Source of the DNA: Cyanidioschyzon merolae | Lineage: Eukaryota | DNA: 64,000 bases | Strand: one strand, 5' to 3' | NCBI GenBank assembly: GCA_000091205.1 | Contig: AP006487.2 | In this document: one piece after another, positions 1 through 64,000 of the stretch | How positions within the stretch are numbered: the stretch's first letter is position 1 | Layout: every line of letters begins with the position of its first letter | The notes under the pieces: generated by a model | Databases searched by the model: none | What the model was told of the DNA's origin: nothing | What the model saw: only the letters and a program-made list of their open reading frames with translations | Program-made: the position numbers and the translations under genes

Positions 1-1882
1 ACCGGCGTAGGTCGTATGCCGGATGGTTGAACAAGTCACAGATGCTGAGCGATACAAGAGTACGCGGAAAATAAGATTCCAAGGGTTTTGTGAAATGTGG
101 AAGCATCTCTATGACGAGAACTGACGCCATTTGCAACATTACTAGCATTCTTCGCGCGTTCGAATACGCTGGTTCTAGTCACGGGTACTGCACCAACACG
201 AAAACCCGGTACGGTCCCGGGACGGAGCACTCCCAAATGGCACCGCTGTCGCTCGAGCGCGCCTCTGGCCATCGAGAGGCGAGGTCTCCATGACAAGCAC
301 CTAAGGCCAGACCAGATTAAAATGGGATGCTGAACAGCTCGAGTTGCCTGTGCCTTTCGATTTCTTTTACAGACCCTTTTAGTAGTAGAGCCTCGAAAAT
401 TCGAGGTATAGGAGTGAGGGTTTACGGACTCACAGCTAGTTTTCGGATTCTTGTTCGTCTAGTCTGAGCGGGTACTTTGGCGATTTAGAGTCGGAAATTG
501 CTACAGAGTCAAGATGACTCACAATAGACTTGGACTAGTGCCAGAAAAGTAACCAATGACATCATCCAATTCACAAGTACAGACCACCACTGTTCTCTTC
601 ATAATAGATGTAGTGTGCTCATATTATATATTCTTTGTGTTCTCGATCTTTCTCTTACAGAGCAACTGGCTAGCGTACGAATGAGGTCGGCTGGATTGAT
701 GACGAAAAAACCTCGACGTCGTTTCTTGCTGAATTCTTCAAATGCTCGCGCCAAAAGTTTATGGGATGCGTCACTCCAAATCCTCGACTCTGTTCGGGAG
801 AGAAATCCTCCTCGTTTCGTCGCCATTGACGAAGCTGAATTCGACGGCAACATGAGAAAACTCACGGGAGGTGCTCACAGAGACTTCGTTCTCTTCTATC
901 TGCATGTAAAAGGGTCTTGGACTCGGATTTTAGTCATAGCAGTGATCGCTCCTGGAAGGGAATACCTCATCGCCCGGCAAGAAGGGACCGTAGCCGAATA
1001 GAAAAACAAGTTGTCGACTTGTTCTCCAGGCTAGATCCTGCTTCCAGTACTAGCTTGGTCAAGAACAACCTGGCATTCTACAAATACTTTATGGACTGGG
1101 GGAGCGTGCGCTTGTGCACGCAAAGCACGGAGTACTTGCCAACGGCACCGCCCAGACGGAGGCCATCGTCTTTGGGTATGGGGTGCGACGCAGAAACGGA
1201 GGACACCATCAAATGCAGACATCTGCATCCGGCAGGGGTATCTGTCGAGCGATAAAGCAAGTGCCGGCGGGCAACGCTCGGAGGAGGAGATATTGAGGAC
1301 AAACTGTAACACCTGACCACAGGTAAGTGTCACCACGACAAAGGACACACCAGGGCTGTATGTGTAGAAGATGAAAATGGCAAGCGAAGCGAATATCGTA
1401 TCTTCCGCCTGTTCATTCAGAGCGTCAGTAACAGCGAAAAGCAATGACCTTGAGAATGACACTGGTGTCAACATGCCTCGAGTTTTGACAACCAAACGGG
1501 AGCGAAAATGCAAACTGGTGTATTTGAAGCCTCAGATGATAGAGAGGAACGCGCAGCAGTCCCCGATAATGCCAGCAAAGGCTGGGCTCGATGAATGTGG
1601 TCAGATATCCAAACTTTCGCATATGCGCCCCTGTCAGGGGACGTTCCATTTTATGCTGAACTGAGTGTGAGTACCAGCGCGTGGCAGCGTACCACGCAGC
1701 ACAACCAGTTTGGGCGTTTTCGGAGCACCACTGGTGCAAGCTTGAGCTTTCAAGCTTGTTGCACGCAATAGCGTCTTGCTGTATGCGCTGAGTTGCGGAG
1801 GATCGTTCAAAGCGCTGGGAGCACGACGTGCAAGCGAAACTGAAAGCTCGCCGGGTGGAGAACGTTTCTGGAGCTGTTCGCT

Positions 1883-2746
1883 ATGTTTGCACAGCTGGTG
1901 ATGGGACCGGCCGGTTCGGGCAAGTCCACGTACTGCCATGCTCTGCAGCAACACGGTGAGATCGTCGGCCAACTGGTGCACGTAGTGAACCTTGACCCTG
2001 CTGCCGAGCGTTTCGAGTACAAGCCTGTTGCGGATATTCGGGATCTTATCACTGTCACAGACGTTGCGGAAGAACTTAGTCTAGGCCCGAACGGATCCCT
2101 AGTCTACTGCATGGAGTACTTGCTTGAAGATCAAGACTGGTTAGAGCAAGTTCTCTCTGAGACAGCAGAGGACGACTACCTGGTTTTTGATATGCCGGGT
2201 CAGATAGAACTGTATACGCATTTCGAGTGCGTTCGGCAGTTCGTTTACGTCCTCCAGAGCCAGTTCAGCATGCGTGTATGCAGCATATTCCTTCTTGATG
2301 CACAGTTTCTCGCCGATGCATCAAAATTTTTCGCGGGCTCGCTTACCGCCATGGCAGCAATGCTGCATCTCGGGTTGCCACACCTTAACGTCCTCAGCAA
2401 AGCGGACCTGCTGCGACACAGGATCGAGCATCGCGATAACACGCTGGAGCCTTTGTCCTCGGACGCTGAGGCACCCAACTCTGACGAGGCACTTGATGAG
2501 TTCCTGGAGCGCTTCCTCAATCCTGATATACAGTCGCTTGTTTCGGAGCTCAGTGAACAGATGGATACACGGTACCGAGCTCTCAATGAACGGATAGGTG
2601 CCTTGCTAGAAGACTACGCAATCGTACAATTCGTTCCTTACTCTGCCACTGATGAAGACAGCATCGGTGAATTGCTGCTGCGTGCGAATCTGCTGCTCCA
2701 ATACGATGATGATCGTGACGTTCGAATTCATCCCGAACTCGACTAG
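1883..2746 (+). CDS. GPN3: GPN-loop GTPase 3 (GPN3/XAB1 family)
   Basis: 287-aa ORF with ATG at 1883. The P-loop 'MGPAGSGKST', the 'VNLDPAAE' segment and 'DMPGQIELYTH' are collinear with GPN3 orthologues. Confidence 0.85.
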   Translation: MFAQLVMGPAGSGKSTYCHALQQHGEIVGQLVHVVNLDPAAERFEYKPVADIRDLITVTDVAEELSLGPNGSLVYCMEYLLEDQDWLEQVLSETAEDDYLVFDMPGQIELYTHFECVRQFVYVLQSQFSMRVCSIFLLDAQFLADASKFFAGSLTAMAAMLHLGLPHLNVLSKADLLRHRIEHRDNTLEPLSSDAEAPNSDEALDEFLERFLNPDIQSLVSELSEQMDTRYRALNERIGALLEDYAIVQFVPYSATDEDSIGELLLRANLLLQYDDDRDVRIHPELD

Positions 2747-3939
2747 GATTGGCGGACTGCAATCCGGTTGAGGATTTGCTCACTGTGCACCATTGCCGAC
2801 TGCATATAGATGACGAGCCCCAGTCTTATGAAGACAAATGGTGCAAGCAGGCTTTCGGTCATAAAAATGGTTTCTTGGGCACTGGCAGCGAGCCTACGAT
2901 TCTCGCTTAACGAACGAACGGCATGCATCCGATTTCAGTCGAAGCGCTATACATTGGTGGATGTGTTGTGCACCGGTGCGGGTAAAGCGCCATCCTGCAT
3001 CGACAGATGAGCTGTACGTCTCGCAAAAAGCGTGCAGTATGGCATCGCCGGTTGAGATGTATGCCTCGCAGCTGACGCGCTGTATATTCTCAGGGATGCT
3101 GTATCCTGCTCTAAGGGAATTGCCACTTCGTCGTCCGTCCCTTTACAAGTTGCCAGCCGCGCTCACAACAGGAGCGAATGGGACATATTCCCTCGACAAC
3201 TGCTGACTGCGAAACGCGAGCCTGAGGTTGGTGTCGAACCTGAGAAACACCGCTCCGCTTTAGTTCTACTTGTGTAACCAGATTTCCGCGTGTATCCTTT
3301 CAATTAGCCACATGTCTGGCTTCTGCAGTACGTCTGGCCAGCCGCAGGAAGCCCCACGTCGCTACCTCAACCGATCAGCGTTCTCGCTTCCTACACGCCA
3401 CCGCGCAAGCGACCTTTCACGAGGATCGTTCACAGGGACGGTTCGTACCTACCCGCGCAAAATTGTGCGCAGAGAGAAAAAAAGCATACCTAGCGATAAC
3501 GAGGTCAACAAAGCCGCAGTCGCCCCGTGTCCAGAAAACCAGGTACCGCTATTCAAGGGCTGCGCGCTCGGCAGAGAGCTGTACTCGAGCGTAATCCTTT
3601 TCTTTCGCCGCTCCTTTACCCAAATTCCGCGAAAAGTTTTCCAGTTGAAAACTTTGGGACGGTGATTCCGCCCAAAGTATGCACGAGCAACCAAAGAAGA
3701 CTGCTTCGTGCTCATGAACGACTTTGGAGACAAAGCGCCAGCTCCTAGCGAAGCACCCACACAGCGCTAACGAATAGTTGAGCACTGCGCGTTCCTGTTG
3801 TTGCTAACGTCACCTGCACAGGATGCAGGCTCGTTTATGCCTCGAGCTGACACTCGCAGATGCATCACATGCCATACACTGCCTTCGTGCGAGGCCTGCG
3901 ACGTGTCCAGCATCTACAAGGTTGCACGACGGATGAAGT

Positions 3940-4120
3940 CTCCATTCCATACGGGAATACTCCACAGGGCATCCGCGAATGCTGCCCAGCATCCCTAGCT
4001 ATGCGGGATGCAGTTTGTCTCCATTCCATACGGGAATTCTCCACAGGGCATCCGCGAATGCTGCCCAGCATCCCTAGTTGTGCGGGATGCAGTTTGTCTC
4101 CATTCCATACGGGAATTCTA
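3940..4120. repeat. about 79-bp tandem repeat, about 2.4 copies ('tccattccatacgggaat(a/t)ctccacagggcatccgcgaatgctgcccagcatccctag...gcgggatgcagtttgtc')
   Basis: direct reading: near-identical units begin near 3941, 4018 and 4096 (partial). Confidence 0.8.
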
Positions 4121-4655
4121 GACACGAAGTCATAGAACACAGGAATGTCAGTCTACGACCTGTGACCTCTATTCTGGTATCGGGTATTATCCGCACGAAC
4201 CGGGCACTCGCACTGGATGCATCCAACGCCCGCCTCGAACTTGGAGCTTAAACCCAAAAGAGTCCAGCAAAGCGATTCTGTTTGTGTACAGCGGCATAGC
4301 AGGCACTGACGGCAAGCTCAGCGTCCAGAGGATCGTACAAACTGGTTCAAACTCCAGTTGGAAGCATGGGTGATAGTCGTTGTTGGACCTGGGTGGTTTG
4401 GTGCGCCATCATCGACGCCCTCCTGGATACCGACTCCATCTCAACCATCCGATACCCCAAGCAAACACGAAAGGCACTCGATCCGTCGACCTGTGTACAA
4501 GAGCAGCGCACTGTGACGTGAACGCCACCACCGCGCTCGTGTACAAAAGTTGCTACTAGTCTCGAGCAGCTTCGCGTCTCCGGGTGCGCTGCGGCTGACC
4601 CCGTTTCTATTTCAACCAAGACGATCTAGACAAACTTAATATAGACTGGAGGAAA

Positions 4656-6458
4656 ATGCGACGGAAGGCGACCAGCTGGAGTCCGATTTTGGCGTACGGC
4701 GTGTCCCTGACGGGCACAGAGCGTTGGTCTGCAGCACCGCGCACCTCAGTACAACTGCTTGGCGCTTTCCTCAGCTGGAGAGGTGCTCCAGACGGGTGCC
4801 GCTGTCGGCAATCTGGATCCAAAAACGTGCGCTGGTTAAAGGCAAGTGTGAGGCAGCGGCATCAGCCGTCGGGGGCCGAAGCGCGTCCGGCTCAGCCACT
4901 CGTTATCACGACGCCCTTGTTTTACGTCAACGCGGCTCCTCACATGGGAAGTGCTTACCCTACTATGGCCTGCGATGCGTTGGCTCGATACCACCGAATG
5001 CAGGGGCGTGCAGTGCGTTTTATAACGGGTACTGATGAGCACGGTGAGAAAATTGCACAGGCAGCTGCGGCTGCGGGTCGCACACCGCAAGAACACTGCG
5101 ACCTTGTTTCCGGGGAGTTCAGGGCGCTTTGGGCGAAGCTCAACATCTCATATGATCGATTTATTAGGACAACATCGGCGAACCATGCAGCCATGGTCAT
5201 GACATTCATGGAACGAGTGTTGCAGCGGGGAGACATCTACAAGGCAAGCTACGAGGGACTCTACTGTACCGGCTGTGAGGAGTACAAAGACCCCAAGGAG
5301 CTCGTGGAGGACACCCAGTGTCCACTGCATCTCAAGCGCTGCGAACAGCGAGCGGAGGAAAACTACTTCTTCCGTCTATCGCGATATCAGGCCCAGGTTG
5401 AGGCACTGCTGGCAAACGACGACTTTATGCGACCGGCCGAGCGCCGCAACGAGGTGCTCTCCTGGGTCCGCGAAGGTCTCCGCGATTTCAGCGTCTCGAG
5501 AGCCAAGAACCCCTGGGGTATCCCAATGCCGAACGATGCGAGCCAAACTATCTATGTATGGTTTGATGCGCTGCTCGGCTACCTGACTGCGCTCTTCGAT
5601 GAAGATGAACCGCCGCAGCTCGAAAAAGTCGAAGAACGCGGCTGGCCGGCGCACGTTCACGTCCTCGGAAAGGACATTACGCGTTTTCACGCGTGTTACT
5701 GGCCTGCCATGCTACATTCAGTAGGACTGAACGCACCCCAGCAACTATTTAGTCATGGATTTCTCACCAAGGATGGCATGAAAATGGGCAAATCCCTCGG
5801 AAACACCCTCGATCCTCATGCCCTGGTGGATGAATTCAACGCTGATGCAGTGCGATACTACTTCCTGCGTGGTATCGAGTTTGGTCGCGACGGTGATTTC
5901 TCGCGCGATCGCTTCATCCAGATAGTGAATGCTGAACTAGCGAATAGTGTTGGCAACCTTCTCAATCGAACGCTGAACCTTCTGAAACGACACAACAATC
6001 TATCATTGCCGGTTGTAGCACCAAGTGCGCATCCCTTGGCAGACCTTACCCGAACGTGCACCGCTGAAGCAGCAGCTGCATACGAGAAACTGGACTTCTC
6101 AGGAGCAGCCGAAGCGCTCATGCGTATCGCCTCGGAAGCGAACAGCTTCATCGATCACGAAGCACCATGGACCAAACTACGCAATCCAGAGACCAAGTCC
6201 GAAGCTTTTGCTGTTCTCGCCGTTATTCTCGAAGCCGTGCGAGTCCTTGGTGTTGCGTTGTGGCCACTGATCCCCGAGACCAGTGAGCGCATGCTGCGCG
6301 CGCTCTGCTACCCTGTAGCGGGGCCAGGCGAGGTAGCGAGCACAGCAGCGGCATTCGTGCCTTCGTGGCATGACACCGAGTGGAACGCCCGCAGAGACCT
6401 GTTGCAGCCTGGTGTGCGTTTTCGCACCCCAGAGCCAGTGTTTCCCCGTCTAGAATAG
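4656..6458 (+). CDS. methionyl-tRNA synthetase, bacterial/organellar type, with a roughly 90-aa Arg-rich N-terminal presequence
   Basis: 600-aa ORF. The class-I signature region 'PLFYVNAAPHMGSAYPT' and a KMSKS-type motif 'MKMGKSLGN' are present, with zinc-knuckle cysteines 'CTGCEEYKD...CPLH'. Confidence 0.9.
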   Translation: MRRKATSWSPILAYGVSLTGTERWSAAPRTSVQLLGAFLSWRGAPDGCRCRQSGSKNVRWLKASVRQRHQPSGAEARPAQPLVITTPLFYVNAAPHMGSAYPTMACDALARYHRMQGRAVRFITGTDEHGEKIAQAAAAAGRTPQEHCDLVSGEFRALWAKLNISYDRFIRTTSANHAAMVMTFMERVLQRGDIYKASYEGLYCTGCEEYKDPKELVEDTQCPLHLKRCEQRAEENYFFRLSRYQAQVEALLANDDFMRPAERRNEVLSWVREGLRDFSVSRAKNPWGIPMPNDASQTIYVWFDALLGYLTALFDEDEPPQLEKVEERGWPAHVHVLGKDITRFHACYWPAMLHSVGLNAPQQLFSHGFLTKDGMKMGKSLGNTLDPHALVDEFNADAVRYYFLRGIEFGRDGDFSRDRFIQIVNAELANSVGNLLNRTLNLLKRHNNLSLPVVAPSAHPLADLTRTCTAEAAAAYEKLDFSGAAEALMRIASEANSFIDHEAPWTKLRNPETKSEAFAVLAVILEAVRVLGVALWPLIPETSERMLRALCYPVAGPGEVASTAAAFVPSWHDTEWNARRDLLQPGVRFRTPEPVFPRLE

Positions 6459-8064
6459 GATTCGTAAAGCGTGTCGGCGGATTAGGCACTGACACTGCTG
6501 CATCTTGTCTGGTGTTTGAATGCGTTTGAAATGCGACACACGTTGAAGACCCGCTGCGCGCGCATGGAACAGACTCGGACGCTAAACAAGTAGCAGACAA
6601 TAAGACACGTTTTCGCAGAGGCATTGGAACTCTGCTGTGCATCCATAGCATCTGTTGAGAAACATGACGAGGAGCAGGCATTGAACACCCTGTTTGCAGA
6701 CAGAAGCTGGTACGCGTGCGACGCAGCATTGACCTAGTGTGTTCGTTGCGCGGGCGCTCGTAGCAGTGGAACTTTTCGCATTTTTACCGGAGTACTGGTA
6801 AAGTAGCACACACATCCCCTGTTCTTCTGGGAGATATTCGAAGACGCCGGTGAAATCGTTCGACACCAAAGACCCCGAGAAGTACCGTTCTTCGTGATGA
6901 GCTGCACCCTGCTCTAGGAAATGGTACCGTGGAGATTGTTTTTCTCACCAACGTAAAACTAGAATTGTAGGACGAATTCCGATGGAAACCGCGCCTCTGA
7001 CACATTTGACAAGGCATGCGGTCTAGCAAAGAAAATGCTGTGAACACGCACGCCTTCCAAAGCGTGATGATAGGTTTGCTCTTATTCATTTTTCTTTGAT
7101 TCTGGACTGTTGAACTGCAGCGGCAAATGCTTCATATATGTTAATGCATTAACCTGGAAGAAAAGATGCGTTTCGAGCATCTTGAACAGCGCCAGCTTCA
7201 CCAAAGTACTGCTAATTTTTAAACAGCTTGTCTCATTGCCCTCGAAGCAGGGTACTTGCCGGGTTTTCTGCGCAATCAACGGCAAGACGTAAAGTTTAGA
7301 TGCGCAAAGGAGCTCGCGTTTCCTCGTAGAGTCCGAGCAGACCTCTCACATCAGGGCGTCGAGCATGCGTCCTTTTTGATCCTCAAAACCATCCGAGGCT
7401 TGCAAGCGTCGTCTACTCGAGTTGCACTGCACTGCACTGCACTGCGCTGCACTTTATCCACGTCAAAATAGGCGGTTCTCTCTGGTCTCTGATGGAAAAC
7501 TTGAAACAGACGCTTCCAGATTCGCACTTGTTGCCAGGTATGATACTGGGGGAATCGTGCACCTGCCGTCACGCTTTCGGATGCTTCAGCGCTGTCGGTT
7601 GCCAGGGATACGACCACCCCCGCCCCCTGTCGTCTCCGGTTCAGGGGATATCCTCGTCACCGCTTTCGCAGGCACTTGCGCGTCCCGTGAACAACGCCGG
7701 GAGAATGCGCTGCCAGACTCAGGTAGTGCTGGCGTCCTGCAACCGGACACCAGTTCATAATGATGCCACGACTTGCCTCAGATGCGCACCAGAGACCCAG
7801 TGGAGCCATGTGCCACTGATTTGCTTTCCGTTTCATAGAGTCAGCGGACATCGTCTCGGTGTACCCTGGCGCCAAAGAGGTACCTTCTACGTATGGGGTA
7901 CGGCGACAGCGACAAGAAGGAGAATCATGCCCGATCCGTAGATGCTCTTGTCAGCATCAAACGTGTTCTTTGTGTGGATTTCCGTGTCATTGCAGGGGCG
8001 GCACTTGCCCCCGCGGATGATCGTAAAGCGCCATAATATGCGCAAGGTGTAGGGCCCCGTGCAT

Positions 8065-10059
8065 TCAGCGTACAAGCGCTTTGACAAGTTTCGGGATGTT
8101 GACGGGTTCCAGGTCATGGTAGGTCTGGCCAGTGCCCACAAAGACAATCGGTATCGAGGTCGTGTACATCATCGTGACAGCGGCACCGACTTTCTCGTCG
8201 ACGGCATCAAACTTGGTCAGAATAATGCCATCAATGAGGCGAGGTTTGCCACCGCTGCCCTGCTGATACCTGAGCAACGCCTGATTGAACTTGACCAGCT
8301 GGTCGATGGCCTCGTTCCCGACCAGAGCCTCGCCTACGAAGAACAAGCGCTCAGGAGCTGCTCGCTGCACCAATGCAGCTAATGCTTTCATGAGCGGCTC
8401 ATTGTCTTGCATGCGACCGGCGGTGTCAATGAGGACGACATCCCGCTGCTCCTGCTCGGCTTGGGAGATGGCAGCCGCAGCTACAGACGATGGATCCTTA
8501 CCGTAGCCTCGTTCATAAAGTGGAATATTCAGGCAGCGCGCATGAATCCGAAGCTGCTCAATGGCGCCAGCGCGAAAGGTGTCGCCTGCTGCCAGGAGCA
8601 AGCGCAGATTGTGTTGTAAGAGAAGAAAGGCGATCTTCGCGAGCGTCGTTGATTTTCCGACACCGTTGACTCCAGTAAAGACGATCACAAAAGGACGACG
8701 AATACTAGCTCGTTGTCGATGCTGTTCAATAGCTAGAACAAGATCCTGCGTTCCGTGCAGAGGCTGCAGCACTCGTTGGAGCGCATCCTCGACCGCAGCG
8801 CGAACCATGCGATGCACGGTAAGCGCATCCAAAGTTCGATTCTCAAGCGAAGCCTCAACCGACTGGGTGAGCTTCTCTGCCACAGTTGGAGCAACATTCC
8901 GTGCAATGAGACGGTCCCGGAAATACTGAAGAGGCTTTTCAAGATCGGCACGGGTTAATGGCCTCGAACCAGCGAGCCGACCGAGGGTTCTCCAGAGATT
9001 CCCGCTGCCTCTTGCGCCATCTGCTCCCACGTCGCGCTCCATGTCATTGTTTGTAGCTTCCTCATCTGTGGTTAAGTTTTCGAAAATAGACGCGCGAGGC
9101 TGTGTCTCGAGGTAGGCGGCGCGAGCGCGCCCCACATCATCGGCGCTACCCAGCGGACAGCTCGCCTCCCCGGAGAGGTCCAGAGCAGCGAGTTCCTCGG
9201 CAGTCGGGATGCTATCATCCCAACGGCGTCCAGCCGCTAGTTTGGTATGTTTCTTCGGCGGACGTCGCTGTTCAGGACGTGCTGAGTGCCGCTGAATGCT
9301 CCCTCGTGACAGCTTCTTCGCTTGGTTGCTCGGGTGTGTACTCGTTTCGAGCGCTGCTGCTTCCACGGGTATGGATGCATTCATCAAGGGCTCGGCATTC
9401 GACCGTATCGGCACGTCATCATCTGCAAGCGTATCCTTGATGCTGCCAGCATGTCCCGGTGCATGCACGTCGGGTGCGTCAGTAGTCGGTGCAGACAAGC
9501 TCGAAGGTACGGCGCTCTGTGAATCTTCGAGAGTTTGCACAGAGGACCTTGTATTAGCGGCTGGTGTAGGGCTCGAAACGCGCCCCCGCTGGAGGGCCGC
9601 CCCAACGTGAGCGTGCTCGTCTGCCGCGAACACTGCCCTTGTGTTACCGAGCTGGAGCGTTGCACGAGCACGATCAACAGTTTCAGCAAAGCTATCAAAG
9701 TCACTCTCGGTCGACCAGCGTCGACGCTGAAGCAAGCTTCCGTACGTTTGGCAGAAACTCGAACGGCAGCACTCAAGAAACTGCTCCAGTAGGTGCAGCT
9801 CGAGCGTACTGGGGGCCTCTGCTGCAAACACCAGTTGAAACTGGTTCGCTGCCCGCCAGGCTACGAGATGCTGCTTGCGTAGCTGTGCGATTCGGGCTCC
9901 AGCTTTCTCGGCAAGCAGCACAGTGCGGACAAGGTCGCGGAGGACGCTCTCGGGCTGTGCGCTTGTGTGCTGGTCGTCGGTTCCCGCATCGCTCGCTTCG
10001 CTAAGGTCACGAAAGAAAAGAACAAGTCCTCCCAGATGAAAAATACAGAACCAGTTCAT
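8065..10059 (-). CDS. signal recognition particle receptor alpha subunit (SR-alpha)
   Basis: 664-aa ORF. The N-terminus 'MNWFCIFHLGGLVLF' matches the SRX-domain start of SR-alpha. The C-terminal NG domain carries the GTPase motifs 'GVNGVGKSTT', 'DTAGR' and 'TKFD'. Confidence 0.9.
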   Translation of the reverse strand: MNWFCIFHLGGLVLFFRDLSEASDAGTDDQHTSAQPESVLRDLVRTVLLAEKAGARIAQLRKQHLVAWRAANQFQLVFAAEAPSTLELHLLEQFLECCRSSFCQTYGSLLQRRRWSTESDFDSFAETVDRARATLQLGNTRAVFAADEHAHVGAALQRGRVSSPTPAANTRSSVQTLEDSQSAVPSSLSAPTTDAPDVHAPGHAGSIKDTLADDDVPIRSNAEPLMNASIPVEAAALETSTHPSNQAKKLSRGSIQRHSARPEQRRPPKKHTKLAAGRRWDDSIPTAEELAALDLSGEASCPLGSADDVGRARAAYLETQPRASIFENLTTDEEATNNDMERDVGADGARGSGNLWRTLGRLAGSRPLTRADLEKPLQYFRDRLIARNVAPTVAEKLTQSVEASLENRTLDALTVHRMVRAAVEDALQRVLQPLHGTQDLVLAIEQHRQRASIRRPFVIVFTGVNGVGKSTTLAKIAFLLLQHNLRLLLAAGDTFRAGAIEQLRIHARCLNIPLYERGYGKDPSSVAAAAISQAEQEQRDVVLIDTAGRMQDNEPLMKALAALVQRAAPERLFFVGEALVGNEAIDQLVKFNQALLRYQQGSGGKPRLIDGIILTKFDAVDEKVGAAVTMMYTTSIPIVFVGTGQTYHDLEPVNIPKLVKALVR

Positions 10060-10269
10060 TGCGGAGAAGCTTGTCTACTGGGTCTTGCTATAGCGGAACG
10101 CACTCATTCAGCGCTTTCCGTCCCTTGGTATCCGAAGCCGACCCAAGTGTCATCGTGTACGCGATGTTTCGTAAACCTCGCCGCGGTAGCCCGCGGATCA
10201 TGTACCGTTGCCTGGCCTCAGGATGGAGCGAGTTCGAAACGAAAACAGTTGCCTGCAAAAATATTAAAG

Positions 10270-10875
10270 AAAAAATGTGCCTGGTGGTGTCAGAATCCAA
10301 CAATTTTGGAACTAGAAAATAGTTTTCTGAAAAGATGTTGACAGAAAAAGTGCCTGGTGGTGTCAGAATCCAACAATTTTGAAACTAGAAAACAGTTGTC
10401 TGAAAAGATGTTGACAGAAAAAGTGCCTGGTGGTGTCAGAATCCAACAATTTTGGAACTAGAAAATAGTTTTCTGAAAAGATGTTGACAGAAAAAGTGCC
10501 TGGTGGTGTCAGAATCCAACAATTTTGAAACTAGAAAACAGTTGTCTGAAAAGATGTTGACAGCAAAAGTGCCTGGTGGTGTCAGAATCCAACAATTTTG
10601 AAACTAGAAAATAGTTTTCTGAAAAGATGTTGACAGAAAAAGTGCCTGGTGGTGTCAGAATCCAACAATTTTGAAACTAGAAAACAGTTGTCTGAAAAGA
10701 TGTTGACAGAAAAAGTGCCTGGTGGTGTCAGAATCCAACAATTTTGAAACTAGAAAACAGTTGTCTGAAAAGATGTTGACAGAAAAAGTGCCAGTAAGTG
10801 TCAGAATCCAACAATTTTGGAACTAGAAAATAGTTTTCTGAAAAGATGTTGACAGCAAAAGTGCCTGGTGGTTTG
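10270..10875. repeat. 73-bp minisatellite, about 8.3 tandem copies, two alternating unit variants
   Basis: unit 'aaaaagtgcctggtggtgtcagaatccaacaattttg(g/a)aactagaaaa(t/c)agtt(tt/g)tctgaaaagatgttgacag', with starts at about 10272, 10345, 10418, 10491, 10564, 10637, 10710, 10783 and a truncated unit at 10856. Confidence 0.9.
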
Positions 10876-11943
10876 TTCACATCGATGGTGCCTTCACGAT
10901 TACAGGCTCACTCCGATGGACGTGGGCCTCTCGCACGCCAAAGCGAGTATAGTTGGCTCCGAGGCGTACCACGCGTTGAAAGGTTGGTATCGTGCTCAAA
11001 TGAGCGCCCTATTGAACCAGTCCGTCTCTCGTCTATGTCAGAAACGACCGTCCAATGAAGCATTCTAAGACCCCCAGGAGTTTTCTCTGTAAAATCAGCA
11101 CTCGGGAGCGGAATCCTTCGGTGCTGTATGCAGTCCTGACGTGCAGCGCCGCCGCCTGCGACAGATACTGCTGCTGCTGCTGCGCCAGTTTGCATATAAG
11201 CGCGAGGTATTCCACGGAAGGACTGCTTTTCGCTGTTCTTTACCTGTTGATTGTATCGCTGGTATGTGAAAGCGATGGTGCGGCTTCAAAAGCATCGGTG
11301 TGTCTACGGTTTTACGGGGGCAGGGGGTTCCACGCAGTCCAAGCGGCGCTCACAAACGGATCGGCGAGCGCTCTGGGTTCAGCAAGCTCGCGTTTGCTGT
11401 ACAAAAAGAACGCCACTACAAAGCGGTGATCGTATTTCGAGAGAAAGAGGAAGCACCTGGATTCGATGCCGCGACTCGTAACAGTGCACAAGCGTATTTT
11501 GACAATGAAATGAGCATCGTAGATGACAGCATCGACGATATTTCAACGCACCATGGGATTCAGTGTGCAATCGGCGTGCCAAGAGGAGCGCCTAACAAAA
11601 GCATGCATCCACGGAACGTTCGTCAATGGTTGCGAGCACGCGCATAGGCTGCTCATGTGCCCCGAAAGAAGGCACAGGGCTAGAACGTGCAACAGGTGCA
11701 GCGCGAATTTGCCGCTACCCCTCATTCGCAGGAAACGACAAGCGGTGTGTCGGTACCCTGTATCGCACAACGAATACACATTTCGGAAGCAGAACAGGCC
11801 AACATAGCGCCTCTGCTGATGCATCAACAGGATTTGGAGAAAGCAGCACGCTGGCCTTTGTCTCTGAGCCGGGGGCTCACATCCGTATACCCCACCTGTC
11901 GTGCATTCCGCATTAGACACGATCTTGATGCATAGGTGGTGCA

Positions 11944-13008
11944 TCAGGTCTCTGCACCAGCTACTCTCGCAGCGGATGACTCCGCTTTTGCGGAAATTTC
12001 GTCAATGCGCTGGCGAACTTTGCGGAGCAATTCCTCTGCATCTCGAACGTGATACGATGTATCCGAGAGCGGCAGGTGTTTGGGAACAATGTTGCGATCA
12101 AAATAGAGCATACCATCTTCTATGCGACTCCGCGGAACGCACGAGAGCCAGACGATGGTGTCTGCACCCTGATCCGCCGTTCGAAGACTACCTCTGAGGC
12201 GAGCATAGAATCCTGGCATAGCCTCCTGGACAAGGGGCGTTTCTGCCCATCCTGGGTGGCAGGCAACAAAAAGTACTTTGTCCGGTGATACGGTGCGGGC
12301 GTACTGTTCCACAATCGCAACCTGCTGTCGTTTGTTCTTAGCGTACTGGCGAGTGGCATCGAAACGCGCCCGATCACGCCACTCCAGATCTTTCGTCTCC
12401 AATCGTTCGGTCAACATACCGGCGCTCGTTACGAAAATAACTCTATGGTCTCCGCCGTCGCTTTGGAGCATCGACGGAAGCAAGAGGTCTGTGAGAAGCA
12501 CAGGTCCCATGACGTTCGTCGCAAAGTTCACTTCGACGCCCTCGCTGGTCGCCTTCCACGGACTGGTCATCGCGCCTGCATTGTGCACGAGCACGTTCGG
12601 CGCTGGGAAACCGCGTTCCAAATAGTCTTGAACAAACCGTCTGATGCTGTGCGCCTCACTCACGTCCACGACGTGCAGATGAACGCGTTCCGCCGCTGAC
12701 GTCGACACCGAAACCCCTGTAGCGGCACCAGTGCGCTCCGAGAGCTTCTGCACCAGCCGCATCTTGGCGGCTTCACCGCGCTCGCTGTTCCGGCAGAGCA
12801 GGTGCACTGTGGCTCCGCGTAGACCTAACGCCTCCGCAGCACAGTACCCGATACCGGAGTTCGCTCCAGTGATCAGCACGTGCTTGTCGTGCAGATCAAC
12901 CGCCACATCCTCCGCTCGGAAGTATGCTCGCTGGTGCTTTTCGAAGCCACCGCGTGTATACGACCACGAGCCGTGTACCAGGAACTGAACCGCCTTTAGT
13001 GCGTACAT
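11944..13008 (-). CDS. short-chain dehydrogenase/reductase, DHRS12-like
   Basis: The Rossmann motif 'VLITGANSGIGY' and the N-terminus 'MYALKAVQFLVHGSWSYTRGGFEKHQRAYF' are collinear with DHRS12-family starts. The ORF is open upstream to 13419, so an N-terminal extension with a hydrophobic segment (alternative starts at 13092 or 13419) cannot be excluded. Confidence 0.75.
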   Translation of the reverse strand: MYALKAVQFLVHGSWSYTRGGFEKHQRAYFRAEDVAVDLHDKHVLITGANSGIGYCAAEALGLRGATVHLLCRNSERGEAAKMRLVQKLSERTGAATGVSVSTSAAERVHLHVVDVSEAHSIRRFVQDYLERGFPAPNVLVHNAGAMTSPWKATSEGVEVNFATNVMGPVLLTDLLLPSMLQSDGGDHRVIFVTSAGMLTERLETKDLEWRDRARFDATRQYAKNKRQQVAIVEQYARTVSPDKVLFVACHPGWAETPLVQEAMPGFYARLRGSLRTADQGADTIVWLSCVPRSRIEDGMLYFDRNIVPKHLPLSDTSYHVRDAEELLRKVRQRIDEISAKAESSAARVAGAET

Positions 13009-13906
13009 GGCGTTGCGACGAAGGTTTGTGTTCAAAGCGACTCCAGCGAGGGTTGCTAGCGCTACCAGACGAGCACCCCGGGCAAGCACCATAAGCAGAG
13101 CGGGCAATACACACACTCCGTTCAGGGCTGCTGCGGAGGCGCCTGCGGTACTAGACACCGGCTGCCGCAGGGGCGCGCCCGGGCGAACAAGCCGGACACT
13201 GAACCTTGAAAAGGAGCGTGCAGCAGCGGTTAGCTGAGGACGCTCTTCTACAGACGCTTGCTGGATTGATTTGGGAACCGCTTGGTCACTTGCTTGCGCA
13301 GGAGGCGTTGTCGGTTCGTACTGTGGCAGCGTAGCGCGGTGTGGCACAGGACAACGACAACGACTTCGACGACGGAGTCGCGGCGAACACTTGCAGGACG
13401 CAGTGTGTGTCGTTGCCACGAGCGATTAGAGGCTTGCACGAGGCCAGCTGTTTTGCTGGACATAGATTGAACTAGACTGGGTCTGGTTTGTGCGTTGCCA
13501 AAGTTGCGTACACGTTGGCGACGTGCAGCGGCAGTGGTGCCGCAGACCTGGGCTGCCTGTGAGCTTTTGAGAGCACCACCACGCGCTACGCGTTTGACTC
13601 AGGGCAACGCTCTTGTCCGACATTGTCGAGCTAGACTGGAGGCTCGGAGAGAGACTAGAGGACGCCAGCGCGCGGTCGGCGCTCGACGCTGAGCTCTACT
13701 AGAGTACGATAGTGCAGAGCGCAATCGCAAGCACAGCCACCTGCTTTCTCTAGAACCGAGACATAGCAAGGAGAGGTGCAGCGAAACGAATACAAACGTC
13801 GAACACAGGGATCGGCGGACGCAACCTGGGAATTTTTCTGCGACAACTACCAGTCCAGAGCTTGAAATACTGGAGAGAAACTGCTGAGAGTTTTGAATAC
13901 ATCATC
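13009..13906. promoter_or_regulatory. divergent intergenic region shared by the SDR gene (minus) and the ZC3H15-like gene (plus), a putative bidirectional promoter
   Basis: Inferred only from the head-to-head arrangement of the two start codons, 13008 on the minus strand and 13907 on the plus strand. Confidence 0.35.
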
Positions 13907-15040
13907 ATGGCTGGAAAGAAAGCTGCAGCGCCTAAAGGCAAAGCTGCCGAAGAGAAGAAGAAGAAGATCGTAGAGGACAAGACTTTCGGAATGAAAAACA
14001 AGAACAAATCGAAAAAAGTGCAACGCTACGTCGAACAGGTCCAGAAGCAAGCGGAACAAATGGTTGGCGGCTCGCGAAAGGGCTCGCATCAGACCGAGCC
14101 TGCGCAGCGGCAGTCCCGGAAGGCAGCAGAGGCAGCCCGAGCGGCAGAACTGGCTCAGTACTTTCGGCCAGTTCCCGCGGGTCCAAAGGCGCAGCGTCAG
14201 AACGACAAGGTAGATCTCTACACGGATCTCCGGGAGCAGAAAGCAGCAACCTCGAACAGTCAACCAGCTCCGTCAGGAACAGAGATGGCCAGTTGGGATA
14301 TGAAACAGCTGGAGGAGGTCATTCAACAGCGGCACGGATCACAGAATCAACGGAACGCTACGCAAATCGTCTGTCGATATTTTCTAGATGCGCTTGAGGC
14401 TGGTCGATACGGTTGGTTCTGGACGTGTCCAAATGGTGGCGACAAGTGCCCATATCGCCATGCACTGCCTCCTGGTTTCGTTCTGAAGCTGAAAAAGGCG
14501 AATGACGAGGGTGTGAATGATCAGACCGCGGCTTCTGAGGCTGCTGCCCTCGAGGACGAGATTGAGCGAGAGCGCGCACTCATCTCAACCTATACGCCGG
14601 TCACTTTGGAACGATTTCTCGAGTGGAAAGAGCGGAAGCGAAAGGAAAGAGAGGAGCGCGAGCAACGCAAACGGGATCAGGCGCTGAAACGCATGGGCAC
14701 ACAGGGCAATTCGAGTTACGTCAGGCACAAAGTGGCACTGGCGTATGGCCTTTCAGGCCGCGATCTTTTCGAATACCGGCCAGAGCTCTTCGTCGATGAT
14801 GCAAATGCGGATGAGACCAAATACGAAGAACGCAACTATGAATCTAGCTCGGATTCTCTCTCCAATGCGAGCGACGACGAGGCGCTTCAGGAGACAACCG
14901 AGCGGCAAAGAGCAGAGCATACGGATCCCGCTTCCGAGCATCCCCATGATGCGCTCGCTCAACGCATGCAACAGACGCTGACGGTGTCGGAATCGCCACC
15001 GCGGGACGTTGTGGGAGACGCTTCGCTGTTTGGCGGATAG
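13907..15040 (+). CDS. ZC3H15: zinc-finger CCCH domain protein 15 / DRG family regulatory protein 1 (TMA46-like)
   Basis: The start 'MAGKKAAAPKGK' is followed by a Lys-rich N-terminus. The CCCH region 'QIVCRYFLDALEAGRYGWFWTCPNGGDKCPYRHALPPGFVLK' is characteristic of ZC3H15/DFRP1, and the C-terminus is acidic. Confidence 0.8.
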   Translation: MAGKKAAAPKGKAAEEKKKKIVEDKTFGMKNKNKSKKVQRYVEQVQKQAEQMVGGSRKGSHQTEPAQRQSRKAAEAARAAELAQYFRPVPAGPKAQRQNDKVDLYTDLREQKAATSNSQPAPSGTEMASWDMKQLEEVIQQRHGSQNQRNATQIVCRYFLDALEAGRYGWFWTCPNGGDKCPYRHALPPGFVLKLKKANDEGVNDQTAASEAAALEDEIERERALISTYTPVTLERFLEWKERKRKEREEREQRKRDQALKRMGTQGNSSYVRHKVALAYGLSGRDLFEYRPELFVDDANADETKYEERNYESSSDSLSNASDDEALQETTERQRAEHTDPASEHPHDALAQRMQQTLTVSESPPRDVVGDASLFGG

Positions 15041-16629
15041 AGATTCCGTGCTTCAATATGCGGAAGCAGGTATCTCATCGTATGCGCTTTAGAATGCAGG
15101 GCATCGGTGGACGTTCACCTCAGAACGATGTATGCTGGATATTTGTGCCAGGGGCCCGTTTTTGTGACTTTTTCTTGTTCTCACAGGTATTCAAGAAAAG
15201 TAATGTGTCCTGTGAATTGGGGAAAGGTCGCGTAAAGACTGTATGGCGACACTGGTGGATTGCGAACAGGTACCTGACCCCTACCGGTCAGTTGCTCCAC
15301 GATCAGCCGGTGCATGAATCACTCCTCGCGTTGTCCTTCTCATGAACGTGGTGCACCCAAAACGGAACTTGTAAGACTCCATCTTCACGACTCTGTTCTC
15401 ATCAATCCATTTCACACATAGGATCCCTACGAAATACTACCGAGAAAGCAGCAGGGTGCGAGGTTCATTTGAAGTTGATTTGAACGGTGATGAAGATACT
15501 CGGATGGACGCAGAAAAAAAGCACGCCTCGACACGGGTGCGTCGCGCGCGGAACTCGTCATCCTCGAGTCGAATGGAGTCGCGATGGATGATCAGAGGCG
15601 GGGCAGATGTTCATTTCATTCAATGGAACGTCATTGGCGACCAACGAGGGACCTGACTACGGGAACTCAAAGACGCGCAACTCGCTGTTTGTCAGTCAGA
15701 GACAAGCGAGCATGCCGACACTTTTAGCCTTAGCTGCGATGCATCCGGACGCTCGTCTATAAATCACGAAATGGGCATGATCGTTTAACAATCAATACCT
15801 CAGTCGAAGCAGTGTGTGGTTTCGCTTCCCAGATTTCTCTGTCCTGTTCTTGAGCAATGACGATTCGCAACGCTCAGAGGTGGTCGCGGAGGACCCAGCG
15901 GAGACTGGTAGCGAGCGGCTGTTCGGGCCAGCGAATGCTGTCTAGCTCAGTCCAGTCAAAGGCGTAGGCGCTGTCGTCAAAGCGCCTAGTGTTCAGCAGA
16001 GGCACGATTCGCATTCTGGGCATTGTTCAGTTCCTGGATAGCCTGGCGGTCGGAAGGCTCGGTCAGCGATTGCTCGTCCAGACGATAGTATAGACGGGGC
16101 GCTGGTTTGCTGGTAAGCGAGCTCGCCTCCGACCGTAGCATGTGACTCCTGAACGTGATGCCTTTCGGAGCTCGCCCTGCGGCAACGAAGGTCACCTGGT
16201 CGCCAAGCGCTGCTCATGGACATGCCTCTTAGGCTAGACAGCAACAAAAACCCAAGTCTGGGAATTTGCAGCGTGAGCGGACGCCACCAACGCAGTTGAG
16301 GAAGCGGGTACAGCTCTGCTACTGGGGTGCAGGGGAGAAAACATCTCGGACCCTGGTCATGGACAAGGACTCTTCCGCATGTTTCAGCAACATGGCCTTC
16401 AACGGTTGCCTACCAGTTCATCTTGGCCGGCTATGGGAGCATATCTATTTTTAGCATTCGACGGGTCCCGACACCGCACCGTCAGGCCGCAGGAAACGGC
16501 GTATTTCGGATCCACTGCTCCGAACACTGCAGAGTACGTTGCATCGTTGTCTGAAAAAATCGGAACGAGTGCACGGGCATAGCACTGGCATCCACACAAA
16601 AGTTTGGGTCTCTTCCCAGTGCTATCAAC

Positions 16630-17530
16630 ATCAGGTGTTGAGGGCGTTCTCGGCAACCGCACGCTTTCCCTCTCTCTCCGTCTCTCTCGCGCTCTCTCTC
16701 GCTCGCTCTGATCTCCGGCTTCAATGGCGCAGATGGCTCTATTCCATATCGAGTCGTTGTCAGCGGTCGAAGGACGTTGAGGGCAGCTCGTAACTGCCGA
16801 TCTCGCCGCACCCAGCTGTTGTCGACGCATTCAAACTGCAGGCGGACGCTGCGGACCAGGAAGCTCATTCGTAAACAGCCTCGACACGCCTTTTGCACCA
16901 TAGACGCTTGGCTACGGTCACGTGTTCCCATGCGTTCACCGCACACCCGCATCCAACTCCTCGTCTGGCTCCTGCATTGCCTCCGCCTCCTCCGCCTTCC
17001 AGCGTCATCCAGTGGTGCCTGAACGCATGCTTCATCGCTCGATACATGACGCTGACCAGTTACCGACGTCTACCACGAATGTCATGCCTCATTATCGCGC
17101 TCGATGGCATACCCGACGAATCACGAGCATCTTCGGGGTGATCCGCTCCGCTCGTTTCTTGTGAGATGCAAGCGCAAGCACGCGCTGTTGTATTCGATAG
17201 AGGATTTGCAAAGCGCGATCTTGTCAATGGTAAAACAAGTACAACAAGCGAAATCCAGGCTGGAAAAGGCGTCGAAAAACTTCCAATCAATCTATGCTCC
17301 ATTCGTGCAAAGCGGTACCGCGCTCCCCAATGAAGTTGATCCCTGCATCGCCTCCGGTCCGGGTATAAGACCATTTTCCATGCTAACAGAGGAGATGGGA
17401 GCCTCTGGCACCATATCCGCTCAAAAGCGTGCTGCTGCTGCTGCTGCTGCTGTAGAATGTTGTCTCGTCCATGCTCATAGAGAAAGACGATTTTCTGTAT
17501 CGAAAGGAATCGATTATTTGACGCGCAAAC
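16630..17530. repeat. dispersed composite repeat, locus R1 (module B plus a diverged junction plus module C)
   Basis: About 16650-17275 is about 97% identical to 22700-23330, including a (CT)n-rich stretch. 17380-17480 shares module C ('ttttccatgcta...gctgtagaatg..cgtct.gtc.atg') with 26670-26790 and 37385-37445. Confidence 0.85.
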
Positions 17531-17538
17531 TATACTGA
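17104..17538 (+). CDS. hypothetical 144-aa protein encoded across the B/C modules of the repeat family
   Basis: This is an intact ORF. Its C-terminal half ('LEKASKNFQSIYAPF...PFSMLTEEMGASGT...AVECCLVHAH') is conserved at protein level, with indels, against the ORF 26545-26790 ('LEKFRFLYATSM...PFSMLNEAMGAAGT...AVEWRLVDEH'). Confidence 0.3.
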   Translation: MAYPTNHEHLRGDPLRSFLVRCKRKHALLYSIEDLQSAILSMVKQVQQAKSRLEKASKNFQSIYAPFVQSGTALPNEVDPCIASGPGIRPFSMLTEEMGASGTISAQKRAAAAAAAVECCLVHAHRERRFSVSKGIDYLTRKLY

Positions 17539-18699
17539 TTTTTCTGCATGAGCTCGTGAAAAAAGCCGTCAATGGATGAGGTCGAGCCCTTTTTCTCCGA
17601 AATCATAATACACAAAATGCTGCGCACACACGAGTTGCAACAGAAACATCCAATGTTAAGCAATATGTAGTTCGAGCATGCTACACGTAAGAAAAGGAGA
17701 AACGCGGATACTCGTACGTATCCATTGCATGATGATATCCACTACTGAACGAACCCTCGTTCTAGAGCGTCGCCAGCCATCCTGACTCAGATGACGTTAC
17801 AAAAAATCCTGCAGCAAAGCGTCCGCGGCGCGACTCCGAACAGGCTCCTGAGAATCCTAAAACTGCACATGAACACGTAAGCCCTTTTTCCTGCAGTTCG
17901 AATGTCGGCGTTGTACATCTTATAATGGTTCGAAAAATCGAAAGGCAGGCAGAAGCCAGCAGTTCTGTGCTCTATTTTTATTTGGCGCGGATGTCGAGCG
18001 CATGGCAACCAGCGACGCATGACGTCTGCCGCGGGATCGAGGACCCTATCCGAAGAACCCCAGTTGCGCAGATCTAGTGGGCAGTTAGGAGCAAACGACC
18101 GCCGTTCCCTTCTAGATTCCTCCATTCTTTCAAAGCTGTCCAGACGAGCCTAGCCGATGCCAAGAGAGGCTTGAGCGATCCACAACAACCATGCGGATAC
18201 CGCGGACGCCTTGCGAGGCCGTGACGGTGCCGCTACGCCTCAGCGGACTTCGACTAGAGACGAGGTTCGTTCAACAGGGAGATTCGGAGCTCGTCGTCGG
18301 CTTCGGACGCCAACTGGCATTACTGACAGCTTCGCTGCATGCAGCAGCGCGGACGGCCACACGAGAGGAACGCAGTGACCACAGCAAAACGGAGGCGCTG
18401 AGCACAGTCCGCCCCCGTTCACAGTCGCAGGAACATGTGTACAACGCTGTGGAGCGGCGCGAGCGACGCAGCGGCACGCACCACTGCGCAAGTACGCTGA
18501 CCACTGTACAGACTGATGGGTACACTTCACAAAAACTCTCTGCATCGAATGTAGCGTCGTCCAAGTCTCGAAAATACTACCAAATACCGCCTCTATCCGA
18601 TGGAAAACCAGGAGTGGTGTTGTTGGTACCCAGAGGACGCTGGAGCGGAGCATGCCACGCTTCCTCGGGTAGCGGGAGCCCCGTGTCACGCCCCTAGCA

Positions 18700-18860
18700 T
18701 ATGCAATATCCATGCATGAATGCTTGGATGCACGGATGCATGAATGCTTGGATGCACGGATGCTTGGATGCTTGGATGCACGGATGCTTGCATGCACGGA
18801 TGCACGGATGCTTGGATGCACGGATGCTTGGATGCACGGATGCTTGCATGCACGGATGCA
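18700..18860. repeat. 8-bp minisatellite (GGATGCWY)n, about 19 units
   Basis: direct reading of 'ggatgcttggatgcacggatgcatgaatgctt...'; it lies about 320 bp upstream of the dynamin start codon. Confidence 0.9.
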
Positions 18861-19180
18861 TCACCGATCATCAAAAAAAACCACCACAGCACCAGAAGCT
18901 AAGGCATCGATGAAATCGGACACGCTGGCACTGGACCTGCGCGCCATCGGAGCGCGCTGCTGTCCGTGGGCGCCACCGGCGCCATGCGCGCGTGCACGGA
19001 TCGCAGTGTGCCTTCGAAAGCGTTCGATGCAGGGCAGCGATCGCGCTGGTGTCCGCTTTAATGCTGTGTCCAGAATGTCCGAAACGGACGGTACGCCACC
19101 GTTCCCGGTGCTGCACGAAACGTTGACAACGAGGCTTGGCGCTCTGGGTACGCGTTGCTCGGGCGAACGCGACAGGCTTC

Positions 19181-21487
19181 ATGGAGCGCCTAATACCTAT
19201 CGTAAACAAACTTCAAGACCTCTTCGCCGAGACTGGGTTAGACAGCCCAATCGACCTGCCACAGATTATGGTGGTGGGCGCCCAGTCCTCGGGAAAGTCG
19301 AGCGTATTGGAGAACGTTGTAGGAGAGTCCATTTTTCCGCGTGGTACGGGTATTGTAACGCGCCGCCCCATCGTTGTTCAGCTTTACTGCACAGCGAGGG
19401 AGCGGTTGAATCAGTCGGGAGCCCCGGATAACATGTTTAACGAGGACGGAAGCTATGTGCTGTCGGATGGAGCGCCAACGGACCCCCGGTCGATTCCGCC
19501 GGGCGCGGAGAACCAGGCATATGCAGAGTTTCTGCACAAGCCCGGTGTGCGCTTCTACAACTTTGACGACGTGCGCGCAGAAATAGAACGAGAGACAGAT
19601 CGCGTTACTGGAAAAAACAAGGGAATAAGCCCGAAAGCGATCAACCTGCGGGTGTACTCACCGCACGTGGTGAACCTCACCGTCGTCGACCTGCCCGGAC
19701 TCACCAAGGTCCCGGTCGGAGACCAGCCGTCGGATATCGAGCGTCTCATTCGCGCTATGGTTTTGTCGTACATAGAGCGTCCCAACGCGATTATATTGGC
19801 TGTGCACCCGGCTACAATGGATCTCGCTACGAGCGATGCGTTGCAGATAGCGCGCCAGGCGGACCCAGAGGGGCGACGCACGCTGGGTGTCATCACCAAG
19901 CTCGACCTGATGGACAAAGGAACGGATGCCATGGAGATGCTGACCGGGAAGGTTATCCCTCTGAAACTGGGTTACATTGGGGTAATCTGTCGTGGGCCCG
20001 CAGACCTGCGAGCTGGTAAATCTATTCAACAGGCGCGAGAGGATGAAATCCGTTTCTTCCGCTCCCATCCGGTGTACAGACGTCTGCTGCCACAGCTGGG
20101 AACGAATACGTTAGCACGAACACTGTCAACGCTTCTTATGAAGCACATTCGTGACACGCTGCCGAGCATACGCCAGAAAATGTCGCAGCAGCTAGCAGAG
20201 TGGCGCAAGGAATTGCAGACGCTGGGACCTGCGTTTGAGGGCGCTGACGATCTCGGTGGCGCCCTCCTCAATGTTATCAATAGATACTCGTCGGAGTTTG
20301 CAAAATCGCTGGAGGGCAACTCACAGCAGACGGTGAATACCCAGGAGCTTTATGGCGGTGCGCGCATCAATTACATCTTCAACGACATTTACGCGAAGGA
20401 GCTGCAGTCGATGAATGCGTTCGAAGGCCTCACTCGCGAGGATATCCGCACAGCAATCCGCAACGCGACAGGTCATCGCAGCCCGCTTTTCGTACCAGAG
20501 CTCGCTTTTGAGCTGCTCGTCAAGAAACAAATTACCCACTTTGTCCCGCCGGCCTACTCCTGCGTTGACTTGGTCTACGACGAACTCGTGCGTCTCGCGC
20601 TGAACTGTGAAACAGAGTTGCTGCAACGCTATGAGAATCTGCGCTCCGAAATCTTGGCTTGCGCGCAAAACCTGTTACGCGAGTTGAAACAACCGTGTCT
20701 GGAGATGGTTCAAAACCTCATCGCCATGGAGACATCCTACATTTCCGTGAATCACAAGGATTTCATCGGCGGCAACAAAGCAATGAGTCAGCTTGTGCGC
20801 GCTCGCATGGAAGAGGAAGAGCGCCGAACTAGATCCGCGAAAGCTGCGAACAGTACGGACAACGCCGCGAATAGTGCACCGAAAGAGAGCAACGCAAACG
20901 ACAATCGCATTCTTCAACCTCGCCGGCGAAACCAGGACGAAAATGCGAAGAAGAACGACGATGCCCGTCGCAAGGATGACAAGTCGCCGAACAAGACCGA
21001 TGCGTCGAACGCCGAGAAGGACGCGCGCTCTGACCGGAACCCGCGCGGTGACCCAACGATGGACAACTTTTTCAATGAGGCGGACGAGGACGAGGAAGAC
21101 GGCAACGAACGCCGGAACCGAGGCTTACACACGCTCCCGTCGGTGCCGGAACACCTCAAAGCAGGCGAAGTATCGAGCGACCGCGATCGGGATGATATCG
21201 AGCTCATCCAGACGCTTCTTGCGAGTTACTTCGATGTTGTGCGGGTCAATATGATGGATATGGTACCAAAGGCAATCATGAGCTTCCTGGTGCTCCGCGC
21301 CCGCGACCGGATGCAGTCGCGTCTGGTCGCTGATCTCTACAAACCCGAACGTATGAGCGAACTGCTCAACGAGTCAAGCGACGTAGCGGAGCGACGTGCA
21401 ACCGCAAAACGAATGGTGGACCTTCTCCAGCGCGGTATGGCGGTGATTAACGAGGTTCGAGACGTTCACGTCAAAGAGGAGATTTAG
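19181..21487 (+). CDS. dynamin-related GTPase (Dnm1/Drp1/Vps1-like)
   Basis: 'MERLIPIVNKLQDLF...LPQIMVVGAQSSGKSSVLENVVG...VTRRPIVVQL', 'DLPGLTKVPVGDQP' and 'TKLDLMDKGTD' are present, and there is a C-terminal GED. A low-complexity K/D/N/R-rich insert occupies the insert-B position. Confidence 0.9.
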   Translation: MERLIPIVNKLQDLFAETGLDSPIDLPQIMVVGAQSSGKSSVLENVVGESIFPRGTGIVTRRPIVVQLYCTARERLNQSGAPDNMFNEDGSYVLSDGAPTDPRSIPPGAENQAYAEFLHKPGVRFYNFDDVRAEIERETDRVTGKNKGISPKAINLRVYSPHVVNLTVVDLPGLTKVPVGDQPSDIERLIRAMVLSYIERPNAIILAVHPATMDLATSDALQIARQADPEGRRTLGVITKLDLMDKGTDAMEMLTGKVIPLKLGYIGVICRGPADLRAGKSIQQAREDEIRFFRSHPVYRRLLPQLGTNTLARTLSTLLMKHIRDTLPSIRQKMSQQLAEWRKELQTLGPAFEGADDLGGALLNVINRYSSEFAKSLEGNSQQTVNTQELYGGARINYIFNDIYAKELQSMNAFEGLTREDIRTAIRNATGHRSPLFVPELAFELLVKKQITHFVPPAYSCVDLVYDELVRLALNCETELLQRYENLRSEILACAQNLLRELKQPCLEMVQNLIAMETSYISVNHKDFIGGNKAMSQLVRARMEEEERRTRSAKAANSTDNAANSAPKESNANDNRILQPRRRNQDENAKKNDDARRKDDKSPNKTDASNAEKDARSDRNPRGDPTMDNFFNEADEDEEDGNERRNRGLHTLPSVPEHLKAGEVSSDRDRDDIELIQTLLASYFDVVRVNMMDMVPKAIMSFLVLRARDRMQSRLVADLYKPERMSELLNESSDVAERRATAKRMVDLLQRGMAVINEVRDVHVKEEI

Positions 21488-22684
21488 TGCGCGTTCGTCA
21501 CATATTCGAACGATTGTAAACCAGTTTTGCCTCAGGCATCCGGGAGCAGGATCTCAGCACAGCGTTCTGGACGATGCTGGTCGCGTTTTGCGAAAAGCGT
21601 ATCCGCTGCAGCGAACGACTGCGAACGGCTCATGGATGCGTACGGTCATGCACGGGGGGCGCCCACAACGACACCCGCTCAGTGGTTTCGGGAAGGTGTT
21701 CTTGTTTTTTTCGTCTCCGAGTTTTGCGTTCGCACCGGGGCTGTCGACGCCACTGGGAGCATCCACGGCAGACTCGGCGCACGATGGAACATGAGAAACG
21801 CCCAGTATCTCCGAAGGGACCAGGGTTGATGGAATTCGGCAGTATGCCATGGAATGATGGACGCTTTCTCGGTCGCTTATAGCAAGCGTGCTACCCTCTT
21901 TCGTATATAGATTCGGTGGATCGAAAAGGCAGCTGCTCCTTGCACGCGTTCTACGATGACCGCGACGCTGGCAGGGCAGGTAACGCTCCCCGTATGCGTT
22001 CTAGCGGGTTGGCGTCGAGTGCACAGCGGCCCAGCGCTCGCCATCGTTATCCGAACGATATAGACGGGGTTCCAGACCGTACCCAGCGCTGAAGCAGATA
22101 CATGTGCGCCCCAGATATCGCCGCATCTCTGCAGCAACACCGACAAGCACCGCGTTGGCATGAGCGCTGGCCACCATCGGTAGTTGAGCACGCCCGGCAA
22201 TGCCGTGCACGCTGCTCCGGGCCGGAGCAAACCACGTGTTGTGTTTCGGACGCAAGACTCCTGGTCGATTGCTGCAAGTACGCTGATTCGATGCGTGTTT
22301 GCATGAGTTCAGTCGAGCGATATGGACAGGGGCGAGCTGCTGTGCCTTGTGCTGAATGCGGAGCATGCCCATCGCCTGGAACGGTGAATGTCGTTGCCGG
22401 TATGGATACCAGCGAGCTACCGTAACTGAGGATACCGGGAGCTCAGATCCATATAAGCCAAATCAGGTACATAGTGGTGTTGGTGGATGATATCAGCGGT
22501 AGCAGCGTCTTCTTAGAAAACAGGTATCTGCTGAAACAACAAGCGTTCTCTTGAACACGGCCGCACCGCCTGACGAGCGCTTGTCTCATTGCCTCAATAC
22601 ACGTGTTCGCGTAAAATGCAGCATGATGACTGACAATGGCGTATATGCTCAAAATTCGGCAGCTTTTCGAACGATTATGAGTAC

Positions 22685-23828
22685 CATCATTGGTGGGCGT
22701 TATCGGCAACCGCACGCTTTCCCTCTCTCTCCGTCTCTCTCGCGCGCTCTCTCTCTCGCTCGCTCTGATCTCCGGCTTCAATGGCGCAGATGGCTCTATT
22801 CCATATCGAGTCGTTGTCAGCGGTCGAAGGACGTTGAGGGCAGCTCGTAACTGCCGATTTCGCCGCACCCAGCTGTTGTCGACGCATTCAAACTGCAGGC
22901 GGACGCTGCGGACCAGGAAGCTCATTCGTAAACAGCCTCGACACGCCTTTTGCACCGTAGACGCTTGGCTACGGTCACGTGTTCCCATGCGTTCACCGCA
23001 CACCCGCATCCAACTCCTCGTCTGGCTCCTGCGTTGCCTCCGCCTCCTCCGCCTTCCAGCGTCATCCAGTGGTGCCTGAACGCATGCTTCATCGCTCGAT
23101 ACATGACGCTGACCAGTTACCGACGTCTACCACGAATGTCATGCTTCATTATCGCGCTCGATGGCATACCCGACGAATCACGAGCATCTTCGGGGTGATC
23201 CGCTCCGCTCGTTTCTTGTGAGATGCAAGCGCAAGCACGCGCTGTTGTATTCGATAGAGGATTTGCAAAGCGCGATCTTGTCAATGGTAAAACAAGTACA
23301 ACAAGCGAAATCCAGGCTGGAAAAGGCGTAGAAAAACGTTGACTGCAATCGATGATTCGCATTGCCGAGTTCAGCGCTATCTCAGCATTGCTATGTGATC
23401 AAGTCATCCAGGGAAGATCTCGGGTGTTTGCTCTCGTCCATCCAGCGGCGCGAATCGCTGTGCCCACAAATCCCCTTGAACCTGATTGGTAGAAAACCTG
23501 ATGCATGCAAAGTCTGCGCATACTCTATCTGTTTGACACGGAAAAGCATGCAGATTGCTACCCAGGACCTGGACCATGAAACCGGTTGGTTTACGAATCC
23601 TCGTTCGAGGGCGTCGCCATGCATCGGTCTTGCGGTGCCGCAACGATTTCCAGTGGCACAGCGCCCAGAGCGCCACGCCCAGGAGACAAGCGAGAATCCC
23701 AAGAATTCGGACGAATCTGTAAGACCCCATTGCTACACTTCGGTTATCGAAGCTGTACACCTGAACAGCATTCCGATAAAAATCTCAAGCCAGGACTAGA
23801 GCCAGCAGTCCAGTGTCCCATGTTCATC
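22685..23828. repeat. dispersed composite repeat, locus R2 (module B directly joined to module A)
   Basis: B is about 22700-23330 (matching 16650-17275). A is about 23345-23828 (matching 26816-27298 and 37466-37948). Confidence 0.85.
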
Positions 23829-24085
23829 GGACATAGGTATCGAAACAGACAATGTTCACTTCAAGGGTATCCTGATGTCTGCCCCTGCAATGCCTGAAAA
23901 ATCTCACTTGACGACACATCGACACGTCATGCACCATTCGAATGGTGGCGAATGACCAAAACGCGGCTGCAGAGCATCGCGCTCCATCCGGTCGCATCGC
24001 CGATACGCGCTGCGAATCCAGTACCGAAGCGTCCGAAACATGCCGAGGTAGACTCGTCATCGCTTGCGTCGACAACAAGGAACGC

Positions 24086-24952
24086 TCAGATCCGAAGGTC
24101 TCGGAGTCGGTCTAATCGTTGCATGAGATCGAGCTCCTCGGCCATGGCGCTCTGTGGCCCCGGATACGATCGCTCTTGCAGGCGATCCGCGAAAACATCC
24201 GTCCGAGCCGCAATCTCTGCACCATTCTCGCTATCAAAGAGATCCATGGAAGGTTCCCATTGTAACTCATAGTGCTCGGCTATGCGCTTCATTTCCCGTA
24301 CAATAACCTCTCTGGGGGGAATCCTCCATTCCAATAACCCAATCAGATTCAAATTTACACCGCTCGCATGCGGACGCTCAAAAATGAACAACGCGAAATC
24401 GGGGCCCCCAAACAGCCTCACGAATATGTGACCGACTTCATCGAGCTCCGTCACTGTGCCGGTTAGCGGCCCAGTGGCGGCGTCAGGAGGGGCAATGCGC
24501 GTTCCCGCGAACGAGTAACAGGCATAGATGATACTGTTGACGGCTTCTCGAATCTCGAGCGGAATTGGCACGACACTTTTCCGGGGATCTCGCTCATAAA
24601 TCCGAAAACATTGCTCAATCAAGTTGAAGCGGGCCTGCAAAAGCTCCGTGAAGAGCAAGAGCAAGTGCAGCGCCTCCTCGAGCTCCAGCTGGTGGTAGAG
24701 GTGCTCCACACGAACGCGCGCCAGTTCGGCACGCCCTGCTTGCCGCGCACCGGCCGATGCGAACGCAGCACCGTTGAGCTCGCTCTCGGGTGCCAGGAGT
24801 GCAGCAACTTCCCTTTCGGCAGTGATTATGCTTTGACGCAACCGGTTTTTGCGCAGAGCTAGGCGCGCGCGTGCCCCTTGCAAGAGTAAACGCGCCCGTG
24901 CAGGTGAAAACTGGCGAGACCGGTTCTCAAAAAGCCGCGTTATTCGCTTCAT
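24086..24952 (-). CDS. IST1: IST1 homologue (ESCRT-III-like, Vps4 regulator)
   Basis: 'MKRITRLF...RARLLLQGARARLALRKNRL...ELARVRVEHLYHQLELEEALHLLLLFTELLQARFNLIEQ' is collinear with the IST1 N-terminal domain. The C-terminus 'EELDLMQRLDRLRDL' fits a MIM1-type motif. The ATG at 24952 was verified; the ORF track extends upstream to 25417 through a CAG/CTG repeat, and I take that extension as non-coding leader. Confidence 0.8.
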   Translation of the reverse strand: MKRITRLFENRSRQFSPARARLLLQGARARLALRKNRLRQSIITAEREVAALLAPESELNGAAFASAGARQAGRAELARVRVEHLYHQLELEEALHLLLLFTELLQARFNLIEQCFRIYERDPRKSVVPIPLEIREAVNSIIYACYSFAGTRIAPPDAATGPLTGTVTELDEVGHIFVRLFGGPDFALFIFERPHASGVNLNLIGLLEWRIPPREVIVREMKRIAEHYELQWEPSMDLFDSENGAEIAARTDVFADRLQERSYPGPQSAMAEELDLMQRLDRLRDLRI

Positions 24953-25264
24953 GTCGTACAAGTCCGGGCACAGCGCGCGTTCGGTCGAGGGCGTCGTCAA
25001 GGCCGGCTTTCGCGGAAAGTAACCTGCGAGGTGTCCCGCCCGTCCCAGACGTTTAACGCACAAGGCGTCTGGAACGCTCAACGGAATACCAGTAAAGTCG
25101 AGTGCGACTCGGCGGAGACCCACGAGACTCGGTTCCAACCCTGGTAGCCGCGGAAGCGTAGTGCAGCGTGCGTTCCGGCGCGCGAAGGCCAGGTTATCGG
25201 CGCACCGTGTCCACTGAGTGTACAGGACAGCACCGCACCGTTTCATGAACGATCGATCGATTGA

Positions 25265-25320
25265 TCGGCAGCAGCGGCAGCAGCAGCAGCGGCAGCAGCG
25301 GCAGCAGCGGCACGTCCCTG
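25265..25320. repeat. (CAG/CGG)n trinucleotide repeat
   Basis: 'cagcagcggcagcagcagcagcggcagcagcggcagcagcgg', about 315 bp upstream of the IST1 start on the transcribed strand. Confidence 0.85.
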
Positions 25321-26589
25321 GAAGTCGTCGATTGCTGCGGCGGATTGCGCGGGCGCGATGCATTCGCGGTGGCGTTTTTCTCCAGTTGATGGTGTTCCAG
25401 CTGCAGATGCGTGCCACTGCATGTGCTTTTTTGCGATCTATAGCAGACGCGGTCGAATTGGATTCACTTGAAGGATTTAAAACATCTAGGAGAATGGTAT
25501 GGGCGTAAAAGTGGAGGATTTTGGAGCGTCGCCATCGCTCGGTTCTGCAAAGAAACGGGAACGATCCTCCTCTGACTGACGATCGTGCGACGAAGACGAA
25601 GAAGAACAGGGCAGAGTAGGCGAGAAAGTGTGTTTGCCTAACGAGATCATCACGGAACTGTAGTGGCAGAGAGGACGCAAGATCGAGGAATCATCGCAGT
25701 GGTGCGTTCAGCTTGCTGCGGAGCACATAGAGAACTCGTGAAGCGAGACTTCAACGCCGCCGTCGATACCAGAAAAGGTGCGGTACCGCAGACGAGAGAC
25801 GCGAGCGATGTGACGCGGGCGAAGGTTGCGGGCCAGCCTCACAGCATCGGCGTGTACGGGGTTAAGCTGAAGCCGATAGCAGGCGGCTGGTCAAAACAAG
25901 CAGGGAGGCGTCTGAGCGTAGGAATGTAAATATCATTCACGGTCGAGGGACATTTTTTGTTTTCCTGACCCTCTCCAGGATACAATGAAGCATGTTGCCT
26001 GACCAGGGCGTAAACGCTCAAGTTCGGGCTCTTTTTTAACGATCTTGAATACTTGCGTTCGCGGGCCTGTCTGTAACCGCTTCCTTTGCCTGTCTCTCGG
26101 ATTTCCGGCTTTCAATATGCGAGTCCTTTGTTTTCCTGTGGATCCGTTGTAATCAAAAGAAGGACGTTTATGGCAGTTTGAAGGCCCCGATTCTGAAGTT
26201 CCAGGCTGTTCTCGACACCGCTAATGCACAACTGGAGGTTGCGATCAACGCTTTCGTTGTGTTCTTGCGATCTTCTTTGGATAGAACTGCGGTGTGCTCG
26301 TCGCAGCGGTGAGAGTTGCCTGTCATCAGATGTTCGCATGCGCCCAACAAATTCCCTCGTCCGAGCGATTCCCCTCTGTCGTGGAAACGCTTGCTTCAGC
26401 GCTCGATGCATTGCCTCAACGGATACGGAAAGCGCGACTCGATGCTTTGCTGCGGTGAAGCCTCTGGGCGATGCCCGCGGCGAGTACCCTCGTTGCGGCA
26501 CGGCGCACGCGCACGCTGTTCCATAAGGCAGAGAATTTCGTGGAATGCACAATGTCGTCCATGATGAACCAAGTATCCGACGGGAAGTG

Positions 26590-27298
26590 AAGGCCTGGGT
26601 AGACTTGGAAAAATTTCGGTTCCTGTACGCTACCTCCATGCGAAGCAGTCGATATGATGAATCAGGTCAGAGTCCGATGCCCTTTTCCATGCTAAATGAA
26701 GCGATGGGAGCCGCTGGTACCGCATCAAAAGAGAGCTATGATGGTGATGGTGATGCTGTAGAATGGCGTCTTGTCGATGAACACATATAGGGGGAAAAAG
26801 GCTGGCCTTTCGGACGCAATCGATGATTCGCATTGCCGAGTTCAGCGCTATCTCAGCATTGCTATGTGATCAAGTCATCCAGGGAAGATCTCGGGTGTAT
26901 GCTCTCGTCCATCCAGCGGCGCGAATCGCTGTACCCACAAATCCTCTTCAACCTGATTGGTAGAAAACCTGATGCATGCAAAGTCTGCGCATACCCTGTC
27001 TGTTTGACACGGAAAAGCATGCAGATTGCTACCCAGGACCTGGACCATGAAACCGGTTGGTTTACGAAACCTCGTTCGAGGGCGTCGCCATGCATCGGTC
27101 TTGCGGTGCCGCAACGATTTCCAGTGGCACAGCGCCCAGAGCGCCACGCCCAGGAGACAAGCGAGAATCCCAAGAATTCGGACGAATCCGTAAGACCCCA
27201 TTGCTACACTTCGGTTATCGAAGCTGTACACCTGAACAGCATTCCGATAAAAATGTCAAGCCAGGACTAGAGCCAGCAGTCCAGTGTCCCGTGTTCAT
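26590..27298. repeat. dispersed composite repeat, locus R3 (module C plus module A)
   Basis: module C is about 26590-26815 and module A is 26816-27298. Confidence 0.85.
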
Positions 27299-28194
27299 TC
27301 TGACCCAGCGGTAGTACCTGATGCGTCGATTATTCGCGTCATGCGGTCGAGAATTCTCGAGCGACCACTCAGCCATGCAGCTGCGAGCGCGCTGACATAG
27401 CGTAGGCGCTCAGAAGCGGCGTCCTTGAATAACCTATCGGATGGTGCGCCCGCTGAACACCGTGCTCTATCAACGCGGTGCTGGGAGCGTTCAGACTACC
27501 CCAGGAACATCCAGTGTCGATATCGGAGCTCAATGCGGAGCTCGAATACGCGACTGGCGCTGGCCGTGTACTAGGAATATAACCCACTCACAATGAGCAT
27601 AAACGTATCATCTCAACCTACAAGAGAAAGAGACTATCTGTCAAGCAGCTTTTCGAAACTCCCCTCGAGTTTCTCAGACACGACGAGCAGCACGGCGGCA
27701 CGATGCAGCAGCATTAGATAGCAGACGTGCAGCTGGAGCACGGCGTCGTACCGAACCCGGCGCCGCACTGCGCACTTTCCAGCACCTCCGAGCCAACACC
27801 GTATGCTGACCCAAGGATACGAGAACGCTGCTCCATCTCCTTGCAGCGTCCGGAGCGGCGCTACATACGTCATGCTGGGCGATCGTCGCAGGCAAGCGGT
27901 ACGCCATAGGATCGTACGAACCAAGCATGATCTCTTCCAAAAGAAAGTATCGTTCGATCTGATCAATAGTGCTAGCTGGTAGAGCTTGGATGGATGGTGC
28001 GGTATCATACGCACGACTCTAGATACCGATATGCATCGCGTTATCGATCATTCTCTGTGGGCAAAGGCAACGATCCGTCGATGAAAAGATATCATCGGTC
28101 GCATCCTCGAGCCGACGCCCGCTGTGTGTGGCACGACAACGCCGCTCTGTCTCTGTGAAGCGACCGCATCGGCGCTATAGGTGCCATTGCTGTC

Positions 28195-28270
28195 GCTTTC
28201 GGGAGGCACTAGGCACACACGATAGGACGCACGAAACGACCAGTATATTCGAGAAGAAGTATAGGTCATG
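28195..28270 (-). repeat. third, partial copy of the conserved block-1 motif that marks the left module of the Fanzor-like elements
   Basis: The reverse complement 'ccaagttacatgacctatacttcttctcgaatatactggtcgtttcgtgcgtcctatcgtgtg' is about 80% identical over about 75 nt to 56760-56835 and 39285-39360. Confidence 0.7.
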
Positions 28271-28530
28271 TAACTTGGAAGTAGGGCGTCTGATAGATAC
28301 CTCACCGCGCACTGAAAAAAAAAGAAAGAAGAGCAAAATGCGCATAATCGGAGAACGCTGGCCGAACTTCAAGTTCTGTGAATGAAGAAATAAAAATCGA
28401 ACGCTGTCGAGGCGCCAGAGCGGCAATCCCCACAGGCGCGACGCAGACTCGCGTCTGCACGAGTACGACGGCCCAACAGCGCTAGTCTGCCGCTGTGTGC
28501 GTGATTGGGCACTACGAGCCCTGGCACCAC

Positions 28531-31500
28531 ATGTCACAGGCCCTGATAGAGAGACGGTACAGTCGTCTCACTAGAGCGATAGAATCGGCTCGTGTGCTTG
28601 GCACACGCTCTGAAGACCTACTCGGCGCTGAGCTACTGCCTCTGGAGCCGAGCCTTGGCTCGCCGTTGGCTCGGGGTAGGCCGCGTGATCGGCAGCTTGC
28701 CGAGCAGCTTCGGAATGGCACCGCTATTCTGACCATAGGTGAGGGAGCTGTTGCCCGGCGGATACCTCTTGAGATCGGTCGACTGGCAGTTGCGGTTTCG
28801 GATAGGATCGGGATCGGCGAGGCGGAGGCCGCGGAGCTCGTACTCAGTTGGGCGGACGAACTCGTCACCGTTTCCGTCGGTGGTGTTCGGGAAGCGGTAA
28901 CCGGAACCGACCCCGCACTGGTCTCTTATATTGAGGAACAGTATCTGCGGGAGCGTTGGGCGCTTCTGCAGGCGCTCTGGCTTATTCTGGCGACGCCTTT
29001 TCTGGACCCGCAGACTGGTACCGCTGTCGCTGCTCGGCCGCAGCGAAACGGGACCCGCACAGCCGAGCGACAGCCAGCGTCACAGCTTCCGTGGACGCAG
29101 ATCGAATGTCTTCTGCAGACGAGGCGGCGACTCGTTTCGGACTACAAACTGGTATCGAAACTGCTGGAGCGCCTGGAGACGCCGGAAAGTCTCTTCCCTG
29201 GGGAGCGGCGCGCACTCGCCCAGTGCCTCTTCACGCTCGCCTACAGCATCCAGTTCACTGCCGCGGATGCAATGTCGCTGACAAACCTATTCAAACGTTT
29301 TGTGCTTTCGATCGGCAGCGGAATCAGTGGTAATGACTCCAAAGCACAGATCACTCGTGGACCTCTACAGGGCTGCGGCCTCTTCGAAGCGATCGATGTG
29401 CTGATGCTCATGTCGTTGAGCTTGCGAGGCGTGCTGGATCCGACGCGCTACCATCCCTTGGAAGACTTGAATCATGAGCGTGCTGCATCTGGGCTCTTCT
29501 CCGCGAATAAGCTCCTAGAAGACGAGGCTTTCGTCACGGATTTGGTCCATTGCTTGGAGAACTGGTACGTGGACCTAGCGGACGCGTCAGCGGATTCGAC
29601 GTGGATGCATCGAACGGCACTGGCTGCGGAAGCGTCAGGCACGAAACAGGCGCCGAGCGGAGCAGTAGCGCACAGCGAGTCGGTGACGACGTGGCAGCGG
29701 CACGCTGCGAATCTGGTGCACCTGCTGGAGCCAGTTCCACTCGTTGGAGCGCTGTTCCTGATCGGGACTCCAGAGGCAGGTAAGAACGCCGTGCTGGTTC
29801 AAAAATACCTTGAGATGGCTTATCAGAGCCTCCAGCGCGGTGCGCTAACAGCCATCCTTGAACACTGGGTACCATGGCTCGACCAGCAGCCTGGCTTGAA
29901 CGGGGATGCACTTCGTCGACCCGGTGTCGGTGCGCTTGCGCCCCTTACCGTGGATCTGTTTGCAGACCTGGTGATGGACTTGGGCGCTGCAGGGCTCGTC
30001 ACGCGCGTCTTCGAAACCGCTGCACGAGCGATGGCCGACGTGGACCTGTGGGACAAGTCCGTTATTCCCAGGCACGGCAGCAGGCACGAACTGGACCCGC
30101 GACTCCAAGCGCCCGCGGATACCGCAGCTGCCACACACCGCGGACTTGAAACCGCCCTATGTGCTCAGATCGTACAAGTACTGGCAGCAGGGGCACGACT
30201 AGCGCCCGCAAATGCGTATCGGTTCGTCACGGAACCCATGGGTGAGTTTCAGGTGGACCTCATCCGCATCGTAGGCGATGCCTGTTTGGAACTCGTCGAG
30301 CTGCTCTACGCGCGAATCACCGGTGAGGACCTGCTGGTGGCTGCGGGTGACCAGGGCTCCCTCACCATACTCGATGAGCGCATAGCATCGGTCTCGTTTC
30401 CGATGATCACAGCGTTTCTGGAGTTGTTGCGTTATACAGCCGTATGCGCTGAGCCAGTCTGGGATTTCCTCGAGAACGGCGGTCATCCAGTGGCGAGTTA
30501 TGCGTACCTGATGCACGGTCTAGATGCCATGGCGAATCGGTGGGCGGTACCCGCGGGCACCTTCTCGCTGCCGCAACTTCGCCATGCAGCGGTCCTCGCT
30601 GGACTCATTCGCATCTTGACGGTGCTTACGGAAGTATCCCCGGAGATTGCTACATTACTGCGGTCAGAGGGTGCGCTCGTTGAGCACTGCATTCGCCTCA
30701 TAAGCGACCGACTGCCGACCGTAGTGCAACGTGCTGCAGCGGAGTGGCTCGTTCAACTAGGCGAGCGGGGCCCTGCTGCCGCCACACTGCAGCTCCAGCG
30801 GGCACTACAACAGCAGGGCATCTTCCAGACGTCGTTCGCCGTGCTTCAGGAGGCGTTTTGGAGAGCACGCGAGACCGGAGATTGCGGGTTTCTGACTAGT
30901 CTGCTGCGACTAGCAGCACTTGGTGTGGCCTCTGATGCTTCCGCTTGTGCGCGATACGCCATTACCCAGATCCTGGGTATCTGGGATCGCTTCGTTGCGT
31001 TTGATTTTACCGACGGATGGGCGCTCACTGCAGCGCTCATGGAGCTGGTGCACACCGTACTGGACGTTGAACGTCACTCGGAGCAAAACGTACCCGCTGC
31101 TGCTGGTGCTGGTGCTGGTGCTGGTGCTGCTCCTGAATCGATTTGGGCATTGCTGCAGAGGCCCAGTGAAGTGACCGGTGCGGCATCATCGGCTTCGCGG
31201 ACAATGTTCGCGATTGCAGCACGTGCCTGTCTTGTACTCCGCGACGACTGGTGGTGCCCATCAACAGCCCAGGAGGCGGCTGTCTGCGCACTGCGCGTCC
31301 TCTGCAGACTCGTTGCTGAAGAGCCGGTACCGAGCTCCGCGGTGACGGCTTCACGGCGAGCGATCGATGCTGGCCAGCAAGTCGCTGCTCTGTTGGCCCA
31401 ATGCACCGAACAGACGCTGGTCCTCTGTAGCGTCATCCATGCCTCGCTTTCGGGCAATGATCTGGTGATTGCCGCAGCGACACTGCTAACGATGCTCTGT

Positions 31501-32653
31501 AGACACGCGCCAGCAGTGGCAACGACACTTGCCGATCACAGTCTGTTTTCGCGTCAGTGTGCGCAGATACTGCTCTCGAGTACAGATGATCGCCTCTTGC
31601 GCGCTGTCGGTGAACTCCTGAGCAGTTGTGTGTACGCGGGCGCGCAGTCGTCAACTTGGCCGAGGCCGAGTTTCCTGCCATTCGGCCCGCGTGTCCATCC
31701 CGCTGGACGACGACTAGTCGGCATTGGGCCGTATCACGTGCGAGTCGGAGCACCGTTTATGGCGGTGTTACAACGCCTCTGGCAACTGGTGGAATGGCCG
31801 GTAGCCGCAGTTGCAACGCCTTTATTCCAGCTGCTGCAGAGCTTGCTCTCCGCTCCCGAACTGGTGATGCAGTTGGCGCCAGAGCTACTCCCTCGTAGTG
31901 AAATAAGCCGGCGGTCGATCCTGACCCTGTGGTTGCGCGTGCTGTGCGAGACGCAAGTTCCGCAGATGGATCGCGTGCAGCAACAAGAACACGAGATGCA
32001 GCAGTTGCAGCTCATGACCTCTGTGCTGGAGGTTGTCGGACTTGCGCTGCACTGTGCTGGCCCAGAGTCTAGTCTGAGCGACATCGCTGGACCTGAGGCA
32101 ATGCCAGGCATTCTGCGAAGCCTGGCTCGGGATCTGTTGGGACTGTTTGCGACCCCGTTGCTCAAGCGAATCTGTGCATTCAGCAACGCAGGTGTATCGG
32201 CACACGTGGTGCATCAGGCACTTGGCGCCTGGCACAAAGCGATTGCTGCGAGTTTCGAACACTGGCTCTCCTGGGACTCGGACACGCGCTCGGAAACGCA
32301 TACGGATGTGGCGGCAACGTTCGTCGGGATTAGTTTGACGCTGGAAGAGGCGCTGAGTGGCCTCCAGCCTCCGAAAGCAGCAGCATCGACGTTCACTGAG
32401 CCTCTGTCGACGACACCGGTGTTGGACGCGAACGCTGCTGCTGCGCTGGTCACGATTTGTCGCTCCTGTCGCACCTTTTGGTACCAGGTGATGGCAAGCG
32501 ACGCTTTAGCGACCACGAAGGACGCGGAAATGACCGCAGCGCGGCATCCGCAAACCGACGGAACGGGCGCGAGTGGCGCTGCGGTCGCTGCTGATGAAGC
32601 GCTCCATCGTATGGCGAGCGTTGCAGTTGCGATTGCAGGTGCAGTTGCACCAC

Positions 32654-32688
<35 letters not shown>

Positions 32689-34623
32689 CAGCAAAACACT
32701 CCAACCGAGACGCGACGATCCCTCTACGCTGCGCAGTGCGCCCTGATCGAGATGCTCGTACCGCTACCGCTTACGCTGAACGCAATGGATGCACCGGTTC
32801 ACCTCTCGAAATGGAACTGCCAACCGGAACATCGCGTGAACAAAATCACTGGACAGCTCGTGAGGTATTTCCAAGCATCCACGACATCGCTTGCCCGCTT
32901 CGAGCAACAAACAGCCGTATGGATCACCGACGCGAGCGCCGATGGCGAAGCAGCGCTTCGTGCAATCGCACTAGCGACCTTGACCTATGCACTACAGATG
33001 AGCACTGCGGTCGCGGTACAGGTTGCAGGTGAGGCGGTACCCGCGATATCGACACCAGGCGAGCGTGTGCTTGCCAACAGGGACGCAAGCTCATCTTCAC
33101 ATCGACATCCACAGGTGCAGGTGCAGGCGAATCGATTCGCCCACATGATGATGATTGGACAGGCGAGTGCGATGGCGCGACTCGGACTCTGTGCAGCTGC
33201 ACTCGGTGAGGATGCGGTGATTGGGCACGAGGGTTCAAGTGTGACACATGTGTCGCTTGCCGTCCGCAACCTTTATCTGTTTGAACAGCATTTGTCGCTT
33301 TTTGTGCAACTGGCAGTGAGCGCTGCGAGGCAGGGCACCACGATCCGCCTGTTGCCGAGTTTGCTGGAGGCACTGCACGCTTGGGTGAGGCAGGGTGTCG
33401 ACTCAGGGGCGTTGCTGTTTCCAGTGGGGGTTTCTTTGGCGCAGCGATCCGGCAACATATCGCCGCTTCTCCAACGACGAGCGGTGCTGGTGCGTCGCCT
33501 CATTATGTTCGCTGCGCTTCTCGCGCTTCAGCTACCGTCTGGTGTTGCGACTGCGGCGCCGTCGTGGCGAGCGCTTGTCGAGATCGCGCTCCAACTGGGT
33601 AGCCTCTGGTTAGCGAGCCGATCCCTGATGCATACCGAGCATGCGCTGACGACGCTCCAGATCGGTATCTGGTATGGGCGTTTGCTGTGTGCGCTTCCCG
33701 CAGCGCTCTACGCGGAGCAGTCGGCCCTGGAGGCCATGCGTCACTCGTTTGTGCTCCAGTGTGTCGAGCTGCTTCCGCACCAAGCAGGTGCGGTGCATGA
33801 ACCCGACACTGCGACTCGTGGCGACGTAGCAGGCATCGCAGGCGCGGTGACGGTAGGCACAGCGCCCTGGGATGCAACCCGGTCTGCCGCCGATGCCGTG
33901 CTGACCACGTCGTTGCCGCGCTGGCATCGAAACTGCGAGCACCCCGAGTCGCCTGCGGGTACCCCACAGGCCCTGAATGGATCGCATGCGGCGCCAGGGC
34001 CGAACGATAACCGCATCCAGTCGTTCCTGCTGTGTCGTCTCGAGCTTTTACGCATCATGCTTGAACTGAATATGCACGAGAAGGTGCCCGGAGTCAGCGG
34101 TTGGAGCGATCCGGTACCCGGAGGCGACCCCATTCGTACCAGCCCACTGGCGCAGTTCATTGCCGGCAGTGCTGGCAGCACAGCGCTTCCCGCACCTCCA
34201 CGGATACGTGCCGAGCATCTATCGCTGGGACTTTTGCGGCTCGCCAGCGAATGCATCACTGCGGAACGCGCTCAGCGCGGGGCTAGTCATCGAAATGCGG
34301 CTGCGGGACCGCGCTGGGCGCTGGAGCGCCAGCAGCAACTAGAAGCGATGCGCTACCGCGAGGTGCTCGAGCGAACGCTCTGGTTCCTGTTAGCGATTTT
34401 TGAGCCGTCACCTGCAGGCGTTGCAGTACCATGGCAGGTTGCCTCGCAGCGAACACGTCACTGGATAGACTGGCTGTACCAGGAACTGGAAACGCATCGA
34501 GATGATGCACGTTGGTTACTTCGGCGACTGCTGGCGCGACGACTGCGCCAGTGGATCCCCGGTGCTCCCGCTCCGACGGTGCGTTCGGCAGGGACGCGCT
34601 CGCCACCGGTCGTTAGAGCATGA
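28531..34623 (+). CDS. large (about 2030 aa) alpha-helical protein of unknown family with poly-Ala and (GA)n tracts
   Basis: This single uninterrupted ORF of more than 6 kb has Leu/Ala-rich helical composition throughout. The first ATG in frame is at 28531 (the ORF track begins at a GTG at 28495). No catalytic motif was recognised. Confidence 0.6.
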
Positions 34624-34842
34624 GGGAGACCGATTTTCACAGGTTTCTGTTCTCTCTGGCAGCGGCCGTAGCAGCAGCAACAACAACAGCAGCAGCGTAT
34701 GAAGGCAGGCGGTGCGGCAAGCGGTGCGTATCTGCGATAACGCGACTGTGGGGCGCGAGCACAGACCACCCCCGAGCGTGTCGCCCCAGGTCGGCGTCGA
34801 GCGAGCGCATGTCGATACCGCTTCCATCCGTACCACGAGTTT

Positions 34843-36429
34843 TTATGGAGACGACATCGTAAAGTTGGCTTTGGCGCCCTGCCCAGAAAACCACGGTCCC
34901 AATGCCTGCTGCAACTCCGACGGAGTCGACAATCGCAGATCAAACTTATCCCAGGTAATCATTTCGTACAGCTGAATATAGCGCCGGCTGAGTTCGGTTA
35001 CGAGCTCGAGCGGTGCTTCTGGGAGCTTCTCGTCCTTGTAGGGATCGCAATGATCGCGGTACCAGAGCCTGAGGATCTCTTTGTCGATATTTTCAGGTTC
35101 TTTGCCGCTGGCGATACGCTCTTCATAGGACGTGGCGAGCCAGTAGCGACTCGAGTCGGGTGTATGGATCTCGTCGATCAAACAAATCTGACCGTCTGCA
35201 TCGCGTCCAAACTCGTACTTTGTATCCACTAGGATCAGGCCGTGCTCCGAGGCAACTTGTTGGCCGTACTCGAAGAGTCGCAACGCGTACGCTGCGCAGG
35301 CGTCAAAGTCGACCGCGCTCATGAGACCGCGGTCGATGATTTCCTGACGAGAGATGAGGGCATCGCCGATGTCCTCCTTGGTTGTTGGGGTCACCAAATT
35401 CATCCAGAGTTTTTGGTTTTTGTGAAGATTGTCGGGGAGCTTAATACCACAGTATTCCCGAACGCCTCGCTCGTAGTTCTTCCACAGGGATGTCGATGTG
35501 GAGCCCGTTGCATATCCTCGGACAACGAACTCAATCGGAAACGGATCACAGCGCTTGGCGATTGTCACATTGGGATGTGGTACAGCGATCAGGTGATTGG
35601 GCACGATGTGTTCGGTGCGGCGGAACCACCACGCCGATACCAAGTTAAGCACTGCACCCTTGAAGGGCACAGCAGCCAGCACTCGGTCGAATGCCGATTG
35701 ACGGTCTGTGGTTACGAGAATCATGTGCTTGGCAGCGTCCGAGTAGAACTGATCTCGAACCTTGCCTTGCTTCTTTCGCCAGGTACCTGCATGCTGCTGG
35801 ACCAGCGCAGACAGCACTCCATCCGTCGAGACCAGCACGTTGTTTTCGCGTGCTGCAGCCTGGATATCCGCAAGGTAGGCGCTGGTCGCGACCTCCGCGT
35901 CATCGACGTACAGCCGATCGCGATTCGCTTTCTGGAACGCCCGAACCCGGTCTCGCACGAGCGGATCGTGAATGCCCAGAATCTTCGCAGCTGTTAGGGC
36001 TGCATTGCCGGGGTCCAGAGAGACCACCGGCGCAATGCCACCCGGCATACGCAGGCTCGAGAAGATGTCAGCACCGCCAAAGGCATCCGACGGCGGCGGA
36101 CAGGCGATCACGGGCGACGCCACCGACCCGTCGAGTAGCCCCGAGAGTGCGTTCGAGCGACCAGCGACCGAGATGTATACTTTGGGTCGAGGATCGGCCT
36201 CGAGTCGACCGACAACCTCCAATAGCCGAGTAGGCACCTTGTGGGCAGAGAGCACGTGCATCTCCGTTGCCAGGCCGAAGCGATGGCAGGCTGCGGCGAT
36301 CTGATCACAGTGTTTTTTGTCGGCCTTGGATCCCATGAGAATCGGCACAAGTGGCGTCAGACGACCCTGTGCGCTATGATCGCCTATCGAATTGTTCCCA
36401 GAAGACGTCACAGGCGCAGTCAAGTCCAT
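34843..36429 (-). CDS. bifunctional purine-biosynthesis enzyme, N-terminal AIR carboxylase (PurE) fused to C-terminal SAICAR synthetase (PurC)
   Basis: The PurE segment reads 'PLVPILMGSKADKKHCDQIAAACHRFG...YISVAGRSNALSGLLDG...PVVSLDPGNAALTAAKILG'. The PurC segment reads 'GKVRDQFYS...ILVTTDRQSAFDRVL...LVDTKYEFGRD...IDEIHTPDSSRYW'. The start was taken at 'MDLTAPV' (ATG at 36429); the 175 codons upstream in the ORF track lack any family similarity. Confidence 0.85.
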   Translation of the reverse strand: MDLTAPVTSSGNNSIGDHSAQGRLTPLVPILMGSKADKKHCDQIAAACHRFGLATEMHVLSAHKVPTRLLEVVGRLEADPRPKVYISVAGRSNALSGLLDGSVASPVIACPPPSDAFGGADIFSSLRMPGGIAPVVSLDPGNAALTAAKILGIHDPLVRDRVRAFQKANRDRLYVDDAEVATSAYLADIQAAARENNVLVSTDGVLSALVQQHAGTWRKKQGKVRDQFYSDAAKHMILVTTDRQSAFDRVLAAVPFKGAVLNLVSAWWFRRTEHIVPNHLIAVPHPNVTIAKRCDPFPIEFVVRGYATGSTSTSLWKNYERGVREYCGIKLPDNLHKNQKLWMNLVTPTTKEDIGDALISRQEIIDRGLMSAVDFDACAAYALRLFEYGQQVASEHGLILVDTKYEFGRDADGQICLIDEIHTPDSSRYWLATSYEERIASGKEPENIDKEILRLWYRDHCDPYKDEKLPEAPLELVTELSRRYIQLYEMITWDKFDLRLSTPSELQQALGPWFSGQGAKANFTMSSP

Positions 36430-36894
36430 CGTAGAGCAATTCAGGGTTCGCAACACTCGCGGAGGCGCGAGTCGTCGGCTTCCTAGTCGTGCTGGAGCAC
36501 CGTTCGCTGTGCGACAGGTGCCTCCAAACTGATTCTTCCCAGATGATACGTGATGAAAGCAAGTGATTGTGTTTGAATGAAACGATGAGAAACGCAGTCC
36601 CAGTGGACTGCTTGTCGACGTTACGAATCCAAACATGGAATAGTGAATTCGAATCAGAGGATGCCTCGAACAAGCACTCGTCGAAAGCGAATCGGACCGT
36701 GAGAACTTCTCAGCACAGCACACAAAGCACAGTTGTTCCGTTCTGTTTCGTATAACGTGCCTCAACACCGAAACACACCCTGGTTCTACGAATAAAACGC
36801 ACAAGCGAGGCAAGCCCTGTACCAGTTTGGCAGGGGAACCGTCGACCCGCGCGGGACGATGCGTGGCGCCGAGGATGGAGGCGGCGGCGACGCC

Positions 36895-37095
36895 CCCCGT
36901 CGGATGCAGAGGGCGCCCATTCACCCGCCCATTCGCCGGCCCATTCCGGCCCATTCACCCGCCCACCCCGCCCATTCGCCCGCCATTCACCGCCTCGACG
37001 GGCGCTTCATGCGTGCTGCCATCGCCGCCTCGACGGGCGCTTCATGCGTGCAGCCATCGCCGCCTCGATCTTTCGCTTCATGCGTGCAGCCATCG
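36895..37095. repeat. short tandem motifs: degenerate (GCCCATTC)n of about 10 units followed by an about 35-bp unit in 2.5 copies ('tcgacgggcgcttcatgcgtgc.gccatcgccgcc')
   Basis: direct reading of 36900-37095. Confidence 0.75.
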
Positions 37096-37379
37096 TTTCC
37101 CGAATGTGCACGGCAGCTCGTTGACACGCTCGTGTACACGCGGGATACCTGATCGAGCGCTCGGTATTCGGTGTGCGGTGAGGCATCCGTCGTTCCACGA
37201 GTTGCTTCCGAGTTCAACTGCCAGCACGTTCCCTCTAAGATACTGGTTATTCATTTGTTCTATTGTGGATCGAATGCGGGCAATGAGCGTCACGGGCTTC
37301 GCTTCTAGCGTCAGAGCGGTCGTCGACTGTGCGTGATGCGGCGCGTGCGCTGAGGGCGCTGGCTGGTACTTGGCCGTGT

Positions 37380-37948
37380 TCAGCATCGCGGATACCGTGC
37401 TGCTGCTGTAGAATGGCGTCTCGTCGATGAACACATATAGGGGGAAAAAGGCTGGTCTTTGGGACGCAATCGATGATTCGCATTGCCGAGTTCAGCGCTA
37501 TCTCAGCATTGCTATGTGATCAAGTCATCGAGGGAAGATCTCGGGTGTTTGCTCTCGTCCATCCAGCAGCGCGAATCGCTGTACCCACAAATCCTCTTCA
37601 ACCTGATTGGTAGAAAACCTGATGCATGCAAAGTCTGCGCATACCCTGTCTGTTTGACACGGAAAAGCATGCAGATTGCTACCCAGGACCTGGACCATGA
37701 AACCGGTTGGTTTACGAATCCTCGTTCGAGGGCGTCGCCATGCATCGGTCTTGCGGTGCCGCAACGATTTCCAGTGGCACAGCGCCCAGAGCGCCACGCC
37801 CAGGAGACAAGCGAGAATCCCAAGAATTCGGACGAATCCGTAAGACCCCATTGCTACACTTCGGTTATCGAAGCTGTACACCTGAACAGCATTCCGATAA
37901 AAATGTCAAGCCAGGACTAGAGCCAGCAGTCCAGTGTCCCATTTTATT
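37380..37948. repeat. dispersed composite repeat, locus R4 (partial module C plus module A)
   Basis: partial module C is about 37380-37465 and module A is 37466-37948. Confidence 0.85.
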
Positions 37949-38600
37949 TGAACATCTGTGTCGGATACGTCGTGTGAGCGCGTTCCTAGTCGCGCGGTCC
38001 AGGGTGCCTGCACACCGTTTTTCATCAATGGGGCGGAACAAACGACGTACCGCAAAAGACCCGGCCAGGTCATGTCCGTCGCAACAACGGAATACTCGCG
38101 TCGACTAATTCCACTGTTGCATGTCGTTCTTCTTAAAGCGCGCTGAGGAAACATCCAGCGTCTTCCAAACGCAGTTTGAGCAGGGATCGCTGATGCCGAT
38201 CCACGGATTCCAGGTGCACAGATCCCGCTCAAATACCCGGAGTTGATGCGCTCCTCCAGGTGATGAGCGTTGTGCCCTGTCGTGATCGCGCGTTGCAGTG
38301 CTGGAGCACCGTGTTCCTTCCGGTGGACGCTTCGCATGACATGATGAGCATAAACAACAACGGGGCCCGTGCAGGTAGATACGGTCAGCCTTGGCTCGGA
38401 AACCTGTGCACCGCTCGCGCTTACCTATGCGTTCACGCTGCTTCATGCGGGAACACAAGCGCCACCGGCACCACGTTCATTTCGTGGCATTCGGATGTCA
38501 TGCTGGAGCAGACGTATGCCCGTGACCACATAGGAAGCGCCCGATCCAAGTCTAAACGGGGCCCCAGCGACAACCTGCAAATCACGGTGCTCCGCCGTAG

Positions 38601-39023
38601 CTACGAGTGCTGTGTAAAGCGCGTTCGACAGCGACAGCACTCATAGAGGATGGTTTGACCCTCATCTGCGCTGCGCATCTGCACAGTCTCGTAATAGAGC
38701 TCCTGACTGTTACATTTGGGACAACACTCGCCCCCGCGAACGACTTGACGCGTTGCTTCCATGGACGGATCCGTGGTCAGTGCAGCGGCGGCGGACCCAG
38801 CGCGCCCGTCCTCACCGGAGACACGCTTCGTATACGCCGCTTGCAGTTCTAAAAGAAGTTGTGTAGGTCGCACAGGGACCTCGTACACGATGGTTTTCTG
38901 AGGCAAGGGCGGCAACGAGCCACAGCCGACACACGGTTTTGGCTCGCCGGCTTCGACTGGCTCCCTGTAGCGTCCGCAGCAGTCGCAGAACTGTGTTTCC
39001 ACCCAGTCCTCAATGGAGGCCAT
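38601..39023 (-). CDS. DNA-directed RNA polymerase small subunit with TFIIS-type zinc ribbon (RPA12/RPB9/RPC11 family)
   Basis: The N-terminal zinc ribbon is 'CDCCGRY...CVGCG'. The C-terminal ribbon 'CPKCNSQELYYETVQMRSADEGQTILYECCRC' carries the invariant 'RSADE' acidic loop. Confidence 0.75.
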   Translation of the reverse strand: MASIEDWVETQFCDCCGRYREPVEAGEPKPCVGCGSLPPLPQKTIVYEVPVRPTQLLLELQAAYTKRVSGEDGRAGSAAAALTTDPSMEATRQVVRGGECCPKCNSQELYYETVQMRSADEGQTILYECCRCRTRFTQHS

Positions 39024-39139
39024 AAGGGCACTCTATGGAGTACGCCTAAAATACCAACCTGTCGTTGCCGCAAGCTCCGGGTTTGTGGTTTCCCGCCACC
39101 AGTTCAACAACTCGCTGCAGCAGTTGCTGGTGGACGTGC

Positions 39140-40800
39140 TAGAGGCACTGACCACGCAGCGGGTCGATGACGTACAACGCGCGTGGTTTTCTGTTTTGGC
39201 AGAACGTTGATCTGGACCATGGATACTAGATCCTGGGATGGATATTGCTGTTCGGGAAAGCGTCCATTAGTCTTCACTCTACCTCCGAATTCCATGACCC
39301 ATACTTCCCCTCGGATGTACTGGTCGTTTCGTACGTTCCATTGTGCACCGAGCGCATGCGATGGGCGTCTACGCTAGCGAATGTACTGCTGGGGCGGATG
39401 CAGCACGGACAGAGAACGGCTTGGCCATGCCATTCAGGCCGTCCACTCGAGGCGCAGTGCCTAGGGCGCGGAGTAGGAACTCATCCTCAACCTGGGAGCC
39501 AGCAAGCTGCGCAGACAGACCTACTGCCCGTGACAGTGCGGAGCGATTTGCTCGGATGATCCGGCGACCGGTGGAATACCTGGATGTAGCCTAATCACGA
39601 CTAGTCCAGGAAGAAAGTGCCTCGCGGGCGAGTTGCTCAGGTCGCAACCCCTGTATCCGCCGCGGGAGGCAGCACGAAGCACTTGCCTGGCACACTCGTC
39701 CGGCTCGTGGGACGCTCCACCTGGAAGGTAAACTTGCAGGAATGTGGAAAATTTTGCCCCCTTTTACCGTTTCTCGTCCAGGGGAAAGAAACTGTTATCG
39801 AGTTGCTCGGTAGTGGGTATTTTCTGTCTTTCGGCACAGTTGCAACGAGTAAGCGGTTACTTTCTGGTCTTAGCACCTCGGATGCCTCGTCGAATCATTG
39901 AAGACCTGTCCTGGACGTCCGGCGATGTCCTCGTACTGGACAACATGGCGTTTCACCGTTGCCCTTAAGTTCGAGCAGCAGCTTCTTATTCCTCCTCCGT
40001 GCACTCGTTTGTTGAACCGTATTGAAGGAGTGTTATCTTTCGGGAAATATCATGATCGCCCGAGTAAGCGAATCGCTGAAACGTTCAGTACACGATGACA
40101 CTAAGGCACATGTCGTCTTTTTTCCGCAAGTCCTTCGTCCTCCGGTAAGGTCCTAACCCAAGCGCATAAACAAGTGCGATCATTCCCAATAATAAAGCAT
40201 CCAAGGGATAAGCCAGAACAGACACTCCAGAAAGTCGAAAATGAGAGAAGCCAGCGGAGCGCTCCGGCGATAGAAACCCACAGAGAGCTGACAGAGCAGT
40301 AAATGGCACAGAAGAAACCAGTCCGAGGAATCTCTGGTTTGGCGAGATCAACCAGAAGTAAAATACATATAGAGTTCGTGAACCGCGACTCCAACGCCGC
40401 CATCAATATCACGAGATGTGCATTCCGAAACGCGACACCTGTGAAGCTCACACGAGCGAACTTTGCGGGACACCCCCCTGAGGATCCAAATGAACACGGA
40501 TAAACTGAAACCGATAACCGTCAACCAGGCAAAAAACGACCGCGATGCATCCGCGCCCCCCGAGTACCCATCTGTAGCCCGTCGACGTGAGACGCGCGCG
40601 ATCCGGACACGTCTCGTGAACGGATCGCGCGCGTGCATGCAGGTGCCGCTGCGCCACTCGCTCGCGGAACACCAACTGCTCCCTCGATCGGCGCTCGCGG
40701 GTGGAACGGCGCAGCGGCGCTGGGGCGCTCACCTGGCGGCCGTCGCACTCGACAGCACGCAGCGCTGCGATGCGTGCCGCATCCGGATCCGTGCGGCGGG
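39140..40800 (+). mobile_element. internally deleted Fanzor/TnpB-like element (copy 2): conserved left module, nuclease C-terminal relic, conserved 3' tail
   Basis: 39140-39730 shares four conserved blocks with 56630-57190. 40130-40503 is homologous at protein level to the C-terminus of the 58116-59706 nuclease. About 200 nt of non-coding homology follow the stop codon. The boundaries are approximate. Confidence 0.5.
40130..40503 (+). pseudogene. Fanzor/TnpB-like nuclease C-terminal fragment (RuvC-III 'NRDSNAAINITRC') with an in-frame stop
   Basis: Frame-1 translation '...LQKVENERSQRSAPAIETHRELTEQ*MAQKKPVRGISGLARSTRSKIHIEFVNRDSNAAINITRCAFRNATPVKLTRANFAGHP' aligns with '...LQRDEMEKCHRRSEDIEKYGPLTEERMERRAKVRGLVAFVSRNRGEKGVECANRDFNAAVYIRRCAVPEKRPEESTRANFVGHP' of copy 1. 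The RuvC-II region is degenerate. Confidence 0.6.
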
Positions 40801-40909
40801 TGAATTGCGCAGCGCGCTGTGTGTGCGCGTCGCCAAACGGCAAACGGGCAGGATCCTGTTTCTAGGAGTGCGGTATCGTCCATGCGCGTCGTGCTTTGAA
40901 AGCAGGCTC

Positions 40910-43687
40910 ATGTCCTACTACGACAGCACTTCAGGACAACATCAAGCGAATATACAAGGAAGGCAGTATCCCTCAGGGGGTTCGACTTTTACGGCGAGGC
41001 CGGCTTCTGGACGCCTTGCCAACTTTAAGACAAACTGGTTATCGTCGGGGAGTGGGCGCTTCCCGTTTTCTTCCGAGAGTCAAAACTCGACAGAAGGCGC
41101 GCAGTCGTCGAACTATCGCGGATATTCCCCTGACCAAACAGGGAGGATGCAGGCGGCGCCGGCGACTGGGTCGCGTTCCTGGTCCGGGCCCGTGAACGGC
41201 GCTGGGGGCAGCGGGGACGGCCTGCGGACTCCAGTTCGCGGCTATGGTAGCTACGGAGGCGCTGCTGCGGGTGCAGGTCCTTTTGGTGCTGCTTACACGA
41301 ATCCGTACGAGTCAACGTCGACGATAGCGTTTACGGGCCAGCCGCAGAGCGAGATGCACCTCATGATCGATGAAGCGACGCGTCCGGACTTGCCGCTTGA
41401 GCCGCCGTACCCGCAGTTTGACCCTATCATCGGACAAGTGCTGACGATGGTGCGTGGCGGAGAAATCACGGCGCGTGCTGTGAAAGACCGTCTGAAAGTG
41501 AAGAACGAGCGCACGCTGCTTCTGACGCTGGCGTTGCTCCAACGACTGATGGAGGAATGTCCAAACTTTTATATGCATATAGCAAACAAGCGTTTCTTTC
41601 GCCGAATGTGGCGGCTAGTTGTTCCCGACTACAAAAACTCTATGCGCGAGCGCTTCTACGCTACGTTCGATAAGGAAGCCCTCCAGCGCAAATACGCCAC
41701 TGGGGAGATCGACAAGCCAATCTACTACCCGGCGGTGGCCATGAAAGTGATGCAGCTGATCGAAGCCTGGGGCGAAGAATTTGAGCGTTTCCGCCCTTAC
41801 GATAGCAAGGGGCAGTTCTTTGTGAAGCGTTGGCGCAACAAGTCGCGCAAATACTCTTTCCCGCCTATGCCCGCACTTGAGGTGCCGGCTGTGTATCGGC
41901 CGGGCACATCAGAGCGTGCCATCGAACTCCGTCGTCAGCGTGAGTCTGGACAGAACCCGACCACGCCTGACTCTTTCTCAGGAAGCAGTCCTAGCACAAT
42001 GAAAGCGCGAGCTTCTGGCGCGGCGGCAGGCTCGGCAGCGCGGAACCCAACTAGACCGCGCTACGAGCTGCGGGATATCAGTGAAGCCGCTGATCTTGCC
42101 GCTGCGCTCATGGACTCCGCACCGGACGCCGGTACCGTCGCCAATGATGAGGACATAGCATCGCTGATCACGACCTGCAAGGCAATGCTTCGAGAGATGG
42201 AAAACATGGTGGCAAGCATGGATTCGGAAAAGAGTGTGGTAGAGGCGATTGCTGTGAATGAAAAATTGCTCCTGGTCATCAACCGGTTCGAAGATATTTG
42301 CTTGATGGATCCGAAAACAGTCCTGAATCGAGAAGCGGCTCGAGAGGCTTCCCGTACGAACAAGAAGCCAGCAACAGTGGATGCCGCAACCGAGGCCACG
42401 GATGTGGGCGCCATGCAGTCGCGCACTGGAGGTAAGCGCAAGACGGCTGGGTCGAGCGACGAGGAAGATTCGGACGGCTCCAGTGAGAGTGAAGACGCAG
42501 CAGGCGACGACGACGGCGTCGAGGATGATGAGCGCGTTCCAGCAAGCAACTCGAGTGGAGCGGGCCGGCGTGCGCGCGGCACAGGCGGCGCAGCAGCAGC
42601 AGCAGCAGCAGCGACGGCAACGGCGGCGGCGGCGGCGGAATCGAGCAGGTTTACAAAATCCAGCGCAGCGACAAAGGAGGACACACTGCTCTGGCTGAAT
42701 TCAGACGACGAGGATGACGAGGACGAGGCATTTGAGAAAGAGCGCTCGAGTGCGATTTCCGGACAGGGACGCGGCAGCGGAGCCTCTAGCTCCAGGAAGC
42801 ACAAACAGCCGGCGTTGCAGCCGCAACCAGTGCACAGCAGTCAAGCGAGCCGTACCCGAGCCGACACGGCGGCTACAGCGGCAGCGCAGCCGCCAGCGTA
42901 CTACATCGAGTCACCGCCCAGTACACAGTACGGATCTTACGCTTCGGCATCTTCCGCTGCGCAGAATGCCTACGGTGTGCCGCCCGGCTATCCGTACATG
43001 CACCCGGCGTATTACAACCAGGGGTATCCATACGCTGGTGCTGCCTGGAACCCGTACGGCTATCCGTATGCGGCGGCTTATGGGTACGGAGGCGCGGCGC
43101 CCCAGATGGGCAACGTTCCCAGTGGCCAAGCGCCACCCGGTGCGTCCATGATGTATGGCATGCCGTACGGCGCCTATCCTGGTGGAAATGCGTATGCGAT
43201 GTACGCGGCGGGAGATGCCGCGAACATGCCCGGAACCGCTTCAACGTCAGCGGCTCGGAACCCCTTTGAGTCCGATGGTGGCAATGAAGACGCGCAACAG
43301 GCTGCCGGGGCGTGGTCGAACGAAACCACGCGTCTGCCAGCAGTGGGTCACACGGCGCTGTTGTCGCTGACGGCGGCGGAGCCGTCAGCGTCGCATTCGG
43401 CCGACATGCCGGTACCGGCTGCAGCGGCTGCGGTGCCGCCACCAGTTGTGACGAGCCGTGGTGCGCTTGCTTTACAATCGCAATCGCGCACGTCACCGCG
43501 CGATTCGGGGCTGTTTGACGAGTTGTGGCAGGAAAAGGTATCGAGAACGGAGCAGGAATCGACGGCTCGAGCAGAGACACAAACCGGAGACGCGTCAGCA
43601 GCCCCGGATGGGCAGGGAGGCGTTGGTGCGAGCGCCACTGCGATCGCGCTGGACGGCAAAGTAAGTGAGAAAAATCCGTTTGAATGA
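40910..43687 (+). CDS. VHS-GAT domain adaptor (TOM1/GGA-like) with long low-complexity Y/G/P/A-rich C-terminal tail and NPF motifs
   Basis: The VHS-like region reads 'IIGQVLTMVRGGEITARAVKDRLKVKNERTLLLTLALLQRLMEECPNFYMHIANKRFF'. A GAT-like helical segment reads 'IASLITTCKAMLREMENMVASMD...NEKLLLVINRFEDI'. The tail contains 'YGYPYAAAYGYGG' and 'NPFE' occurs twice. The ATG at 40910 was verified; the ORF track begins at 40463, inside the element tail. Confidence 0.7.
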   Translation: MSYYDSTSGQHQANIQGRQYPSGGSTFTARPASGRLANFKTNWLSSGSGRFPFSSESQNSTEGAQSSNYRGYSPDQTGRMQAAPATGSRSWSGPVNGAGGSGDGLRTPVRGYGSYGGAAAGAGPFGAAYTNPYESTSTIAFTGQPQSEMHLMIDEATRPDLPLEPPYPQFDPIIGQVLTMVRGGEITARAVKDRLKVKNERTLLLTLALLQRLMEECPNFYMHIANKRFFRRMWRLVVPDYKNSMRERFYATFDKEALQRKYATGEIDKPIYYPAVAMKVMQLIEAWGEEFERFRPYDSKGQFFVKRWRNKSRKYSFPPMPALEVPAVYRPGTSERAIELRRQRESGQNPTTPDSFSGSSPSTMKARASGAAAGSAARNPTRPRYELRDISEAADLAAALMDSAPDAGTVANDEDIASLITTCKAMLREMENMVASMDSEKSVVEAIAVNEKLLLVINRFEDICLMDPKTVLNREAAREASRTNKKPATVDAATEATDVGAMQSRTGGKRKTAGSSDEEDSDGSSESEDAAGDDDGVEDDERVPASNSSGAGRRARGTGGAAAAAAAATATAAAAAESSRFTKSSAATKEDTLLWLNSDDEDDEDEAFEKERSSAISGQGRGSGASSSRKHKQPALQPQPVHSSQASRTRADTAATAAAQPPAYYIESPPSTQYGSYASASSAAQNAYGVPPGYPYMHPAYYNQGYPYAGAAWNPYGYPYAAAYGYGGAAPQMGNVPSGQAPPGASMMYGMPYGAYPGGNAYAMYAAGDAANMPGTASTSAARNPFESDGGNEDAQQAAGAWSNETTRLPAVGHTALLSLTAAEPSASHSADMPVPAAAAAVPPPVVTSRGALALQSQSRTSPRDSGLFDELWQEKVSRTEQESTARAETQTGDASAAPDGQGGVGASATAIALDGKVSEKNPFE

Positions 43688-46204
43688 CGCCCACGCGATA
43701 AGTTGTTCTGCAAACTGAGCATCACAACCCAAGACGGAGGAGAATTCTAAACCGTACCGATTTCCGACGGGCTCTGCACGCAACGCAACGCAACGCATCA
43801 CGTCATGAGTATGCGGCATCGCCTCATACGTCGGACGCGTTGTGCACGACTTCCCGATCGATGTTCAAGTGGTATTCGCTGTCGCGAGTGCATTCGGCCA
43901 CTGCCGTGGGTACTCAGACCGATCGATATGCTTTTCTGCAAGCGTCGCTGCTACCGCAGCCATCCTGGCTAGTCGCTCACGAGACACCGCGACGGCATTA
44001 GCGAACGTCCGCAACGCCGGCGTCCAGTGTTCAGGGGTTGTATGCCAAGCGTGTGCCGGCACCAGCGGTATTCCCGAGATGACTGCTTATCGTAGCACTA
44101 TGCAGATCTATCGACTTGAGCGTGGTCAACTCCGCGTCTAGCGTACGCGCTCTTCCACGCACTGCACAAAACGCACCCAAGCATTTCATGCTCGTGAAGC
44201 AGCGCTTCCTATAGCATCAGGTGACGCTGGTGTATGTGAGCAGCCCTGCACGCTGCGCATGGCATGGCAAAGGCGCGTGGCACGCACACGGGACACGTAG
44301 GTTGTGATGCGTGTCTTTCGGCGACACGCACGCACGCACGCATCCGGCGATGCATGAATGATGAGCGTGCCTGCGCAATCGGCGTTAGACAGGCAATTGG
44401 GCGCAGCTCGTGTCGTGTACGGCATCATGGACGAGAGCGAGGTGTTTTCCCTGTATTGGGCGTGTTTACTATCAAGGTGAACGTTTATACACACAGAGGA
44501 GAATCGCTGGTTTGGTGCTGTAGGCGCCTATGCTATGGTTTGTGCTGCTGTTTGAAGCGCGCGGCTCGTTCGCAGCGCAGTTTCTCGGGGTTCGCGCAAC
44601 GGTGCACCCTGCGTCTAGGCGTTGACTAGAGCGTCGAGGTTCCTCAGCGCATCGCTTCGCGTCGTCGCGGCAATTCGTTCAGCCGCGCGACACGCTGGTT
44701 CCCAAGGACTGACAGCGAGTCGCGACCCCGCAAACGGTCGACGACGCCTCAAGTCGACGCTCGTGGCGTCACTGCAAAGCTTTCCTGACTCTGTGGGGTA
44801 ACCGCAGCGGCAGCGCACCTGACAGAGCAGCAAGCATTTTTGGGGTATGCTCCGCATCCAGAGGTTCGCTGGATCGATTCGGCCTAATTTGCTTCCAGAA
44901 ACACCACAAGGGGACCGGGCCACGCAGAAGCGTATCTGGAGCAATCAGGGCCTCTTCCCTGGTATTTCGTTCAGTTGGCGCTTGCGGGACCTCTGGTTAC
45001 AGAACATCACTCGTACATCGTTAGAATACTGCGTGCACCTCGGGGGCTCTGAGTAAGATTTCCCTGTTCTGCTTGAAAGAAATCAAAATCTTGCGCAGCA
45101 TCCTGGGGCCATTCGCTGTCGCCCCGCCCCGTGTCGCATGATGGATGCATTATCCACGATACTGGATCATGGTACATCGATATCGTTCGCCATTTGACCT
45201 GGAAAATCTTTCCTGGTGTATATTCACAGCGCTTCAGCGTCGCAGCGTTACTGGAACGTATCGTATGAGTGCCGTGTCCCCGGTGGATTCCAATGCCCTT
45301 TCGCATGACCATTGCATGTTTCTATCGCAAGTCTTCCGCATTTCAGCAAAACGACCAAACTCCGTGGGAAACGAATCGCCCGAAAGCTCGCTCCTTATCA
45401 AGCTGCTGGACGCTCCGGAAGCATGACACGATTCCATAGGCTGATAGAGACATTCCAGTCTCGGTGCGGAGAGCGCGTGGGTTCATGGTCGCTTGTAGAG
45501 TCACACCATGGCACGCTTGTCACCCTCGATTGCCTGGTCAACTGACGTTCGCTTATCTTACAGTGAACCGTCTCATGCAAGCGGCTTTGTTGCATTCCGT
45601 TTTTATATACCTGTTTCAGCGGTAACACATGCACCCGGTGCCTGTATGTCATCTCGAACGCCTCGTTGAGAAGCATCCAGGATCGATATCTCGATCTCTC
45701 GTTTCACGCTCGTGTCGAACGAGCACGAGTGCAGCCCCTAAGCGCTAAAGCACACCCAGCACCATAGGCTACGAGCATCGAGCAACGCTCCGTGTCTGTC
45801 ATTTGCTTCCCCAACACATTGAAGTTGGCGAATGAGCGCGCCTTGCTTGTATACGACAGAGATCATTGGCAATGCCTGCACAATCCCGGATCAACCTGCC
45901 AACTGTCGCCCGCACGAGCGATTTGGACGCTGATCCACGGTGAAAATGAAGCACAGAGTGCATCCGCCGCTTTTCGGTGCGGTGCTCAGAGCGTCGACAT
46001 GGGTCCTGACGCCGTCCCTCTACTGTTCGATATACCTCTCGACGCCTATCATGATCGACGCTTGCAATCACCTGGCCCCGGAAAAGTCGACCAGTGCCAT
46101 CTAATTTCCATTCAGGCAACTGGCTCATCCCCTTTTGCTAGAGAGGTGCGTCGACGGTCATGACGCCCATCAATCCGGGATCCACGTCCACCGCGAAGTC
46201 GTTC

Positions 46205-46756
46205 TCATTGTCGGCCTGGGACCGTAGAAAAACGAGTCTCATTGCTTGACGCAGGCCTCGATTTAACAAAGTGCATGGAGACAGATATTCCGTTGACCTC
46301 CAATGTCTGGGTAAACTTTATTCCATTCCATCTCTGTGAACACAGAACCATCGGCGAGAACCGCCACTGCTCTTCGAGAGGTCGTTCGAATGCTTCGAAG
46401 GTGCGCGCGAGTGCCACCCGTAGATCACTGACGTGGTCATATAGTACACACGTTCCAACTGTAATAGAATAGGCCATGATGTGACACGTGCAAACCACAA
46501 TGAATAGACGCTTGAGAAGGCCGGGGCGCTCTGATGCGGGCAGCGAGCCTTGTTTGCGCTGGACGGCGCCGTCCAGGAGCACGAAGAAACGCAAGATGCG
46601 AGGAAAGCAGCCATCACCTCCCAACACTGCGTCAGATACGATGTTCTTCGGTCCGAGGCAGAGAGAAACGACATGAGCTCGAGTGATTTCAAGCGGCGCT
46701 CGCTCTCGTTGCCATGCCTCTTCCGAGCTCGCTACCGTTTCGATCTCTTCCGGCAA
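46205..46756 (-). CDS. hypothetical protein (183 aa), no recognisable family
   Basis: The ORF sits in a gene-free interval and has codon-like composition. No motif was recognised. Confidence 0.3.
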   Translation of the reverse strand: MPEEIETVASSEEAWQRERAPLEITRAHVVSLCLGPKNIVSDAVLGGDGCFPRILRFFVLLDGAVQRKQGSLPASERPGLLKRLFIVVCTCHIMAYSITVGTCVLYDHVSDLRVALARTFEAFERPLEEQWRFSPMVLCSQRWNGIKFTQTLEVNGISVSMHFVKSRPASSNETRFSTVPGRQ

Positions 46757-48255
46757 TTGGTCGTCATTTTGCCACCATCGACATCAGATGACTACCCTCC
46801 ATCAGTCCCAGATTTTCTGGTTCAGTAAGGTGAACCTACAACGCTCATGAGGAGTGCCTCACGAGGCGCTCGATATTGACCAGCGTATAATTTGATTTTT
46901 GCTTGATAAAATGTCGGTATCGGTGCTGTAGATACCCCGATCGCGGACGCGTCGAGGTATGCAGAGAAGCGTGTGTCTGCGAATCTCTGACCCTACGAGC
47001 AGGCCGTACTTCATCTTCTGTTCAGAGCATTATTTGCGTCTCGGCATGAGGGTTTGATCTATAGACCTATGTACGAGAGGAAAAGGGACAGCGGGAAGCC
47101 CTGCGTCTGGATAACGTATGAACAGCTGCATGACGATGTGTGAGAAGGCGAGAGAGGCTAAGCGCGACGTCGTCGAAAAGTCACATGATTCCTGATGCCG
47201 TTCTGCATTCAACGGTTCTCTGAATGCGAACGACTCATCTATGGATCCGTGAGCATAGAGAAAGCGTTTGAAAACATACAAGAATCGGCCGTCTGGATGG
47301 AACCAGGGATATTCAGCTGGCACAAAGAGCAGATCAACGCATGTATCTGCTGCGTACTACTTGATCGCTTACGAGCCAGGAAGAACGACGGTTTCTCTGA
47401 GCAGGACATAGGTGCGTGAGACGGAGGAGCATGAATTCCTCCGACGAAGGATGAGGTGTTGAACGATTCTTCCCGTTTGTCGATAGTTAGGCGAACACAT
47501 GATTGAATCGCTTCTAGAGCTGATCCTGTTGTCGTTTTCGCATGTCTTCTCGTTACGAACACCCGTCGCTCCTGTCGTAAGTGTTAGCGTTTCCGTATGG
47601 AAACGTTCGTTTGCTGTTCAACGCGCAGCGCTCTCGAATAGAGGCGTGCTTTTCTTCCACGCGCACTCGCGTCGCTGCATCAGAGGTCACTTCAGCGGTC
47701 CGAAACCCTCGTACCCGACGGTTTCTTTGGTAATATTCGTAGAGAAGATATGAACTGGAATGGGTTGAGATGGAACCCCGGGTATAGCTTTAGGTAGATA
47801 AGTTCTGTTTAGGGTGCACGCTGCCCAGGTGAACGACAACGACAAAGGGGGTTCATCCACCTGCCTTCCATACGATGACTGACTAGTAGCGCTAAGCTCG
47901 GTATTCGCTAGCTATCAGTGACAGCACACAGTCTCCCCGCAACAGATCCCCTATCTGCCGAATTCATTGCTTTTGCTGGAGAGCTGTGAGAAAAGCACAC
48001 GGAAATCAGTACGGTGCCGTGGTACCAGAATCGCAGACTGTACTATTCGTTCTAAATATGTACATCATAGACATAGCCCGTCGAACCGTTCTGATTTTCA
48101 AATCCCTCGGCGCGGGCGGCCACGAAACACGCCAGTGCGTTGAGGCGGCGATACAGCGCCTCTTCGCGCAGTCTCGCCTTTCCACGGGTGCCGGTGGTCT
48201 GTTCGCGAAAACCTTCAGTTTGCAGCCGATTTCTAAAATTTAGGCTTCTGAACGA

Positions 48256-51200
48256 ATGAGCACCGAAAAAAGCGATAGCTTTTCTGCTCAGGACGAAGGG
48301 ACGCACCCCACAGAGTCGCCCTGTGAGGAGACAAAGAAGCAGCGCCTCGTCATTCGTTACATCAAGCTGGAAAACTTCAAGTCATACGGAGGTCACGTCT
48401 GTATCGGTCCCCTGCATCGACAGTTCAACGCTACCGTCGGTCCCAATGGAAGCGGGAAATCCAACGTCATCGACGCTATCTTGTTCGTGTTCGGGAAGCG
48501 TGCGAAGCAAATGCGCTCCAACCGCGTAAGCGAGCTGATCCACCGCTCCGAGGCCTACCCGGATGCGGCTAGCGCGACCGTCACCATAGAGTTCGTTCAG
48601 ATCATTGATAAAGAGTACGCGAGTGAAAACGAACCAGATGAGGTGGTTCCCGGAAGCGGCTTCACCGTCACGCGAACAGCGGCGCGCAACAACACTTCTG
48701 CGTACTTGTTGAATGATGAGAGCATCACCTACACGGAGCTCCAACAGTTTCTTCGCAGCAAGGGCATCGATTTGGACAACAATCGTTTTCTCATTCTTCA
48801 AGGGGAGGTCGAGCAAATATCCCTTATGAAGCCGAAGGCTGTGAACCCGCACGATACGGGTCTCTTGGAGTACCTCGAAGACATCATCGGGTCGAACAAG
48901 CTGGTTGCACCCATTGAGGAGGCCATTCAAGAGCTCGAAACACTCACCGAAGAACGCACCGTACGCTTGAATCGCCTGAAGGCTGTCGATAAGGAGCGCG
49001 AAGCGCTCGAGGAAGCCAAGTTTGAAGCAGAGCAGTATCTCGTGTTGGAGCACGACATCTATGAGAAACGGCTGCAACTGCATGAACTTGACGCCAAAAA
49101 GCTAGAAGAGGCGAAGGCCGCTGACGAGGCGCAGTATAATCTTGCTAAGAAGCAGCTCGAGACGGAGCGCGACGAGTTCTCAGCGGCGGAAAAAGCTGTG
49201 CAGCATCTGGTCGAGCGACGGGATCAGACGAAACAGGCGCACACCGAGGTGGCGAAAGCTTTTGAGGCGGCTAAGGAGGCGTTTGCTGAGCTCGAGCGCC
49301 GCGACGTGCGTGTTCGCGAAGACTTCAAGCATTTAGCTGAGCGCGAGAAGAAGGCTGCCACCAACATTCGCAACGAAGAGCGTCGGCATGCGGAGCTGGA
49401 ACAGGCCCAACGGGCGTCTCGGGCTCGGCTGGGTGAGCTCCAGCAGGAACAGCCCAAACTAGAAACGGAGCTTGCGAACGCGGAGGCGGCCTTGCAACGC
49501 GTCTATGATTCCCTCCGAACCGAAACGACTGATTTACGGTCAGATATGGAGCGCAAACAGACGGAATTGCTACCTCTCCGCGAAAAAGCGGATGCTGCAC
49601 ACCAGCGACTCTCCGTAGCCCAGCAGCGCTTACAGTTGCTGGTCGCAAAGCAGGCTGCGCCCGAGCAGGACCGCGTAGACACGGAAAAGCTCATTCAGAC
49701 GCTGGAAAAGGAGCTCAGCGAGCTTGGTTCGCGCATTGCAAGCGAAATTGAACCCACAGCTGACGCGAAAACACGAGCACTTCGCGATGCACAAGTTCGG
49801 CTCGAAAACGCGCGGAAAGCTGAGGAAGAAGCTCGACAGCAGCTCAGTCGTCTCCGACGCCAGAACGAGGAAGCAAATGCGTCGCATGCCGCCAGCAGCG
49901 GTCGAAACCGAATGCTCGAGGCGCTGTGGAAAGCGTCACAGCGAGGCAGTATTCGTGGGTTCATTGGCCGTCTCGGTGACCTGGGCACTGTTCCGGACGC
50001 ATTTGTCGCTGCGTTAGAGGCCGCCGCTGGGTCAGCTCTCGATCATCTGGTCGTCGAGAACGTCGACGATGCCCAGGCGTGCATTGAAATGCTCCGTGAA
50101 AACAAGATGGGGCGCGCTACCTTCATTATCTTGGAGAAAATTCGTTACCTGCAGTCACAAATCGAGCAGAGCAAGTTTCCTGCTCCGGAGGGTGTCCCAC
50201 GCCTATTCGACTTGCTGGACATCTCGAACGCCGCCGGCCGGCTGCCGTTCTATTTCGTGCTCAGAAACACGTTGGTTGCTCGAGATCTGGAGCAAGCGAC
50301 ACGAATCGCGTTCCAGCCAACTCGGCGGAACAGGGTCGTCACTTTGTCGGGTCAGCTGATTGAAACATCCGGAACAATGTGCGGCGGCGGCGGCGGCGGC
50401 AGCAGCAGCAGCAGCGCAGCCTCGGGGCGTGGCACTTCGCGTTCAAACGTGAAGCAGTCGCGGACATGTGGTGGAAATGCCATTCAGGCGGCACCTCCGT
50501 CGGCAGAGGCGCTCGCGAAAGCGGAGGAATGCGCTGCAAAGGCCCTGGAAACGCTCACGGCTTGCGAACGCGAGCGAGATAGCCTTCTCGAACAGGCGCG
50601 GTCGGCGAATCAGGAATTAGAGCGCGCCCGCCTGGAGAAATCCTGTCTCGAACAGAGACTCCAGGATGCTAAGAATCGAATGAAATCCTTGAATACGCGG
50701 AGCAGTCAAGCTGTACTCGAGGTGGATGAGGCACGTGAGCTCGTTGAGCTGCAGGCAAGCATACCGCATCTTGAGCGTGAATGCGCGGAGCATGACGCCG
50801 CTGCCAGTGCGCTTGAAGCGCTCATTCGTGAACAGCAGGAGCGCATTTTGGCTATCGGCGGCGAGCGGTTGGTCCAGTCCCGCGATGCAGTCAAGAAACT
50901 GCAAGATGCGCTGCAGGCTATCGCAGACGAGATACGCAAGCTTGAAATCGCCCTTGAGTCGAATGAGAAAACGCTGGAGAAATCTTCCGAGGCAATTCGA
51001 CGTGCTCATCTAGAGCGACAAAAACTCGAAGAGCAACGTCAGCAGCGGGATGCGGAGCTGTGCGAACTCGAGCAACAAGCAGCGACTGTTTTGCAAGCGC
51101 AGCAAGAGCACGAGGCGCAAAAGAAAGCGCTGCAAAAGGATCTCCAGGAAATAGAGGCGGAGCTCACGAAGCATCAGCATGCGCTGCAGGGCTGGCGTCG

Positions 51201-52410
51201 CCACGAGCTTGACCTAACGAATCGCCTCGAGAAGCTTGCTAGGGAGCTCCAAGCGCTACAGTCGCAGATTCAGGAGCATCGCAGCCAGGCGGACGCGGCT
51301 CGCAAGTCCATGCTGGAGCTTGAGGAAAGCATGCCCCTGTTGTTTGTTCGAGATTCTGCCAGCAACGACGACAACGATGACGACGATGACAACGACGACG
51401 ACGACGATGATGATGATGATGATCATCGTAATGATGATGATGACCAGGGCGATGCAACCCGCAACGGCGAGCCGCGCATCACGGACGCTAGCTCAGAGTC
51501 TGGCACAGCAGAGAAGCAGACGCAGCGACGAGGGCGTCGAGGTCGGAGAAACGCTGGCTCGTCTGCGGCTAGCGCTGAGGCATCCATCGACCCCGCCGAG
51601 CGATTGCGTCTGGAAATTGCCGCTCTGGAGCGGAGCCTCGCGGAGCTGAAACCCAACCTCAGCGCTATTGAAGAGTACCAGAAGAAAGAGGACGAGTACC
51701 GCTCGCGAATGGCTGAGCTCGATGCCCTCACGGAGCGTCGAGACGCACGGCGGCGCGATCTTGATGACCTCCGAAAAAGGCGACTGGAGAGCTTCATGGC
51801 TGGCTTCGCCATCATCGCCACAAAGCTGAAGGAAATGTATCAAATGATCACCCTCGGGGGAGACGCCGAGCTGGAGCTTATCGACTCGCTGGATCCGTTT
51901 TCCGAGGGGATCGCGTTCACGGTACGACCGCCCAAAAAGACTTGGAAAAACATCGCCAACCTCTCCGGAGGCGAGAAGACGCTCTCCAGCCTAGCGCTGG
52001 TCTTTGCCCTGCATCACTACAAACCAACCCCTTTCTACGTCATGGATGAAATTGATGCTGCCCTGGACTTTAAGAACGTCAGTATTGTTGCACATTACAT
52101 TCGGGAACGTGCCCGTGACGCCCAGTTCTTCATCATATCACTGCGAAACGACATGTTCGAACTAGCCAGCCGTCTCGTGGGCATTTACAAGATTCATCAT
52201 ACAAGTTACAGTGTCGCGCTGGATCCAGGCGCTGTTGCCCTCAAGTCGGCCGGCGCCGCGGATGCCCCCGTCGACAAAGAGAACCAGCCCGTTGCATTCG
52301 TGGCGGATGCTGCGGCACCAGCTGCGGCCGTTGAGCGCAAGTCGGCGCTGGCTCTGTCGCAACGCTCCGTGGACGGTATAGAGACCCGAATGGATGTCGC
52401 ATTCACATAG
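48256..52410 (+). CDS. SMC4: structural maintenance of chromosomes protein 4 (condensin subunit)
   Basis: The N-terminus 'RLVIRYIKLENFKSYGGHVCIGPLHRQFNATVGPNGSGKSNVIDAILFVFG' is an SMC4-type Walker A head. Long coiled coils follow, then a hinge 'GFIGRLGDLGTV', and the C-terminal signature 'LSGGEKTLSSLALVFALHHYKPTPFYVMDEIDAALD'. Confidence 0.9.
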   Translation: MSTEKSDSFSAQDEGTHPTESPCEETKKQRLVIRYIKLENFKSYGGHVCIGPLHRQFNATVGPNGSGKSNVIDAILFVFGKRAKQMRSNRVSELIHRSEAYPDAASATVTIEFVQIIDKEYASENEPDEVVPGSGFTVTRTAARNNTSAYLLNDESITYTELQQFLRSKGIDLDNNRFLILQGEVEQISLMKPKAVNPHDTGLLEYLEDIIGSNKLVAPIEEAIQELETLTEERTVRLNRLKAVDKEREALEEAKFEAEQYLVLEHDIYEKRLQLHELDAKKLEEAKAADEAQYNLAKKQLETERDEFSAAEKAVQHLVERRDQTKQAHTEVAKAFEAAKEAFAELERRDVRVREDFKHLAEREKKAATNIRNEERRHAELEQAQRASRARLGELQQEQPKLETELANAEAALQRVYDSLRTETTDLRSDMERKQTELLPLREKADAAHQRLSVAQQRLQLLVAKQAAPEQDRVDTEKLIQTLEKELSELGSRIASEIEPTADAKTRALRDAQVRLENARKAEEEARQQLSRLRRQNEEANASHAASSGRNRMLEALWKASQRGSIRGFIGRLGDLGTVPDAFVAALEAAAGSALDHLVVENVDDAQACIEMLRENKMGRATFIILEKIRYLQSQIEQSKFPAPEGVPRLFDLLDISNAAGRLPFYFVLRNTLVARDLEQATRIAFQPTRRNRVVTLSGQLIETSGTMCGGGGGGSSSSSAASGRGTSRSNVKQSRTCGGNAIQAAPPSAEALAKAEECAAKALETLTACERERDSLLEQARSANQELERARLEKSCLEQRLQDAKNRMKSLNTRSSQAVLEVDEARELVELQASIPHLERECAEHDAAASALEALIREQQERILAIGGERLVQSRDAVKKLQDALQAIADEIRKLEIALESNEKTLEKSSEAIRRAHLERQKLEEQRQQRDAELCELEQQAATVLQAQQEHEAQKKALQKDLQEIEAELTKHQHALQGWRRHELDLTNRLEKLARELQALQSQIQEHRSQADAARKSMLELEESMPLLFVRDSASNDDNDDDDDNDDDDDDDDDDHRNDDDDQGDATRNGEPRITDASSESGTAEKQTQRRGRRGRRNAGSSAASAEASIDPAERLRLEIAALERSLAELKPNLSAIEEYQKKEDEYRSRMAELDALTERRDARRRDLDDLRKRRLESFMAGFAIIATKLKEMYQMITLGGDAELELIDSLDPFSEGIAFTVRPPKKTWKNIANLSGGEKTLSSLALVFALHHYKPTPFYVMDEIDAALDFKNVSIVAHYIRERARDAQFFIISLRNDMFELASRLVGIYKIHHTSYSVALDPGAVALKSAGAADAPVDKENQPVAFVADAAAPAAAVERKSALALSQRSVDGIETRMDVAFT

Positions 52411-52466
52411 TGGAAGCACTACGCTGCGTGACCTTGACGAGAAGCCGGCGCACTCTCGGTCGGCTG

Positions 52467-53102
52467 TCATGAAACCGACCGCTGCTTGCGCCCCATTCGA
52501 CGGTGCGGTCGCACTGGCCGTCCGTAAAGCCGCTCTCCACGAATGTACCCGCCGGCTCCAAAGCGGCGGTTTCCGAACAGAAACCGATTCGCTTGCAACT
52601 CGGCCTCGTAGGCTTCCTGTTCCCAGAAGGCTTGCTCGCGAGCCTCTTCCCCGTCGTCTTCATCGTCGTTGACGGCGACGCCAATAGCGGCGGCAGCGGT
52701 GGCGGTAGCACTCGTTGCACCTGGCGCTTCCGCAGCGAACCACGAAGCAGTAGCTGCTGATGCTGACGCTGATGCTGACGACGTCAGGGCGTCTCCACGG
52801 CACCCTGCGTACCCGCCGTGCGCTGCGAGCCCGTAGCGTTGTACCAGCCACGGCGCTCGTCGAAGCAGTGGTAAAGGTTCCAGTTGCCAGCGTCCCGGCG
52901 CGAGAGGTGTACCGTCCAACAGCCGACGCACCAGTGCTGCCTCAAAAGCGCCCTTGCACAGCGGACATGTCGGGCGCACCGCTGCCCAGGCGATGAGGCA
53001 CAGCGCACAGAACCGGTGGCCGCACTCGGGTAAGACCAGTTGGTCGTCCTCGGGCACCTCGTCTACATAACAAATGGGACAGGAGAATGCCTCCTGTTCC
53101 AT
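52467..53102 (-). CDS. RING-finger (C3HC4/RING-H2) protein
   Basis: The motif 'CPICYVDEV...CGHRFCALCLIAWAAVRPTCPLCK' is present. The gene lies tail-to-tail with SMC4, with the two stop codons 56 bp apart. Confidence 0.75.
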   Translation of the reverse strand: MEQEAFSCPICYVDEVPEDDQLVLPECGHRFCALCLIAWAAVRPTCPLCKGAFEAALVRRLLDGTPLAPGRWQLEPLPLLRRAPWLVQRYGLAAHGGYAGCRGDALTSSASASASAATASWFAAEAPGATSATATAAAAIGVAVNDDEDDGEEAREQAFWEQEAYEAELQANRFLFGNRRFGAGGYIRGERLYGRPVRPHRRMGRKQRSVS

Positions 53103-55074
53103 TGCCCACCGGAAGATACCCCAGTTGGCAGGCGGGCGTCGTAGGCACGCGAGTCCAAGCGACCGTTCGGGTGCGCGCGCACGCCCGTACGCCGCTGGTG
53201 CGGCTGGGCCGCATTGTGCGCACGCTGTGGCCGCTGTGGAGCTCGCGATCTTTCGCCAACAAATGGGTGTAGGGCGCTGTAACCAACAGGTACCAAAGGT
53301 GCGTACCTGGTGGCCTGCTGCTCCGCGGAGCGAGATGCGCGCAATCGCACTGCGATTTGCAGTGTCATGCGTGGAACGATCAAATCAATGCTAACTCGAA
53401 CGGATCCCGCTGCGACCTGCGGTGCGGAGACTGAAGTTTGGGTCGATTCTTTGTGACTTGAAACAGAAGCCTTTGCGGAATATATCTGAGACTGATTTCT
53501 TTTCGTGTCGCTCGTAACTGGCTCTACATACGCGGGTGTCTGGTGCACAGCCGGCTCCGTTGTCAGCAGTGGCCGGAAGACGGTAGCGGCTGAGGTGCTG
53601 ATTTTGCAGGCCCTGGCTGACGCTGAAACCTGTCATGCATAGGCGGGGGTCGCGATCGACACCTCGCTTGCCATCTCCATGTCCTGCGCATACAGTCTCG
53701 TTGCGCCCTTCGCATCCATGATCACTGGCTGTGGTCACGTGTTGCTTCCGATCCGTGCACAGCAGCTGCTTCTCAGAGCGCCGACCTATCGCTCGTGAAT
53801 ACTCGCCTCATCGCTCGGTACATCCCCATGACGATACTGTCGGCTCGTTTCGATACCTTGTTCCGTTTTCGTGCCCGGTGCCATAACTTATGATCAGGGG
53901 CTTCTTCTGGGCGATTGACGGCGCTGCATGCCGACACGCGCACGCTGTTCCATCCGATAGGCGGTTTGTGCAATGCGATGTTCACCATGATGAAACAATT
54001 ACCGTAAGCAAAATCTATACTCGTGATCCAGACAACTTTTTTCGATCCGTCAACGCTCACTTCGTCGAAAGCGCTGTCGCATTTTCCATGAGAAGCGATC
54101 TTTGCGATGATGCAAGTCCGAGAACGTTTACCACGCACACAGATGAGGCCGCCGCCTCTGCCAGCACATCCCATGAGCTGTACCAAACAGCTGTCGAATG
54201 CCGTATCGTCGATGTCCGCAAAGCGCGCAGAATTTGCCTTTCAAACGGAATCGGTTATTGAAAGTCCCAAGTCGAGTGAACGTTCGGCAGGTGTAGGTAA
54301 AAAAGAGTCGCCATGCCACGACGCCGTTTCCTTTTTTGACGTGAATCCGTCGGCGCGAATTCCAGCGCCCACGAATTGCCTTGAAACAGAAGGACGGAGA
54401 ACATCAACATGCATTGATTTGACCATGCTAGTTGTGAGGAAATGTGATGCTTGATGACTCATTCGTACGCAGTCGATCATGGCACCGGTGATTCAAGAAA
54501 CCGTTGTTCAGAGGCGTTGAAAATCGAGCTAATCCGGATGACGTGACGAATCCCAGCAGCAAATCGTCAAAGGAGTGACTCCGAGAACACCCTCGGAACG
54601 CTCAAAATTAGTTATGAATCTCTCAGCCTTAATTTTTGCACGTTGCATGTCGTCGTTTTACGTGGAAAGAATTTCGTAAAAAAATCGCCATGCAGGACCA
54701 GAGCAAGCAGTTCAGTGTTCCAGGTTCAGCTACTGATATGAGCGAATGTCGTAGACTCCAGCGCACGTGCAGATGCAACGTCTATTGATGCACGGGTGGA
54801 GCGACGCGAGCGAGCTTCTCTTGAGCGAAGGCGATGCAACGCAACGTCGTCGTCCTGCCGAGCCTCATGGCATGCCGCGGACTCCACCGGGGAGCACTCA
54901 TACGAACAGACACAAACACATATACATACACTCGATGGGAATGGGTTCCAATGCGAGTATGTTTTCTGGTAAAACAGGGCGCCGTCGACAGGGTGTCTGC
55001 CCTACCATTCGCCAACGAGGTGGGCGGCAGCTTCGTCCAGGGCGCCGGCGCAAACGCTGCGGTCACTGTTTGGT

Positions 55075-56253
55075 ATGAGCAAACCAGCGGGTGGCTGTGG
55101 TGGCAGCGTCCCGGTGCCGGGCGATTGTCCCAAAAAGCTACTTTTTCTGGGTCCACGACAACTTGCAGTTGTTCCGGATGGGTCGCTGAGTCGCCCTCTG
55201 GAGCCAGACGAGGTTCGCGTCAGAGCGTTGTGCTCGGGCGTCAGCGCGGGCACGGAACTCTTGTTGTACAGGGGTCAGATTGTGGCGGACGATGCGCTGG
55301 ACGCGACCATAGCGGCGTACAAAGACCCAGATGCGGGACGGCGGGAGCATCGTAGCTTGTACCCAACGACGTTTGGCTACTGCCTCTGGGGAGAGGTGGT
55401 CGCTGTTGGGTCTGGGTTGGACCGCGAGCGCTGGGTCGGTAGCGTTGTTTTTCTCCTCGCTGGGCACGCCGAGGAGCACATTGTGAAAGCCAGTGACGTC
55501 CTTTTTTTCGCAGACGACTGGAACGGGGCCACTCGGGAGCTAGTGCTCGCTGTTCCCCAGCTGATTCCCGTCAGCGAGACGGTGACGTGCTGGCTACAGG
55601 ACGCTGCCCCGGTGCTCGGCGACCGGGTTGCAGTGGTCGGTGCTGGACTCTACGGCTCTGTGTTGGCGGTAGGCGGAGCTCTGCTTTTCCCACTGAGCAC
55701 ATGGCTCGTGGTGGAGCCAGATGCAAAACGACGGGCGCAGCTTGCTGTTGCGCTGAAAGAAGCGTCAGTCACACGTTGCCAAACGCTGGCACCCGACCAG
55801 GTTCAGGCGTACTTATCATCATCATCGTCATCAGAAACTCGCTTCGATATTGTGCTGGAGGTGTCTGGAACGACGGCGGGGCTCAATGTTGCGCTGGAAC
55901 TAGTCCGCGCCACGGGTCGAGTGATCATTGGCTCCTGGTATGGGCGCAAGGCACAGGAGGTACCGGTGGAGATGCTGGGCTCTACCCGCCTCCATCGAAG
56001 CCACGCCCAGATACTCTTCTCCCAGGTCAGTGAGATACCCCCGTGGCTCGCTGGTCGTTACGATAAGCGTCGACGATTGACAGTGGTGCAGGAATTTCTG
56101 ACGACCTTTTCCTCTGCGTTCAAGGCTATAGCTTGCACCGTTCGGAGCTTTGCGTTTGAGGAAGCACCTTACGTTTTTGGGCAGTTAGATAATGGGGCGC
56201 TATCGGACCCAGTTCGCTTCCTGTATGGGGATTCTTCAAGCGCTTTTTCCTAG
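55075..56253 (+). CDS. medium-chain dehydrogenase/reductase (MDR, alcohol-dehydrogenase-like) superfamily protein
   Basis: The N-terminal GroES-like region reads 'LLFLGPRQLAVVPDGSLSRPLEPDEVRVRALCSGVSAGTE'. The Rossmann motif is 'VAVVGAGLYGSVLAVGGALL'. Confidence 0.75.
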   Translation: MSKPAGGCGGSVPVPGDCPKKLLFLGPRQLAVVPDGSLSRPLEPDEVRVRALCSGVSAGTELLLYRGQIVADDALDATIAAYKDPDAGRREHRSLYPTTFGYCLWGEVVAVGSGLDRERWVGSVVFLLAGHAEEHIVKASDVLFFADDWNGATRELVLAVPQLIPVSETVTCWLQDAAPVLGDRVAVVGAGLYGSVLAVGGALLFPLSTWLVVEPDAKRRAQLAVALKEASVTRCQTLAPDQVQAYLSSSSSSETRFDIVLEVSGTTAGLNVALELVRATGRVIIGSWYGRKAQEVPVEMLGSTRLHRSHAQILFSQVSEIPPWLAGRYDKRRRLTVVQEFLTTFSSAFKAIACTVRSFAFEEAPYVFGQLDNGALSDPVRFLYGDSSSAFS

Positions 56254-56629
56254 TGTCTGAGAGATTCTAATCTTTCTTTATGGTTCCGCACAGTCGCCAA
56301 TTCGCTTGCAGTATTTCGAATCGATACGCGTGGAGGTACTGAAAAGCAGTCGTATCTCAAAGCATCGTCCATATTTGGGTAACGCTGATACCTCTAAAGG
56401 TTCTAAAACCCGTGCTATCTCAAAACAAGGGACACGGCACGCCCGGCGCCTGTTCGTTCTTTGGACCCAATCAAGCATCGATACCAAAAGCAAGCCCTAT
56501 GTGGAGGCCACAAAAACGTAGAAGCATTTAGGTAGAAACTATAAACGCTCCCCTGGTATCTGGAACCCTTGCGGTATCCAGCGCGTCACATATGGCACGC
56601 TGTACGAATGCACGCCGCCCTGACCCTGC

Positions 56630-59600
56630 CATGCATCGACAGCAGCAGCGCGGGCGTGATTTTACTTCGATCACAAAATTCGTTTCCAGGGGCCATGGAT
56701 CCCAGATTGCGCGATGGGCAATGGCTCTGGGGAAAGTCTCCACGATGATGCATCCACGGCCAAGTTCCATTGCTTATACTTCCTTTCGGATGCACTGGTC
56801 GTTTCGTACGTTCTGTTGTGTGCCGAGTATCTGCCTTGATGCACCAGCAATAGCGCTTATATCCCTGGTAAGGATACAGCGCGAAGACAGAGCGGATTCT
56901 TCATACTACTGACGGCGTCGAATCGAGGAATGCTACATTTATTGACAGGGAGTCACGGCAAATTATCATTCTGGGAGTCTGCAAGCTGCGCAGACAGCAT
57001 TCTGCCTGTGGCAGCGCGAAGCGATATACTAGGAGTCCACTGCCACTAGTGCGACGTCCAGACGCAGCCTGATTGCCCCTAGTCCCAGAACAGACTGCGT
57101 TGCGGACGAGCTACGCAGATCTCTCTAAAGCACCAGCCAGTTTCGAGGCACACCGAGCACCAGCCCGGCAAACTCGTCCGGCGCGCTGCACTGTTCACCT
57201 AGAAGAAAAACTTTCGACAACATAGAATCCTTTTCCCCCTTTTAATGTTTATCACAGAGGGAGAGAAGGAATTGTAATCTCGTAAGTGGATCATAGTGAT
57301 TCTCTGTTCTTTGTTCTAAATAGTGCGGTTGATACTCGCATCTGGGAGATCTGGCCGTCACGAGGCACGACGCGCATCTCGCCGTTGAAGGGAAACACGT
57401 TTCTGATCAATACCGTGTTGCTCTAATGTACAAGTTATATTTGGGTTAAAATCATAGCGAATTATAGTCTTTCAATTCAATTCTATTTCAATTCTCAGGG
57501 GAGTGTATTCAAGTGATTTTTCGCGGTGTATATTAGAAGCTTTCAAAGAGTCTTCTTTTTCAAAAAATTAAAGAAGGAAAGATATAGAAAGGAAAGTAGA
57601 GGATCCCGGCGGGCCGTTTTCTCCGGCTGTCGGAAAGAAACGGAACGCAGTGCCAAGCAAAGAGGAACACGACAGGACGAAGAAGCGAAAGAAGGATGCC
57701 AGACGTCAAAAGCTGCGAGCAAGTCGACAGTACGACGAGATAGGAGCCAAAGCCCTTCTTCTACGCCGCAGCAAGGATCCCTAAAGCAAATAACGCATGA
57801 GGTCATCAAAAAAACGTGTCGCGTCTTACGCTATGAGTATTATAAAGGCTTCTTCAGGACTGATGCATTGTCGAAGATGTACGACAACGTGACGGAAATT
57901 CGAAGAGTCGAGGTTCCGGCAGAGTTTATCAACAGGACCTTTATTCGCCTCCTGATGGTTGGCACAGGGGAAACGCCGAGGAGAAATGAGCGAGAGCATG
58001 TCCTCCACGAAAATCACAAGGAATACCGCTTCAACGGTACTCGGCACAGGGACGGCGCGGATATCTACACATACGGTGTGAAAAGTACCTCACGAACCTG
58101 AAGAACCATTTCATAATGAGCCTCAAACGCTTCGTGATACGCGCCGTCTTTGCACTCTACCCGGGTATCTCTCGCAGAGGCAGACGGGCCAGCATCGATG
58201 GCATCACGAACGACAGCAGGAGTGAACGGGAGATCGAATTCGTCCACGAGGAGACTTCAAACCGGAGTATGAATGAAGCTTCCGTGGCCCGTGCGGCTAT
58301 GCAAGAGCACCGTGCGGTCTTAGGGCTTGTCAACCCAGCGGAAAAGATATCAGATATGAAAAAGGATGGAAAAGGTGCGATTCCCTCATCCTGCGTTATT
58401 TCGTGTCCCTGAACCGAGAGCGCGAACGCAAGGCCGATATGGCGCCGGCCCTAAAAAATCGAGAGTCGGACAAACGGAAGGCTTTCCTACGAGAGAGGCG
58501 CTTCAACGTTGTTCGGATTTGCGGGATCAAGTCGGATTTCGTGACCATCAACTCCAGCGTCCTCTACTGGATCATGAGGAAGATCAGTATAGAGTTCTGT
58601 GTAAGCAACAAGGAATTCATCGGCGAGAGCCGGGAAACGTATTGGAAGAATATCCTCGATCTGAAGCGTCTCAAAACGAGCATGCGAGGGGTATCCGCGG
58701 GGATCGTCGAAACCGATAGGGTATCCATAGGTGTTCACTGACGGCGCTTGAGGGCGGATCGCCCGGTTCCATCTTCGTTGTCACCCGTGACGGAGCATGA
58801 AGGAAAGAAGGAGGCGGATCCTGCGACGCCGGCGGTGCAGGAGAACGACCGTGTCGTTGGCACGGACCGCGGAAATACGAATACCATAATCATCGCAGTA
58901 CCCAAGCCTGGGGAAGATGGTATTGACGGCAACTTATGCGAGAAAGACACGCGACTTTTGGAGTTCGCGAGAGCGAGCTATGACCGAGAATCCGGTATAA
59001 TGAATGCCAGGAAGAAAATTGAGACATGGAATGCAGGAGTCAAGGAAGAGCTGGAAGCGATCAGCCAGGTGCCTATCCGCGGAGCGGACTTTCGAGATTT
59101 TCGGGAGCTCGTGAAAATTCGCGTTGCTCATTGCGAGGATCTGTGCAAGGGGTTTGCAAAGTACCGGCTTGGTGGGCTCGTCACCACACGAACTTGTACT
59201 GTGGGGAGCAGTGTCTATTCGCGAGCTTTTCCAACCAGCTGGGCGCCCTCAAGGAAGACGATAGTCAAAGGCTCGTAACAGCGTGTGAAGCAGAGCGCTG
59301 GGCGCCAAAACAAAAGGAGTGTACGCCCGCTCCGTCGCCACGAGCGTACAAGGAGTACGCACGGCGTTTTGTTACGATACATGTAGATGAGTTCCGAACT
59401 TCATACATACAATACGAGTTGGGGTGTCCGCTCCAGAGGGACGAGATGGAAAAGTGCCATCGACGCTCTGAGGATATAGAAAAGTACGGACCGCTGACGG
59501 AAGAGCGAATGGAAAGGAGGGCGAAAGTTCGAGGACTAGTCGCATTCGTAAGTAGAAACAGAGGCGAGAAAGGTGTGGAGTGTGCGAACCGAGACTTTAA

Positions 59601-59950
59601 TGCCGCTGTGTATATCAGGAGATGCGCAGTGCCGGAGAAGAGACCCGAGGAGTCGACGAGGGCCAACTTTGTGGGGCACCCCTATTCCCCCTCCGCCCCG
59701 AGGTGAAATTGCACGCGAATACGTTGAAACCAGCAGTAGGTGGCCAGTCAAGGAAAACGGGTAGGCGTCTGCACGCCGGTGCGTGGACATCCAGCCTACG
59801 GCCGGGCGGCGCGCTGCCCGCCACCACTGCACACCAGAAGCGCAGCGTTTGCCGCCTGGAAGAGAGTCGTTGCTGCCGGTGTTCCTCTAGTCGAGTTTAA
59901 GAGTTTGGACCGGTCGTTCCTGTAAATCTCGATGAGATTGGGATTTTAAA
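56630..59950 (+). mobile_element. Fanzor/TnpB-like element (copy 1): conserved left module, AT-rich island, frame-disrupted nuclease gene, conserved 3' tail
   Basis: Left module is 56630-57190, with blocks shared with 39140-39730. An AT-rich island follows at 57190-57600. The nuclease relic spans 58116-59706. The 3' tail of about 250 nt runs to the next gene (59970) and is homologous to 40503-40750. Confidence 0.5.
58116..59706 (+). pseudogene. Fanzor/TnpB-like RuvC nuclease gene, frame-disrupted (or intron-interrupted)
   Basis: The RuvC-I motif 'RVVGTDRGNTNTIIIAV' lies at about 58850-58900 in frame 2. The RuvC-II motif 'IRVAHCEDLCKGFAKY' is also in frame 2, with the E codon at 59135. After a shift to frame 1 near 59175-59200 come 'RRFVTIHVDEFRTSYIQYELGC' (the conserved TS motif that precedes the zinc finger), a degenerate zinc finger 'C...C.H', and the RuvC-III motif 'ANRDFNAAVYIRRC' with the D codon at 59593. 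An in-frame TGA at 58739 and at least one frameshift break the reading frame. A possible N-terminal 'RFVIRAVFALYPG' lies in a third frame at 58116. Confidence 0.6.
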
Positions 59951-59969
59951 CGGGTGGTCATCACCGCTT

Positions 59970-61220
59970 ATGAGTGCCTTCTTCGCCAAAGTTCGGGGGG
60001 CGTTCCAGAACGTAACTTCGTTTGCGGCGGACGCCAGCTACGACGAGGAGCTCAATCGCCTCATTCAGCGCTGCAAGCAGTACAAGGATGTGAACGATAT
60101 GATTATCAAGCAGGCCAAGCTATATGACACGTCGCTGCGGGACCTTTCATCCGTGGGACGTGCAGCCGGAGAAACGTACATGTCCATAGCTAGCTTTCGA
60201 AGCTTCCCTGGCGGCGCTGTCGCGGGAGAGTCAGACTTGCGGCTGGCGCAGGCGCAAGGTTCGTTTCGAACCAGGAGTATAAGCTCGCTTAGCACGGCGG
60301 ATGCCAGTGACCGGAGCACAGGAGCGGGATCCTTCTATCTGTACCGGAGCGACGAACGTCGCGTGCTAGCGCAGCTCGGCCGAGCAGAGCGCGCTGCGCA
60401 CCAGGCACAGGCTGTGTTCGCAGAACGTATTTCGGCCCCGATTATCCTCGAGGGCCGTCAGTTTAAAGAGCGGTACGATGAGTTGCGACGGCTCAAGTCG
60501 CTCTACAAACGATGTAAGCGAAGGTACATTCAGGCACAAAGAGCTCTGGCATCGGAGAAAGCGAAGCGGGTTCCTTCTATGGAAGCACAGGTGAAGCTCG
60601 TGGCCAAGCTTGCGGAGCACGAGGAAGAGTTCAAACGCGTGACAGAGAAACTGTTCGTTCACGCAAAGGCACTCGAAGATGAACATCACTATTCGGTCAT
60701 GCAACATGTTTGCGGCTTTCTATTGCACCATTACAACGCACTCGTTATCTCCTTGCGCGCTATCAAGAACGTGATCGCCATCGCAGAGAAACACATTCCG
60801 GAGAAAATTCAGCTTGAGAGGCTGGAAAGCCTTGCCATCGAATTACACAAACTCTTGCCGTCAGCGGAAGCATTTGAACACGCTGGATTGGGAGGGACGG
60901 ACGCCGTACCTAGTTTGCCGGATAGTTCCCAGAGTTCGTCTGCTGGACGTGAGGATGAGTCGGAGCTTCGTCTGCGAATACAGCGCTCGGAAGAACTACT
61001 CAGCGTGGCGAATGCCGAGTCTCAGCGGTGGAAGATGCTTTATCTCCAAGCAGAGCGAAAGAATCGCGCACTTTACCTCGAGAATCACCGTCTTAAGAAT
61101 ATGATGCATGGAGTTGATTGCTCCTCTATCCGAGACGACCGACAGTCCACTTCTTCGTTCATGTTCGATGATCAGCGGTTGATGACTGAGGCGCAGGCCC
61201 GGCGAGGTCATATCACCTAG
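59970..61220 (+). CDS. coiled-coil protein, possibly BAR-domain-like at the N-terminus
   Basis: 416-aa ORF. The N-terminus 'FAKVRGAFQNVTS...DEELNRLIQRCKQYKDVNDMIIKQAKLY' resembles BAR-domain starts. Long heptad-like helical regions follow. The family is not confirmed. Confidence 0.55.
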   Translation: MSAFFAKVRGAFQNVTSFAADASYDEELNRLIQRCKQYKDVNDMIIKQAKLYDTSLRDLSSVGRAAGETYMSIASFRSFPGGAVAGESDLRLAQAQGSFRTRSISSLSTADASDRSTGAGSFYLYRSDERRVLAQLGRAERAAHQAQAVFAERISAPIILEGRQFKERYDELRRLKSLYKRCKRRYIQAQRALASEKAKRVPSMEAQVKLVAKLAEHEEEFKRVTEKLFVHAKALEDEHHYSVMQHVCGFLLHHYNALVISLRAIKNVIAIAEKHIPEKIQLERLESLAIELHKLLPSAEAFEHAGLGGTDAVPSLPDSSQSSSAGREDESELRLRIQRSEELLSVANAESQRWKMLYLQAERKNRALYLENHRLKNMMHGVDCSSIRDDRQSTSSFMFDDQRLMTEAQARRGHIT

Positions 61221-62109
61221 CGAGCATCATGTGCATCATCGTACTAGTCCGGGGCGCGAGCGTGCTTCCAGACGCAGCAGAGGCGCCCGCGACTCCGCTT
61301 GTGCAGAAGGACGCCGCGCTGCGCTCCACTTCACCGCGTGAATAGCGATGCGGCCGATTTCCGTTCCTCGGCCATCACCCGGACCTGACATGGCATTACT
61401 TGTCCAAGACTGCTTTCATGGACGGGTGCATGTCACCAGGAGTAACGCGTGCTGTGTTTGAGCAGAGAGCAGAGCCTGAGGCAGGTTCCGGGTACTGCGG
61501 CAAGTTCGTGACATCGCTCTACTGGAGCGTGTTACAAGCGGTAGAACCGAATCGCCCCTTGTCAATGAAAAGCAAACGCTTTCGGGTTGGGTAACAATCT
61601 AGAAATCAGGTACAGGAAAGCTCCATGACCGCGATGCGACCTATATTGGTTCGTTTGCACGCGGTGTCGTATTCGCTGTGGCTCCTCGGGCAGTGCAGTC
61701 GTGAGCAGAGCGCAATTTCGCGGACGACACCGGCACATGGAAGCAGTACCCCATTTCCTGGAAATGGAAGCCATAACAAACACGCGAGTCCACCGAAGAA
61801 CGTCAACACGTTCTCACTCCATGCAGATGTCAACATCGGATTCTCCCACACAAAGCGGACCTCGCGCTTTCGTTCGCTCTACGGTGTGTTTCGGGATGAG
61901 AAAGGGAATGGAGGCTGAAGGGCGTCCCAGAAACGCGCGCTCTCTTCTGACGAGGTCTCACGGTACCTTGAGCACCGGAGACAGCTACGACTGCAGTCTT
62001 GAACCAAAACCGAGAGAGCACTGTTACGTCGAGAGTGTCCGCATGAGAGATGCGGCCTTGTAGTACGATCGGTTTGGTTTTAGTCAAAGAACGACCCCTA
62101 CAAAGAGCT

Positions 62110-62300
62110 ATCGAGTACCGAATAGTGTAAAGATTCAGATGAGAACTCTAGATACCCGCCTTTGTTTTCCTCCGGCTGTTGTCGACTGAGCAACCAGATT
62201 TGAAGCGTGAAACCACGCGTGCGGTGAGCCATCGAGTACCGACTGGGTGCAAAGGTTCAGATGAGAACTCGAGATCGACCCCTTGATTTTCTCTAGTTAT
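62110..62300. repeat. about 100-bp tandem duplication (2 copies)
   Basis: 'atcgagtaccga.t.g.g.aaag.ttcagatgagaactc.agat...ttttc.tc' occurs twice in direct succession. Confidence 0.7.
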
Positions 62301-63397
62301 CGAGCAGGGAGCGAGCGCTTCTATGAAATGACAGTGAAAATGTCCGGGCGCACTCTCTGAACCAACAGGCATGCTGCTTTGGACGCAAGTCTGCTATGCT
62401 CCGGGCGGAGTGGAAATCTGAGCGTTCGCGGAAGTGGCGAGGTTCACACCTCGATCGACCGCTTGAGCGGTGTTTCTGGATTACGCAGCTAGCTTCATCG
62501 ACGCTGAACCAGAAACGATTGAGACCAGACGGGGCTGGCTCGGAGTGCCGTTCACGCATTCGCAGGGAAACTGTTTTGGAAATCGAGTGTGTTCTAGTGC
62601 TTGTCCCGGTTTTCCTCTCGCACCGGATGATCAGAAAAACGGCGGACAGTTAGCCGCTGTGCTCCTGGCACCTGAATTTCACGTGACCCATCCGGGTCTA
62701 TGAAAGCGTGCCCAACTCGGGTACTCGCGATCCTCCCATGCTGAGTACAGAGACGCGTATGCGCAGCTCATACGCGAACACGTCTGTTTGTGCCGACGTA
62801 TTTTCCCACATTTCCGCAAACATCTGCCTTCAACACGGAATGCGCGTGCGCACTATCAAACACCTTTTTTCGAGGCTCGAAACACAGATCAAATGTCGCC
62901 GCCTTTCACGCAGTCTTACGACGACCTCGTGGTTTCGTTCCTACTTTCGTTCGAACTGTCACGACAGGAATTTTACAATGGAAAAGATCCTATTTCCACA
63001 AAAAAGCGTTCCAAAGAGATGCTCGTAGGGTTCCGGCTTTGAACATTCCGTGAAATGGGCCAGCGGATACCTCATGGAGTTCGACGCTCTCGGCAAAATC
63101 CCGAGACATTCGCAAGCTCCGCAGCGGAGCGACACTGGTGAATTCGCTCCGCATCGCATTGCTGGACCTTGAGGATGACTCCATGAAACGCTGTGGTTGT
63201 CTCCATGGAGGCTCAGGCGTAGGAACTTTTGTTCTTTACGTGCCATCCTGCCCAATGAAGACACCACCAAAGATGTTCTGCGCTTCGCCCGCAGGAGCTG
63301 CGTGTATTCGTCAGCGCGCGACTCGCGCCCACTCGTCTCGCTTTCGATCGCTCGTTCAAGTAGTACGTACAACGGTTGCTTACTGAACGTTTTGAGT

Positions 63398-63611
63398 ATG
63401 GCGAGCACTTCGACCATGTCAGGCAGCCGACGGAAGGAATTTACTGATGAGGATCGGGAGGAGTTCCAAGAAGCATTCAACCTGTTCGATCGCGACGGTG
63501 ATGGCCTCATCTCAGCGAGCGAGCTTGGCTCAGTGCTTCGCTCGCTCGGACAGACTCCAACTGAGGCTGAGATCCAGGCTCTCATAGCCGAGGCGGACTC
63601 GGATGGTAAAG
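63398..63611 (+). CDS. calmodulin-like 4-EF-hand protein, exon 1
   Basis: '[52 protein letters not shown]' carries EF-hands 1 and 2. A GTAAGT donor begins at 63612. Confidence 0.7.
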
Positions 63612-63771
63612 GTAAGTGTCAGGGTACAAGAGCGGTCTTCAAAGCAGACGGGATTTATTGACGCGTGTACGAGAAACCTTGCTTTTTTCCGTCAAGCAGA
63701 AACTAACCAAGGGGCCTGGTGGAGTTCAAAAAACCCATGTGTTCGTCCCTATGAACTGCAGGTTCTGTAAA

Positions 63772-64000
63772 CTTTGAAGAGTTCCTCGCGCTAATGACAC
63801 AGCACGCGAAGGATCCAGCTGAGACTGAGGAGGCACTGAGACAAGCGTTTCGTGTGTTTGACCGCGACGGGGACGGCACCATCAGCACCAGTGACTTGCG
63901 CTACTTTATGGTTACTTTAGGTGAAAAGCTCTCCGAGGACGAGGCCGATGAAATGATCCGTATGCTCGATGAAGACGGCGATGGTCGCGTCCAATGGGAA
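63772..64000 (+). CDS. calmodulin-like protein, exon 2 (truncated by the window end)
   Basis: The 160-bp intron 63612-63771 ends in 'ctgcag'. The frame is restored to give 'GSVNFEEFLALMT...FRVFDRDGDGTISTSDLRYFMVTLGEKLSEDEADEMIRMLDEDGDGRVQWE', which carries EF-hands 3 and 4. Confidence 0.7.

Follow-up and report, generated by a model that had tools for sequence, protein, structure and literature searches.

Probable relics of an old non-autonomous DNA transposon family with transposase and Fanzor1-like remnants in the nuclear genome of Cyanidioschyzon merolae

We analysed a 64,000-nucleotide stretch of DNA (the window), part of chromosome 5 (528,682 bp) in the nuclear genome of Cyanidioschyzon merolae 10D, in which an earlier note had described dispersed repeats built of three modules (A, B and C) at four loci. 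With a probability of about 0.87, these repeats are relics of one old non-autonomous DNA transposon family. On the evidence of the family consensus, the true coding frame, now dead, is that of a DDE_3 transposase and lies on the strand opposite to the small ORF on which the earlier note had centred. The Fanzor1-like part of the element is a remnant and not a Fanzor gene. The family belongs to a known kind, the non-autonomous IS630/Tc1/mariner-type transposons, with a Fanzor1-like 3' part.

The copies in the window were counted by nhmmer with a profile HMM made from 13 copies. The search recovered a single dispersed family of ∼1.4 kb with six collinear copies, covering 7,440 bp (11.6% of the window). 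Four of the copies are full length, one has a 209-bp internal deletion (R2) and one is truncated (R4). Strands are given here for the transposase-coding strand, opposite to the ORF strand of the earlier note. R1 (16550-17985, minus strand; HMM positions 7-1374 against 16557-18000, E=0) is full length, retains remnants of its terminal repeats at 16550-16566 and 17970-17985, and contains the 144-aa plus-strand ORF. R2 (22607-23831, minus strand) aligns in two segments (HMM 6-661 against 22612-23336 and HMM 871-1374 against 23341-23846), and the 209 bp missing between 23336 and 23341 correspond to the C part. R3 (25975-27303, minus strand; HMM 2-1393 against 25977-27336, E=2e-300) is full length, and R4 (37323-37951, minus strand; HMM 797-1359 against 37323-37951, E=5e-127) keeps only the part encoding the transposase N-terminus. 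The census added two more full-length, old copies to the four loci known before: R5 (53385-54733, minus strand; HMM 7-1396 against 53392-54770) and, in the opposite orientation, R6 (312-1659, plus strand; HMM 2-1402 against 1657-261). The repeats of the earlier note are therefore real, but they are not a mosaic of independent modules: R1 and R3 are collinear over ∼1.4 kb, there are six copies, and beyond C, R1 goes on into a version of A that is diverged (roughly 58%).

All six copies are intergenic. According to Pfam, the genes of the window are ordinary, single-exon and located on both strands; exact protein matches identify methionine-tRNA ligase BAM79253 at 4656-6458 and CME033C at 59970-61220. 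The window also contains several tandem arrays. At 10127-11002, between an SRP-receptor alpha gene and a short-chain dehydrogenase gene, a 73-bp unit is present in ∼12 copies with a core identity of 82-99%. At 18687-18884, roughly 300 bp upstream of the dynamin start (19181), there are ∼25 tandem 8-bp units (GATGCACG / GATGCTTG / GATGCATG), and all three near-identical metagenome contigs (L001-L003) break at this array. Short tandem duplications at 3938-4119 and 36915-37095 are of two types, a 79-bp unit repeated 2.3 times with 96-97% identity and a roughly 34-bp offset repeat with 82% identity, the latter at the 5' end or upstream of an AIR carboxylase/SAICAR synthetase gene.

A majority consensus was derived from 13 copies, blind to any protein. 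Independent copies from the window and from metagenomes are 52-62% identical to each other (about 55%), and each is about 72% identical to the consensus. Identity to the consensus is flat along the element (0.66-0.76 per 50-nt bin), without a conserved island. This uniformity suggests one old burst followed by neutral decay, rather than a constrained gene or RNA. A codon-phase test, run first on four copies, where it was underpowered, and then on 13 copies, gave substitution fractions of 0.272, 0.257 and 0.264 in the three phases (p=0.72; 1,136 substitutions, 12 independent copies against the consensus). The equal fractions indicate that neither the frame of the small ORF nor that of the transposase, nor any other, has experienced purifying selection since the copies inserted. 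The long open frames of the consensus lie on the strand opposite to the small ORF.

The minus strand of the consensus matches the DDE_3 profile (PF13358) with E=8.1e-10 and 39.2 bits (cut-off 28.6), and weak matches to a Tc3-type helix-turn-helix domain (HTH_Tnp_Tc3_2) are located upstream. The conceptual consensus protein, corrected for frameshifts, is 43% identical (E=2e-49) to P0037, an intact DDE_3 transposase of 322 aa, and also matches several decayed ORFs from Cyanidioschyzon-like contigs. In tblastn searches, P0037 aligns to individual copies on the predicted strand: residues 3-231 to R5 (54657-53965, E=9e-21), residues 55-192 to R6 (546-962, E=9e-6) and residues 1-35 to R1 (17918-17814, E=3e-5). 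The minus strand of R1 still reads 'SMSMDETTFYSS...GYGARGSHLLC*HGKWSYTRT'. Raw three-frame translations of the single copies R1, R5 and R6 have no Pfam match, because these copies are too decayed to reach significance. Of the 146 positions of the DDE_3 profile, the match spans 3-117, and the transposase part extends barely beyond its second catalytic motif, 'FIMDNIAFHKSS'; the third catalytic motif ('PPYSPWFDPIE' in P0037) is absent from the consensus. The element is therefore an internal-deletion, non-autonomous derivative, and its movement would have required a transposase acting in trans.

In another frame, the minus strand of the consensus matches Cas12f1-like_TNB (PF07282, the former OrfB_Zn_ribbon) with E=3e-5 to 7e-5, the score of 23-24.5 bits being just under the Pfam gathering cut-off of 26.3. 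Towards the C-terminus, the translated consensus has the sequence '..YRMEQRALACAADRVLAEG..KKPVIVGYGIGRGNGGGH..PVKGMYRAMKQAF..VVDAWEHLTTAKCHRC..FRLCMKC..NRDLKAAINILRL' and includes the motifs 'QRALA..AADR', 'VIVGYG', a 'TT..C..C ... C..C' zinc ribbon and 'NRDLKAAINIL'. The [TS][TS]xx-C4-...-RD signature that defines Fanzor/TnpB (Bao & Jurka 2013, PMC3627910) is present as 'HLTTAKCHRC...FRLCMKC...NRDLKAAINIL'. The fragment is collinear with residues 561-695 of the published CMe-1 Fanzor1 (BLASTP, E=1e-4; 23% protein similarity) and is 46% identical (E=2e-36) to P0044, a Fanzor-like C-terminus from a metagenome contig; a PDB sequence search with the fragment returned nothing. Full-length Fanzor1/TnpB proteins have 500-900 aa. 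The consensus encodes only ∼190 C-terminal Fanzor-like residues: the RuvC-I aspartate and the N-terminal/REC part are absent, and the DNA upstream codes for the transposase, in a different frame. Because of this difference in frame, the exact junction of the two parts can be placed only tentatively, and the parent may have had either a complete Fanzor1 or just a short C-terminal ORF, such as that of P0044.

A search for terminal inverted repeats, proposed in the earlier note, located them exactly where homology between the copies stops. The ends of the consensus match at 16 of 18 positions as an inverted repeat (ATCAGAATAAAATGGAAC versus GTCAGATTAAAATGGAAC). The terminal repeats are best preserved in R6, whose ends read TCAGCATAAAATGGAAC and CCCATTTTAATCTGG. 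Members of the Tc1/mariner/IS630 superfamily are expected to be flanked by a TA target-site duplication. The flanking dinucleotides of 8-10 old copies, which at ∼27% divergence offer little power, show no consistent TA; target-site duplications are not recognisable because the copies are so old.

Further copies and relatives were found by scanning metagenome contigs with a 25-nt degenerate pattern and then picking true copies with nhmmer. At least 120 loci matched the pattern, mostly by chance in gut and soil metagenomes; ∼10 true family loci are among the matches listed, and the true copies are on hot-spring contigs. One of them, L070, is the orthologue of the R1 locus from another strain (98.2% identical over 4.9 kb); L057, L100, L011/L080, L062, L065 and L052 carry other, unrelated insertions of the family. 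Two contigs show how the transposase and Fanzor-like parts are arranged in relatives. On L124 (472-2696; ENA ERZ27265945 k141_39263), a second ORF begins 48 nt after P0037 and runs for at least 403 aa until the end of the contig truncates it; its Fanzor1 motif 'IETDGV' occupies the residue position that this motif has in CMe-1 Fanzor1; this element is probably an autonomous relative of the family. On L127 (1-1114; ENA ERZ27301260 k141_1566108), which has a GC content of 33% and comes from a different, AT-rich organism, the C-terminus of a DDE_3 transposase (..PPYSPWFNPIEN..) is followed after 240 nt by the 216-aa ORF of P0044. P0044 comprises only the C-terminal third of Fanzor1, with the zinc ribbon and NRDFNAAINIL, and may be a naturally short Fanzor-C ORF rather than a deletion artefact. 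Both layouts fit a parent element with a transposase followed by a Fanzor-like gene.

The window itself contains a longer decayed element at 45383-48033 (minus strand) in which a transposase C-terminus (P0037 residues 215-310 against 47425-47138, E=0.002) is followed by a Fanzor1-like region (CMe-1 residues 211-689 against 46768-45407, E=1e-10 and 2e-8), which is again the order transposase then Fanzor1. The plus strand at 15137-16030 and the minus strand at 47208-48033 are homologous (E=1e-45).

The earlier note had proposed that the C module encodes a small protein under purifying selection and had offered a lineage-specific multicopy gene family as one interpretation. The ORFs at 17104-17538 (144 aa) and 26545-26790 (81 aa) are indeed present; open frames of 81-160 aa in R1, R3 and R5 share 'PFSM..E', 'AVE..V' and 'RR', and the ORF is intact in the second strain. 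However, the ∼1,100 substitutions are spread equally over codon phases (p=0.72), and most of 11 copies have only a short or interrupted version of the frame. The translations of C are alignable, as claimed, but not in a frame-specific manner: comparable tblastx matches occur in several frames and on both strands, many with internal stops. Between R1 and its orthologue on L070, the ORF has 6 differences in 435 positions (2 non-synonymous, 1 synonymous and one 3-nt indel); for the same strain pair, the whole element has 24 in 1444 and an adjoining real gene 0 in 740. In its divergence the ORF is therefore no different from the non-coding DNA around it. A concatenated query of seven raw ORF translations, taken from both strands, has no homologue in 5.8 billion protein clusters, five small ORFs are absent by exact look-up from a collection of 15 billion protein sequences, the small ORFs are not annotated in strain 10D, and the plus-strand frames of the consensus, including that of the earlier note, have no Pfam match. 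The significant transposase match is on the opposite strand, and the element has terminal inverted repeats. By the criteria of the earlier note itself, purifying selection on the C frame is refuted. A small protein is thus scarcely credible, and the gene family is unsupported; the earlier note's fallback, a non-autonomous mobile element as opposed to satellite DNA, is right in kind.

The similarity between the translations derives from the transposase. The 'AVE..LVD' of the small ORF is the antisense counterpart of 'IDETAFD', and 'PFSML.E.MGA.GT' that of 'APRGSRLFCLHGKG', which corresponds to the DDE_3 motif 'w.a.kG.r'. The best-conserved block of C (17449-17473, minus strand) encodes the first catalytic Asp motif, (V)AIDETAFD. 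A pattern drawn on this block, GCYGTMGAATNNNGNNTYGTCNATG (GCYGTMGAAT...GTCNATG), has five copies in the window against 0 expected by chance, and its reverse complement in the consensus encodes IDETAFDSS. The 144-aa ORF on the plus strand at 17104-17538 is thus an open frame antisense to the decayed transposase and not a gene; it and the alignable translations are what results when the transposase codons, inherited by all copies from their common ancestor, are read on the wrong strand. A TAG does end the ORF in R2, as the earlier note had stated, though not exactly at the B/A junction: it results from a C-to-A substitution relative to R1, located a few bases ahead of that junction.

Retention of the copies for host use, for example as promoter, terminator or chromatin-boundary modules, is very improbable. 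All six are intergenic and most have remained full length despite their age, and an interspersed element of this genome has been reported as transcribed (PMC1955436). Against such a role, decay is uniform over the whole length with no conserved island, the copies occur in both orientations and beside 5' as well as 3' gene ends, and Rfam has no match across the window. That interspersed element, present in 253 copies of roughly 3.2 kb, has a truncated ORF weakly similar to WSSV WSV486 (PMC1955436). Bao & Jurka (2013, PMC3627910) described CMe-1A, a 3,169-bp Fanzor1 element with ∼150 copies, and TE-N2_CMe with ∼70 copies, both without terminal inverted repeats and of unknown class, and listed a Fanzor1 in WSSV, which is why we equate these elements with the 253-copy element. 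The repeats could be pieces of CMe-1A or TE-N2_CMe, since the published element is abundant in the genome (PMC1955436, PMC3627910), its fragments directly adjoin several of the family copies, and both have Fanzor1-type C-terminal motifs. We rejected this assignment and regard it as extremely unlikely: the CMe-1A consensus (supplementary file 2 of PMC3627910) has no nhmmer match to the family consensus at E<=10, CMe-1A maps to entirely different coordinates in the window, and the Fanzor parts are only 23% similar at the protein level. The lack of nucleotide similarity indicates that the family is distinct from CMe-1A. In the window, CMe-1A is represented by a full-length copy at 56670-59860 (plus strand) and about eleven fragments, at 39197-40052, 40221-40513, 25378-25609, 25662-25921, 18201-18578 and 37135-37320 and, on the minus strand, at 28304-28103, 28078-27789, 44813-44446, 46628-45383 and 21892-21672, together 12.1% of the window. 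At 39759-40022 (plus strand), within sequence that nhmmer attributes to the CMe-1A 5' part, there is a weak transposase-like match (P0037 residues 210-252, E=4e-4; P0040 residues 213-307, E=0.002).

The unequal identity of the modules is most likely a result of recent gene conversion between neighbouring copies, judging from their identity profiles. Self-BLAST confirmed the near-identity of the two B copies (16642-17280 versus 22695-23337, 98.4% over 643 nt) and of the A copies (23341-23827 versus 26813-27298, 97.7%, and versus 37463-37942, 97.9%). The C copies are diverged, as the earlier note held, between R1 and R3 (17172-17584 versus 26503-26893, 61%), but R3 and R4 are 95-98% identical in C and share a tract of 98.3% identity (26748-27290 and 37398-37940, self-BLAST). 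By sliding identity, R1 and R2 are 98-100% identical only from 16642 to ∼17290 and 45-68% identical elsewhere in the element; R2 and R3 reach ∼98% only over 23341-23827, and R3 and R4 only over 26748-27290. The putative conversion tracts are thus the B tract (16642-17296 in R1, equivalent to 22695-23354 in R2) and the A tract with the end of C (26748-27290 in R3, equivalent to 37398-37940 in R4 and, from 26813, also to 23341-23827 in R2). We infer ectopic gene conversion because the homology between these copies, which lie 3-11 kb from one another, continues in a diverged state beyond the high-identity tracts.

The A and B blocks might instead stem from recent transposition or local duplication of young chimeric sub-elements. 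Sharp boundaries common to the three A and the two B copies would fit such an origin, as would the resemblance of R2 to a B+A chimera and the metagenome contigs that break at the tracts or join through them, as expected of young multi-copy sequence. We nevertheless consider it unlikely, since the tracts lie inside longer elements whose remainder is only 45-70% identical between the same loci. The tracts also stop 15-50 nt inside the element ends: in the A tract, identity falls to 46-64% ∼15-20 nt before the terminus, the terminal nucleotides, which are decayed terminal repeats, differ among R2, R3 and R4, and the left terminus of R2 is ∼70% identical to that of R3. No flanking duplication was seen. 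Under gene conversion, homologous recombination between copies 3-11 kb apart would have copied tracts of 0.5-0.65 kb, producing the 98% identity of B in R1/R2 and of A in R2/R3/R4. These events would be more recent than the burst of the family, and R2 would also have lost 209 bp, the deletion being located at the junction of its A and B tracts. In one metagenome contig (L111, 1-1776), the common A tract connects the R4 left flank (36982-37940) with the R3 right flank (26748-28067); unless the contig is chimeric by assembly, another strain has such a recombinant or deletion.

The nearest known systems are PUl-1 and PGv-1, mariner/Tc1-type elements with Fanzor1 (PMC3627910). Like the family, they have a DDE transposase followed on the same strand by a Fanzor1/TnpB-like region, and short terminal inverted repeats. 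They are 3.4-4.4 kb long, whereas the family element measures ∼1.4 kb, both of its proteins are partial and all copies are dead. CMe-1A shares with the family its genome, intergenic and dispersed location, similar age (copies 72-80% identical to the consensus) and collinear Fanzor1-type C-terminal motifs. CMe-1A is reported to lack both terminal inverted repeats and a transposase (PMC3627910), and we found no transposase relic in its consensus, whereas the family has terminal inverted repeats and a DDE_3 remnant. With the IS630-family/DDE_3 transposase P0037, the family has in common an N-terminal helix-turn-helix and the motifs 'IDETGF', 'GYA.KG.R', 'SVIAA.SS.GE' and 'MDNIAFHK', but its consensus lacks 'PPYSPWFDPIE' and everything beyond. 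The copies resemble MITEs in being non-autonomous, multi-copy and intergenic with terminal inverted repeats; they are, however, twice the usual MITE size and represent an internal-deletion derivative with recognisable coding remnants. A published survey detected no MITEs in C. merolae (PMC3964958). The inventory of Nozaki et al. (2007, PMC1955436) contains 26 retroelements and eight transposase-related elements resembling bacterial transposases, and the family may correspond to some of these eight 'class II' elements. A description of the family was not found in the literature searched, which did not extend to Repbase.

These observations are consistent with an ancestral element of ∼1.4 kb that would have encoded the N-terminal two-thirds of a Tc1/mariner/IS630-type transposase, with the helix-turn-helix and the first two Asp motifs, directly followed by the C-terminal third of a Fanzor1/TnpB-like protein, and bounded by terminal inverted repeats of roughly 17 bp, TCAGAATAAAATGGAAC ... 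GTTCCATTTTAATCTGA. It would have spread in one old burst, after which the copies may have decayed neutrally to about 27% divergence from the consensus and about 55% pairwise identity. More tentatively, the family and the element at 45.4-48.0 kb may together represent a Cyanidiophyceae lineage of IS630/mariner elements carrying Fanzor1-like genes, undescribed in the literature searched, with a deletion derivative amplified far beyond the reported eight class II elements and 0.7% transposons and with copies still exchanging sequence by ectopic gene conversion; we regard this combined reading as possible, with the balance somewhat against it.

The analysis corrects two impressions that such repeats can give: a seemingly conserved small ORF in a repeat can mirror a dead transposase gene, and 'modules' of unequal identity can be gene-conversion tracts rather than building blocks. 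It is also of value for the repeat annotation of the 'simplest' eukaryotic genome, usually described as almost transposon-free: ∼24% of the window consists of transposon relics (11.6% from the family and 12.1% from CMe-1A), compared with the 0.7% plus 5% reported for the genome. Finally, the family lends further weight to the view that DDE transposons were the vehicles of Fanzor1-type genes in C. merolae.

Follow-up and report, generated by a model that had tools for sequence, protein, structure and literature searches.

A dead, truncated Fanzor-derived relic of the CMe-1A/TE-N2_CMe repeat family in Cyanidioschyzon merolae, probably of composite origin

The closest described relatives of the locus reported here come from the same organism and the same repeat family. 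Bao and Jurka (2013, Mob DNA 4:12; PMC3627910) catalogued about 150 copies of CMe-1A, a 3169-bp element whose copies are about 80% identical to their consensus, and about 70 copies of TE-N2_CMe, which corresponds to the 5' 635 bp of CMe-1A; the transposon class of the family was given as unknown. Like the locus studied here, these elements have neither inverted terminal repeats nor a clear target duplication. PUl-1 of Pythium ultimum, a Mariner/Tc1-borne Fanzor1 element (PMC3627910; Jiang et al. 2023, PMC10530073), has its transposase gene ahead of Fanzor1 in the same orientation; its inverted repeats measure 24 bp, and TA duplications are present. In Spizellomyces punctatus, Fanzor-less "ghost" Spu-1 elements outnumber or accompany the full elements and retain the omega RNA end region; their inverted repeats, 30 nt long, are conserved, and a small RNA has been demonstrated for them (Saito et al. 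2023, PMC10432273). The TnpB-omega-RNA (OMEGA) systems of IS200/IS605 elements share with Fanzor the ancestral nuclease fold and the order of RuvC motifs, and encode their guide RNA 3', overlapping the nuclease C-terminus.

Within a 64,000-nt stretch of chromosome 5 of C. merolae 10D (hereafter the window), we analysed a locus running from position 39194 to about 40595, which we call copy 2; another Fanzor-like locus in the window, copy 1, covers CMe-1A consensus positions 1-3087 at 79.9% identity. The strain is identified by exact protein matches. Copy 2 is intergenic, flanked by the gene for an RNA polymerase I subunit (minus strand, 38601-39023) and by a VHS-GAT gene. The original prediction correctly placed the ATG of the latter at 40910, although its term "abutting" was loose, as 315-355 bp separate the ATG from the 3' edge of the element (about 40553-40595). 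Copy 2 is a member of the published CMe-1A/TE-N2_CMe family, matching consensus 4-636 and 2751-3007. Its parts are listed in the table. We read it, with a probability of roughly four in five, as a dead composite relic made up of a complete TE-N2_CMe unit and a 5'-truncated element of what we call type T.

Table. Parts of copy 2, in window coordinates
Feature	Position	Strand	Basis or extent
Complete TE-N2_CMe-like unit, non-coding	39194..39831	+	Corresponds to CMe-1A consensus 1-636
55-base stretch between TE-N2 unit and transposase remnant	39832..39886	+	
DDE_3 (IS630/Tc1-mariner type) transposase remnant, C-terminal third	39887..40098	+	blastn, tblastn, Pfam, type-T HMM
Spacer common to type-T elements	40099..40221	+	Within continuous alignment to L016 and L031
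Fanzor1 C-terminal pseudogene fragment	40222..40553	+	CMe-1 aa 616-701; past a frameshift, on to about aa 725
Type-T-like 3' terminus, degenerate	40554..about 40595	+	Alignment with other 3' ends

The Fanzor1 identity of the tail is clear at both the protein and the DNA level. Residues 616-701 of CMe-1 align with 40222-40476 (tblastn against the window, 51% identity over 86 aa, E 5.9e-18), and the metagenomic homologue P0037 matches the tail at 46% over 84 aa (E 5e-15). In DNA, 40222-40475 corresponds to CMe-1A consensus 2751-3007 at 69.7% identity, and the consensus model carries the match further, with positions 2750-3044 mapping onto 40221-40513 (nhmmer, E 2.4e-27). The similarity to copy 1 that had been noticed from the letters alone is real and far beyond chance: in local BLOSUM62 alignments the translation of 40132-40503 scores 163 with the C-terminus of copy 1 (500 shuffles, 28.3 +/- 4.8; z=27.8) and 195 with the published CMe-1 consensus protein (z=34.3). 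RuvC-III (NRDSNAAINITRC, with NRDSNAA at 40381-40401) can be read as the original prediction had it, and so can TRANFAGHP, and an in-frame TAA does occur at 40300-40302, where copy 1 has an Arg codon (CGA) and the family consensus a Gln codon (CAA). The limits originally given for the tail, 40130-40503, enclose genuine homology but need adjusting, since the frame starts at 40132, the homology begins only at 40222 (where TLQKVENERSQRS aligns with TLQRVEMEKCQRS), and beyond a frameshift placed near 40476-40500 the similarity runs on to about 40553 (KLKPITVNQAKN versus KKLEAVVGGRSKK). GHP was mistaken for the protein terminus; the family ORF extends about 33 codons past it. RuvC-II is indeed absent, but the segments that had been compared at that point (RSFPIIKHPRD and RRFVTIHVDEF) are not homologous, the former being encoded by the spacer, so that the motif has been deleted rather than mutated.

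Because the homology starts downstream of RuvC-II, RuvC-III is the only RuvC motif left in copy 2, whereas copy 1 and the consensus hold all three (GADPGNTN, VDEFRTS and NRDFNAA). With RuvC-I and RuvC-II missing and the ORF interrupted, there is no functional RuvC nuclease gene here: copy 2 is a non-functional relic, a truncated and dead Fanzor-derived locus. It presumably yields neither a functional nuclease nor a functional transposase, and is probably in neutral decay. The TTG at 40463 taken as the start of a long ORF lies, as suspected, within the element tail. The assignment to Fanzor1 follows from the match of CMe-1 to the tail and from that of CMe-1 to the Fanzor1 protein of PUl-1 (blastp, E 4e-6 over RuvC-II and RuvC-III), in an alignment that shows AYG...DE(F/Y)RTS...NRD.NAA. 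Pfam searches with pieces of the copy-1 ORF and with the intact homologues P0037-P0040 returned nothing; the family profile, run against PDB sequences, gave no link to solved Fanzor/TnpB structures (only a spurious angiogenin match, E 0.55), and an AlphaFold2 model built from a 15-sequence alignment was unusable (pLDDT 32.7).

The transposase remnant upstream of this tail holds VLVLDNMAFHR and LLIPPPCTRLLNRIEGV, and is interrupted by one stop and one frameshift. Blastn matches to four metagenome loci (L016, L031, L032 and L064) all begin at 39887-39891, and residues 170-201 and 230-243 of a stitched L016 transposase map to the remnant by tblastn. Pfam DDE_3 gives E 0.037 on the remnant alone, where it spans only the segment from the second D to the E; at the family level a DDE_3 catalytic domain is recognised, with 42 bits for P0085 against a cut-off of 28.6, 27.5 bits for P0080, and 24.4 bits (E 2.8e-5) for the L064 ORF. 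A type-T HMM covers 39885-40553 of the window at E 3.8e-98. Part of the spacer looks like the end of the 5' UTR that precedes the Fanzor ATG: 40172-40196 agrees with consensus 869-894 in 20 of 25 positions (score 25; shuffles 16.2 +/- 2.6), while against the RuvC-II region it scores 20 (shuffles 18.1 +/- 3.1).

Copy 2 and the four metagenome loci have the same junction of transposase, spacer and Fanzor tail. The type-T elements at these loci have different flanks, common ends and about 70% mutual identity. As four separate loci share this order, the truncation of the Fanzor gene defines a sub-lineage, and is not an event at the copy-2 locus. A transposase stands in tandem with a longer Fanzor remnant at two places, window 47407-45383 (minus strand) and L061. 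No intact DDE_3 transposase was found, 14 of 14 database relatives being 255 aa or shorter and degenerate-looking, so the autonomy of type-T elements is something we infer. As in PUl-1, the transposase precedes Fanzor1 in the same orientation, and the transposase signature (DN..H ... PPYSP.LNP(I/V)E) and the Fanzor core (DE(F/Y)RTS, NRD.NAA) are both represented. However, the similarity to the PUl-1 transposase is weak (5.4 bits), the Fanzor gene of type T is internally deleted, and neither the inverted repeats nor the TA duplications of PUl-1 can be demonstrated here. Compared with IS200/IS605 elements, a Y1 transposase is missing, the host is a eukaryote, and only RuvC-III is kept in copy 2.

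The 5' unit of copy 2 equals consensus 1-636 end to end. Consensus 4-636 aligns with 39197-39831 at 76.1% identity (blastn, E 1e-123), consensus position 1 falls at 39194 when the register is extended by hand, and a profile of the 5' module finds the unit at E 7e-182 (nhmmer). Its 5' boundary agrees with that of 38 other copies, and it is 65% identical to the corresponding part of copy 1 (56690-57253) over 571 nt. For these comparisons consensus 1-635 served as a proxy for TE-N2, following the published equivalence. In L054 a TE-N2 unit sits inside a CMe-1A ORF, which indicates that TE-N2 is independently mobile. TE-N2 might conceivably be a retroposon, in view of a T-run that could be the complement of a poly-A tail, a variable truncation at one end and a duplication of about 15 bp in L054. 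The 55 bases that follow the unit in copy 2 match neither the CMe-1A consensus, nor type-T elements, nor the 57 nt after the TE-N2 unit in L054, and the TE-N2/type-T junction itself was seen at the copy-2 locus only. The original prediction described a multicopy, once-mobile family, and the published copy numbers bear this out; its count of two copies was too low, as at least four loci derived from Fanzor and at least six TE-N2 fragments lie in the window.

Past consensus position of about 3090, the 3' end of copy 2 has the type-T form and is unlike CMe-1A; aligned to the 3' termini of L031, L016, L032, L019, L030 and a third copy in the window, it loses similarity past CGTCGACGTGAGAC. Neither type-T nor CMe-1A elements gave convincing terminal inverted repeats, their ends sharing no more than short motifs (CAAAACG/CGTTTTG, for example), and no target-site duplications were evident in nine full elements beyond T-rich flanks. 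TA dinucleotides can be placed beside both ends of several type-T copies, with boundaries that are loose by a few bases.

The site appears to be unoccupied in two sister taxa. In Cyanidiococcus yangmingshanensis and in GCA_041825655.1, the syntenic intergenic regions match neither element model, and the anchors, 1898 nt apart in the window, are 538 nt apart in L093; the 1360 nt by which these distances differ equal 39194-40553. This absence is shown by length and by the lack of matches, with no base-level breakpoint, because divergence of the intergenic DNA in these taxa is too great for alignment. All contigs that have the exact neighbouring gene carry the insertion, but they come from strains nearly identical to 10D, so their keeping of copy 2 is uninformative.

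As to how the composite arose, type-T elements, roughly 1.4 kb long, are probably relatives of the Fanzor1 transposon CMe-1A. Their ancestor probably had a DDE transposase gene of IS630/Tc1-mariner type placed before a Fanzor1 gene, and type T itself is already without most of the interior of the latter. At this locus a type-T element may have inserted first, followed by TE-N2 with loss of the 5' 750 bp of the type-T element, or else the truncation came before. The family as a whole may once have moved by DDE cut-and-paste, with Fanzor1 as an omega-RNA-guided nuclease aiding the persistence of the element.

A different possibility is that copy 2 behaves as a "ghost" element, whose retained tail and 3' region encode a putative omega-RNA scaffold or a cis-acting end that is used in trans by the Fanzor1 of intact CMe-1A copies. 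At least three different internal deletions (with the retained part starting at about 2751 in copy 2 and L016, at about 2833 in copy 3 and L031, and at aa 641 in L067) all retain consensus positions of about 2833-3090. Type-F copies have a strong subterminal hairpin at the 3' end, recalling the 3' guide RNA of OMEGA systems, and it is kept in two different sequence forms (mean z -2.3, folding each sequence separately); Fz-less loci sharing an omega-RNA region are, moreover, documented in S. punctatus (PMC10432273). Yet a derivative cannot amplify without its ends, and keeping them is therefore to be expected in any case. For 25 3' regions RNAalifold gives only a weak consensus (-4.3 kcal/mol, two pairs with double changes), the whole window has no Rfam match, and conservation at codon positions (0.74-0.83, against 0.72 in the UTR) is as neutral decay predicts. 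Within type T the tail is conserved no better than the transposase part (70.1% versus 71.8%), and the terminal hairpin of type F is missing from copy 2, where the type-T 3' end is truncated or diverged. Unlike the Spu-1 ghosts, copy 2 has no inverted repeats and is heavily decayed. We consider this function unlikely for copy 2. A broader version, which strikes us as decidedly improbable, is that CMe-1A, TE-N2 and type T would form one mobilisation group without inverted repeats or target duplications, having in common a T-rich-flanked 5' end and a 3' end of hairpin plus GTTTGTTG; a few intact copies would supply Fanzor1, and copies 2 and 3 would persist through an omega-RNA or end signal specified by the tail and read in trans. 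If true, this would be a eukaryotic, guide-RNA-dependent parasite of a parasite in an algal genome that ranks among the smallest and the poorest in repeats.

The original prediction, that copy 2 is a shortened copy 1, amounts to a CMe-1A element with a single internal deletion from the 5' region to the last 90 or so codons. The two ends of copy 2 do correspond to copy 1 and to the CMe-1A consensus, with order and orientation unchanged. The sequence comparisons already contradict this simple history, which is very unlikely: the 390 bp between the matches are the C-terminus of a DDE_3 transposase plus spacer, collinear with type T at four loci, the 3' end is of the type-T kind, and the 5' match stops exactly at position 636, the end of the independently mobile TE-N2. 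A deletion between two ATGGAAAAG repeats (consensus 906 and 2768) was also considered and rejected, because the copy-2 tail begins at 2751, upstream of the second repeat. Highly improbable, too, is domestication of copy 2, as a promoter or 5' UTR for VHS-GAT or the divergent RNA polymerase I subunit gene or as a 66-aa micro-protein, for although it takes up most of the 1.9 kb between these divergent genes and its structure is retained in the sampled strains, that retention carries no weight in strains so alike, two sister taxa in which the gene order is conserved show no trace of it, and the 66-codon ORF (40303-40503) lacks RuvC-I and RuvC-II and opens only because of the stop codon.

Taken alone, the probable composite at copy 2 means very little, being a decayed member of a repeat family catalogued in 2013. 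What it adds to the published CMe-1A consensus is a DDE_3 remnant and a different 3' terminus. A modestly useful by-product bears on classification: CMe-1A, of "class unknown", has relatives in the Cyanidiales with an IS630/Tc1-mariner-type transposase immediately upstream of Fanzor1. These transposase-bearing relatives would place CMe-1A with the Mariner-borne Fanzor1 elements of oomycetes and other eukaryotes, and the full, transposase-bearing and nuclease-less derivatives together make a set for testing what the Fanzor 3' region does in a small alga amenable to genetics.

Copy 2, the locus under study (39194 to about 40595), is a nested, decaying relic made up of a copy of the short non-autonomous element TE-N2_CMe and a 5'-truncated element of the kind we call type T, the latter joining the C-terminal part of a transposase to a Fanzor1 with an internal deletion and to a 3' end of its own. 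The locus can encode neither nuclease nor transposase. The one Fanzor1 family that Bao and Jurka (2013; PMC3627910) described from C. merolae is CMe-1A, with about 150 copies, each about 80% identical to a 3169-bp consensus, for which inverted repeats and target duplications were not found and the transposon class was given as unknown. Over the 635 bp at its 5' end, CMe-1A shares 95% identity with the complete TE-N2_CMe, an element with about 70 copies (PMC3627910). We mapped the consensus, from the supplementary file of that paper, onto the window. Three long ORFs in the window match C. merolae 10D proteins exactly (BAM79265.1, CYME_CME033C (BAM79266.1) and BAM79253.1, a methionine-tRNA ligase), placing it on chromosome 5 of a very compact red-algal genome; the long ORF downstream of copy 2 has weak VHS and GAT domain matches.

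Element-derived features and the upstream gene, in window coordinates
Feature	Position	Strand	CMe-1A consensus	Identity or remark
Copy 1	56668-59775	+	1-3087	79.9%
Copy 2, 5' match	39197-39831		4-636	76.1%
Copy 2, tail match	40222-40475		2751-3007	69.7%
Copy 3, 5' piece	25374-25614	+	790-1019	~68-69%
Copy 3, 3' piece	25664-25919	+	2833-3088	~68-69%
Copy 4, transposase C-terminus-like remnant	47407-47225	-
Copy 4, diverged Fanzor1 remnant	46768-45383	-		25-28% to CMe-1
TE-N2 fragment	18201-18578	+
TE-N2 fragment	21892-21672	-
TE-N2 fragments	28304-28103 and 28078-27789	-		two in tandem
TE-N2 fragment	44813-44446	-
TE-N2 fragment	37135-37320	+		weaker
TE-N2 fragment	4439-4257	-		weaker
RNA polymerase I subunit gene	38601-39023	-		annotation; directly upstream of copy 2

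The family is Fanzor1 by definition, because its consensus protein, CMe-1, is one of the founding sequences and the window copies are confirmed as CMe-1A. Independently of that definition, the alignment of CMe-1 with the Fanzor1 PUl-1 at 'AYG...(V/M)DE(F/Y)RTS...NRD(F/V)NAA' (blastp E 4e-6) lends limited support to the same identity. A sequence profile search with the family did not reach the solved Fanzor/TnpB structures, and structure prediction gave no usable model, the alignment being too shallow.

The original prediction of a Fanzor-like tail in copy 2 stands, with small corrections. The C-terminus of copy 1, the fuller locus, aligns with the copy-2 frame containing 40132-40503 (TLQKVENERSQRS vs LQRDEMEKCHRRS, through NRDSNAAINITRC, to 'TRANFAGHP') with a local score of 163, against 28.3 +/- 4.8 for 500 shuffles; the published consensus protein gives a score of 195 (z=34) and, by tblastn, 51% identity over 86 residues (E 6e-18). 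The in-frame stop is present as a TAA at 40300-40302, where copy 1 has CGA and the consensus CAA. The frame begins at 40132 rather than at 40130, and Fanzor homology is demonstrable from 40222 onward. Neither 40503 as the end of the tail nor 'GHP' as the protein terminus is correct: the family ORF ends about 33 codons further on ('...NFVGQPLKVELYEKKLEAVVGGRSKKTGRRLHVSWRRFV*'), and thus homology in copy 2 runs on, frameshifted, to about 40553. Copy 1 (56668-59905, plus strand) is a pseudogene too: at least three frameshifts split its ORF among three frames, and it also has one in-frame stop. It carries a degenerate 3'-terminal hairpin, and only about 65-110 bp separate its 3' end from the CME033C ATG (59970). 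Outside the coordinates first proposed, the two copies also share 5' similarity (39214-39775 vs 56690-57253, 65% over 571 nt). The shared stretch is the TE-N2 module, present in copy 2 as a complete unit that stops at precisely the TE-N2 end.

No CMe-1A similarity was found in the 390 bp separating the TE-N2 unit from the Fanzor tail. Of the 80 related metagenome loci compared, four (L016, L031, L032 and L064) match this stretch at secondary positions, all four alignments beginning at 39887-39891, and in translation those loci read as a degenerate transposase, with an N-terminal helix-turn-helix ('ATGVSVSQQL...'), 'DET', 'LLLDN..FH' and 'PPY...NPIEG'. Its Pfam class is DDE_3, of IS630/Tc1-mariner type, with 42 bits for the protein relative P0085 (cut-off 28.6), 27.5 bits for another, P0080, and 24.4 bits for the L064 ORF; the copy-2 piece by itself gives E 0.037. 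Copy 2 holds the last third only, 'VLVLDNMAFHR', a stop and a frameshift, then 'LLIPPPCTRLLNRIEGVLS...RIAETFSTR*'.

Type-T elements measure about 1.4 kb and share about 70% identity with one another. They have 5' and 3' boundaries in common and unrelated flanks, and therefore moved as units. Each runs from a 5' end corresponding to CMe-1A consensus ~785-860 through the transposase, a spacer and the Fanzor start region, and an internally deleted Fanzor to a 3' end that matches CMe-1A as far as about consensus 3090 and differs beyond it. A profile of the elements in L016, L031, L032 and L064 found 39885-40553 (E 3.8e-98) and 25456-25915 (E 3.8e-51) in the window. The Fanzor deletion did not take place at the copy-2 locus itself, since copy 2 aligns to L016 unbroken over the transposase-spacer-tail junction (39889-40418); the truncation therefore predates insertion here and marks a sub-lineage.

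The peptide 'RSFPIIKHPRD', taken originally as the RuvC-II counterpart, is encoded by this spacer, and the best score for the RuvC-II region is 20 against 18.1 +/- 3.1 for shuffles. Positions 40172-40196 align to consensus 869-894, the A/T-rich stretch directly upstream of the Fanzor ATG, with 20/25 identical (score 25; shuffles 16.2 +/- 2.6, maximum 25). Taken alone, these scores are modest evidence, and they fit the type-T copies collinear with copy 2, where the Fanzor start comes after the spacer (MEIEDPREASSPSS vs MEKEVEDPGGPVSP). From the resemblance to the Fanzor 5' stretch and this agreement it follows that RuvC-II is absent from copy 2, not mutated.

Nor are there just two copies, as had been proposed, because third and fourth Fanzor-derived loci lie at 25374-25921 (plus) and 45383-47407 (minus). 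Copy 3 is a mini-element with its own internal deletion, at breakpoints unlike those of copy 2; it retains the core 5' end, the ATG, the first ~40 and last ~85 codons and the 3' region, and has no transposase or TE-N2. The 9-mer ATGGAAAAG occurs at consensus 906-914 (the Fanzor start codon) and 2768-2776 (the C-terminal region) and might serve as a substrate for internal deletions that keep the frame, but not for that of copy 2. In copy 4, 'FAVDVDPG' and 'LVAYGAG' are recognisable; like the metagenome locus L061, it has a transposase C-terminal remnant and then a diverged Fanzor remnant, the tandem order known from Mariner-borne Fanzor1 elements, PUl-1 among them.

TE-N2 is mobile independently, as directly evidenced by a complete unit inserted within a CMe-1A Fanzor ORF (metagenome locus L054, 4674-5440; consensus ~2248). 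A target of ~15 bp ('CAAGCGTGCGGAAGA') is repeated on both sides, hinting at a long target duplication, with 57 additional bases after position 636. The fragments of the TE-N2 / CMe-1A 5' module in the window mostly keep the low-numbered consensus end, with variable cut points, so truncation is one-sided. An 11-nt direct repeat (TTTTCTGTTTT / TTTTCTGTCTT) flanks the copy-2 unit at 39187-39197 and 39820-39830; since the element consensus includes the second of these, the 5' flank looks like the 3' end of the element itself. Nearly every copy has a T-rich 5' flank.

The 5' boundary of the module is sharp in 38 copies ('...T-run CGATGACAAAACGTTTACAT...'). At the 3' end of full elements (L001-L080; consensus 3135-3169) is a terminal hairpin of 10-12 bp in two mutually exclusive forms, AACGTTTTTC/GAAAGACGTT and CGTTCGA/TCGAACG, both followed by GTTTGTTG, with a folding z < -1.5 in 68% of copies; TE-N2 has a separate 10-bp hairpin (CTTTCCCCCT...AGGGGGAAAG, consensus ~556-596), then AAATTGTT. 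A search of the element ends for inverted terminal repeats and clear duplications found none. Copy 2 lacks the full-element hairpin, and its type-T similarity fades at ~40595, adjoining a near-perfect palindrome (40592-40634) whose 20-nt arms, ACGCGCGCGATCCGGACACG and CGTGAACGGATCGCGCGCGT, are 90% complementary and enclose a 3-nt loop. In other Fanzors the omega RNA is located at the position of the full-element hairpin (PMC10432273). Consensus folding and covariation of the 3' regions are weak and their conservation looks neutral, and a putative cis or RNA function of the retained 3' region seems quite unlikely.

The same intergenic structure recurs in every contig whose RNA polymerase I subunit gene is identical, but these come from near-identical strains. 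Cyanidiococcus yangmingshanensis and GCA_041825655.1 share the gene order of the window, in which VHS-GAT and the RNA polymerase I subunit gene are divergent, and the element models had zero matches there in intergenic regions or 16-kb loci. The distance between the coding anchors is 1898 nt in the window and 538 nt in L093, a sister-taxon locus with syntenic genes, and the difference of 1360 nt equals 39194-40553. These comparisons support a site that is probably empty in the sister taxa, not base-precisely, because the sister-taxon intergenic DNA itself does not align.

Copy 2 thus belongs to a known family and shows a known kind of association, that of Fanzor1 with Mariner-type transposases; the sole novelty is that this association reaches this family of the Cyanidiales, which the 2013 paper had left without a class.

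What the first reader, a model, noticed from the sequence alone, without database searches (positions are those of the whole stretch)
58116..59706. Fanzor/TnpB-like (OMEGA-type RuvC) nuclease gene relic, copy 1
All three RuvC catalytic motifs typical of TnpB/Fanzor are present and in the canonical order. The first is RuvC-I 'RVVGTDRGNTNTIIIAV' (G-x-D-x-G-x-x-N). The second is RuvC-II 'IRVAHCEDLCKGFAKY' (the hydrophobic-E-D-L signature). The third part comprises 'VDEFRTSYIQYELGC' (the conserved TS motif that precedes the zinc finger), a degenerate Cys/His zinc-finger region, and RuvC-III 'NRDFNAAVYIRRC' (D-x-NAA-x-x-I). The reading frame is broken: there is an in-frame TGA at 58739 and a frame-2 to frame-1 shift near 59175-59200. 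The presumptive N-terminal WED/REC part is scattered over three frames (for example 'RFVIRAVFALYPG' at 58116). This is either a recently decayed Fanzor or a gene with small introns. Fanzor proteins are eukaryotic TnpB homologues carried on diverse transposons and are known to be RNA-guided DNA endonucleases. A copy in this GC-rich genome, with a sister copy 17 kb away, has not to my knowledge been annotated.
Basis: partly seen in the sequence, partly recalled or inferred. Interest (0 to 1): 0.85.

Follow-up and report, generated by a model that had tools for sequence, protein, structure and literature searches.

The report
Dead Fanzor1 transposon copy, red alga
This is a long-dead, frameshifted copy of a Fanzor1 (eukaryotic TnpB-like, RNA-guided nuclease) gene carried on the repetitive element CMe-1A of the red alga Cyanidioschyzon merolae; the family was published in 2013, so the identification is right but the finding is ordinary.

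Summary
The window is Cyanidioschyzon merolae 10D chromosome 5. The flagged peptides, the TGA at 58739 and the frame 2-to-1 shift (actually 59168-59172) are all present.

A profile built from 46 diverse relatives hits only solved Fanzor1 structures (Parasitella 3.9e-20, Spizellomyces 1.4e-10, Guillardia 2.5e-6). An AlphaFold model of an almost intact family member (pLDDT 83) matches SpuFz best (E 1.7e-13, TM 0.62).

The relic is larger than reported. The coding remains span 57530-59790, with five frameshifts and four stops. The whole element spans about 56657-59870. The lesions are small indels, not introns. The copy is 77% identical to the family consensus, so it is old.

[quoted passage not shown] The "EDL" RuvC-II is a chance match inside a helix. 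As in other Fanzors, the canonical position is Gly (A-Y-G) and the invariant Glu is in V-D-E-F.

Bao & Jurka (2013) already described this family: Fanzor1 CMe-1, about 150 copies of the roughly 3-kb CMe-1A. Verdict: correct identification, already known, low interest.

The parts
56657..57304 (+). 5' non-coding module of the element. It is inferred to be the TE-N2_CMe-like 5' ~635 bp of CMe-1A.
   Evidence: Conservation among 26 copies rises at about 56657. The module is colinear with the core in about half of 80 related loci. It is 65% identical to window 39214-39775, and fragments occur alone at 28176-28278(-) and 21756-21819(-). The length fits Bao & Jurka's 635-bp 5' part. Identity with the Repbase TE-N2_CMe entry was not checked directly.
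57305..59870 (+). Fanzor1 'core' of the element: short leader, coding relic and conserved 3' tail.
   Evidence: Similarity to independent copies in other genomic contexts starts at about 57305-57337 and ends at about 59870. The core is 77.3% identical to a 35-copy consensus.
57530..57868 (+). Coding relic block 1 (frame 2): N-terminal basic, NLS-like region (KKRKKDARRQK). Three in-frame stops.
   Evidence: tblastn of P0131 and P0132; three-frame translation.
57868..58077 (+). Coding relic block 2 (frame 1).
   Evidence: P0131 residues 86-155 align at 53% identity.
58083..58385 (+). Coding relic block 3 (frame 3), in the helical REC-like region.
   Evidence: P0131 residues 158-258 align at 63% identity. 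The region is helical in the model.
58358..59167 (+). Coding relic block 4 (frame 2): WED-like strands, linker, RuvC-I and helical insertion. It contains the TGA at 58739-58741.
   Evidence: P0143 residues 107-424 and P0131 residues 250-452 align.
58786..58865 (+). Single unit of a 75-nt (25-aa) repeat (KHE..KEADPATQ.VQDND.VV) that is tandemly amplified up to about 5-6 times in other copies.
   Evidence: Multiple HSPs to this interval in many loci; repeated peptide in P0010, P0029 and P0176. In the model it is a low-confidence linker, residues 259-300.
58865..58867 (+). RuvC-I catalytic Asp codon (GAC) in 'VVGTDRGNT'. It is retained.
   Evidence: It aligns to invariant D314 of alignment A3 and to the 'DPG' of PpFz and SpuFz.
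59135..59143 (+). This is not RuvC-II but a chance match inside a helix.
   Evidence: The family consensus here is AHWDALW. Residues 401-407 of P0143 lie in helices 389-401 and 403-410.
59173..59685 (+). Coding relic block 5 (frame 1): canonical RuvC-II strand, alternative Glu, degenerate zinc-ribbon/TNB region and RuvC-III.
   Evidence: P0010 residues 281-450 align at 66% identity; P0143 residues 415-583 at 65%.
59269..59301 (+). Canonical RuvC-II beta-strand: 'RLVTACEAERW' versus the family's 'RLVVAYGAGRW'. The invariant Gly is mutated to Glu at 59287-59289.
   Evidence: Invariant G453 in A3; strand 448-453 in the model. Fanzors carry Gly or Pro at this position (PMC10530073).
59389..59391 (+). 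Candidate alternative catalytic Glu codon (GAG) in 'VDEFRTS'. It is retained.
   Evidence: Invariant E486 in A3. It aligns to the 'DEF/DEY' of PpFz and SpuFz. The role is inferred from the rearranged Fanzor active site.
59593..59595 (+). RuvC-III catalytic Asp codon (GAC) in 'NRDFNAA'. It is retained.
   Evidence: Invariant R554, D555, N557 and A559 in A3. It aligns to the 'NRD' of PpFz and SpuFz.
59700..59790 (+). Coding relic block 6 (frame 3): C-terminal tail '...VGGQSRKTGRRLH'.
   Evidence: P0010 residues 452-476 align at 56% identity. The consensus ORF ends '...GRRLHVSWRRLV*'.
59791..59870 (+). Conserved non-coding 3' tail. In the family consensus it ends in a terminal hairpin followed by TTTG. 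The hairpin has decayed in this copy. It is a candidate right-end or guide-RNA scaffold remnant.
   Evidence: Conservation across 68 copies persists to about 59870 and then collapses. The hairpin is present in two sequence variants in roughly two thirds of copies; the window copy has z = +0.5. No Rfam match.
39214..40476 (+). 'Sister' copy: an internally deleted CMe-1A, with the 5' module at 39214-39775 and the Fanzor C-terminus at about 40135-40476 ('VNRDSNAAINITRC').
   Evidence: blastn and tblastx, ORF list, tblastn. The same type of deletion derivative is seen in other loci.
25684..25923 (+). Third CMe-1 relic. Only the 3' end survives ('VKRDFNAAVDTRKG...GRRLSV').
   Evidence: ORF list, tblastn, blastn.
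45407..47257 (-). Much more divergent, heavily decayed Fanzor1 relic of a different lineage.
   Evidence: tblastn of the intact 699-aa relative P0217 gives 27-36% identity (E 5e-20 and 2e-15). Identity to CMe-1 members is only 24-27%.

Best explanation
Window 56657-59870 is one old, inactive copy of the non-LTR, non-TIR repetitive element CMe-1A of Cyanidioschyzon merolae. The element consists of three parts: a roughly 650-bp non-coding 5' module, a single gene for a roughly 720-750-aa Fanzor1 protein, and a conserved roughly 80-nt 3' tail. Fanzor1 is the eukaryotic TnpB/Cas12 relative, with WED, REC and a split RuvC domain. When the family was active, the protein is inferred to have bound a guide RNA transcribed from the 3' end of its own ORF and tail. 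It would then have cut DNA matching the sequence flanking the right end, using the Fanzor-type rearranged RuvC site: Asp in G-x-D-P-G, Gly at the canonical RuvC-II position, an alternative Glu in V-D-E-F, and Asp in N-R-D-x-N-A-A. The element encodes no transposase, so mobilisation must have depended on another factor. In this copy the gene is destroyed by at least five 1-2-nt frameshifts and four in-frame stops, and the terminal hairpin is lost, so it has no nuclease function now. What is shown: homology, fold, lesions, element limits and copy structure. What is inferred: RNA guidance, the role of the 3' tail, and the mode of mobilisation.
For: Organism and locus: exact matches to C. merolae 10D proteins BAM79261, BAM79264, BAM79265 and BAM79266 on a 528,682-bp record. 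Family: 127 homologues at about 60% identity, 90 for the N-terminal part, 1429 representatives in the exhaustive HMMER search and 124 confirmed metagenome loci. Membership: the A3 profile hits only Fanzor1 chains in the PDB, namely 9cf0 at 3.9e-20, 8gkh at 1.4e-10 and 9cer at 2.5e-6. The AF2 model has pLDDT 82.8 and pTM 0.77. The top seven Foldseek hits are all Fanzor1 (SpuFz E 1.7e-13, TMq 0.62 over about 590 columns), followed far behind by Cas12 and TnpB. Catalytic pattern: invariant D314, G453, E486 and R554-D555-x-N557-x-A559, matching the published rearranged Fanzor site. Pseudogene: frame map 2-1-3-2-1-3 with stops and no inserted DNA at the switches. The copy is 77.3% identical to a consensus that itself reads as two long ORF halves of 411 and 336 aa. 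Element limits and modules. Prior description of exactly this family, with about 150 copies about 80% identical to a roughly 3-kb consensus, a 5' 635 bp equal to TE-N2_CMe, and no TIRs: PMC3627910.
Against: Pfam gives no hit on the relic fragments or on near-intact family members. Only sub-threshold PF07282 hits occur, in 4 of 10 distant relatives. Single-sequence and shallow-profile PDB searches are empty. The Cys4 zinc ribbon seen in SpuFz is not conserved in this clade. No guide RNA is demonstrated: RNAalifold finds only a weak consensus fold, the terminal hairpin is significant in only 12 of 60 copies by shuffling, and there is no Rfam match. None of the 82 sampled loci has a full-length ORF, so present-day activity of the family is unproven. 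Identity of the 5' module with Repbase TE-N2_CMe rests on length and position only.
Confidence: 0.95

Rival explanations
1. The gene is functional and the frame changes are small spliceosomal introns.
For: Fanzor genes in other eukaryotes do carry introns (abstract of PMC10530073). The three catalytic residues D, E and D are still present in this copy.
Against: At each of the five frame switches the homologue's residues are contiguous and only 0-6 nt separate the blocks, which leaves no room for an intron. Four stops lie inside conserved, aligned codons, for example TGA replacing Tyr in VHYRRLK. The copy is the most diverged of 36 from the consensus. From my own knowledge, not tested here, C. 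merolae has only about 26-27 intron-containing genes.
Confidence: 0.01
2. The motifs belong to another RuvC/RNase H-like family (a resolvase, or a prokaryotic TnpB acquired by transfer or contamination) rather than to Fanzor.
For: Pfam TnpB models do not match. The fold search also lists TnpB 8h1j and several Cas12 proteins.
Against: The only significant PDB sequence hits are three Fanzor1 proteins. Fanzor1 structures outrank TnpB and Cas12 by about 10 orders of magnitude in E-value and cover the whole length. The Gly-for-Glu rearranged active site is the Fanzor/TnpB2 type. The locus is flanked by C. merolae nuclear genes. The nearest named relative is from a green alga, Tetrabaena socialis.
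Confidence: 0.02
3. The relic has been exapted. Either the surviving 226-codon ORF 59026-59706 or the element's RNA now serves a host function, such as a regulatory RNA or the promoter/5' UTR of the downstream gene CME033C, which starts 100 bp beyond the element's end.
For: The region is 99.4% identical in related metagenome populations. The element ends at about 59870 and CME033C starts at 59970.
Against: The 99% identity extends equally over the flanking genes, so it reflects recent common ancestry and not selection. The exact ORFs are absent from a 15-billion-protein collection. There is no Rfam hit, and the terminal hairpin is lost.
Confidence: 0.03

Closest known systems
Fanzor1 family CMe-1 on element CMe-1A / TE-N2_CMe of Cyanidioschyzon merolae (Bao & Jurka 2013, Mobile DNA 4:12; PMC3627910)
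   Same: The species is the same and the element length matches (about 3.2 kb here versus 'around 3 kb'). It carries a single Fanzor1 ORF, has no TIRs, and has a 5' module of about 650 bp that also occurs on its own. The copy is about 77-80% identical to the consensus, and the family has many decayed copies.
   Different: Nothing essential differs; this is one member. Details seen here are not mentioned in the parts of that paper I read (my 'find' excerpts): the core is joined to at least four other 5' modules, there is a conserved 3' tail with a terminal hairpin, there is a variable 25-aa tandem repeat, and there are deletion derivatives. Direct alignment to the Repbase consensus was not possible.
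Structurally and biochemically characterised Fanzor1 nucleases: SpuFz1 (8GKH), PpFz (9CF0) and GtFz (9CER)
   Same: Profile homology covers the WED, REC and RuvC regions. The overall fold matches, with TM 0.5-0.62. The D / Gly+alternative-Glu / D active-site pattern is shared. The N-terminus is basic and NLS-like.
   Different: Sequence identity is only 13-16%. The CxxC...CxxxxC zinc ribbon of SpuFz is replaced by 'THHELGC...' with no second Cys pair. No omega RNA or activity is known for the CMe-1 clade, and the window copy is a pseudogene.
Prokaryotic TnpB (IS200/IS605, IS607) and Cas12f
   Same: They share the RuvC fold superfamily. The gene is carried at the 3' side of a mobile element, and non-coding conservation runs to the right end.
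   Different: No Pfam OrfB_IS605 or Cas12f1-like_TNB hit reaches threshold. The fold match is weak (8h1j E 1e-2, TMq 0.20). The canonical RuvC-II Glu is absent. There is no TnpA in the element. The host is eukaryotic, and the protein is about twice as long.

Membership tests
Fanzor1 | Significant sequence-profile homology to experimentally characterised Fanzor1 proteins | tested here: met
   The A3 profile (46 sequences, with the family member P0143 first) against all PDB chains gives PpFz 3.9e-20, SpuFz 1.4e-10 and GtFz 2.5e-6, with no other hit below E = 1. The window relic is tied to that family at E about 1e-100.
Fanzor1 | WED-REC-RuvC fold of Fanzor1 over the whole protein | tested here: met
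   The AF2 model has pLDDT 82.8. The top seven Foldseek hits against the PDB are all Fanzor1, led by SpuFz at E 1.7e-13 with TMq 0.62 and TMt 0.61 over 591 columns. The test was done on P0143, a near-intact family member, not on the broken window copy.
Fanzor1 | RuvC-I Asp (G-x-D-P-G) and RuvC-III Asp (R-D-x-N-A-A) | tested here: met
   D314 and R554, D555, N557 and A559 are invariant in A3. Both Asp codons are retained in the window, at 58865-58867 and 59593-59595.
Fanzor1 | Rearranged RuvC-II: Gly or Pro at the canonical Glu position plus a conserved alternative Glu | tested here: met
   G453 (A-Y-G, end of strand 448-453) and E486 (V-D-E-F) are invariant. The published rule is in PMC10530073. 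That E486 is the catalytic residue is inferred by position, not shown. In the window copy the Gly has mutated to Glu (59287-59289) and the alternative Glu is kept (59389-59391).
Fanzor1 | C-terminal zinc-ribbon (TNB) with paired Cys motifs | tested here: inconclusive
   The region is present and modelled as beta-hairpins, but the Cys pairs are not conserved in this clade: the consensus reads 'TSYTHHELGCTLQ...LLALVSTT'. PF07282 gives only sub-threshold hits (E 0.002-0.09) in 4 of 10 distant relatives.
Fanzor1 | Carried in multiple copies on a eukaryotic mobile element | tested here: met
   There are at least three CMe-1 relics in this 64-kb window and 124 confirmed loci in metagenomes. The element limits are shared among copies lying in different flanks. 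About 150 copies are reported.
Fanzor1 | Associated guide RNA (omega/fRNA) encoded at the ORF 3' end through the right end | tested here: inconclusive
   Non-coding conservation extends about 80 nt past the stop codon. A terminal hairpin occurs in two sequence variants. However, the consensus fold is weak (-3.7 kcal/mol), only 12 of 60 copies have z < -2, there is no Rfam family and there are no expression data.
Fanzor1 | RNA-guided double-strand DNA cleavage | not testable with these tools
   This needs biochemistry. The window copy cannot be active, given at least five frameshifts and four stops.
Fanzor1 (functional gene) | Uninterrupted ORF | tested here: not met
   The frame map is 2-1-3-2-1-3 with stops. 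The longest ORFs are 226 and 191 aa. This fails 'is a functional Fanzor' but not 'is derived from a Fanzor1 gene'.
TnpB (Pfam OrfB_IS605 / Cas12f1-like_TNB, prokaryotic IS200/605-IS607) | Match to Pfam TnpB domain models above the gathering threshold | tested here: not met
   There are no Pfam hits for six window fragments, seven family members or ten distant relatives above threshold. The relation to TnpB holds only at superfamily and fold level.
CMe-1A (Repbase element) | About 3 kb, 5' 635 bp shared with TE-N2_CMe, no TIRs, single Fanzor1 ORF, copies about 80% identical to the consensus | tested here: met
   The element is 56657-59870, or 3.2 kb. The 5' module is 648 bp and also occurs without the core. 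No inverted repeat links the ends. Identity to the consensus is 77.3%. Direct alignment to the Repbase entry was not possible.

The most novel reading that the evidence does not exclude
Some details seen here were not in the parts of the 2013 paper I read, and they could add up to something new about how this unclassified element moves. First, the 2.55-kb Fanzor1 core is joined at one precise point (about 57305) to at least four or five unrelated 5' modules. Second, its conserved right end carries a hairpin kept in two different sequence versions. Third, no transposase is present. Together these would fit a single-strand, hairpin-dependent (IS200/605- or Helitron-like) or Fanzor-assisted homing mechanism. 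The terminal hairpin would then double as the last stem of the guide RNA. In addition, the divergent relic at 45407-47257 would mean that C. merolae once hosted a second Fanzor1 lineage not in the published catalogue.
Probability: 0.15. Interest if true: 0.45.

Novelty: already known. Interest (0 to 1): 0.15.

Why it matters
Scientifically it matters little. It is one of about 150 decayed copies of a Fanzor1-bearing element catalogued in this alga in 2013, and it cannot encode an active nuclease. Its practical value is for annotation. The C. merolae gene set leaves 56254-59969 blank, and the standard Pfam TnpB models miss this clade entirely. Scans that rely on OrfB_IS605 or OrfB_Zn_ribbon will therefore under-count Fanzors in red algae, whereas a clade-specific profile or a structure-based search finds them easily. 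The consensus rebuilt from many copies reads almost as a full ORF, and together with the conserved 3' tail it could serve as a starting point for resurrecting a thermo-acidophile-derived Fanzor1. That is a property of the family, not of this copy.

Tried and rejected
1. Scans of seven near-intact homologues gave the same result.
2. phmmer of a 318-aa conceptual translation against PDB gave only noise. A shallow family profile (A1, members about 75% identical) against PDB also gave only noise. Success needed the diverse alignment A3, built from the exhaustive HMMER search.
3. The first AlphaFold run on the shallow alignment A2 gave pLDDT 45.5 and was unusable, so it was not used for fold search.
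4. The precomputed domain PF26935 seen on some homologues turned out to be DUF8286, which is uninformative.
5. Rfam at E <= 1 over 56500-60100 gave nothing.
6. RNAalifold over the last 300 nt of 60 copies gave only a weak structure with negligible covariation. The terminal hairpin is supported by recurrence in two sequence variants, not by statistics.
7. I searched for an intact full-length ORF among 82 related loci and found none; the longest is 593 aa.
8. I tried to use an orthologous 'empty site' to fix the element's ends. Related populations carry the same insertion at 99% identity. Contig L005 diverges upstream of 57638, but only into another copy's 5' region, through recombination or chimeric assembly.
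9. I considered and rejected three alternatives: introns, a non-Fanzor RuvC family, and prokaryotic contamination (see rival explanations).
Full report
**Where the window comes from.** ORFs flanking the finding are exact matches to annotated proteins of Cyanidioschyzon merolae strain 10D on a 528,682-bp record. These are the RNA polymerase I subunit BAM79261 (38601-39023, minus strand), BAM79264 (52467-53102, minus strand), BAM79265 (55075-56253) and CME033C/BAM79266 (59970-61220). BAM79265 and BAM79266 are consecutive accessions. No protein is therefore annotated across 56254-59969, where the finding lies.

**Checking the observation.** TGA at 58739-58741 is in frame 2. The similarity is not chance. 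A 318-aa conceptual translation recovers 127 proteins with E down to 7e-115 at about 60% identity. The N-terminal part recovers 90 more.

Frame-aware mapping of near-full-length relatives shows coding remains from about 57530 to about 59790:
- frame 2, 57530-57868, with three stops;
- frame 1, 57868-58077;
- frame 3, 58083-58385;
- frame 2, 58358-59167, with TGA replacing the Tyr of VHYRRLK;
- frame 1, 59173-59685;
- frame 3, 59700-59786.

The relic is therefore about 600 nt longer on the 5' side than reported, and it has at least five frameshifts and four stops.

**Decay, not introns.** At each frame switch the aligned homologue continues residue to residue, with only 0-6 nt between blocks. 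The stops sit in conserved aligned codons. This excludes introns. A majority consensus of 35 independent copies reads as two long ORF halves of 411 and 336 aa, broken only in a variable repeat region. The window copy is 77.3% identical to that consensus, the lowest of 36 copies (range 77-90%, median 87%). The decay is old, not recent.

**Membership test.** Pfam finds nothing in the fragments or in near-intact relatives. Only sub-threshold PF07282 (Cas12f1-like TNB, formerly OrfB_Zn_ribbon) hits appear, in 4 of 10 distant relatives. Single-sequence and shallow-profile searches of PDB sequences were also empty.

An exhaustive HMMER search with the family profile found 1429 cluster representatives, many of them intact proteins of 600-740 aa. 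One of these is annotated only as a hypothetical protein of the green alga Tetrabaena socialis. I aligned 45 of these with the family member P0143 to make alignment A3 (27-40% identity). The A3 profile hits only Fanzor1 chains among 177,635 PDB sequences: Parasitella parasitica Fz1 at 3.9e-20, Spizellomyces punctatus Fz1 at 1.4e-10 and Guillardia theta Fz1 at 2.5e-6.

AlphaFold2 on A3 gave a confident model (pLDDT 82.8, pTM 0.77). A first attempt on a shallow alignment had failed (pLDDT 45.5). The seven best Foldseek matches in the PDB are all Fanzor1 cryo-EM structures, led by SpuFz at E 1.7e-13 with TM 0.62 over about 590 columns. Cas12 and TnpB follow at E of 6e-3 or weaker. The family is Fanzor1.

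The invariant columns of A3 are D314 (G-x-D-P-G), G453 (A-Y-G), E486 (V-D-E-F) and R554-D555-x-N557-x-A559.

The family reads AHWDALW there, and those residues (401-407 of P0143) lie within alpha-helices of the model. The canonical RuvC-II beta-strand is 'RLVVAYG' (residues 448-453; window 59269-59301). It ends in an invariant Gly, exactly as published for Fanzors, which carry Gly or Pro at that site and use an alternative Glu (PMC10530073). The invariant Glu of V-D-E-F (window 59389-59391) is the natural candidate for that alternative residue. This is inferred by position, not shown. The 'degenerate zinc finger' is a trait of the whole clade and not damage to this copy: the Cys pairs seen in SpuFz are absent from the family consensus.

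**The element.** I compared the window with 80 related metagenome loci and with two contigs carrying the most intact genes. Similarity begins at about 56657 in roughly half the copies and at about 57305-57337 in the rest. In all copies it ends at about 59870, some 80 nt after the consensus stop codon.

The full element is thus about 3.2 kb, in two parts:
- a roughly 650-bp non-coding 5' module, 56657-57304;
- a 2.55-kb Fanzor core, 57305-59870.

No terminal inverted repeat links the ends. This matches Bao & Jurka's description of CMe-1A in this species. They report about 150 copies about 80% identical to a roughly 3-kb consensus, a 5' 635 bp identical to the separate repeat TE-N2_CMe, no TIRs, undetermined TSDs and unknown classification (PMC3627910). 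I could not align the Repbase entries directly, so equating the 5' module with TE-N2_CMe is an inference from size, position and its solo occurrence (28176-28278 and 21756-21819).

**Other copies in the window.**
- The 'sister' is an internally deleted CMe-1A, with the 5' module at 39214-39775 and the C-terminal coding part at about 40135-40476.
- A 3'-end fragment lies at 25684-25923.
- A much more divergent, heavily decayed Fanzor1 relic lies on the minus strand at 45407-47257. It is closer to the intact 699-aa protein P0217 (27-36% identity) than to CMe-1 (24-27%).

**How it most likely worked.** By homology with characterised Fanzors, the protein would bind an RNA encoded from the 3' end of its ORF to the element's right end. 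It would then cut DNA complementary to the guide that reads into the flank.

Consistent with this, non-coding conservation extends to about 59870. The consensus right end forms a hairpin in two different sequence versions (CGTCGTTCGA-CUU-UCGAACGGCG and CGUUUUUC-UUUU-GAAAGGCG), each followed by TTTG, in roughly two thirds of copies. The evidence remains weak, however. RNAalifold gives -3.7 kcal/mol with negligible covariation. Only 12 of 60 copies reach z < -2. Rfam has no match. In the window copy the hairpin is gone (z = +0.5). The element encodes no transposase, so how it moved remains unknown, as in 2013. None of the 82 loci examined carries a full-length ORF.

**Verdict.** Four things need correcting: the extent, the RuvC-II motif, the age ('recent') and the novelty. 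The family has been in the literature since 2013. Fanzor biochemistry and structures date from 2023-2024. This copy is an ordinary pseudogene, so interest is low.

Noticed in passing
window 45407-47257 (minus strand): A second, much more divergent Fanzor1 relic. It is 27-36% identical to the intact 699-aa protein P0217 but only 24-27% to CMe-1 members. It is riddled with stops, and RuvC-III reads 'HRDWNVS'. Bao & Jurka list only one Fanzor family for C. merolae, so this may be an uncatalogued older lineage.
   Followed up: partly
window 58786-58865; loci L050, L053, L056, L057, L063 and others: A 75-nt unit encoding 25 aa (KHE.EKEADPATQKVQDNDFVVGA) lies just upstream of RuvC-I. It is present once in the window copy but tandemly amplified up to about 5-6 times in other copies. 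In the model it falls in a disordered linker.
   Followed up: partly
junction at window about 57305; loci L016-L085: The Fanzor core is joined at the same point ('...GCGCTCrGTGAGCG-CACCTGGGAGATC...') to at least four or five mutually unrelated upstream sequences in different subfamilies. Several core-only copies have an inverted 5'-module fragment about 110-135 nt upstream.
   Followed up: partly
L005:1-3669 versus window 53000-57637: A metagenome contig is 99.4% identical to the window from 57638 onward. Upstream it continues into a different copy-like sequence and a THF1 (ThylakoidFormat) gene. This is either recombination between element copies in that population or a chimeric assembly through the repeat.
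   Followed up: partly
window 40463-40600: The long ORF of the VHS/GAT-domain gene (40463-43687 from a TTG) extends 5' into the 3' tail of the 'sister' relic (peptide '...LKPITVNQAKNDRDAS'). Metagenome gene calls of 1063-1066 aa may therefore be over-extended at the N-terminus. The true start was not determined.
   Followed up: no
window 23277-23644, 26748-27115, 37398-37765; also 16667-16966 / 22724-23023: Three copies of a repeat of 300 nt or more at 97-98% identity, and a separate two-copy repeat at 97%. Both are much younger than the Fanzor relics. Their nature was not examined.
   Followed up: no
window 10127-11002 and 18687-18884: Two tandem arrays: a 73-nt unit repeated about 12 times, and an 8-nt unit (GGATGCAC / GGATGCTT) repeated about 25 times.
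   Followed up: no
proteins P0014, P0034, P0143 and others: Newer Pfam assigns part of these Fanzor1 proteins to PF26935 (DUF8286), a domain of unknown function. On the evidence here that DUF lies within a Fanzor1 protein. Which part of the protein it covers was not mapped.
   Followed up: no

Follow-up and report, generated by a model that had tools for sequence, protein, structure and literature searches.

The conserved non-coding module that an earlier note described upstream of two Fanzor-like loci, in the 64,000-nt stretch of Cyanidioschyzon merolae DNA analysed here (the window), is very probably a copy of TE-N2_CMe, a non-coding repeat of ~640-655 nt that occurs alone or as the 5' end of the element CMe-1A and that would act in cis, as DNA. 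The finding is thus a rediscovery of a sequence already known, as the 5' module of CMe-1A, and published for this genome in 2013. CMe-1A was described as a Fanzor1 element of ~3 kb, present in ~150 copies that are ~80% identical to their consensus. Its 5' 635 bp are 95% identical to a separate repeat of ~70 copies, TE-N2_CMe; both lack terminal inverted repeats (TIRs), their target-site duplications (TSDs) could not be determined, they were left unclassified, and no transposase was found for CMe-1A (Bao & Jurka 2013, Mob DNA 4:12, PMC3627910).

The identification was made with the CMe-1A consensus (3169 bp) taken from the supplement of that paper (PMC3627910). In blastn alignments, positions 56668-59850 of the window correspond to consensus positions 1-3154 with 79.5% identity, and a second segment matches the 5' part of the consensus only (copy A in Table 1). 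Assignment of the module to TE-N2_CMe rests on these matches together with the 95% figure stated in the 2013 description. Seven ORFs of the window match proteins of C. merolae 10D exactly (in the range BAM79251-BAM79266, namely BAM79251, 79253, 79254 and 79264-79266, including CME033C); therefore, the window belongs to the very genome in which TE-N2_CMe was described. For the SMC ORF of the window, an exact look-up returned no record.

The two tracts originally compared, 56630-57190 and 39140-39730, do share sequence beyond chance: in blastn searches, 39178-39831 and 56651-57312 are 64% identical over 666 columns (E 3e-62 and 1e-60 in two runs). To place the boundaries, 15 non-redundant copies of the module were aligned together with 200 nt on each side. 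Within the unit, columns reach identities of 0.6-0.9, against 0.25-0.45 or less in the adjoining 100 nt; since identity drops sharply at both edges (at about 56655 and 57311 in copy B), the module is a discrete unit of ~655 nt. The true unit is slightly wider than the tracts originally compared (Table 1), and in copy B a short run of T, immediately before the point where the published CMe-1A consensus starts, belongs to it. All four conserved blocks of the original description are found in the pairwise alignment, but the similarity runs continuously through the spacers and is not confined to islands. The unit ends on its 3' side with CTCTGTTCTTTG and has no tail; in copies fused to a Fanzor unit, this end is followed by a constant TTCTA(A/T)ATAG-(C/T)GCGGTCGATAC.

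Table 1. Copies and fragments of the module, and associated Fanzor1 units, in the window
Feature	Position	Strand	Evidence
TE-N2_CMe-type module, full-length, copy B	56654-57314	+	5' 636 bp of CMe-1A; nhmmer profile positions 13-667, E 5e-183; sharp boundaries in 15 copies; ~655 nt
TE-N2_CMe-type module, full-length, copy A	39174-39831	+	39197-39831 = consensus 4-636 at 76.1%, E 2e-129 (blastn); nhmmer E 6e-172; sharp ends, ~655 nt
Fanzor1 unit of CMe-1A copy B: 5' leader, Fanzor1 pseudogene, 3' end with hairpins	57315-59850	+	frames, motifs, homologues, consensus alignment
Fanzor-unit remnant attached to copy A, interior deleted, 3' end kept	39832-40554	+	40222-40554 = consensus 2751-3084
TE-N2-like subfamily, 5' fragment (the solitary block 1)	28104-28390	-	consensus 84-257 at 76.4%; nhmmer E 3e-38
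Second, more decayed 5' fragment, directly adjoining 28104-28390	27789-28090	-	nhmmer profile positions 20-282, E 1e-14
Module 5' fragment containing block 1	21670-21880	-	consensus 60-246 at 66.5%; nhmmer E 4e-22
Module internal fragment	44446-44821	-	consensus 187-554 at 60.5%, E 1.5e-18; nhmmer E 4e-19
Weak module match	4240-4432	-	profile search / consensus alignment
Weak module match	18225-18384	+	profile search / consensus alignment
Short Fanzor-unit derivative without module, same transposon family	25420-25919	+	consensus 833-964 joined to 2833-3088

Related loci come from a single scan, in which an alignment of Fanzor homologues was run against metagenome contigs and gave 298 relatives; 80 loci were kept. 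The nhmmer profile was built from 15 module copies and found 75 matches in the window and the related loci (81 in this tally) combined.

Copy B is followed downstream by several ORFs (locus B) that overlap one another in three frames and contain RuvC-like motifs of the TnpB/Fanzor type (GTDRGNTN, VDEFRTS and NRDFNAAVYI). The pseudo-protein stitched together at this locus has 35 metagenome homologues at 44-63% identity (best E 4e-200), and a Fanzor-like gene, as originally proposed, is indeed present. Searches of Pfam-A returned no match for the pieces at locus B or for the intact homologues. An intact relative of 752 aa is found in one metagenome locus (L001), and the CMe-1A consensus encodes the 734-aa CMe-1 protein. 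The gene at locus B is broken, by no fewer than four frameshifts and an in-frame stop, and is therefore a pseudogene; the locus as a whole is a decayed, near-full-length CMe-1A. The Fanzor start codon corresponds to the ATG at consensus position 906, with a stop four codons upstream of it in the consensus. Upstream of this codon, the module thus occupies the stretch from ~270 nt (by the consensus; ~340 nt in copy B) out to ~900 nt.

The situation at copy A (locus A) is different from what had been supposed. No more than the final ~330 nt of the Fanzor unit are left there (40222-40554), and the gap between the module and this 3' piece measures ~390-450 nt as compared to ~2.1-2.2 kb at locus B. 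The long ORF at this locus (40463-43687) looks to be a host gene, with matches to the VHS and GAT domains (E 3e-6 and 6.5e-6, both just below the curated thresholds of Pfam). Locus A is thus not a Fanzor locus of the kind seen at locus B; it is a CMe-1A whose interior was deleted and whose two ends remain.

A further occurrence of block 1, on the minus strand at 28195-28270, had been reported as solitary. It is present, within a longer fragment of 190-290 nt (28104-28291, reaching about 28390 by homology to a subfamily copy) that is 76% identical over 292 nt to positions 8402-8687 of L001. The other three fragments and the two weak matches in Table 1 were not in the earlier note; in one of them, positions 21773-21871 are 73% identical to 39352-39253 of copy A (blastn). 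Aligned with the CMe-1A consensus, the minus-strand fragments extend over 28285-28104, 21871-21673 and 44813-44446. The joined arrangement of the short derivative at 25420-25919 recurs in five of the related loci (L035, L037, L038, L039 and L072). This sequence belongs to the same transposon family and is not itself a copy of the module. Occurrence at many loci away from Fanzor-like ORFs, coupled with an absence of covariation, had been named at the outset as the mark of a generic repeat. This is in part what the data show: the module is without an adjacent Fanzor ORF in six of its eight window matches, and ~70 solo copies are on record (PMC3627910).

Mapping the consensus on all loci revealed three arrangements. 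The module can be fused to a Fanzor unit, with consensus 1-3169 contiguous; many Fanzor units start cleanly at consensus position ~648, with no module in direct orientation in front of them; and modules, solo or truncated, can lie far from any Fanzor unit. A short form of the module, covering profile positions ~12-290, is recurrent. Fanzor-only units have a small terminal hairpin as their left end (GCGCTCGGTGAGCGC and variants). As some of the units starting at ~648 without a direct module have intact ORFs, the module is not an obligatory left end.

The sequence directly 5' of position ~648 was tabulated in non-redundant loci. It is the 3' end of the module, in direct orientation, in ~8 loci, and the 5' end of a TE-N2-like subfamily, inverted, in ~5; only ~5-6 loci have unrelated sequence. 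Because the Fanzor left end abuts a TE-N2-type terminus in most non-redundant loci, one could envisage that Fanzor units dock preferentially at, or partner with, the TE-N2-type module, which would then be more than a passive neighbor. We regard this as improbable. The abutting pattern could reflect insertion preference, co-amplification of composites, or nesting in repeat-rich DNA. Beside the left end of the Fanzor units, no conserved tetra- or pentanucleotide target is seen in the metagenome loci; no TSD is common to the flanks of the 15 module copies, no end-to-end TIR exists in the three copies examined, and no transposase was found here for CMe-1A or the module. A search for the empty site recovered none: every contig that encodes CME033C exactly breaks off 160-710 nt before the gene, apparently at the point where the repeat starts. 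Should the docking pattern reflect end-directed insertion or co-mobilisation, it would provide a handle on how transposase-less Fanzor1 elements spread.

The module does not encode protein. No ORF is kept across its copies, the longest ones varying in frame and position; stops occur in nearly every frame of every copy, and the CMe-1A consensus has no long ORF within the module part. Substitution rates relative to the consensus are the same at the three codon phases over positions 1-360 (0.20, 0.21 and 0.20). Over positions 360-640 the phases are slightly uneven (0.198 versus about 0.24), which we attribute to noise, as that region has no ORF. A coding exon or small protein was ruled out on the basis of the lack of a kept ORF, the equal phase rates, and the stop that precedes the Fanzor ATG. 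The peptide motif shared by the copies in the ORF translations had been called spurious, and the same observations bear this out: the motif is a by-product of common nucleotides.

Conservation along the module was measured as identity to the majority base in 15 main-type copies. Values for blocks 1 to 4 are 0.86, 0.85, 0.86 and 0.93, against 0.77-0.81 for the spacers and 0.81 overall; only block 4 (GCAGACTCGTCCGGCTCGC, 57168-57186) exceeds a family-wise permutation threshold. Copies A and B share exact runs of 20 and 17 nt, for which uniform decay gives P values of about 0.009 and 0.001. Block 1 is the best-kept part in the diverged subfamily, and CpG positions are barely less conserved than others. 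Altogether, the conserved blocks are real but modest, and they fit cis-acting sites in an element that otherwise drifts freely.

Conserved blocks with variable spacers had initially been taken to indicate either a structured RNA or a transposon end. The second interpretation stands, as the module is the 5' terminal part of a Fanzor-carrying element; the first found no support in folding, covariation or Rfam searches. The minimum free energies of 12 full-length copies are no better than those of dinucleotide shuffles (mean z -0.35 on the plus strand and -0.77 on the minus strand). RNAalifold gave 4 pairs and -0.92 kcal/mol with 24 copies, and in its Python version, over 700 columns, energies of -15.8 (plus strand) and -11.4 kcal/mol (minus strand) with a covariation term near 0. 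When the minimum-free-energy fold of the consensus was imposed on the alignment, 71.5% of the cells could pair, as compared to 70.6% in shuffles; pairs changed on both sides numbered 71 versus 74.5, and there were fewer pair types than in shuffles. Thus, pairs decay at about the neutral rate. Averaging base-pair probabilities over the copies left only one consistent plus-strand helix, an exhaustive search for stacked complementary columns returned mostly 4-bp noise, and Rfam gave no match to the module even at E<=5.

These negative results must be read in the light of a positive control. On inspection, the Fanzor unit clearly has hairpins at its 3' end whose complementary stems come in alternative versions (CGTTCGA...TCGAACG versus CGTTTTTC...GAAAGGCG), and RNAalifold and pair counting missed them too, the pair count being at shuffle level. 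The negative obtained for the module therefore has limited power. In the sequence alignment, the two 3'-end hairpin variants are offset by three columns. We conclude that conserved RNA structure in the module is unsupported by these low-power tests.

That the module specifies a structured non-coding RNA, for example one serving Fanzor as an upstream guide or accessory, appears very unlikely. Two features speak in favor of this reading: the blocks are somewhat better conserved than the spacers, and the predictions for many copies include an 8-bp inverted repeat that pairs CGGACGAG at 57103-57110 with CTCGTCCG at 57173-57180. This helix shows one double compensatory change, and about six of seven single changes give G-U on the plus strand (a by-eye count that is not significant). 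Besides the folding and Rfam results above, an argument against a guide function is that the 3' end of the module abuts constant sequence in the fused copies, which leaves no variable guide. The upstream guide RNA was thus checked and found no support. As in characterised Fanzor/TnpB systems, the guide RNA would instead be encoded at the opposite, 3' end of the element, where candidate omegaRNA hairpins are found at 59.7-59.85 kb.

How the module might work can be outlined as follows. Acting in cis as DNA, it would be a left-end sequence needed to mobilise the composite, a promoter or leader for the Fanzor gene, or both. Its better-conserved blocks may be protein-binding or end-recognition sites kept in those lineages that went on copying. 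The other window matches are solo or truncated copies. Locus A, which retains both ends while the middle is missing, fits a need for both ends in cis. No enzyme is known that could carry out such end recognition.

Alternatively, the module could be a non-autonomous element in its own right that does nothing for Fanzor, its blocks serving only its own mobilisation; CMe-1A would then have arisen when a Fanzor unit landed beside a copy, or a copy beside a Fanzor unit, and the two were from then on copied as a fused pair. This we consider quite possible, if short of probable. It would account for the sharp ends that solo copies share with the others, for the ~70 stand-alone copies (PMC3627910), and for the fact that Fanzor units begin cleanly at ~648 with their own hairpin, with unrelated upstream sequence in several loci. 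It accords less well with the fused form being the commoner one (~150 versus ~70 copies; PMC3627910) and with the retention of the module in deleted derivatives such as locus A. The scenario overlaps heavily with the cis-acting module favored here, the sole difference being whether the Fanzor unit benefits.

More doubtful is that the main task of the module is to provide the Fanzor gene with its promoter and 5' leader. The module does lie directly upstream, and co-oriented, in CMe-1A copies; a TATATAG-like sequence is found at the junction (consensus 641-647; TAAATAG in copy B), and the inverted fragment at 28.2 kb ends ~100 nt from the start of a host ORF (2042 aa, starting at 28495). However, Fanzor-only units keep intact ORFs, one of them (P0002 in L001) lying 700 nt away from a module copy, with other sequence in between; solo copies are common, and the TATA-like motif is absent in the inverted-neighbor arrangements. 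Lastly, a generic repeat of the SINE or MITE type would be short, non-coding, and dispersed in both orientations, as the module is. The module has neither a tRNA-, 7SL- or 5S-like head (by ARAGORN, and by Rfam at E<=5), nor a poly(A) or simple-repeat tail, nor a terminal inverted repeat, and no TSD was seen in the 15 copies or by Bao and Jurka (PMC3627910). All this makes such an origin extremely unlikely. A known RNA family or a tRNA-derived SINE was ruled out on the same searches, Rfam and ARAGORN both being without a match.

As a discovery, the module is minor, since the 2013 publication already gave the repeat together with its length, number of copies and position at the 5' end of the Fanzor1 element. 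What is gained is a correct annotation of the window: it holds a decayed CMe-1A, a derivative shortened by deletion, and several solo fragments. The diverged copies in hot-spring metagenomes, to which the relatives recovered in our scan belong, would permit a comparative study.

Compared with the published TE-N2_CMe and the 5' 635 bp of CMe-1A, nothing essential differs. Organism, sequence (76-79.5% identity to the consensus, in line with the published ~80%), length, position before Fanzor1, occurrence of solo copies, and lack of TIRs are all alike. In comparison to the published CMe-1A consensus, our alignment points to a conserved T-run, ~7-10 nt long, immediately before its first position, and diverged subfamilies (L001-type copies and the 28.2 kb fragment) depart from TE-N2_CMe over their first ~100 nt and end sooner on the 3' side.

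The module resembles the omegaRNA (reRNA) of TnpB and Fanzor in that both are conserved non-coding sequences tied to a Fanzor gene at a transposon end. It differs in lying at the 5' end, with no overlap with the 3' end of the ORF, and in lacking an adjoining variable guide and a conserved fold detectable in our low-power tests. At ~650 nt, it is also much longer than known omegaRNA scaffolds. Another parallel is offered by non-autonomous partners such as the MCi-2 subfamilies or HAL1 and L1, where a protein-carrying element and a short non-coding one share a terminal region. The Fanzor1 subfamilies of MCi-2 likewise differ in their 5' regions (PMC3627910), i.e., in their 5' modules. What differs is that CMe-1A has no known transposase, TSD or superfamily, so that mobilisation in trans is not assignable. 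Finally, CMe-1A shares with IS200/IS605 elements and their PATE-like derivatives the absence of TIRs and TSDs and the association with a gene of the TnpB family; the ends of the Fanzor unit are also hairpin-forming, with GCGCTCGGTGAGCGC on the left and a terminal hairpin of 10-12 bp on the right. Unlike the IS200/IS605 type, however, CMe-1A has neither a TnpA-like gene nor a conserved tetra- or pentanucleotide target beside the left end, and the module itself lacks clear subterminal hairpins common to its copies.

Fanzor-only units begin at about position 648 of the 3169-bp CMe-1A consensus, with a terminal hairpin, GCGCTCGGTGAGCGC, of which covarying variants occur. The published consensus takes the 5' module and the Fanzor unit as one element (PMC3627910). 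A terminus of the TE-N2 type (the repeat family of the module) often adjoins Fanzor-only units, in either direct or inverted orientation.

Within otherwise intact Fanzor ORFs, consensus positions 2117-2196 (75 nt, 25 aa) are present in one to five tandem repeats. The repeated peptide is acidic, carries the motif KHE-D-KKEA...QEV-DNDFVVG and lies immediately ahead of the first RuvC motif; it is a linker of variable length. A shorter form of the unit, approximately 450-500 bp long, recurs as a fusion of consensus positions ~830-1010 to ~2810-3088, with a 3' tail that differs past GGAGGCGTCTG. It looks like a separate short non-autonomous subfamily, one that retains the putative guide-RNA region.

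All ten contigs from JGI samples containing exact CME033C, L082-L091, stop 160-710 nt upstream of it, apparently where the right end of the CMe-1A copy lies. Short-read assemblies are broken by the CMe-1A repeat, and a copy census drawn from them will be biased.

A second dispersed repeat family also occupies the window, most of its copies being about 58-62% identical to each other. Three copies (23345-23842, 26816-27298 and 37466-37963) are nearly identical (96-98%), and 16642-17296 matches 22695-23354 at 97.6% identity. Members are found upstream of both module copies, at 39174-39831(+) and 56654-57314(+). The SRP receptor alpha gene, on the minus strand, has its 5' end at 10059, and the 73-bp tandem array starts roughly 70 bp away from that end. 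The inverted repeat pair bears no relation to the module.

Coordinates of repeats and Fanzor-unit features in the window and at related metagenome loci (L numbers)
Feature	Window	Other loci	Remarks
Fanzor-only unit starts		L001:9675, L003:1654/2936, L005:7672, L023:7633, L055:1056, others	
Tandem 75-nt repeat in Fanzor ORFs		L016:9113-9490, L021:9295-9596, L036:1056-1357, others	
Short Fanzor-unit derivative	25420-25919	L035:11406-11907; L037:7415-7931 and 9137-9606; L039:2191-2530; L072:2782-3237	
Hairpin-forming Fanzor-unit 3' end	59700-59850	loci aligned in A4	
Second dispersed family	611-1416(-), 17001-17972, 23058-23827, 26017-27297, 37405-37950, 53431-54728		
73-bp tandem array	10127-11002		~9-12 copies, core identity 95-99%
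Array of 8-bp units (GGATGCAC / GGATGCTT variants)	18687-18884		~17-25 copies
Diverged inverted repeat pair	15138-15554 and 48032-47616(-)		62.6% identity, 422 nt

In the window and in the loci of alignment A4, the final ~170 nt of the Fanzor unit form several hairpins and overlap the 3' end of the ORF; in the near-full-length decayed copy ending at 59850 this region is degenerate. For the terminal hairpin there are two complementary alternatives, CGTTCGA-CTT-TCGAACG and CGTTTTTC-TTTT-GAAAGGCG, and sequence conservation ends directly past it. Such a stop is the pattern expected if an omegaRNA scaffold were followed by its guide.

Follow-up and report, generated by a model that had tools for sequence, protein, structure and literature searches.

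The analysed window is a 64,000-nucleotide stretch of the Cyanidioschyzon merolae genome (contig AP006487.2, assembly GCA_000091205.1), in which the interval 59640–59950 is the decayed 3′ end of a catalogued Fanzor1 transposon, CMe-1A, present here as a relic (all features lie on the plus strand unless stated otherwise). The window has a GC content of about 55% and its ORFs are long and intronless. The Fanzor1 module to which the interval belongs, hereafter copy 1, occupies 57309–59904 and is a pseudogene of almost full length, broken by several frameshifts and stops. It is matched by an nhmmer profile built from 23 full-length relatives, in two overlapping segments, 57309–58836 (1209 bits) and 58786–59904 (E = 3.8e-247). 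The surviving ORF pieces (58116–58412, 58403–58741, 58748–59278 and 59026–59706) are spread over three frames and keep all three TnpB/Fanzor RuvC motifs, in the form GTDRGNTN, VDEFRTS and NRDFNAA. The last piece, in frame 1 (59026–59706), carries RuvC-II (VDEFRTS) and RuvC-III (NRDFNAA) and ends at a stop that comes from a frameshift. Its product is 92% identical to that of an orthologous metagenome copy and 54–68% identical to most other family members; a search with it gave 57 homologues, nearly all of them unnamed JGI and ENA metagenome proteins. Downstream, a unique flank (59883–59969), common to the orthologous metagenome locus (L002/L003), separates the end of the element from the ATG of CME033C at position 59970. 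The ORF at 59970–61220 is identical to CME033C of C. merolae 10D, and a second ORF, at 38601–39023 on the minus strand, is identical to an RNA polymerase I subunit of the same strain.

The Fanzor-like ORFs of the window are decayed copies of CMe-1A, an assignment made through the published description of the family. CMe-1A was described in C. merolae as an element of about 3 kb, present in about 150 copies with about 80% identity to their consensus (Bao & Jurka, 2013, Mob DNA 4:12; PMC3627910). Its 5′ 635 bp are 95% identical to the repeat TE-N2_CMe; it has no TIRs, its TSDs were left undetermined and the element was left unclassified (PMC3627910). The layout of the window, whose source genome is C. 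merolae 10D, matches this description, with a TE-N2-like segment followed by a Fanzor module. The TE-N2_CMe-like segment at 56657–57283 forms the 5′ part of the composite copy 1 and is 64.8% identical over 571 nt to 39214–39775. Further TE-N2-like fragments lie at 28176–28278 and 21756–21819, both on the minus strand. Among the relatives, TE-N2 stands beside the Fanzor module in direct orientation, inverted, not at all, or replaced by another 5′ module. CMe-1A thus looks composite, since its Fanzor module occurs without TE-N2, with an inverted TE-N2 or with a different 5′ module. The bases directly upstream of the left end are often ATCG, as seen in insertion contexts too few and too interdependent for a TAM to be called. 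The family is also widespread outside the reference genome: a scan of metagenomes returned 80 loci, with 466 related stretches confirmed, and an exhaustive HMMER search gave 1069 representative clusters at E ≤ 0.001, many of them 600–700 aa long.

The consensus of the relatives is a single Fanzor ORF of about 730 aa, with the RuvC motifs GxDPGNTN, VDEFRTS and NRDFNAAINI. A profile of 30 relatives (A5) matches Fanzor1 proteins of known structure, namely PpFz1 of Parasitella parasitica (9cf0; E = 3e-19), SpuFz1 of Spizellomyces punctatus (8gkh; E = 1.4e-13) and GtFz1 of Guillardia theta (9cer; E = 2.9e-7), with an alignment that spans the RuvC motifs. Only this broader profile found them: neither a single consensus sequence nor a narrow family profile (A1) matched a Fanzor or TnpB in the PDB. 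In Pfam, the ORF pieces of the window have no match and the family consensus reaches only PF07282 at a non-significant E = 1.6; individual relatives match PF07282 below threshold (E = 5e-4 to 0.09). Moreover, the C4 zinc finger (OrfB_Zn_ribbon/TNB) is absent between RuvC-II and RuvC-III, where there are only two cysteines (HELGCTLQRVEMEKCQR...RGLLALVS), and this domain appears to be degenerate in the CMe-1A clade. An AlphaFold2 model of P0008 (15-sequence alignment) had a pLDDT of 38 and was unusable.

Two Fanzor-like loci had been proposed for the window, and both indeed carry TnpB/Fanzor-type C-terminal remnants, as seen by blastn and tblastx. blastn joins the two copies in only two places: at 59578–59682 paired with 40372–40476 (67.6% identity), and at the TE-N2-like segments, 56690–57253 paired with 39214–39775. 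With tblastx, ...NRDFNAAVYIRRCA...TRANFVGHP of copy 1 is aligned to ...NRDSNAAINITRCA...TRANFAGHP of copy 2. Copy 2 (40222–40482) is an internally deleted and 3′-truncated fragment of the Fanzor1 gene that covers only positions 2283–2546 of the full profile (E = 2.3e-28). Both copies are dead. The window holds three decayed CMe-1A copies in all. The family profile recognizes the third as an internally deleted remnant at 25388–25561 and 25664–25919; it aligns with the loci L084, L085 and L086, the ‘LKP’ subfamily, whose 3′ end is different and shorter. The CMe-1A family has at least two types of 3′ end.

The open reading frame of the family does not end where the ORFs of the window do. In intact relatives it runs on to ...TRENFVGQPLKVELYEKKLEAVVGGRSKKTGRRLHVSWRRFV, with ...GGRSKKTGRRLHVSWRRFV as terminal residues. 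In copy 1, frame 0 over 59700–59796 translates as EVKLHANTLKPAVGGQSRKTGRRLHAGAWTSSL, and its EVKLHANTLKPAVGGQSRKTGRRLH... matches the family C-terminus KVELYEKKLEAVVGGRSKKTGRRLHVSWRRFV*. Since this frame-0 reading matches the C-terminus of the family, the similarity found over 59700–59796 is that of the last ~33 Fanzor1 codons, displaced out of frame, as also delineated by the nhmmer alignment. The apparent stop at 59704–59706 was made by a frameshift near 59685–59700. The ancestral stop position is 59797–59799, where multi-copy alignments place TAG in the relatives and TAC in copy 1, with an insertion of about 8 nt after it. A profile of 28 relatives, covering −96 to +86 around the family stop, matches 59702–59882 with E = 2.6e-21. 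The preliminary description took the region 59700–59760 to be non-coding, and in this it was mistaken: the stretch is frameshifted coding sequence. It also placed a GC hairpin at about 59781–59794; the sequence concerned, cacgccggtgcgtg, is at 59772–59785, within the coding remnant, and the relatives have the non-palindromic CACGTCAGTTGG at this place, so that the hairpin is specific to copy 1. The orthologous metagenome locus has the same frameshift as copy 1, which indicates that the pseudogene is old. The two differ by about 11 substitutions in 416 nt, too few for a comparison of rates.

The sequence that follows the ancestral stop is the true non-coding right end of copy 1, at 59800–59882, where the alignment to the family profile ends. 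Within it, the multi-copy alignments and the fold define a small hairpin, GGCGCG..CGCC, at 59808–59823, and a degenerate terminal hairpin at about 59832–59882, of which the outer stem CACC/GCAGCG..CGTTGC/GGTG survives. In the alignments, a conserved motif, ACCACTGCACAC (ACTACTGTACAC in the family), occupies 59824–59835. A strictly non-coding family profile matches 59808–59872 (E = 7e-5), and the nhmmer family profiles found no family homology past 59882–59904. The stretch 59800–59882 was also considered as a promoter or 5′ UTR of CME033C, which is ruled out as it is family sequence and not locus-specific; a bacterial-type terminator is ruled out by the eukaryotic host.

The tail could be delimited more generally from the relatives. 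In 28 of the 38 aligned, homology extends for about 80 nt beyond the stop and ends there; in the alignments as a whole it reaches background level some 60–80 nt beyond the stop. It had been expected that homology among copies would stop abruptly at a right end, and the multi-copy alignment bears this out, these 28 copies being unrelated to each other once about 10–15 nt beyond the 3′ arm of the terminal hairpin have been passed. In the remaining ten, the divergence sets in sooner, directly after ...CGTCGT. The consensus after the stop reads TAG-GGCGsG..loop..CGCC-ACTACTGTACAC-CGyyGG(CGA)-CGTCG-TTCGAC-TTT-CGAAmGGCG-TTTGGTG, and the sequences are unrelated thereafter. The fraction of bases matching the consensus is 0.74 for nucleotides 0–14 after the stop, 0.91 for nucleotides 15–29 (GCCACTACTGTACAC), 0.70 for nucleotides 30–44, 0.67 for nucleotides 45–59 and about 0.44, the background level, from nucleotide 60 onwards. 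Outside the 15-nt block GCCACTACTGTACAC, the tail is thus conserved at 0.67–0.74, no higher than the third codon positions or the element's 5′ non-coding region (0.80–0.88). In the fetched loci, each of the 85 tail-profile matches lies next to the 3′ end of a Fanzor gene; a search of the same loci for solo tails without an ORF found none among the 85.

Copy 2 does not share this right end. Its match to the family profile ends at 40482 (envelope to 40509), and the tail profiles match nothing in 40470–40760, even with filters off (--max) and the stretch searched alone. The conserved tail that had been described downstream of both ORFs is therefore family sequence in copy 1, after the stop, but is not detectable in copy 2; likewise, the proposed right transposon end stands for copy 1, in which 59800–59882 is the non-coding 3′ terminus of CMe-1A, but not for copy 2, in which the profile stops at 40482. 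The direct comparison of the two copies agrees with this. Local alignment (Smith–Waterman) of 59683–59900 with 40477–40760 gave a score that 262 of 500 shuffles reach. The match previously reported between 59700–59760 and 40480–40545 is weak, with p of about 0.14 locally and about 0.015 for a collinear global alignment (30 of 2000 shuffles); this faint likeness over a 66-nt segment is compatible with a remnant of the same codons. The weaker similarity claimed further on, between gcgctgcccgccaccactgc and gccgctgcgccactcgc, does not rise above chance (466 of 500 shuffles), the copy 1 string gcgctgcccgccaccactgc being in itself a genuine family motif.

We then consider the fold of this 3′ segment. 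For 11 relatives, 146 nt around the stop were folded, about 78 nt on its 5′ side and about 68 nt on its 3′ side; the z-scores range from −1.3 to −6.2, and most of these relatives share one architecture. In the less decayed relatives, the predicted fold takes in the last ~22 codons and the ~80-nt tail, on the sense strand. In its closing helix, the coding sequence CAGTAGTGG is paired with CCACTACTG after the stop, and the helix encloses two or three hairpins: a small one, a GGAGGCGTCT..AGACGTTTT hairpin and a GGCGGG-TTT-CTCGCC hairpin. Next comes the terminal hairpin, of 10–19 bp, and conservation ends with its 3′ arm, GGCGTTkrTGGTG. Compensatory variants occur in some subfamilies (TTCGA/TCGAA versus TTCTA/TAGAA), and the TTTTTC..GAAAGG class keeps the hairpin with its pairing register shifted by three columns. 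Copy 1 itself folds no better than shuffled sequence (z = +0.83); of the architecture, it retains the closing helix (AGTAGGTGG/CCACCACT) and, in the terminal hairpin, the outer stem.

On trimmed alignments, the same fold is obtained from RNAalifold when ribosum scoring is used; run with default settings and with the unaligned flanks included, the program found almost nothing. For the whole consensus fold (A3), 90.3% of the alignment cells are paired, compared with 35–56% when the partners are slid, and the covariation score is 0.132, against 0.113 ± 0.006 for shuffles (1 of 500 reach it). The closing helix with its enclosed hairpins (A6) gives 88.3% paired versus 37–61% slid, with a covariation of 0.121 versus 0.103 ± 0.007 (2 of 500). 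For the terminal hairpin in one subfamily (A8), the values are 85.4% versus 32–64%, and 0.156 versus 0.115 ± 0.014 (1 of 500). The covariation is nevertheless weak: the score alone is above the shuffles, and pairs altered on both sides are not commoner than with slid partners. The ‘LKP’ loci L084–L086, having a different 3′ end, give no added covariation. In equal-length stretches, the mean folding energy of the tail is −58.9 kcal/mol in sense and −44.0 kcal/mol in antisense, compared with −44.1 and −36.8 kcal/mol, respectively, for internal coding sequence and −46.6 kcal/mol for the downstream flank in sense. The asymmetry between strands is thus partly compositional, since internal coding sequence also favours the sense strand (−44.1 versus −36.8 kcal/mol). 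Finally, the last 26 codons show no drop in synonymous diversity (0.24, compared with about 0.21–0.27 elsewhere; p = 0.68, or p = 0.32 at 4/6-fold sites), so that RNA constraint within the ORF is unsupported. The gap between third and first/second codon positions narrows at the 3′ end of the ORF, mainly through relaxed first and second positions. An Rfam scan of 56500–60100 at E ≤ 1 gave no match.

Taken with what is established for Fanzor1 proteins, we consider the combined reading probable, at about 70%: the interval 59640–59950 is the 3′ end of a dead CMe-1A Fanzor1 copy, which is shown, and the corresponding segment would, by analogy, be an omega-RNA scaffold in active relatives. A scaffold role in active family members is plausible on this analogy, and it fits the characterized Fanzor1 systems in that the segment is located at the ORF 3′ end and the right end, is about 150 nt long, has a stable multi-hairpin fold in sense and is strictly linked to the ORF. 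Support for an RNA function is limited by the weak covariation, the unconstrained synonymous sites and the lack of an Rfam match. We hold more tentatively, at slightly less than even odds, the full proposal that the last ~22 codons and the ~80-nt right end of intact CMe-1A encode a functional multi-hairpin Fanzor1 omega-RNA of about 150 nt, with a closing helix between coding and non-coding sequence and a guide after the terminal hairpin. In active members, as suggested by TnpB and the solved Fanzor1 systems, the ~150-nt 3′ segment would be transcribed as the scaffold, and the guide would be the first ~15–20 nt of flanking DNA. By the same analogy, the terminal hairpin may double as a cis-acting end for transposition. 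Were copy 1 active, its guide would start in the flank at 59883–59969. In the window copy, this function would have been lost, given the broken ORF, the mutated stop, the 8-nt insertion, the degenerate apex of the hairpin and a fold at shuffle level.

The main rival to the omega-RNA is a purely DNA-level transposon end, in which the hairpin and ACTACTGTACAC would be cis signals for a transposase or the replication machinery and no guide RNA would be made, in the manner of the single-strand hairpin ends of IS200/IS605 or Helitron-type elements. The geometry of the tail suits such an end, as the hairpin is subterminal, homology ends just past it and the tail is always attached to the element. 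The element also lacks TIRs and detectable TSDs (PMC3627910), as is the case for single-strand or rolling-circle elements, and the weak covariation and the want of RNA-type constraint at synonymous sites also count in favour of this rival. We nonetheless regard this reading as unlikely. The window copy has no transposase ORF, only Fanzor pieces, and the consensus of its relatives is a single Fanzor ORF; moreover, the family profile matches Fanzor1 proteins that use an omega-RNA from the 3′ end. The many G–U pairs and the folding advantage of the sense strand fit a sense RNA, although they also fit a top-strand ssDNA. The rival is not exclusive in any case, since the two roles coexist in TnpB systems.

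An ordinary 3′ UTR, or region of mRNA 3′-end formation, conserved through recent descent from one master copy, would account for other observations. The conservation of the tail (0.67–0.91) is close to that of the whole element (about 0.8–0.88, third codon positions and 5′ non-coding region included), and the synonymous-site test shows no excess constraint. It would not account for a folding far more stable than that of shuffles or of equal-length neighbouring sequence, for subfamilies that retain the hairpin through differing sequences and registers, or for homology that ends directly after the 3′ arm of the hairpin. The excess stability and the persistence of the hairpin across subfamilies make a plain 3′ UTR less likely, and we judge it improbable. 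As for mere chance similarity between the window copies, with no feature at all in 59640–59950, their Smith–Waterman scores beyond the BLAST HSP are not above shuffles and the family profile has no tail match in copy 2, but the tail of copy 1 matches that profile (E = 2.6e-21 overall, E = 7e-5 for the non-coding part), so that copy 1 has a real feature, however copy 2 is judged, and this explanation, refuted for copy 1, is left with a negligible share.

As regards the window, the outcome is mostly a settled annotation: the ORFs and their conserved tail are relics, and most of the similarity downstream of the ORFs comes from coding sequence put out of frame. For the C. merolae genome, both the element and its Fanzor1 protein had been catalogued before, and the omega-RNA concept is established; we found no description of an omega-RNA of CMe-1A in those of the papers searched that mention both Fanzor and Cyanidioschyzon. 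At the level of the family, the analysis yields the true C-terminus of the protein, a right-end boundary some 80 nt beyond the stop and a reproducible sense-strand fold, which together amount to a concrete and testable omega-RNA candidate for a Fanzor1 of a red alga. Hot-spring metagenomes contain the family in abundance, and the coordinates show which RNA to co-express for testing a heat-tolerant Fanzor. With its hundreds of copies in the Cyanidiales of acidic hot springs, the family would be, if the proposal is true, a eukaryotic RNA-guided nuclease system naturally adapted to heat and acid, and the frequent juxtaposition with TE-N2, in either orientation, might reflect RNA-guided homing.

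We may finally compare the right end of CMe-1A with those of known systems. Helitrons have 5′-TC and CTRR-3′ termini, a subterminal 3′ hairpin and, in autonomous copies, a Rep/helicase. CMe-1A likewise has a hairpin a few bases from its 3′ terminus, with no TIRs and no clear TSDs, but it ends in ...GGCGTTTGGTG and not in CTRR, and has no Rep/helicase ORF. A Helitron 3′ end is ruled out by the ...GGCGTTTGGTG terminus together with the consensus of a single Fanzor ORF. In the TnpB systems, the right end of IS200/IS605 elements doubles as transposon end and as template of the guide RNA (omega-RNA or reRNA). The subterminal hairpin and a putative scaffold that overlaps the 3′ end of the nuclease gene are common to both, whereas CMe-1A resides in a eukaryotic host, has no TnpA-type transposase, and encodes a protein of the Fanzor1 clade in which the four zinc-ribbon cysteines are missing. 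With the published CMe-1A (PMC3627910), copy 1 shares the C. merolae genome, the size of about 3 kb, the TE-N2_CMe-like 5′ ~630 bp, the many decayed copies, the absence of TIRs and a single TnpB-like ORF with the D..E..D RuvC motifs; the 3′ end and any RNA are not described in that paper. The omega-RNAs of GtFz1, SpuFz1 and PpFz1 measure 75–150 nt and map to the 3′ end of the ORF and the right terminus of their element (Saito et al., 2023, PMC10432273; Xu et al., 2024, PMC11423790), and they consist of stem-loops followed by a flank-derived guide (PMC10432273, PMC11423790). They have no sequence similarity to the CMe-1A tail, and no equivalent of the 7-bp SL1 was identified with confidence in CMe-1A. 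The omega-RNA of GtFz1 overlaps 17 codons (PMC10432273, PMC11423790), whereas the predicted ~150-nt fold of CMe-1A would overlap about 22. Like a Fanzor1 omega-RNA, the conserved tail of CMe-1A is placed at the ORF 3′ end: it starts at the stop codon, runs for about 80 nt to the right end and is always attached to the ORF.

The TE-N2_CMe-like segment (window 56657–57283), reputed to be the 5′ end of the Fanzor1 transposon CMe-1A, proved on comparison with relatives from metagenome loci to be a variable, non-fixed part of the element. It is direct in L007, L014, L032 and L050, inverted in L001, L004, L005, L038 and L056, and absent from L008, L010, L025 and others; some relatives carry a different conserved 5′ module of about 120 nt in its place. 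Where present, it is always separated by a few tens of bases from one and the same Fanzor-module left end (approximately window 57309–57337). Because the segment can be direct, inverted or replaced beside a single left end, CMe-1A looks, from these sequence comparisons, like a composite element, or else CMe-1A and TE-N2 elements would target each other. At the opposite end of the element, the bases directly following the terminal hairpin are GTTTGTTTCCAGGGGT in three relatives (L007, L020 and L032), and these are similar to the opening bases of the TE-N2-like segment, cGTTTCCAGGGGccatgg (window 56683–56700). The likeness may reflect a common terminal or target motif.

A third CMe-1A copy, missing from the preliminary description, is a remnant with an internal deletion on the plus strand (window 25388–25561 and 25664–25919). 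It groups in one subfamily with L084, L085 and L086, in which the sequence past ...GGGAGGCGTCTGC is unlike the right end of the main family. About 110 nt downstream of the homology end of copy 2, and upstream of a VHS/GAT-domain gene, lies a perfect 14 bp GC-rich inverted repeat, ACGCGCGCGATCCG ... CGGATCGCGCGCGT (window 40592–40605 and 40621–40634), which could be either copy 2's own terminal hairpin in diverged form or a sequence with no connection to that copy.

Dispersed repeats far younger than the Fanzor copies are also present: 16642–17280 recurs at 22695–23337, 26748–27290 at 37398–37940, and 23345–23842 at both 26816–27298 and 37466–37963. They are about 500–640 bp long, with 97–98% identity. 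The window further contains a tandem array (10233–10872) in which a unit of about 73 nt is repeated about nine times at 88–95% identity. At 3938–4119 there is also a shorter duplication, in which about 79 nt are repeated in tandem.

Within the Fanzor1 ORF, just upstream of the RuvC-I motif, a coding unit of about 75 nt (..KDEEKKEADPATQEVEDNDFVVG..; window 58786–58865) is single in the window copy and occurs as two to five tandem units in relatives, for example L015, L062, L075 and L076; it is, as read from the sequence, a variable-number repeat. Proteins of the CMe-1A family gave only sub-threshold matches to Pfam PF07282. The four cysteines of the zinc ribbon (TNB) between RuvC-II and RuvC-III are missing from this Fanzor1 clade, whether represented by the narrow family profile (A1), the consensus ORF of the relatives or the broader profile (A5); two cysteines are left in the region, where the motif reads RGLLALVS or RGLLWCxS.
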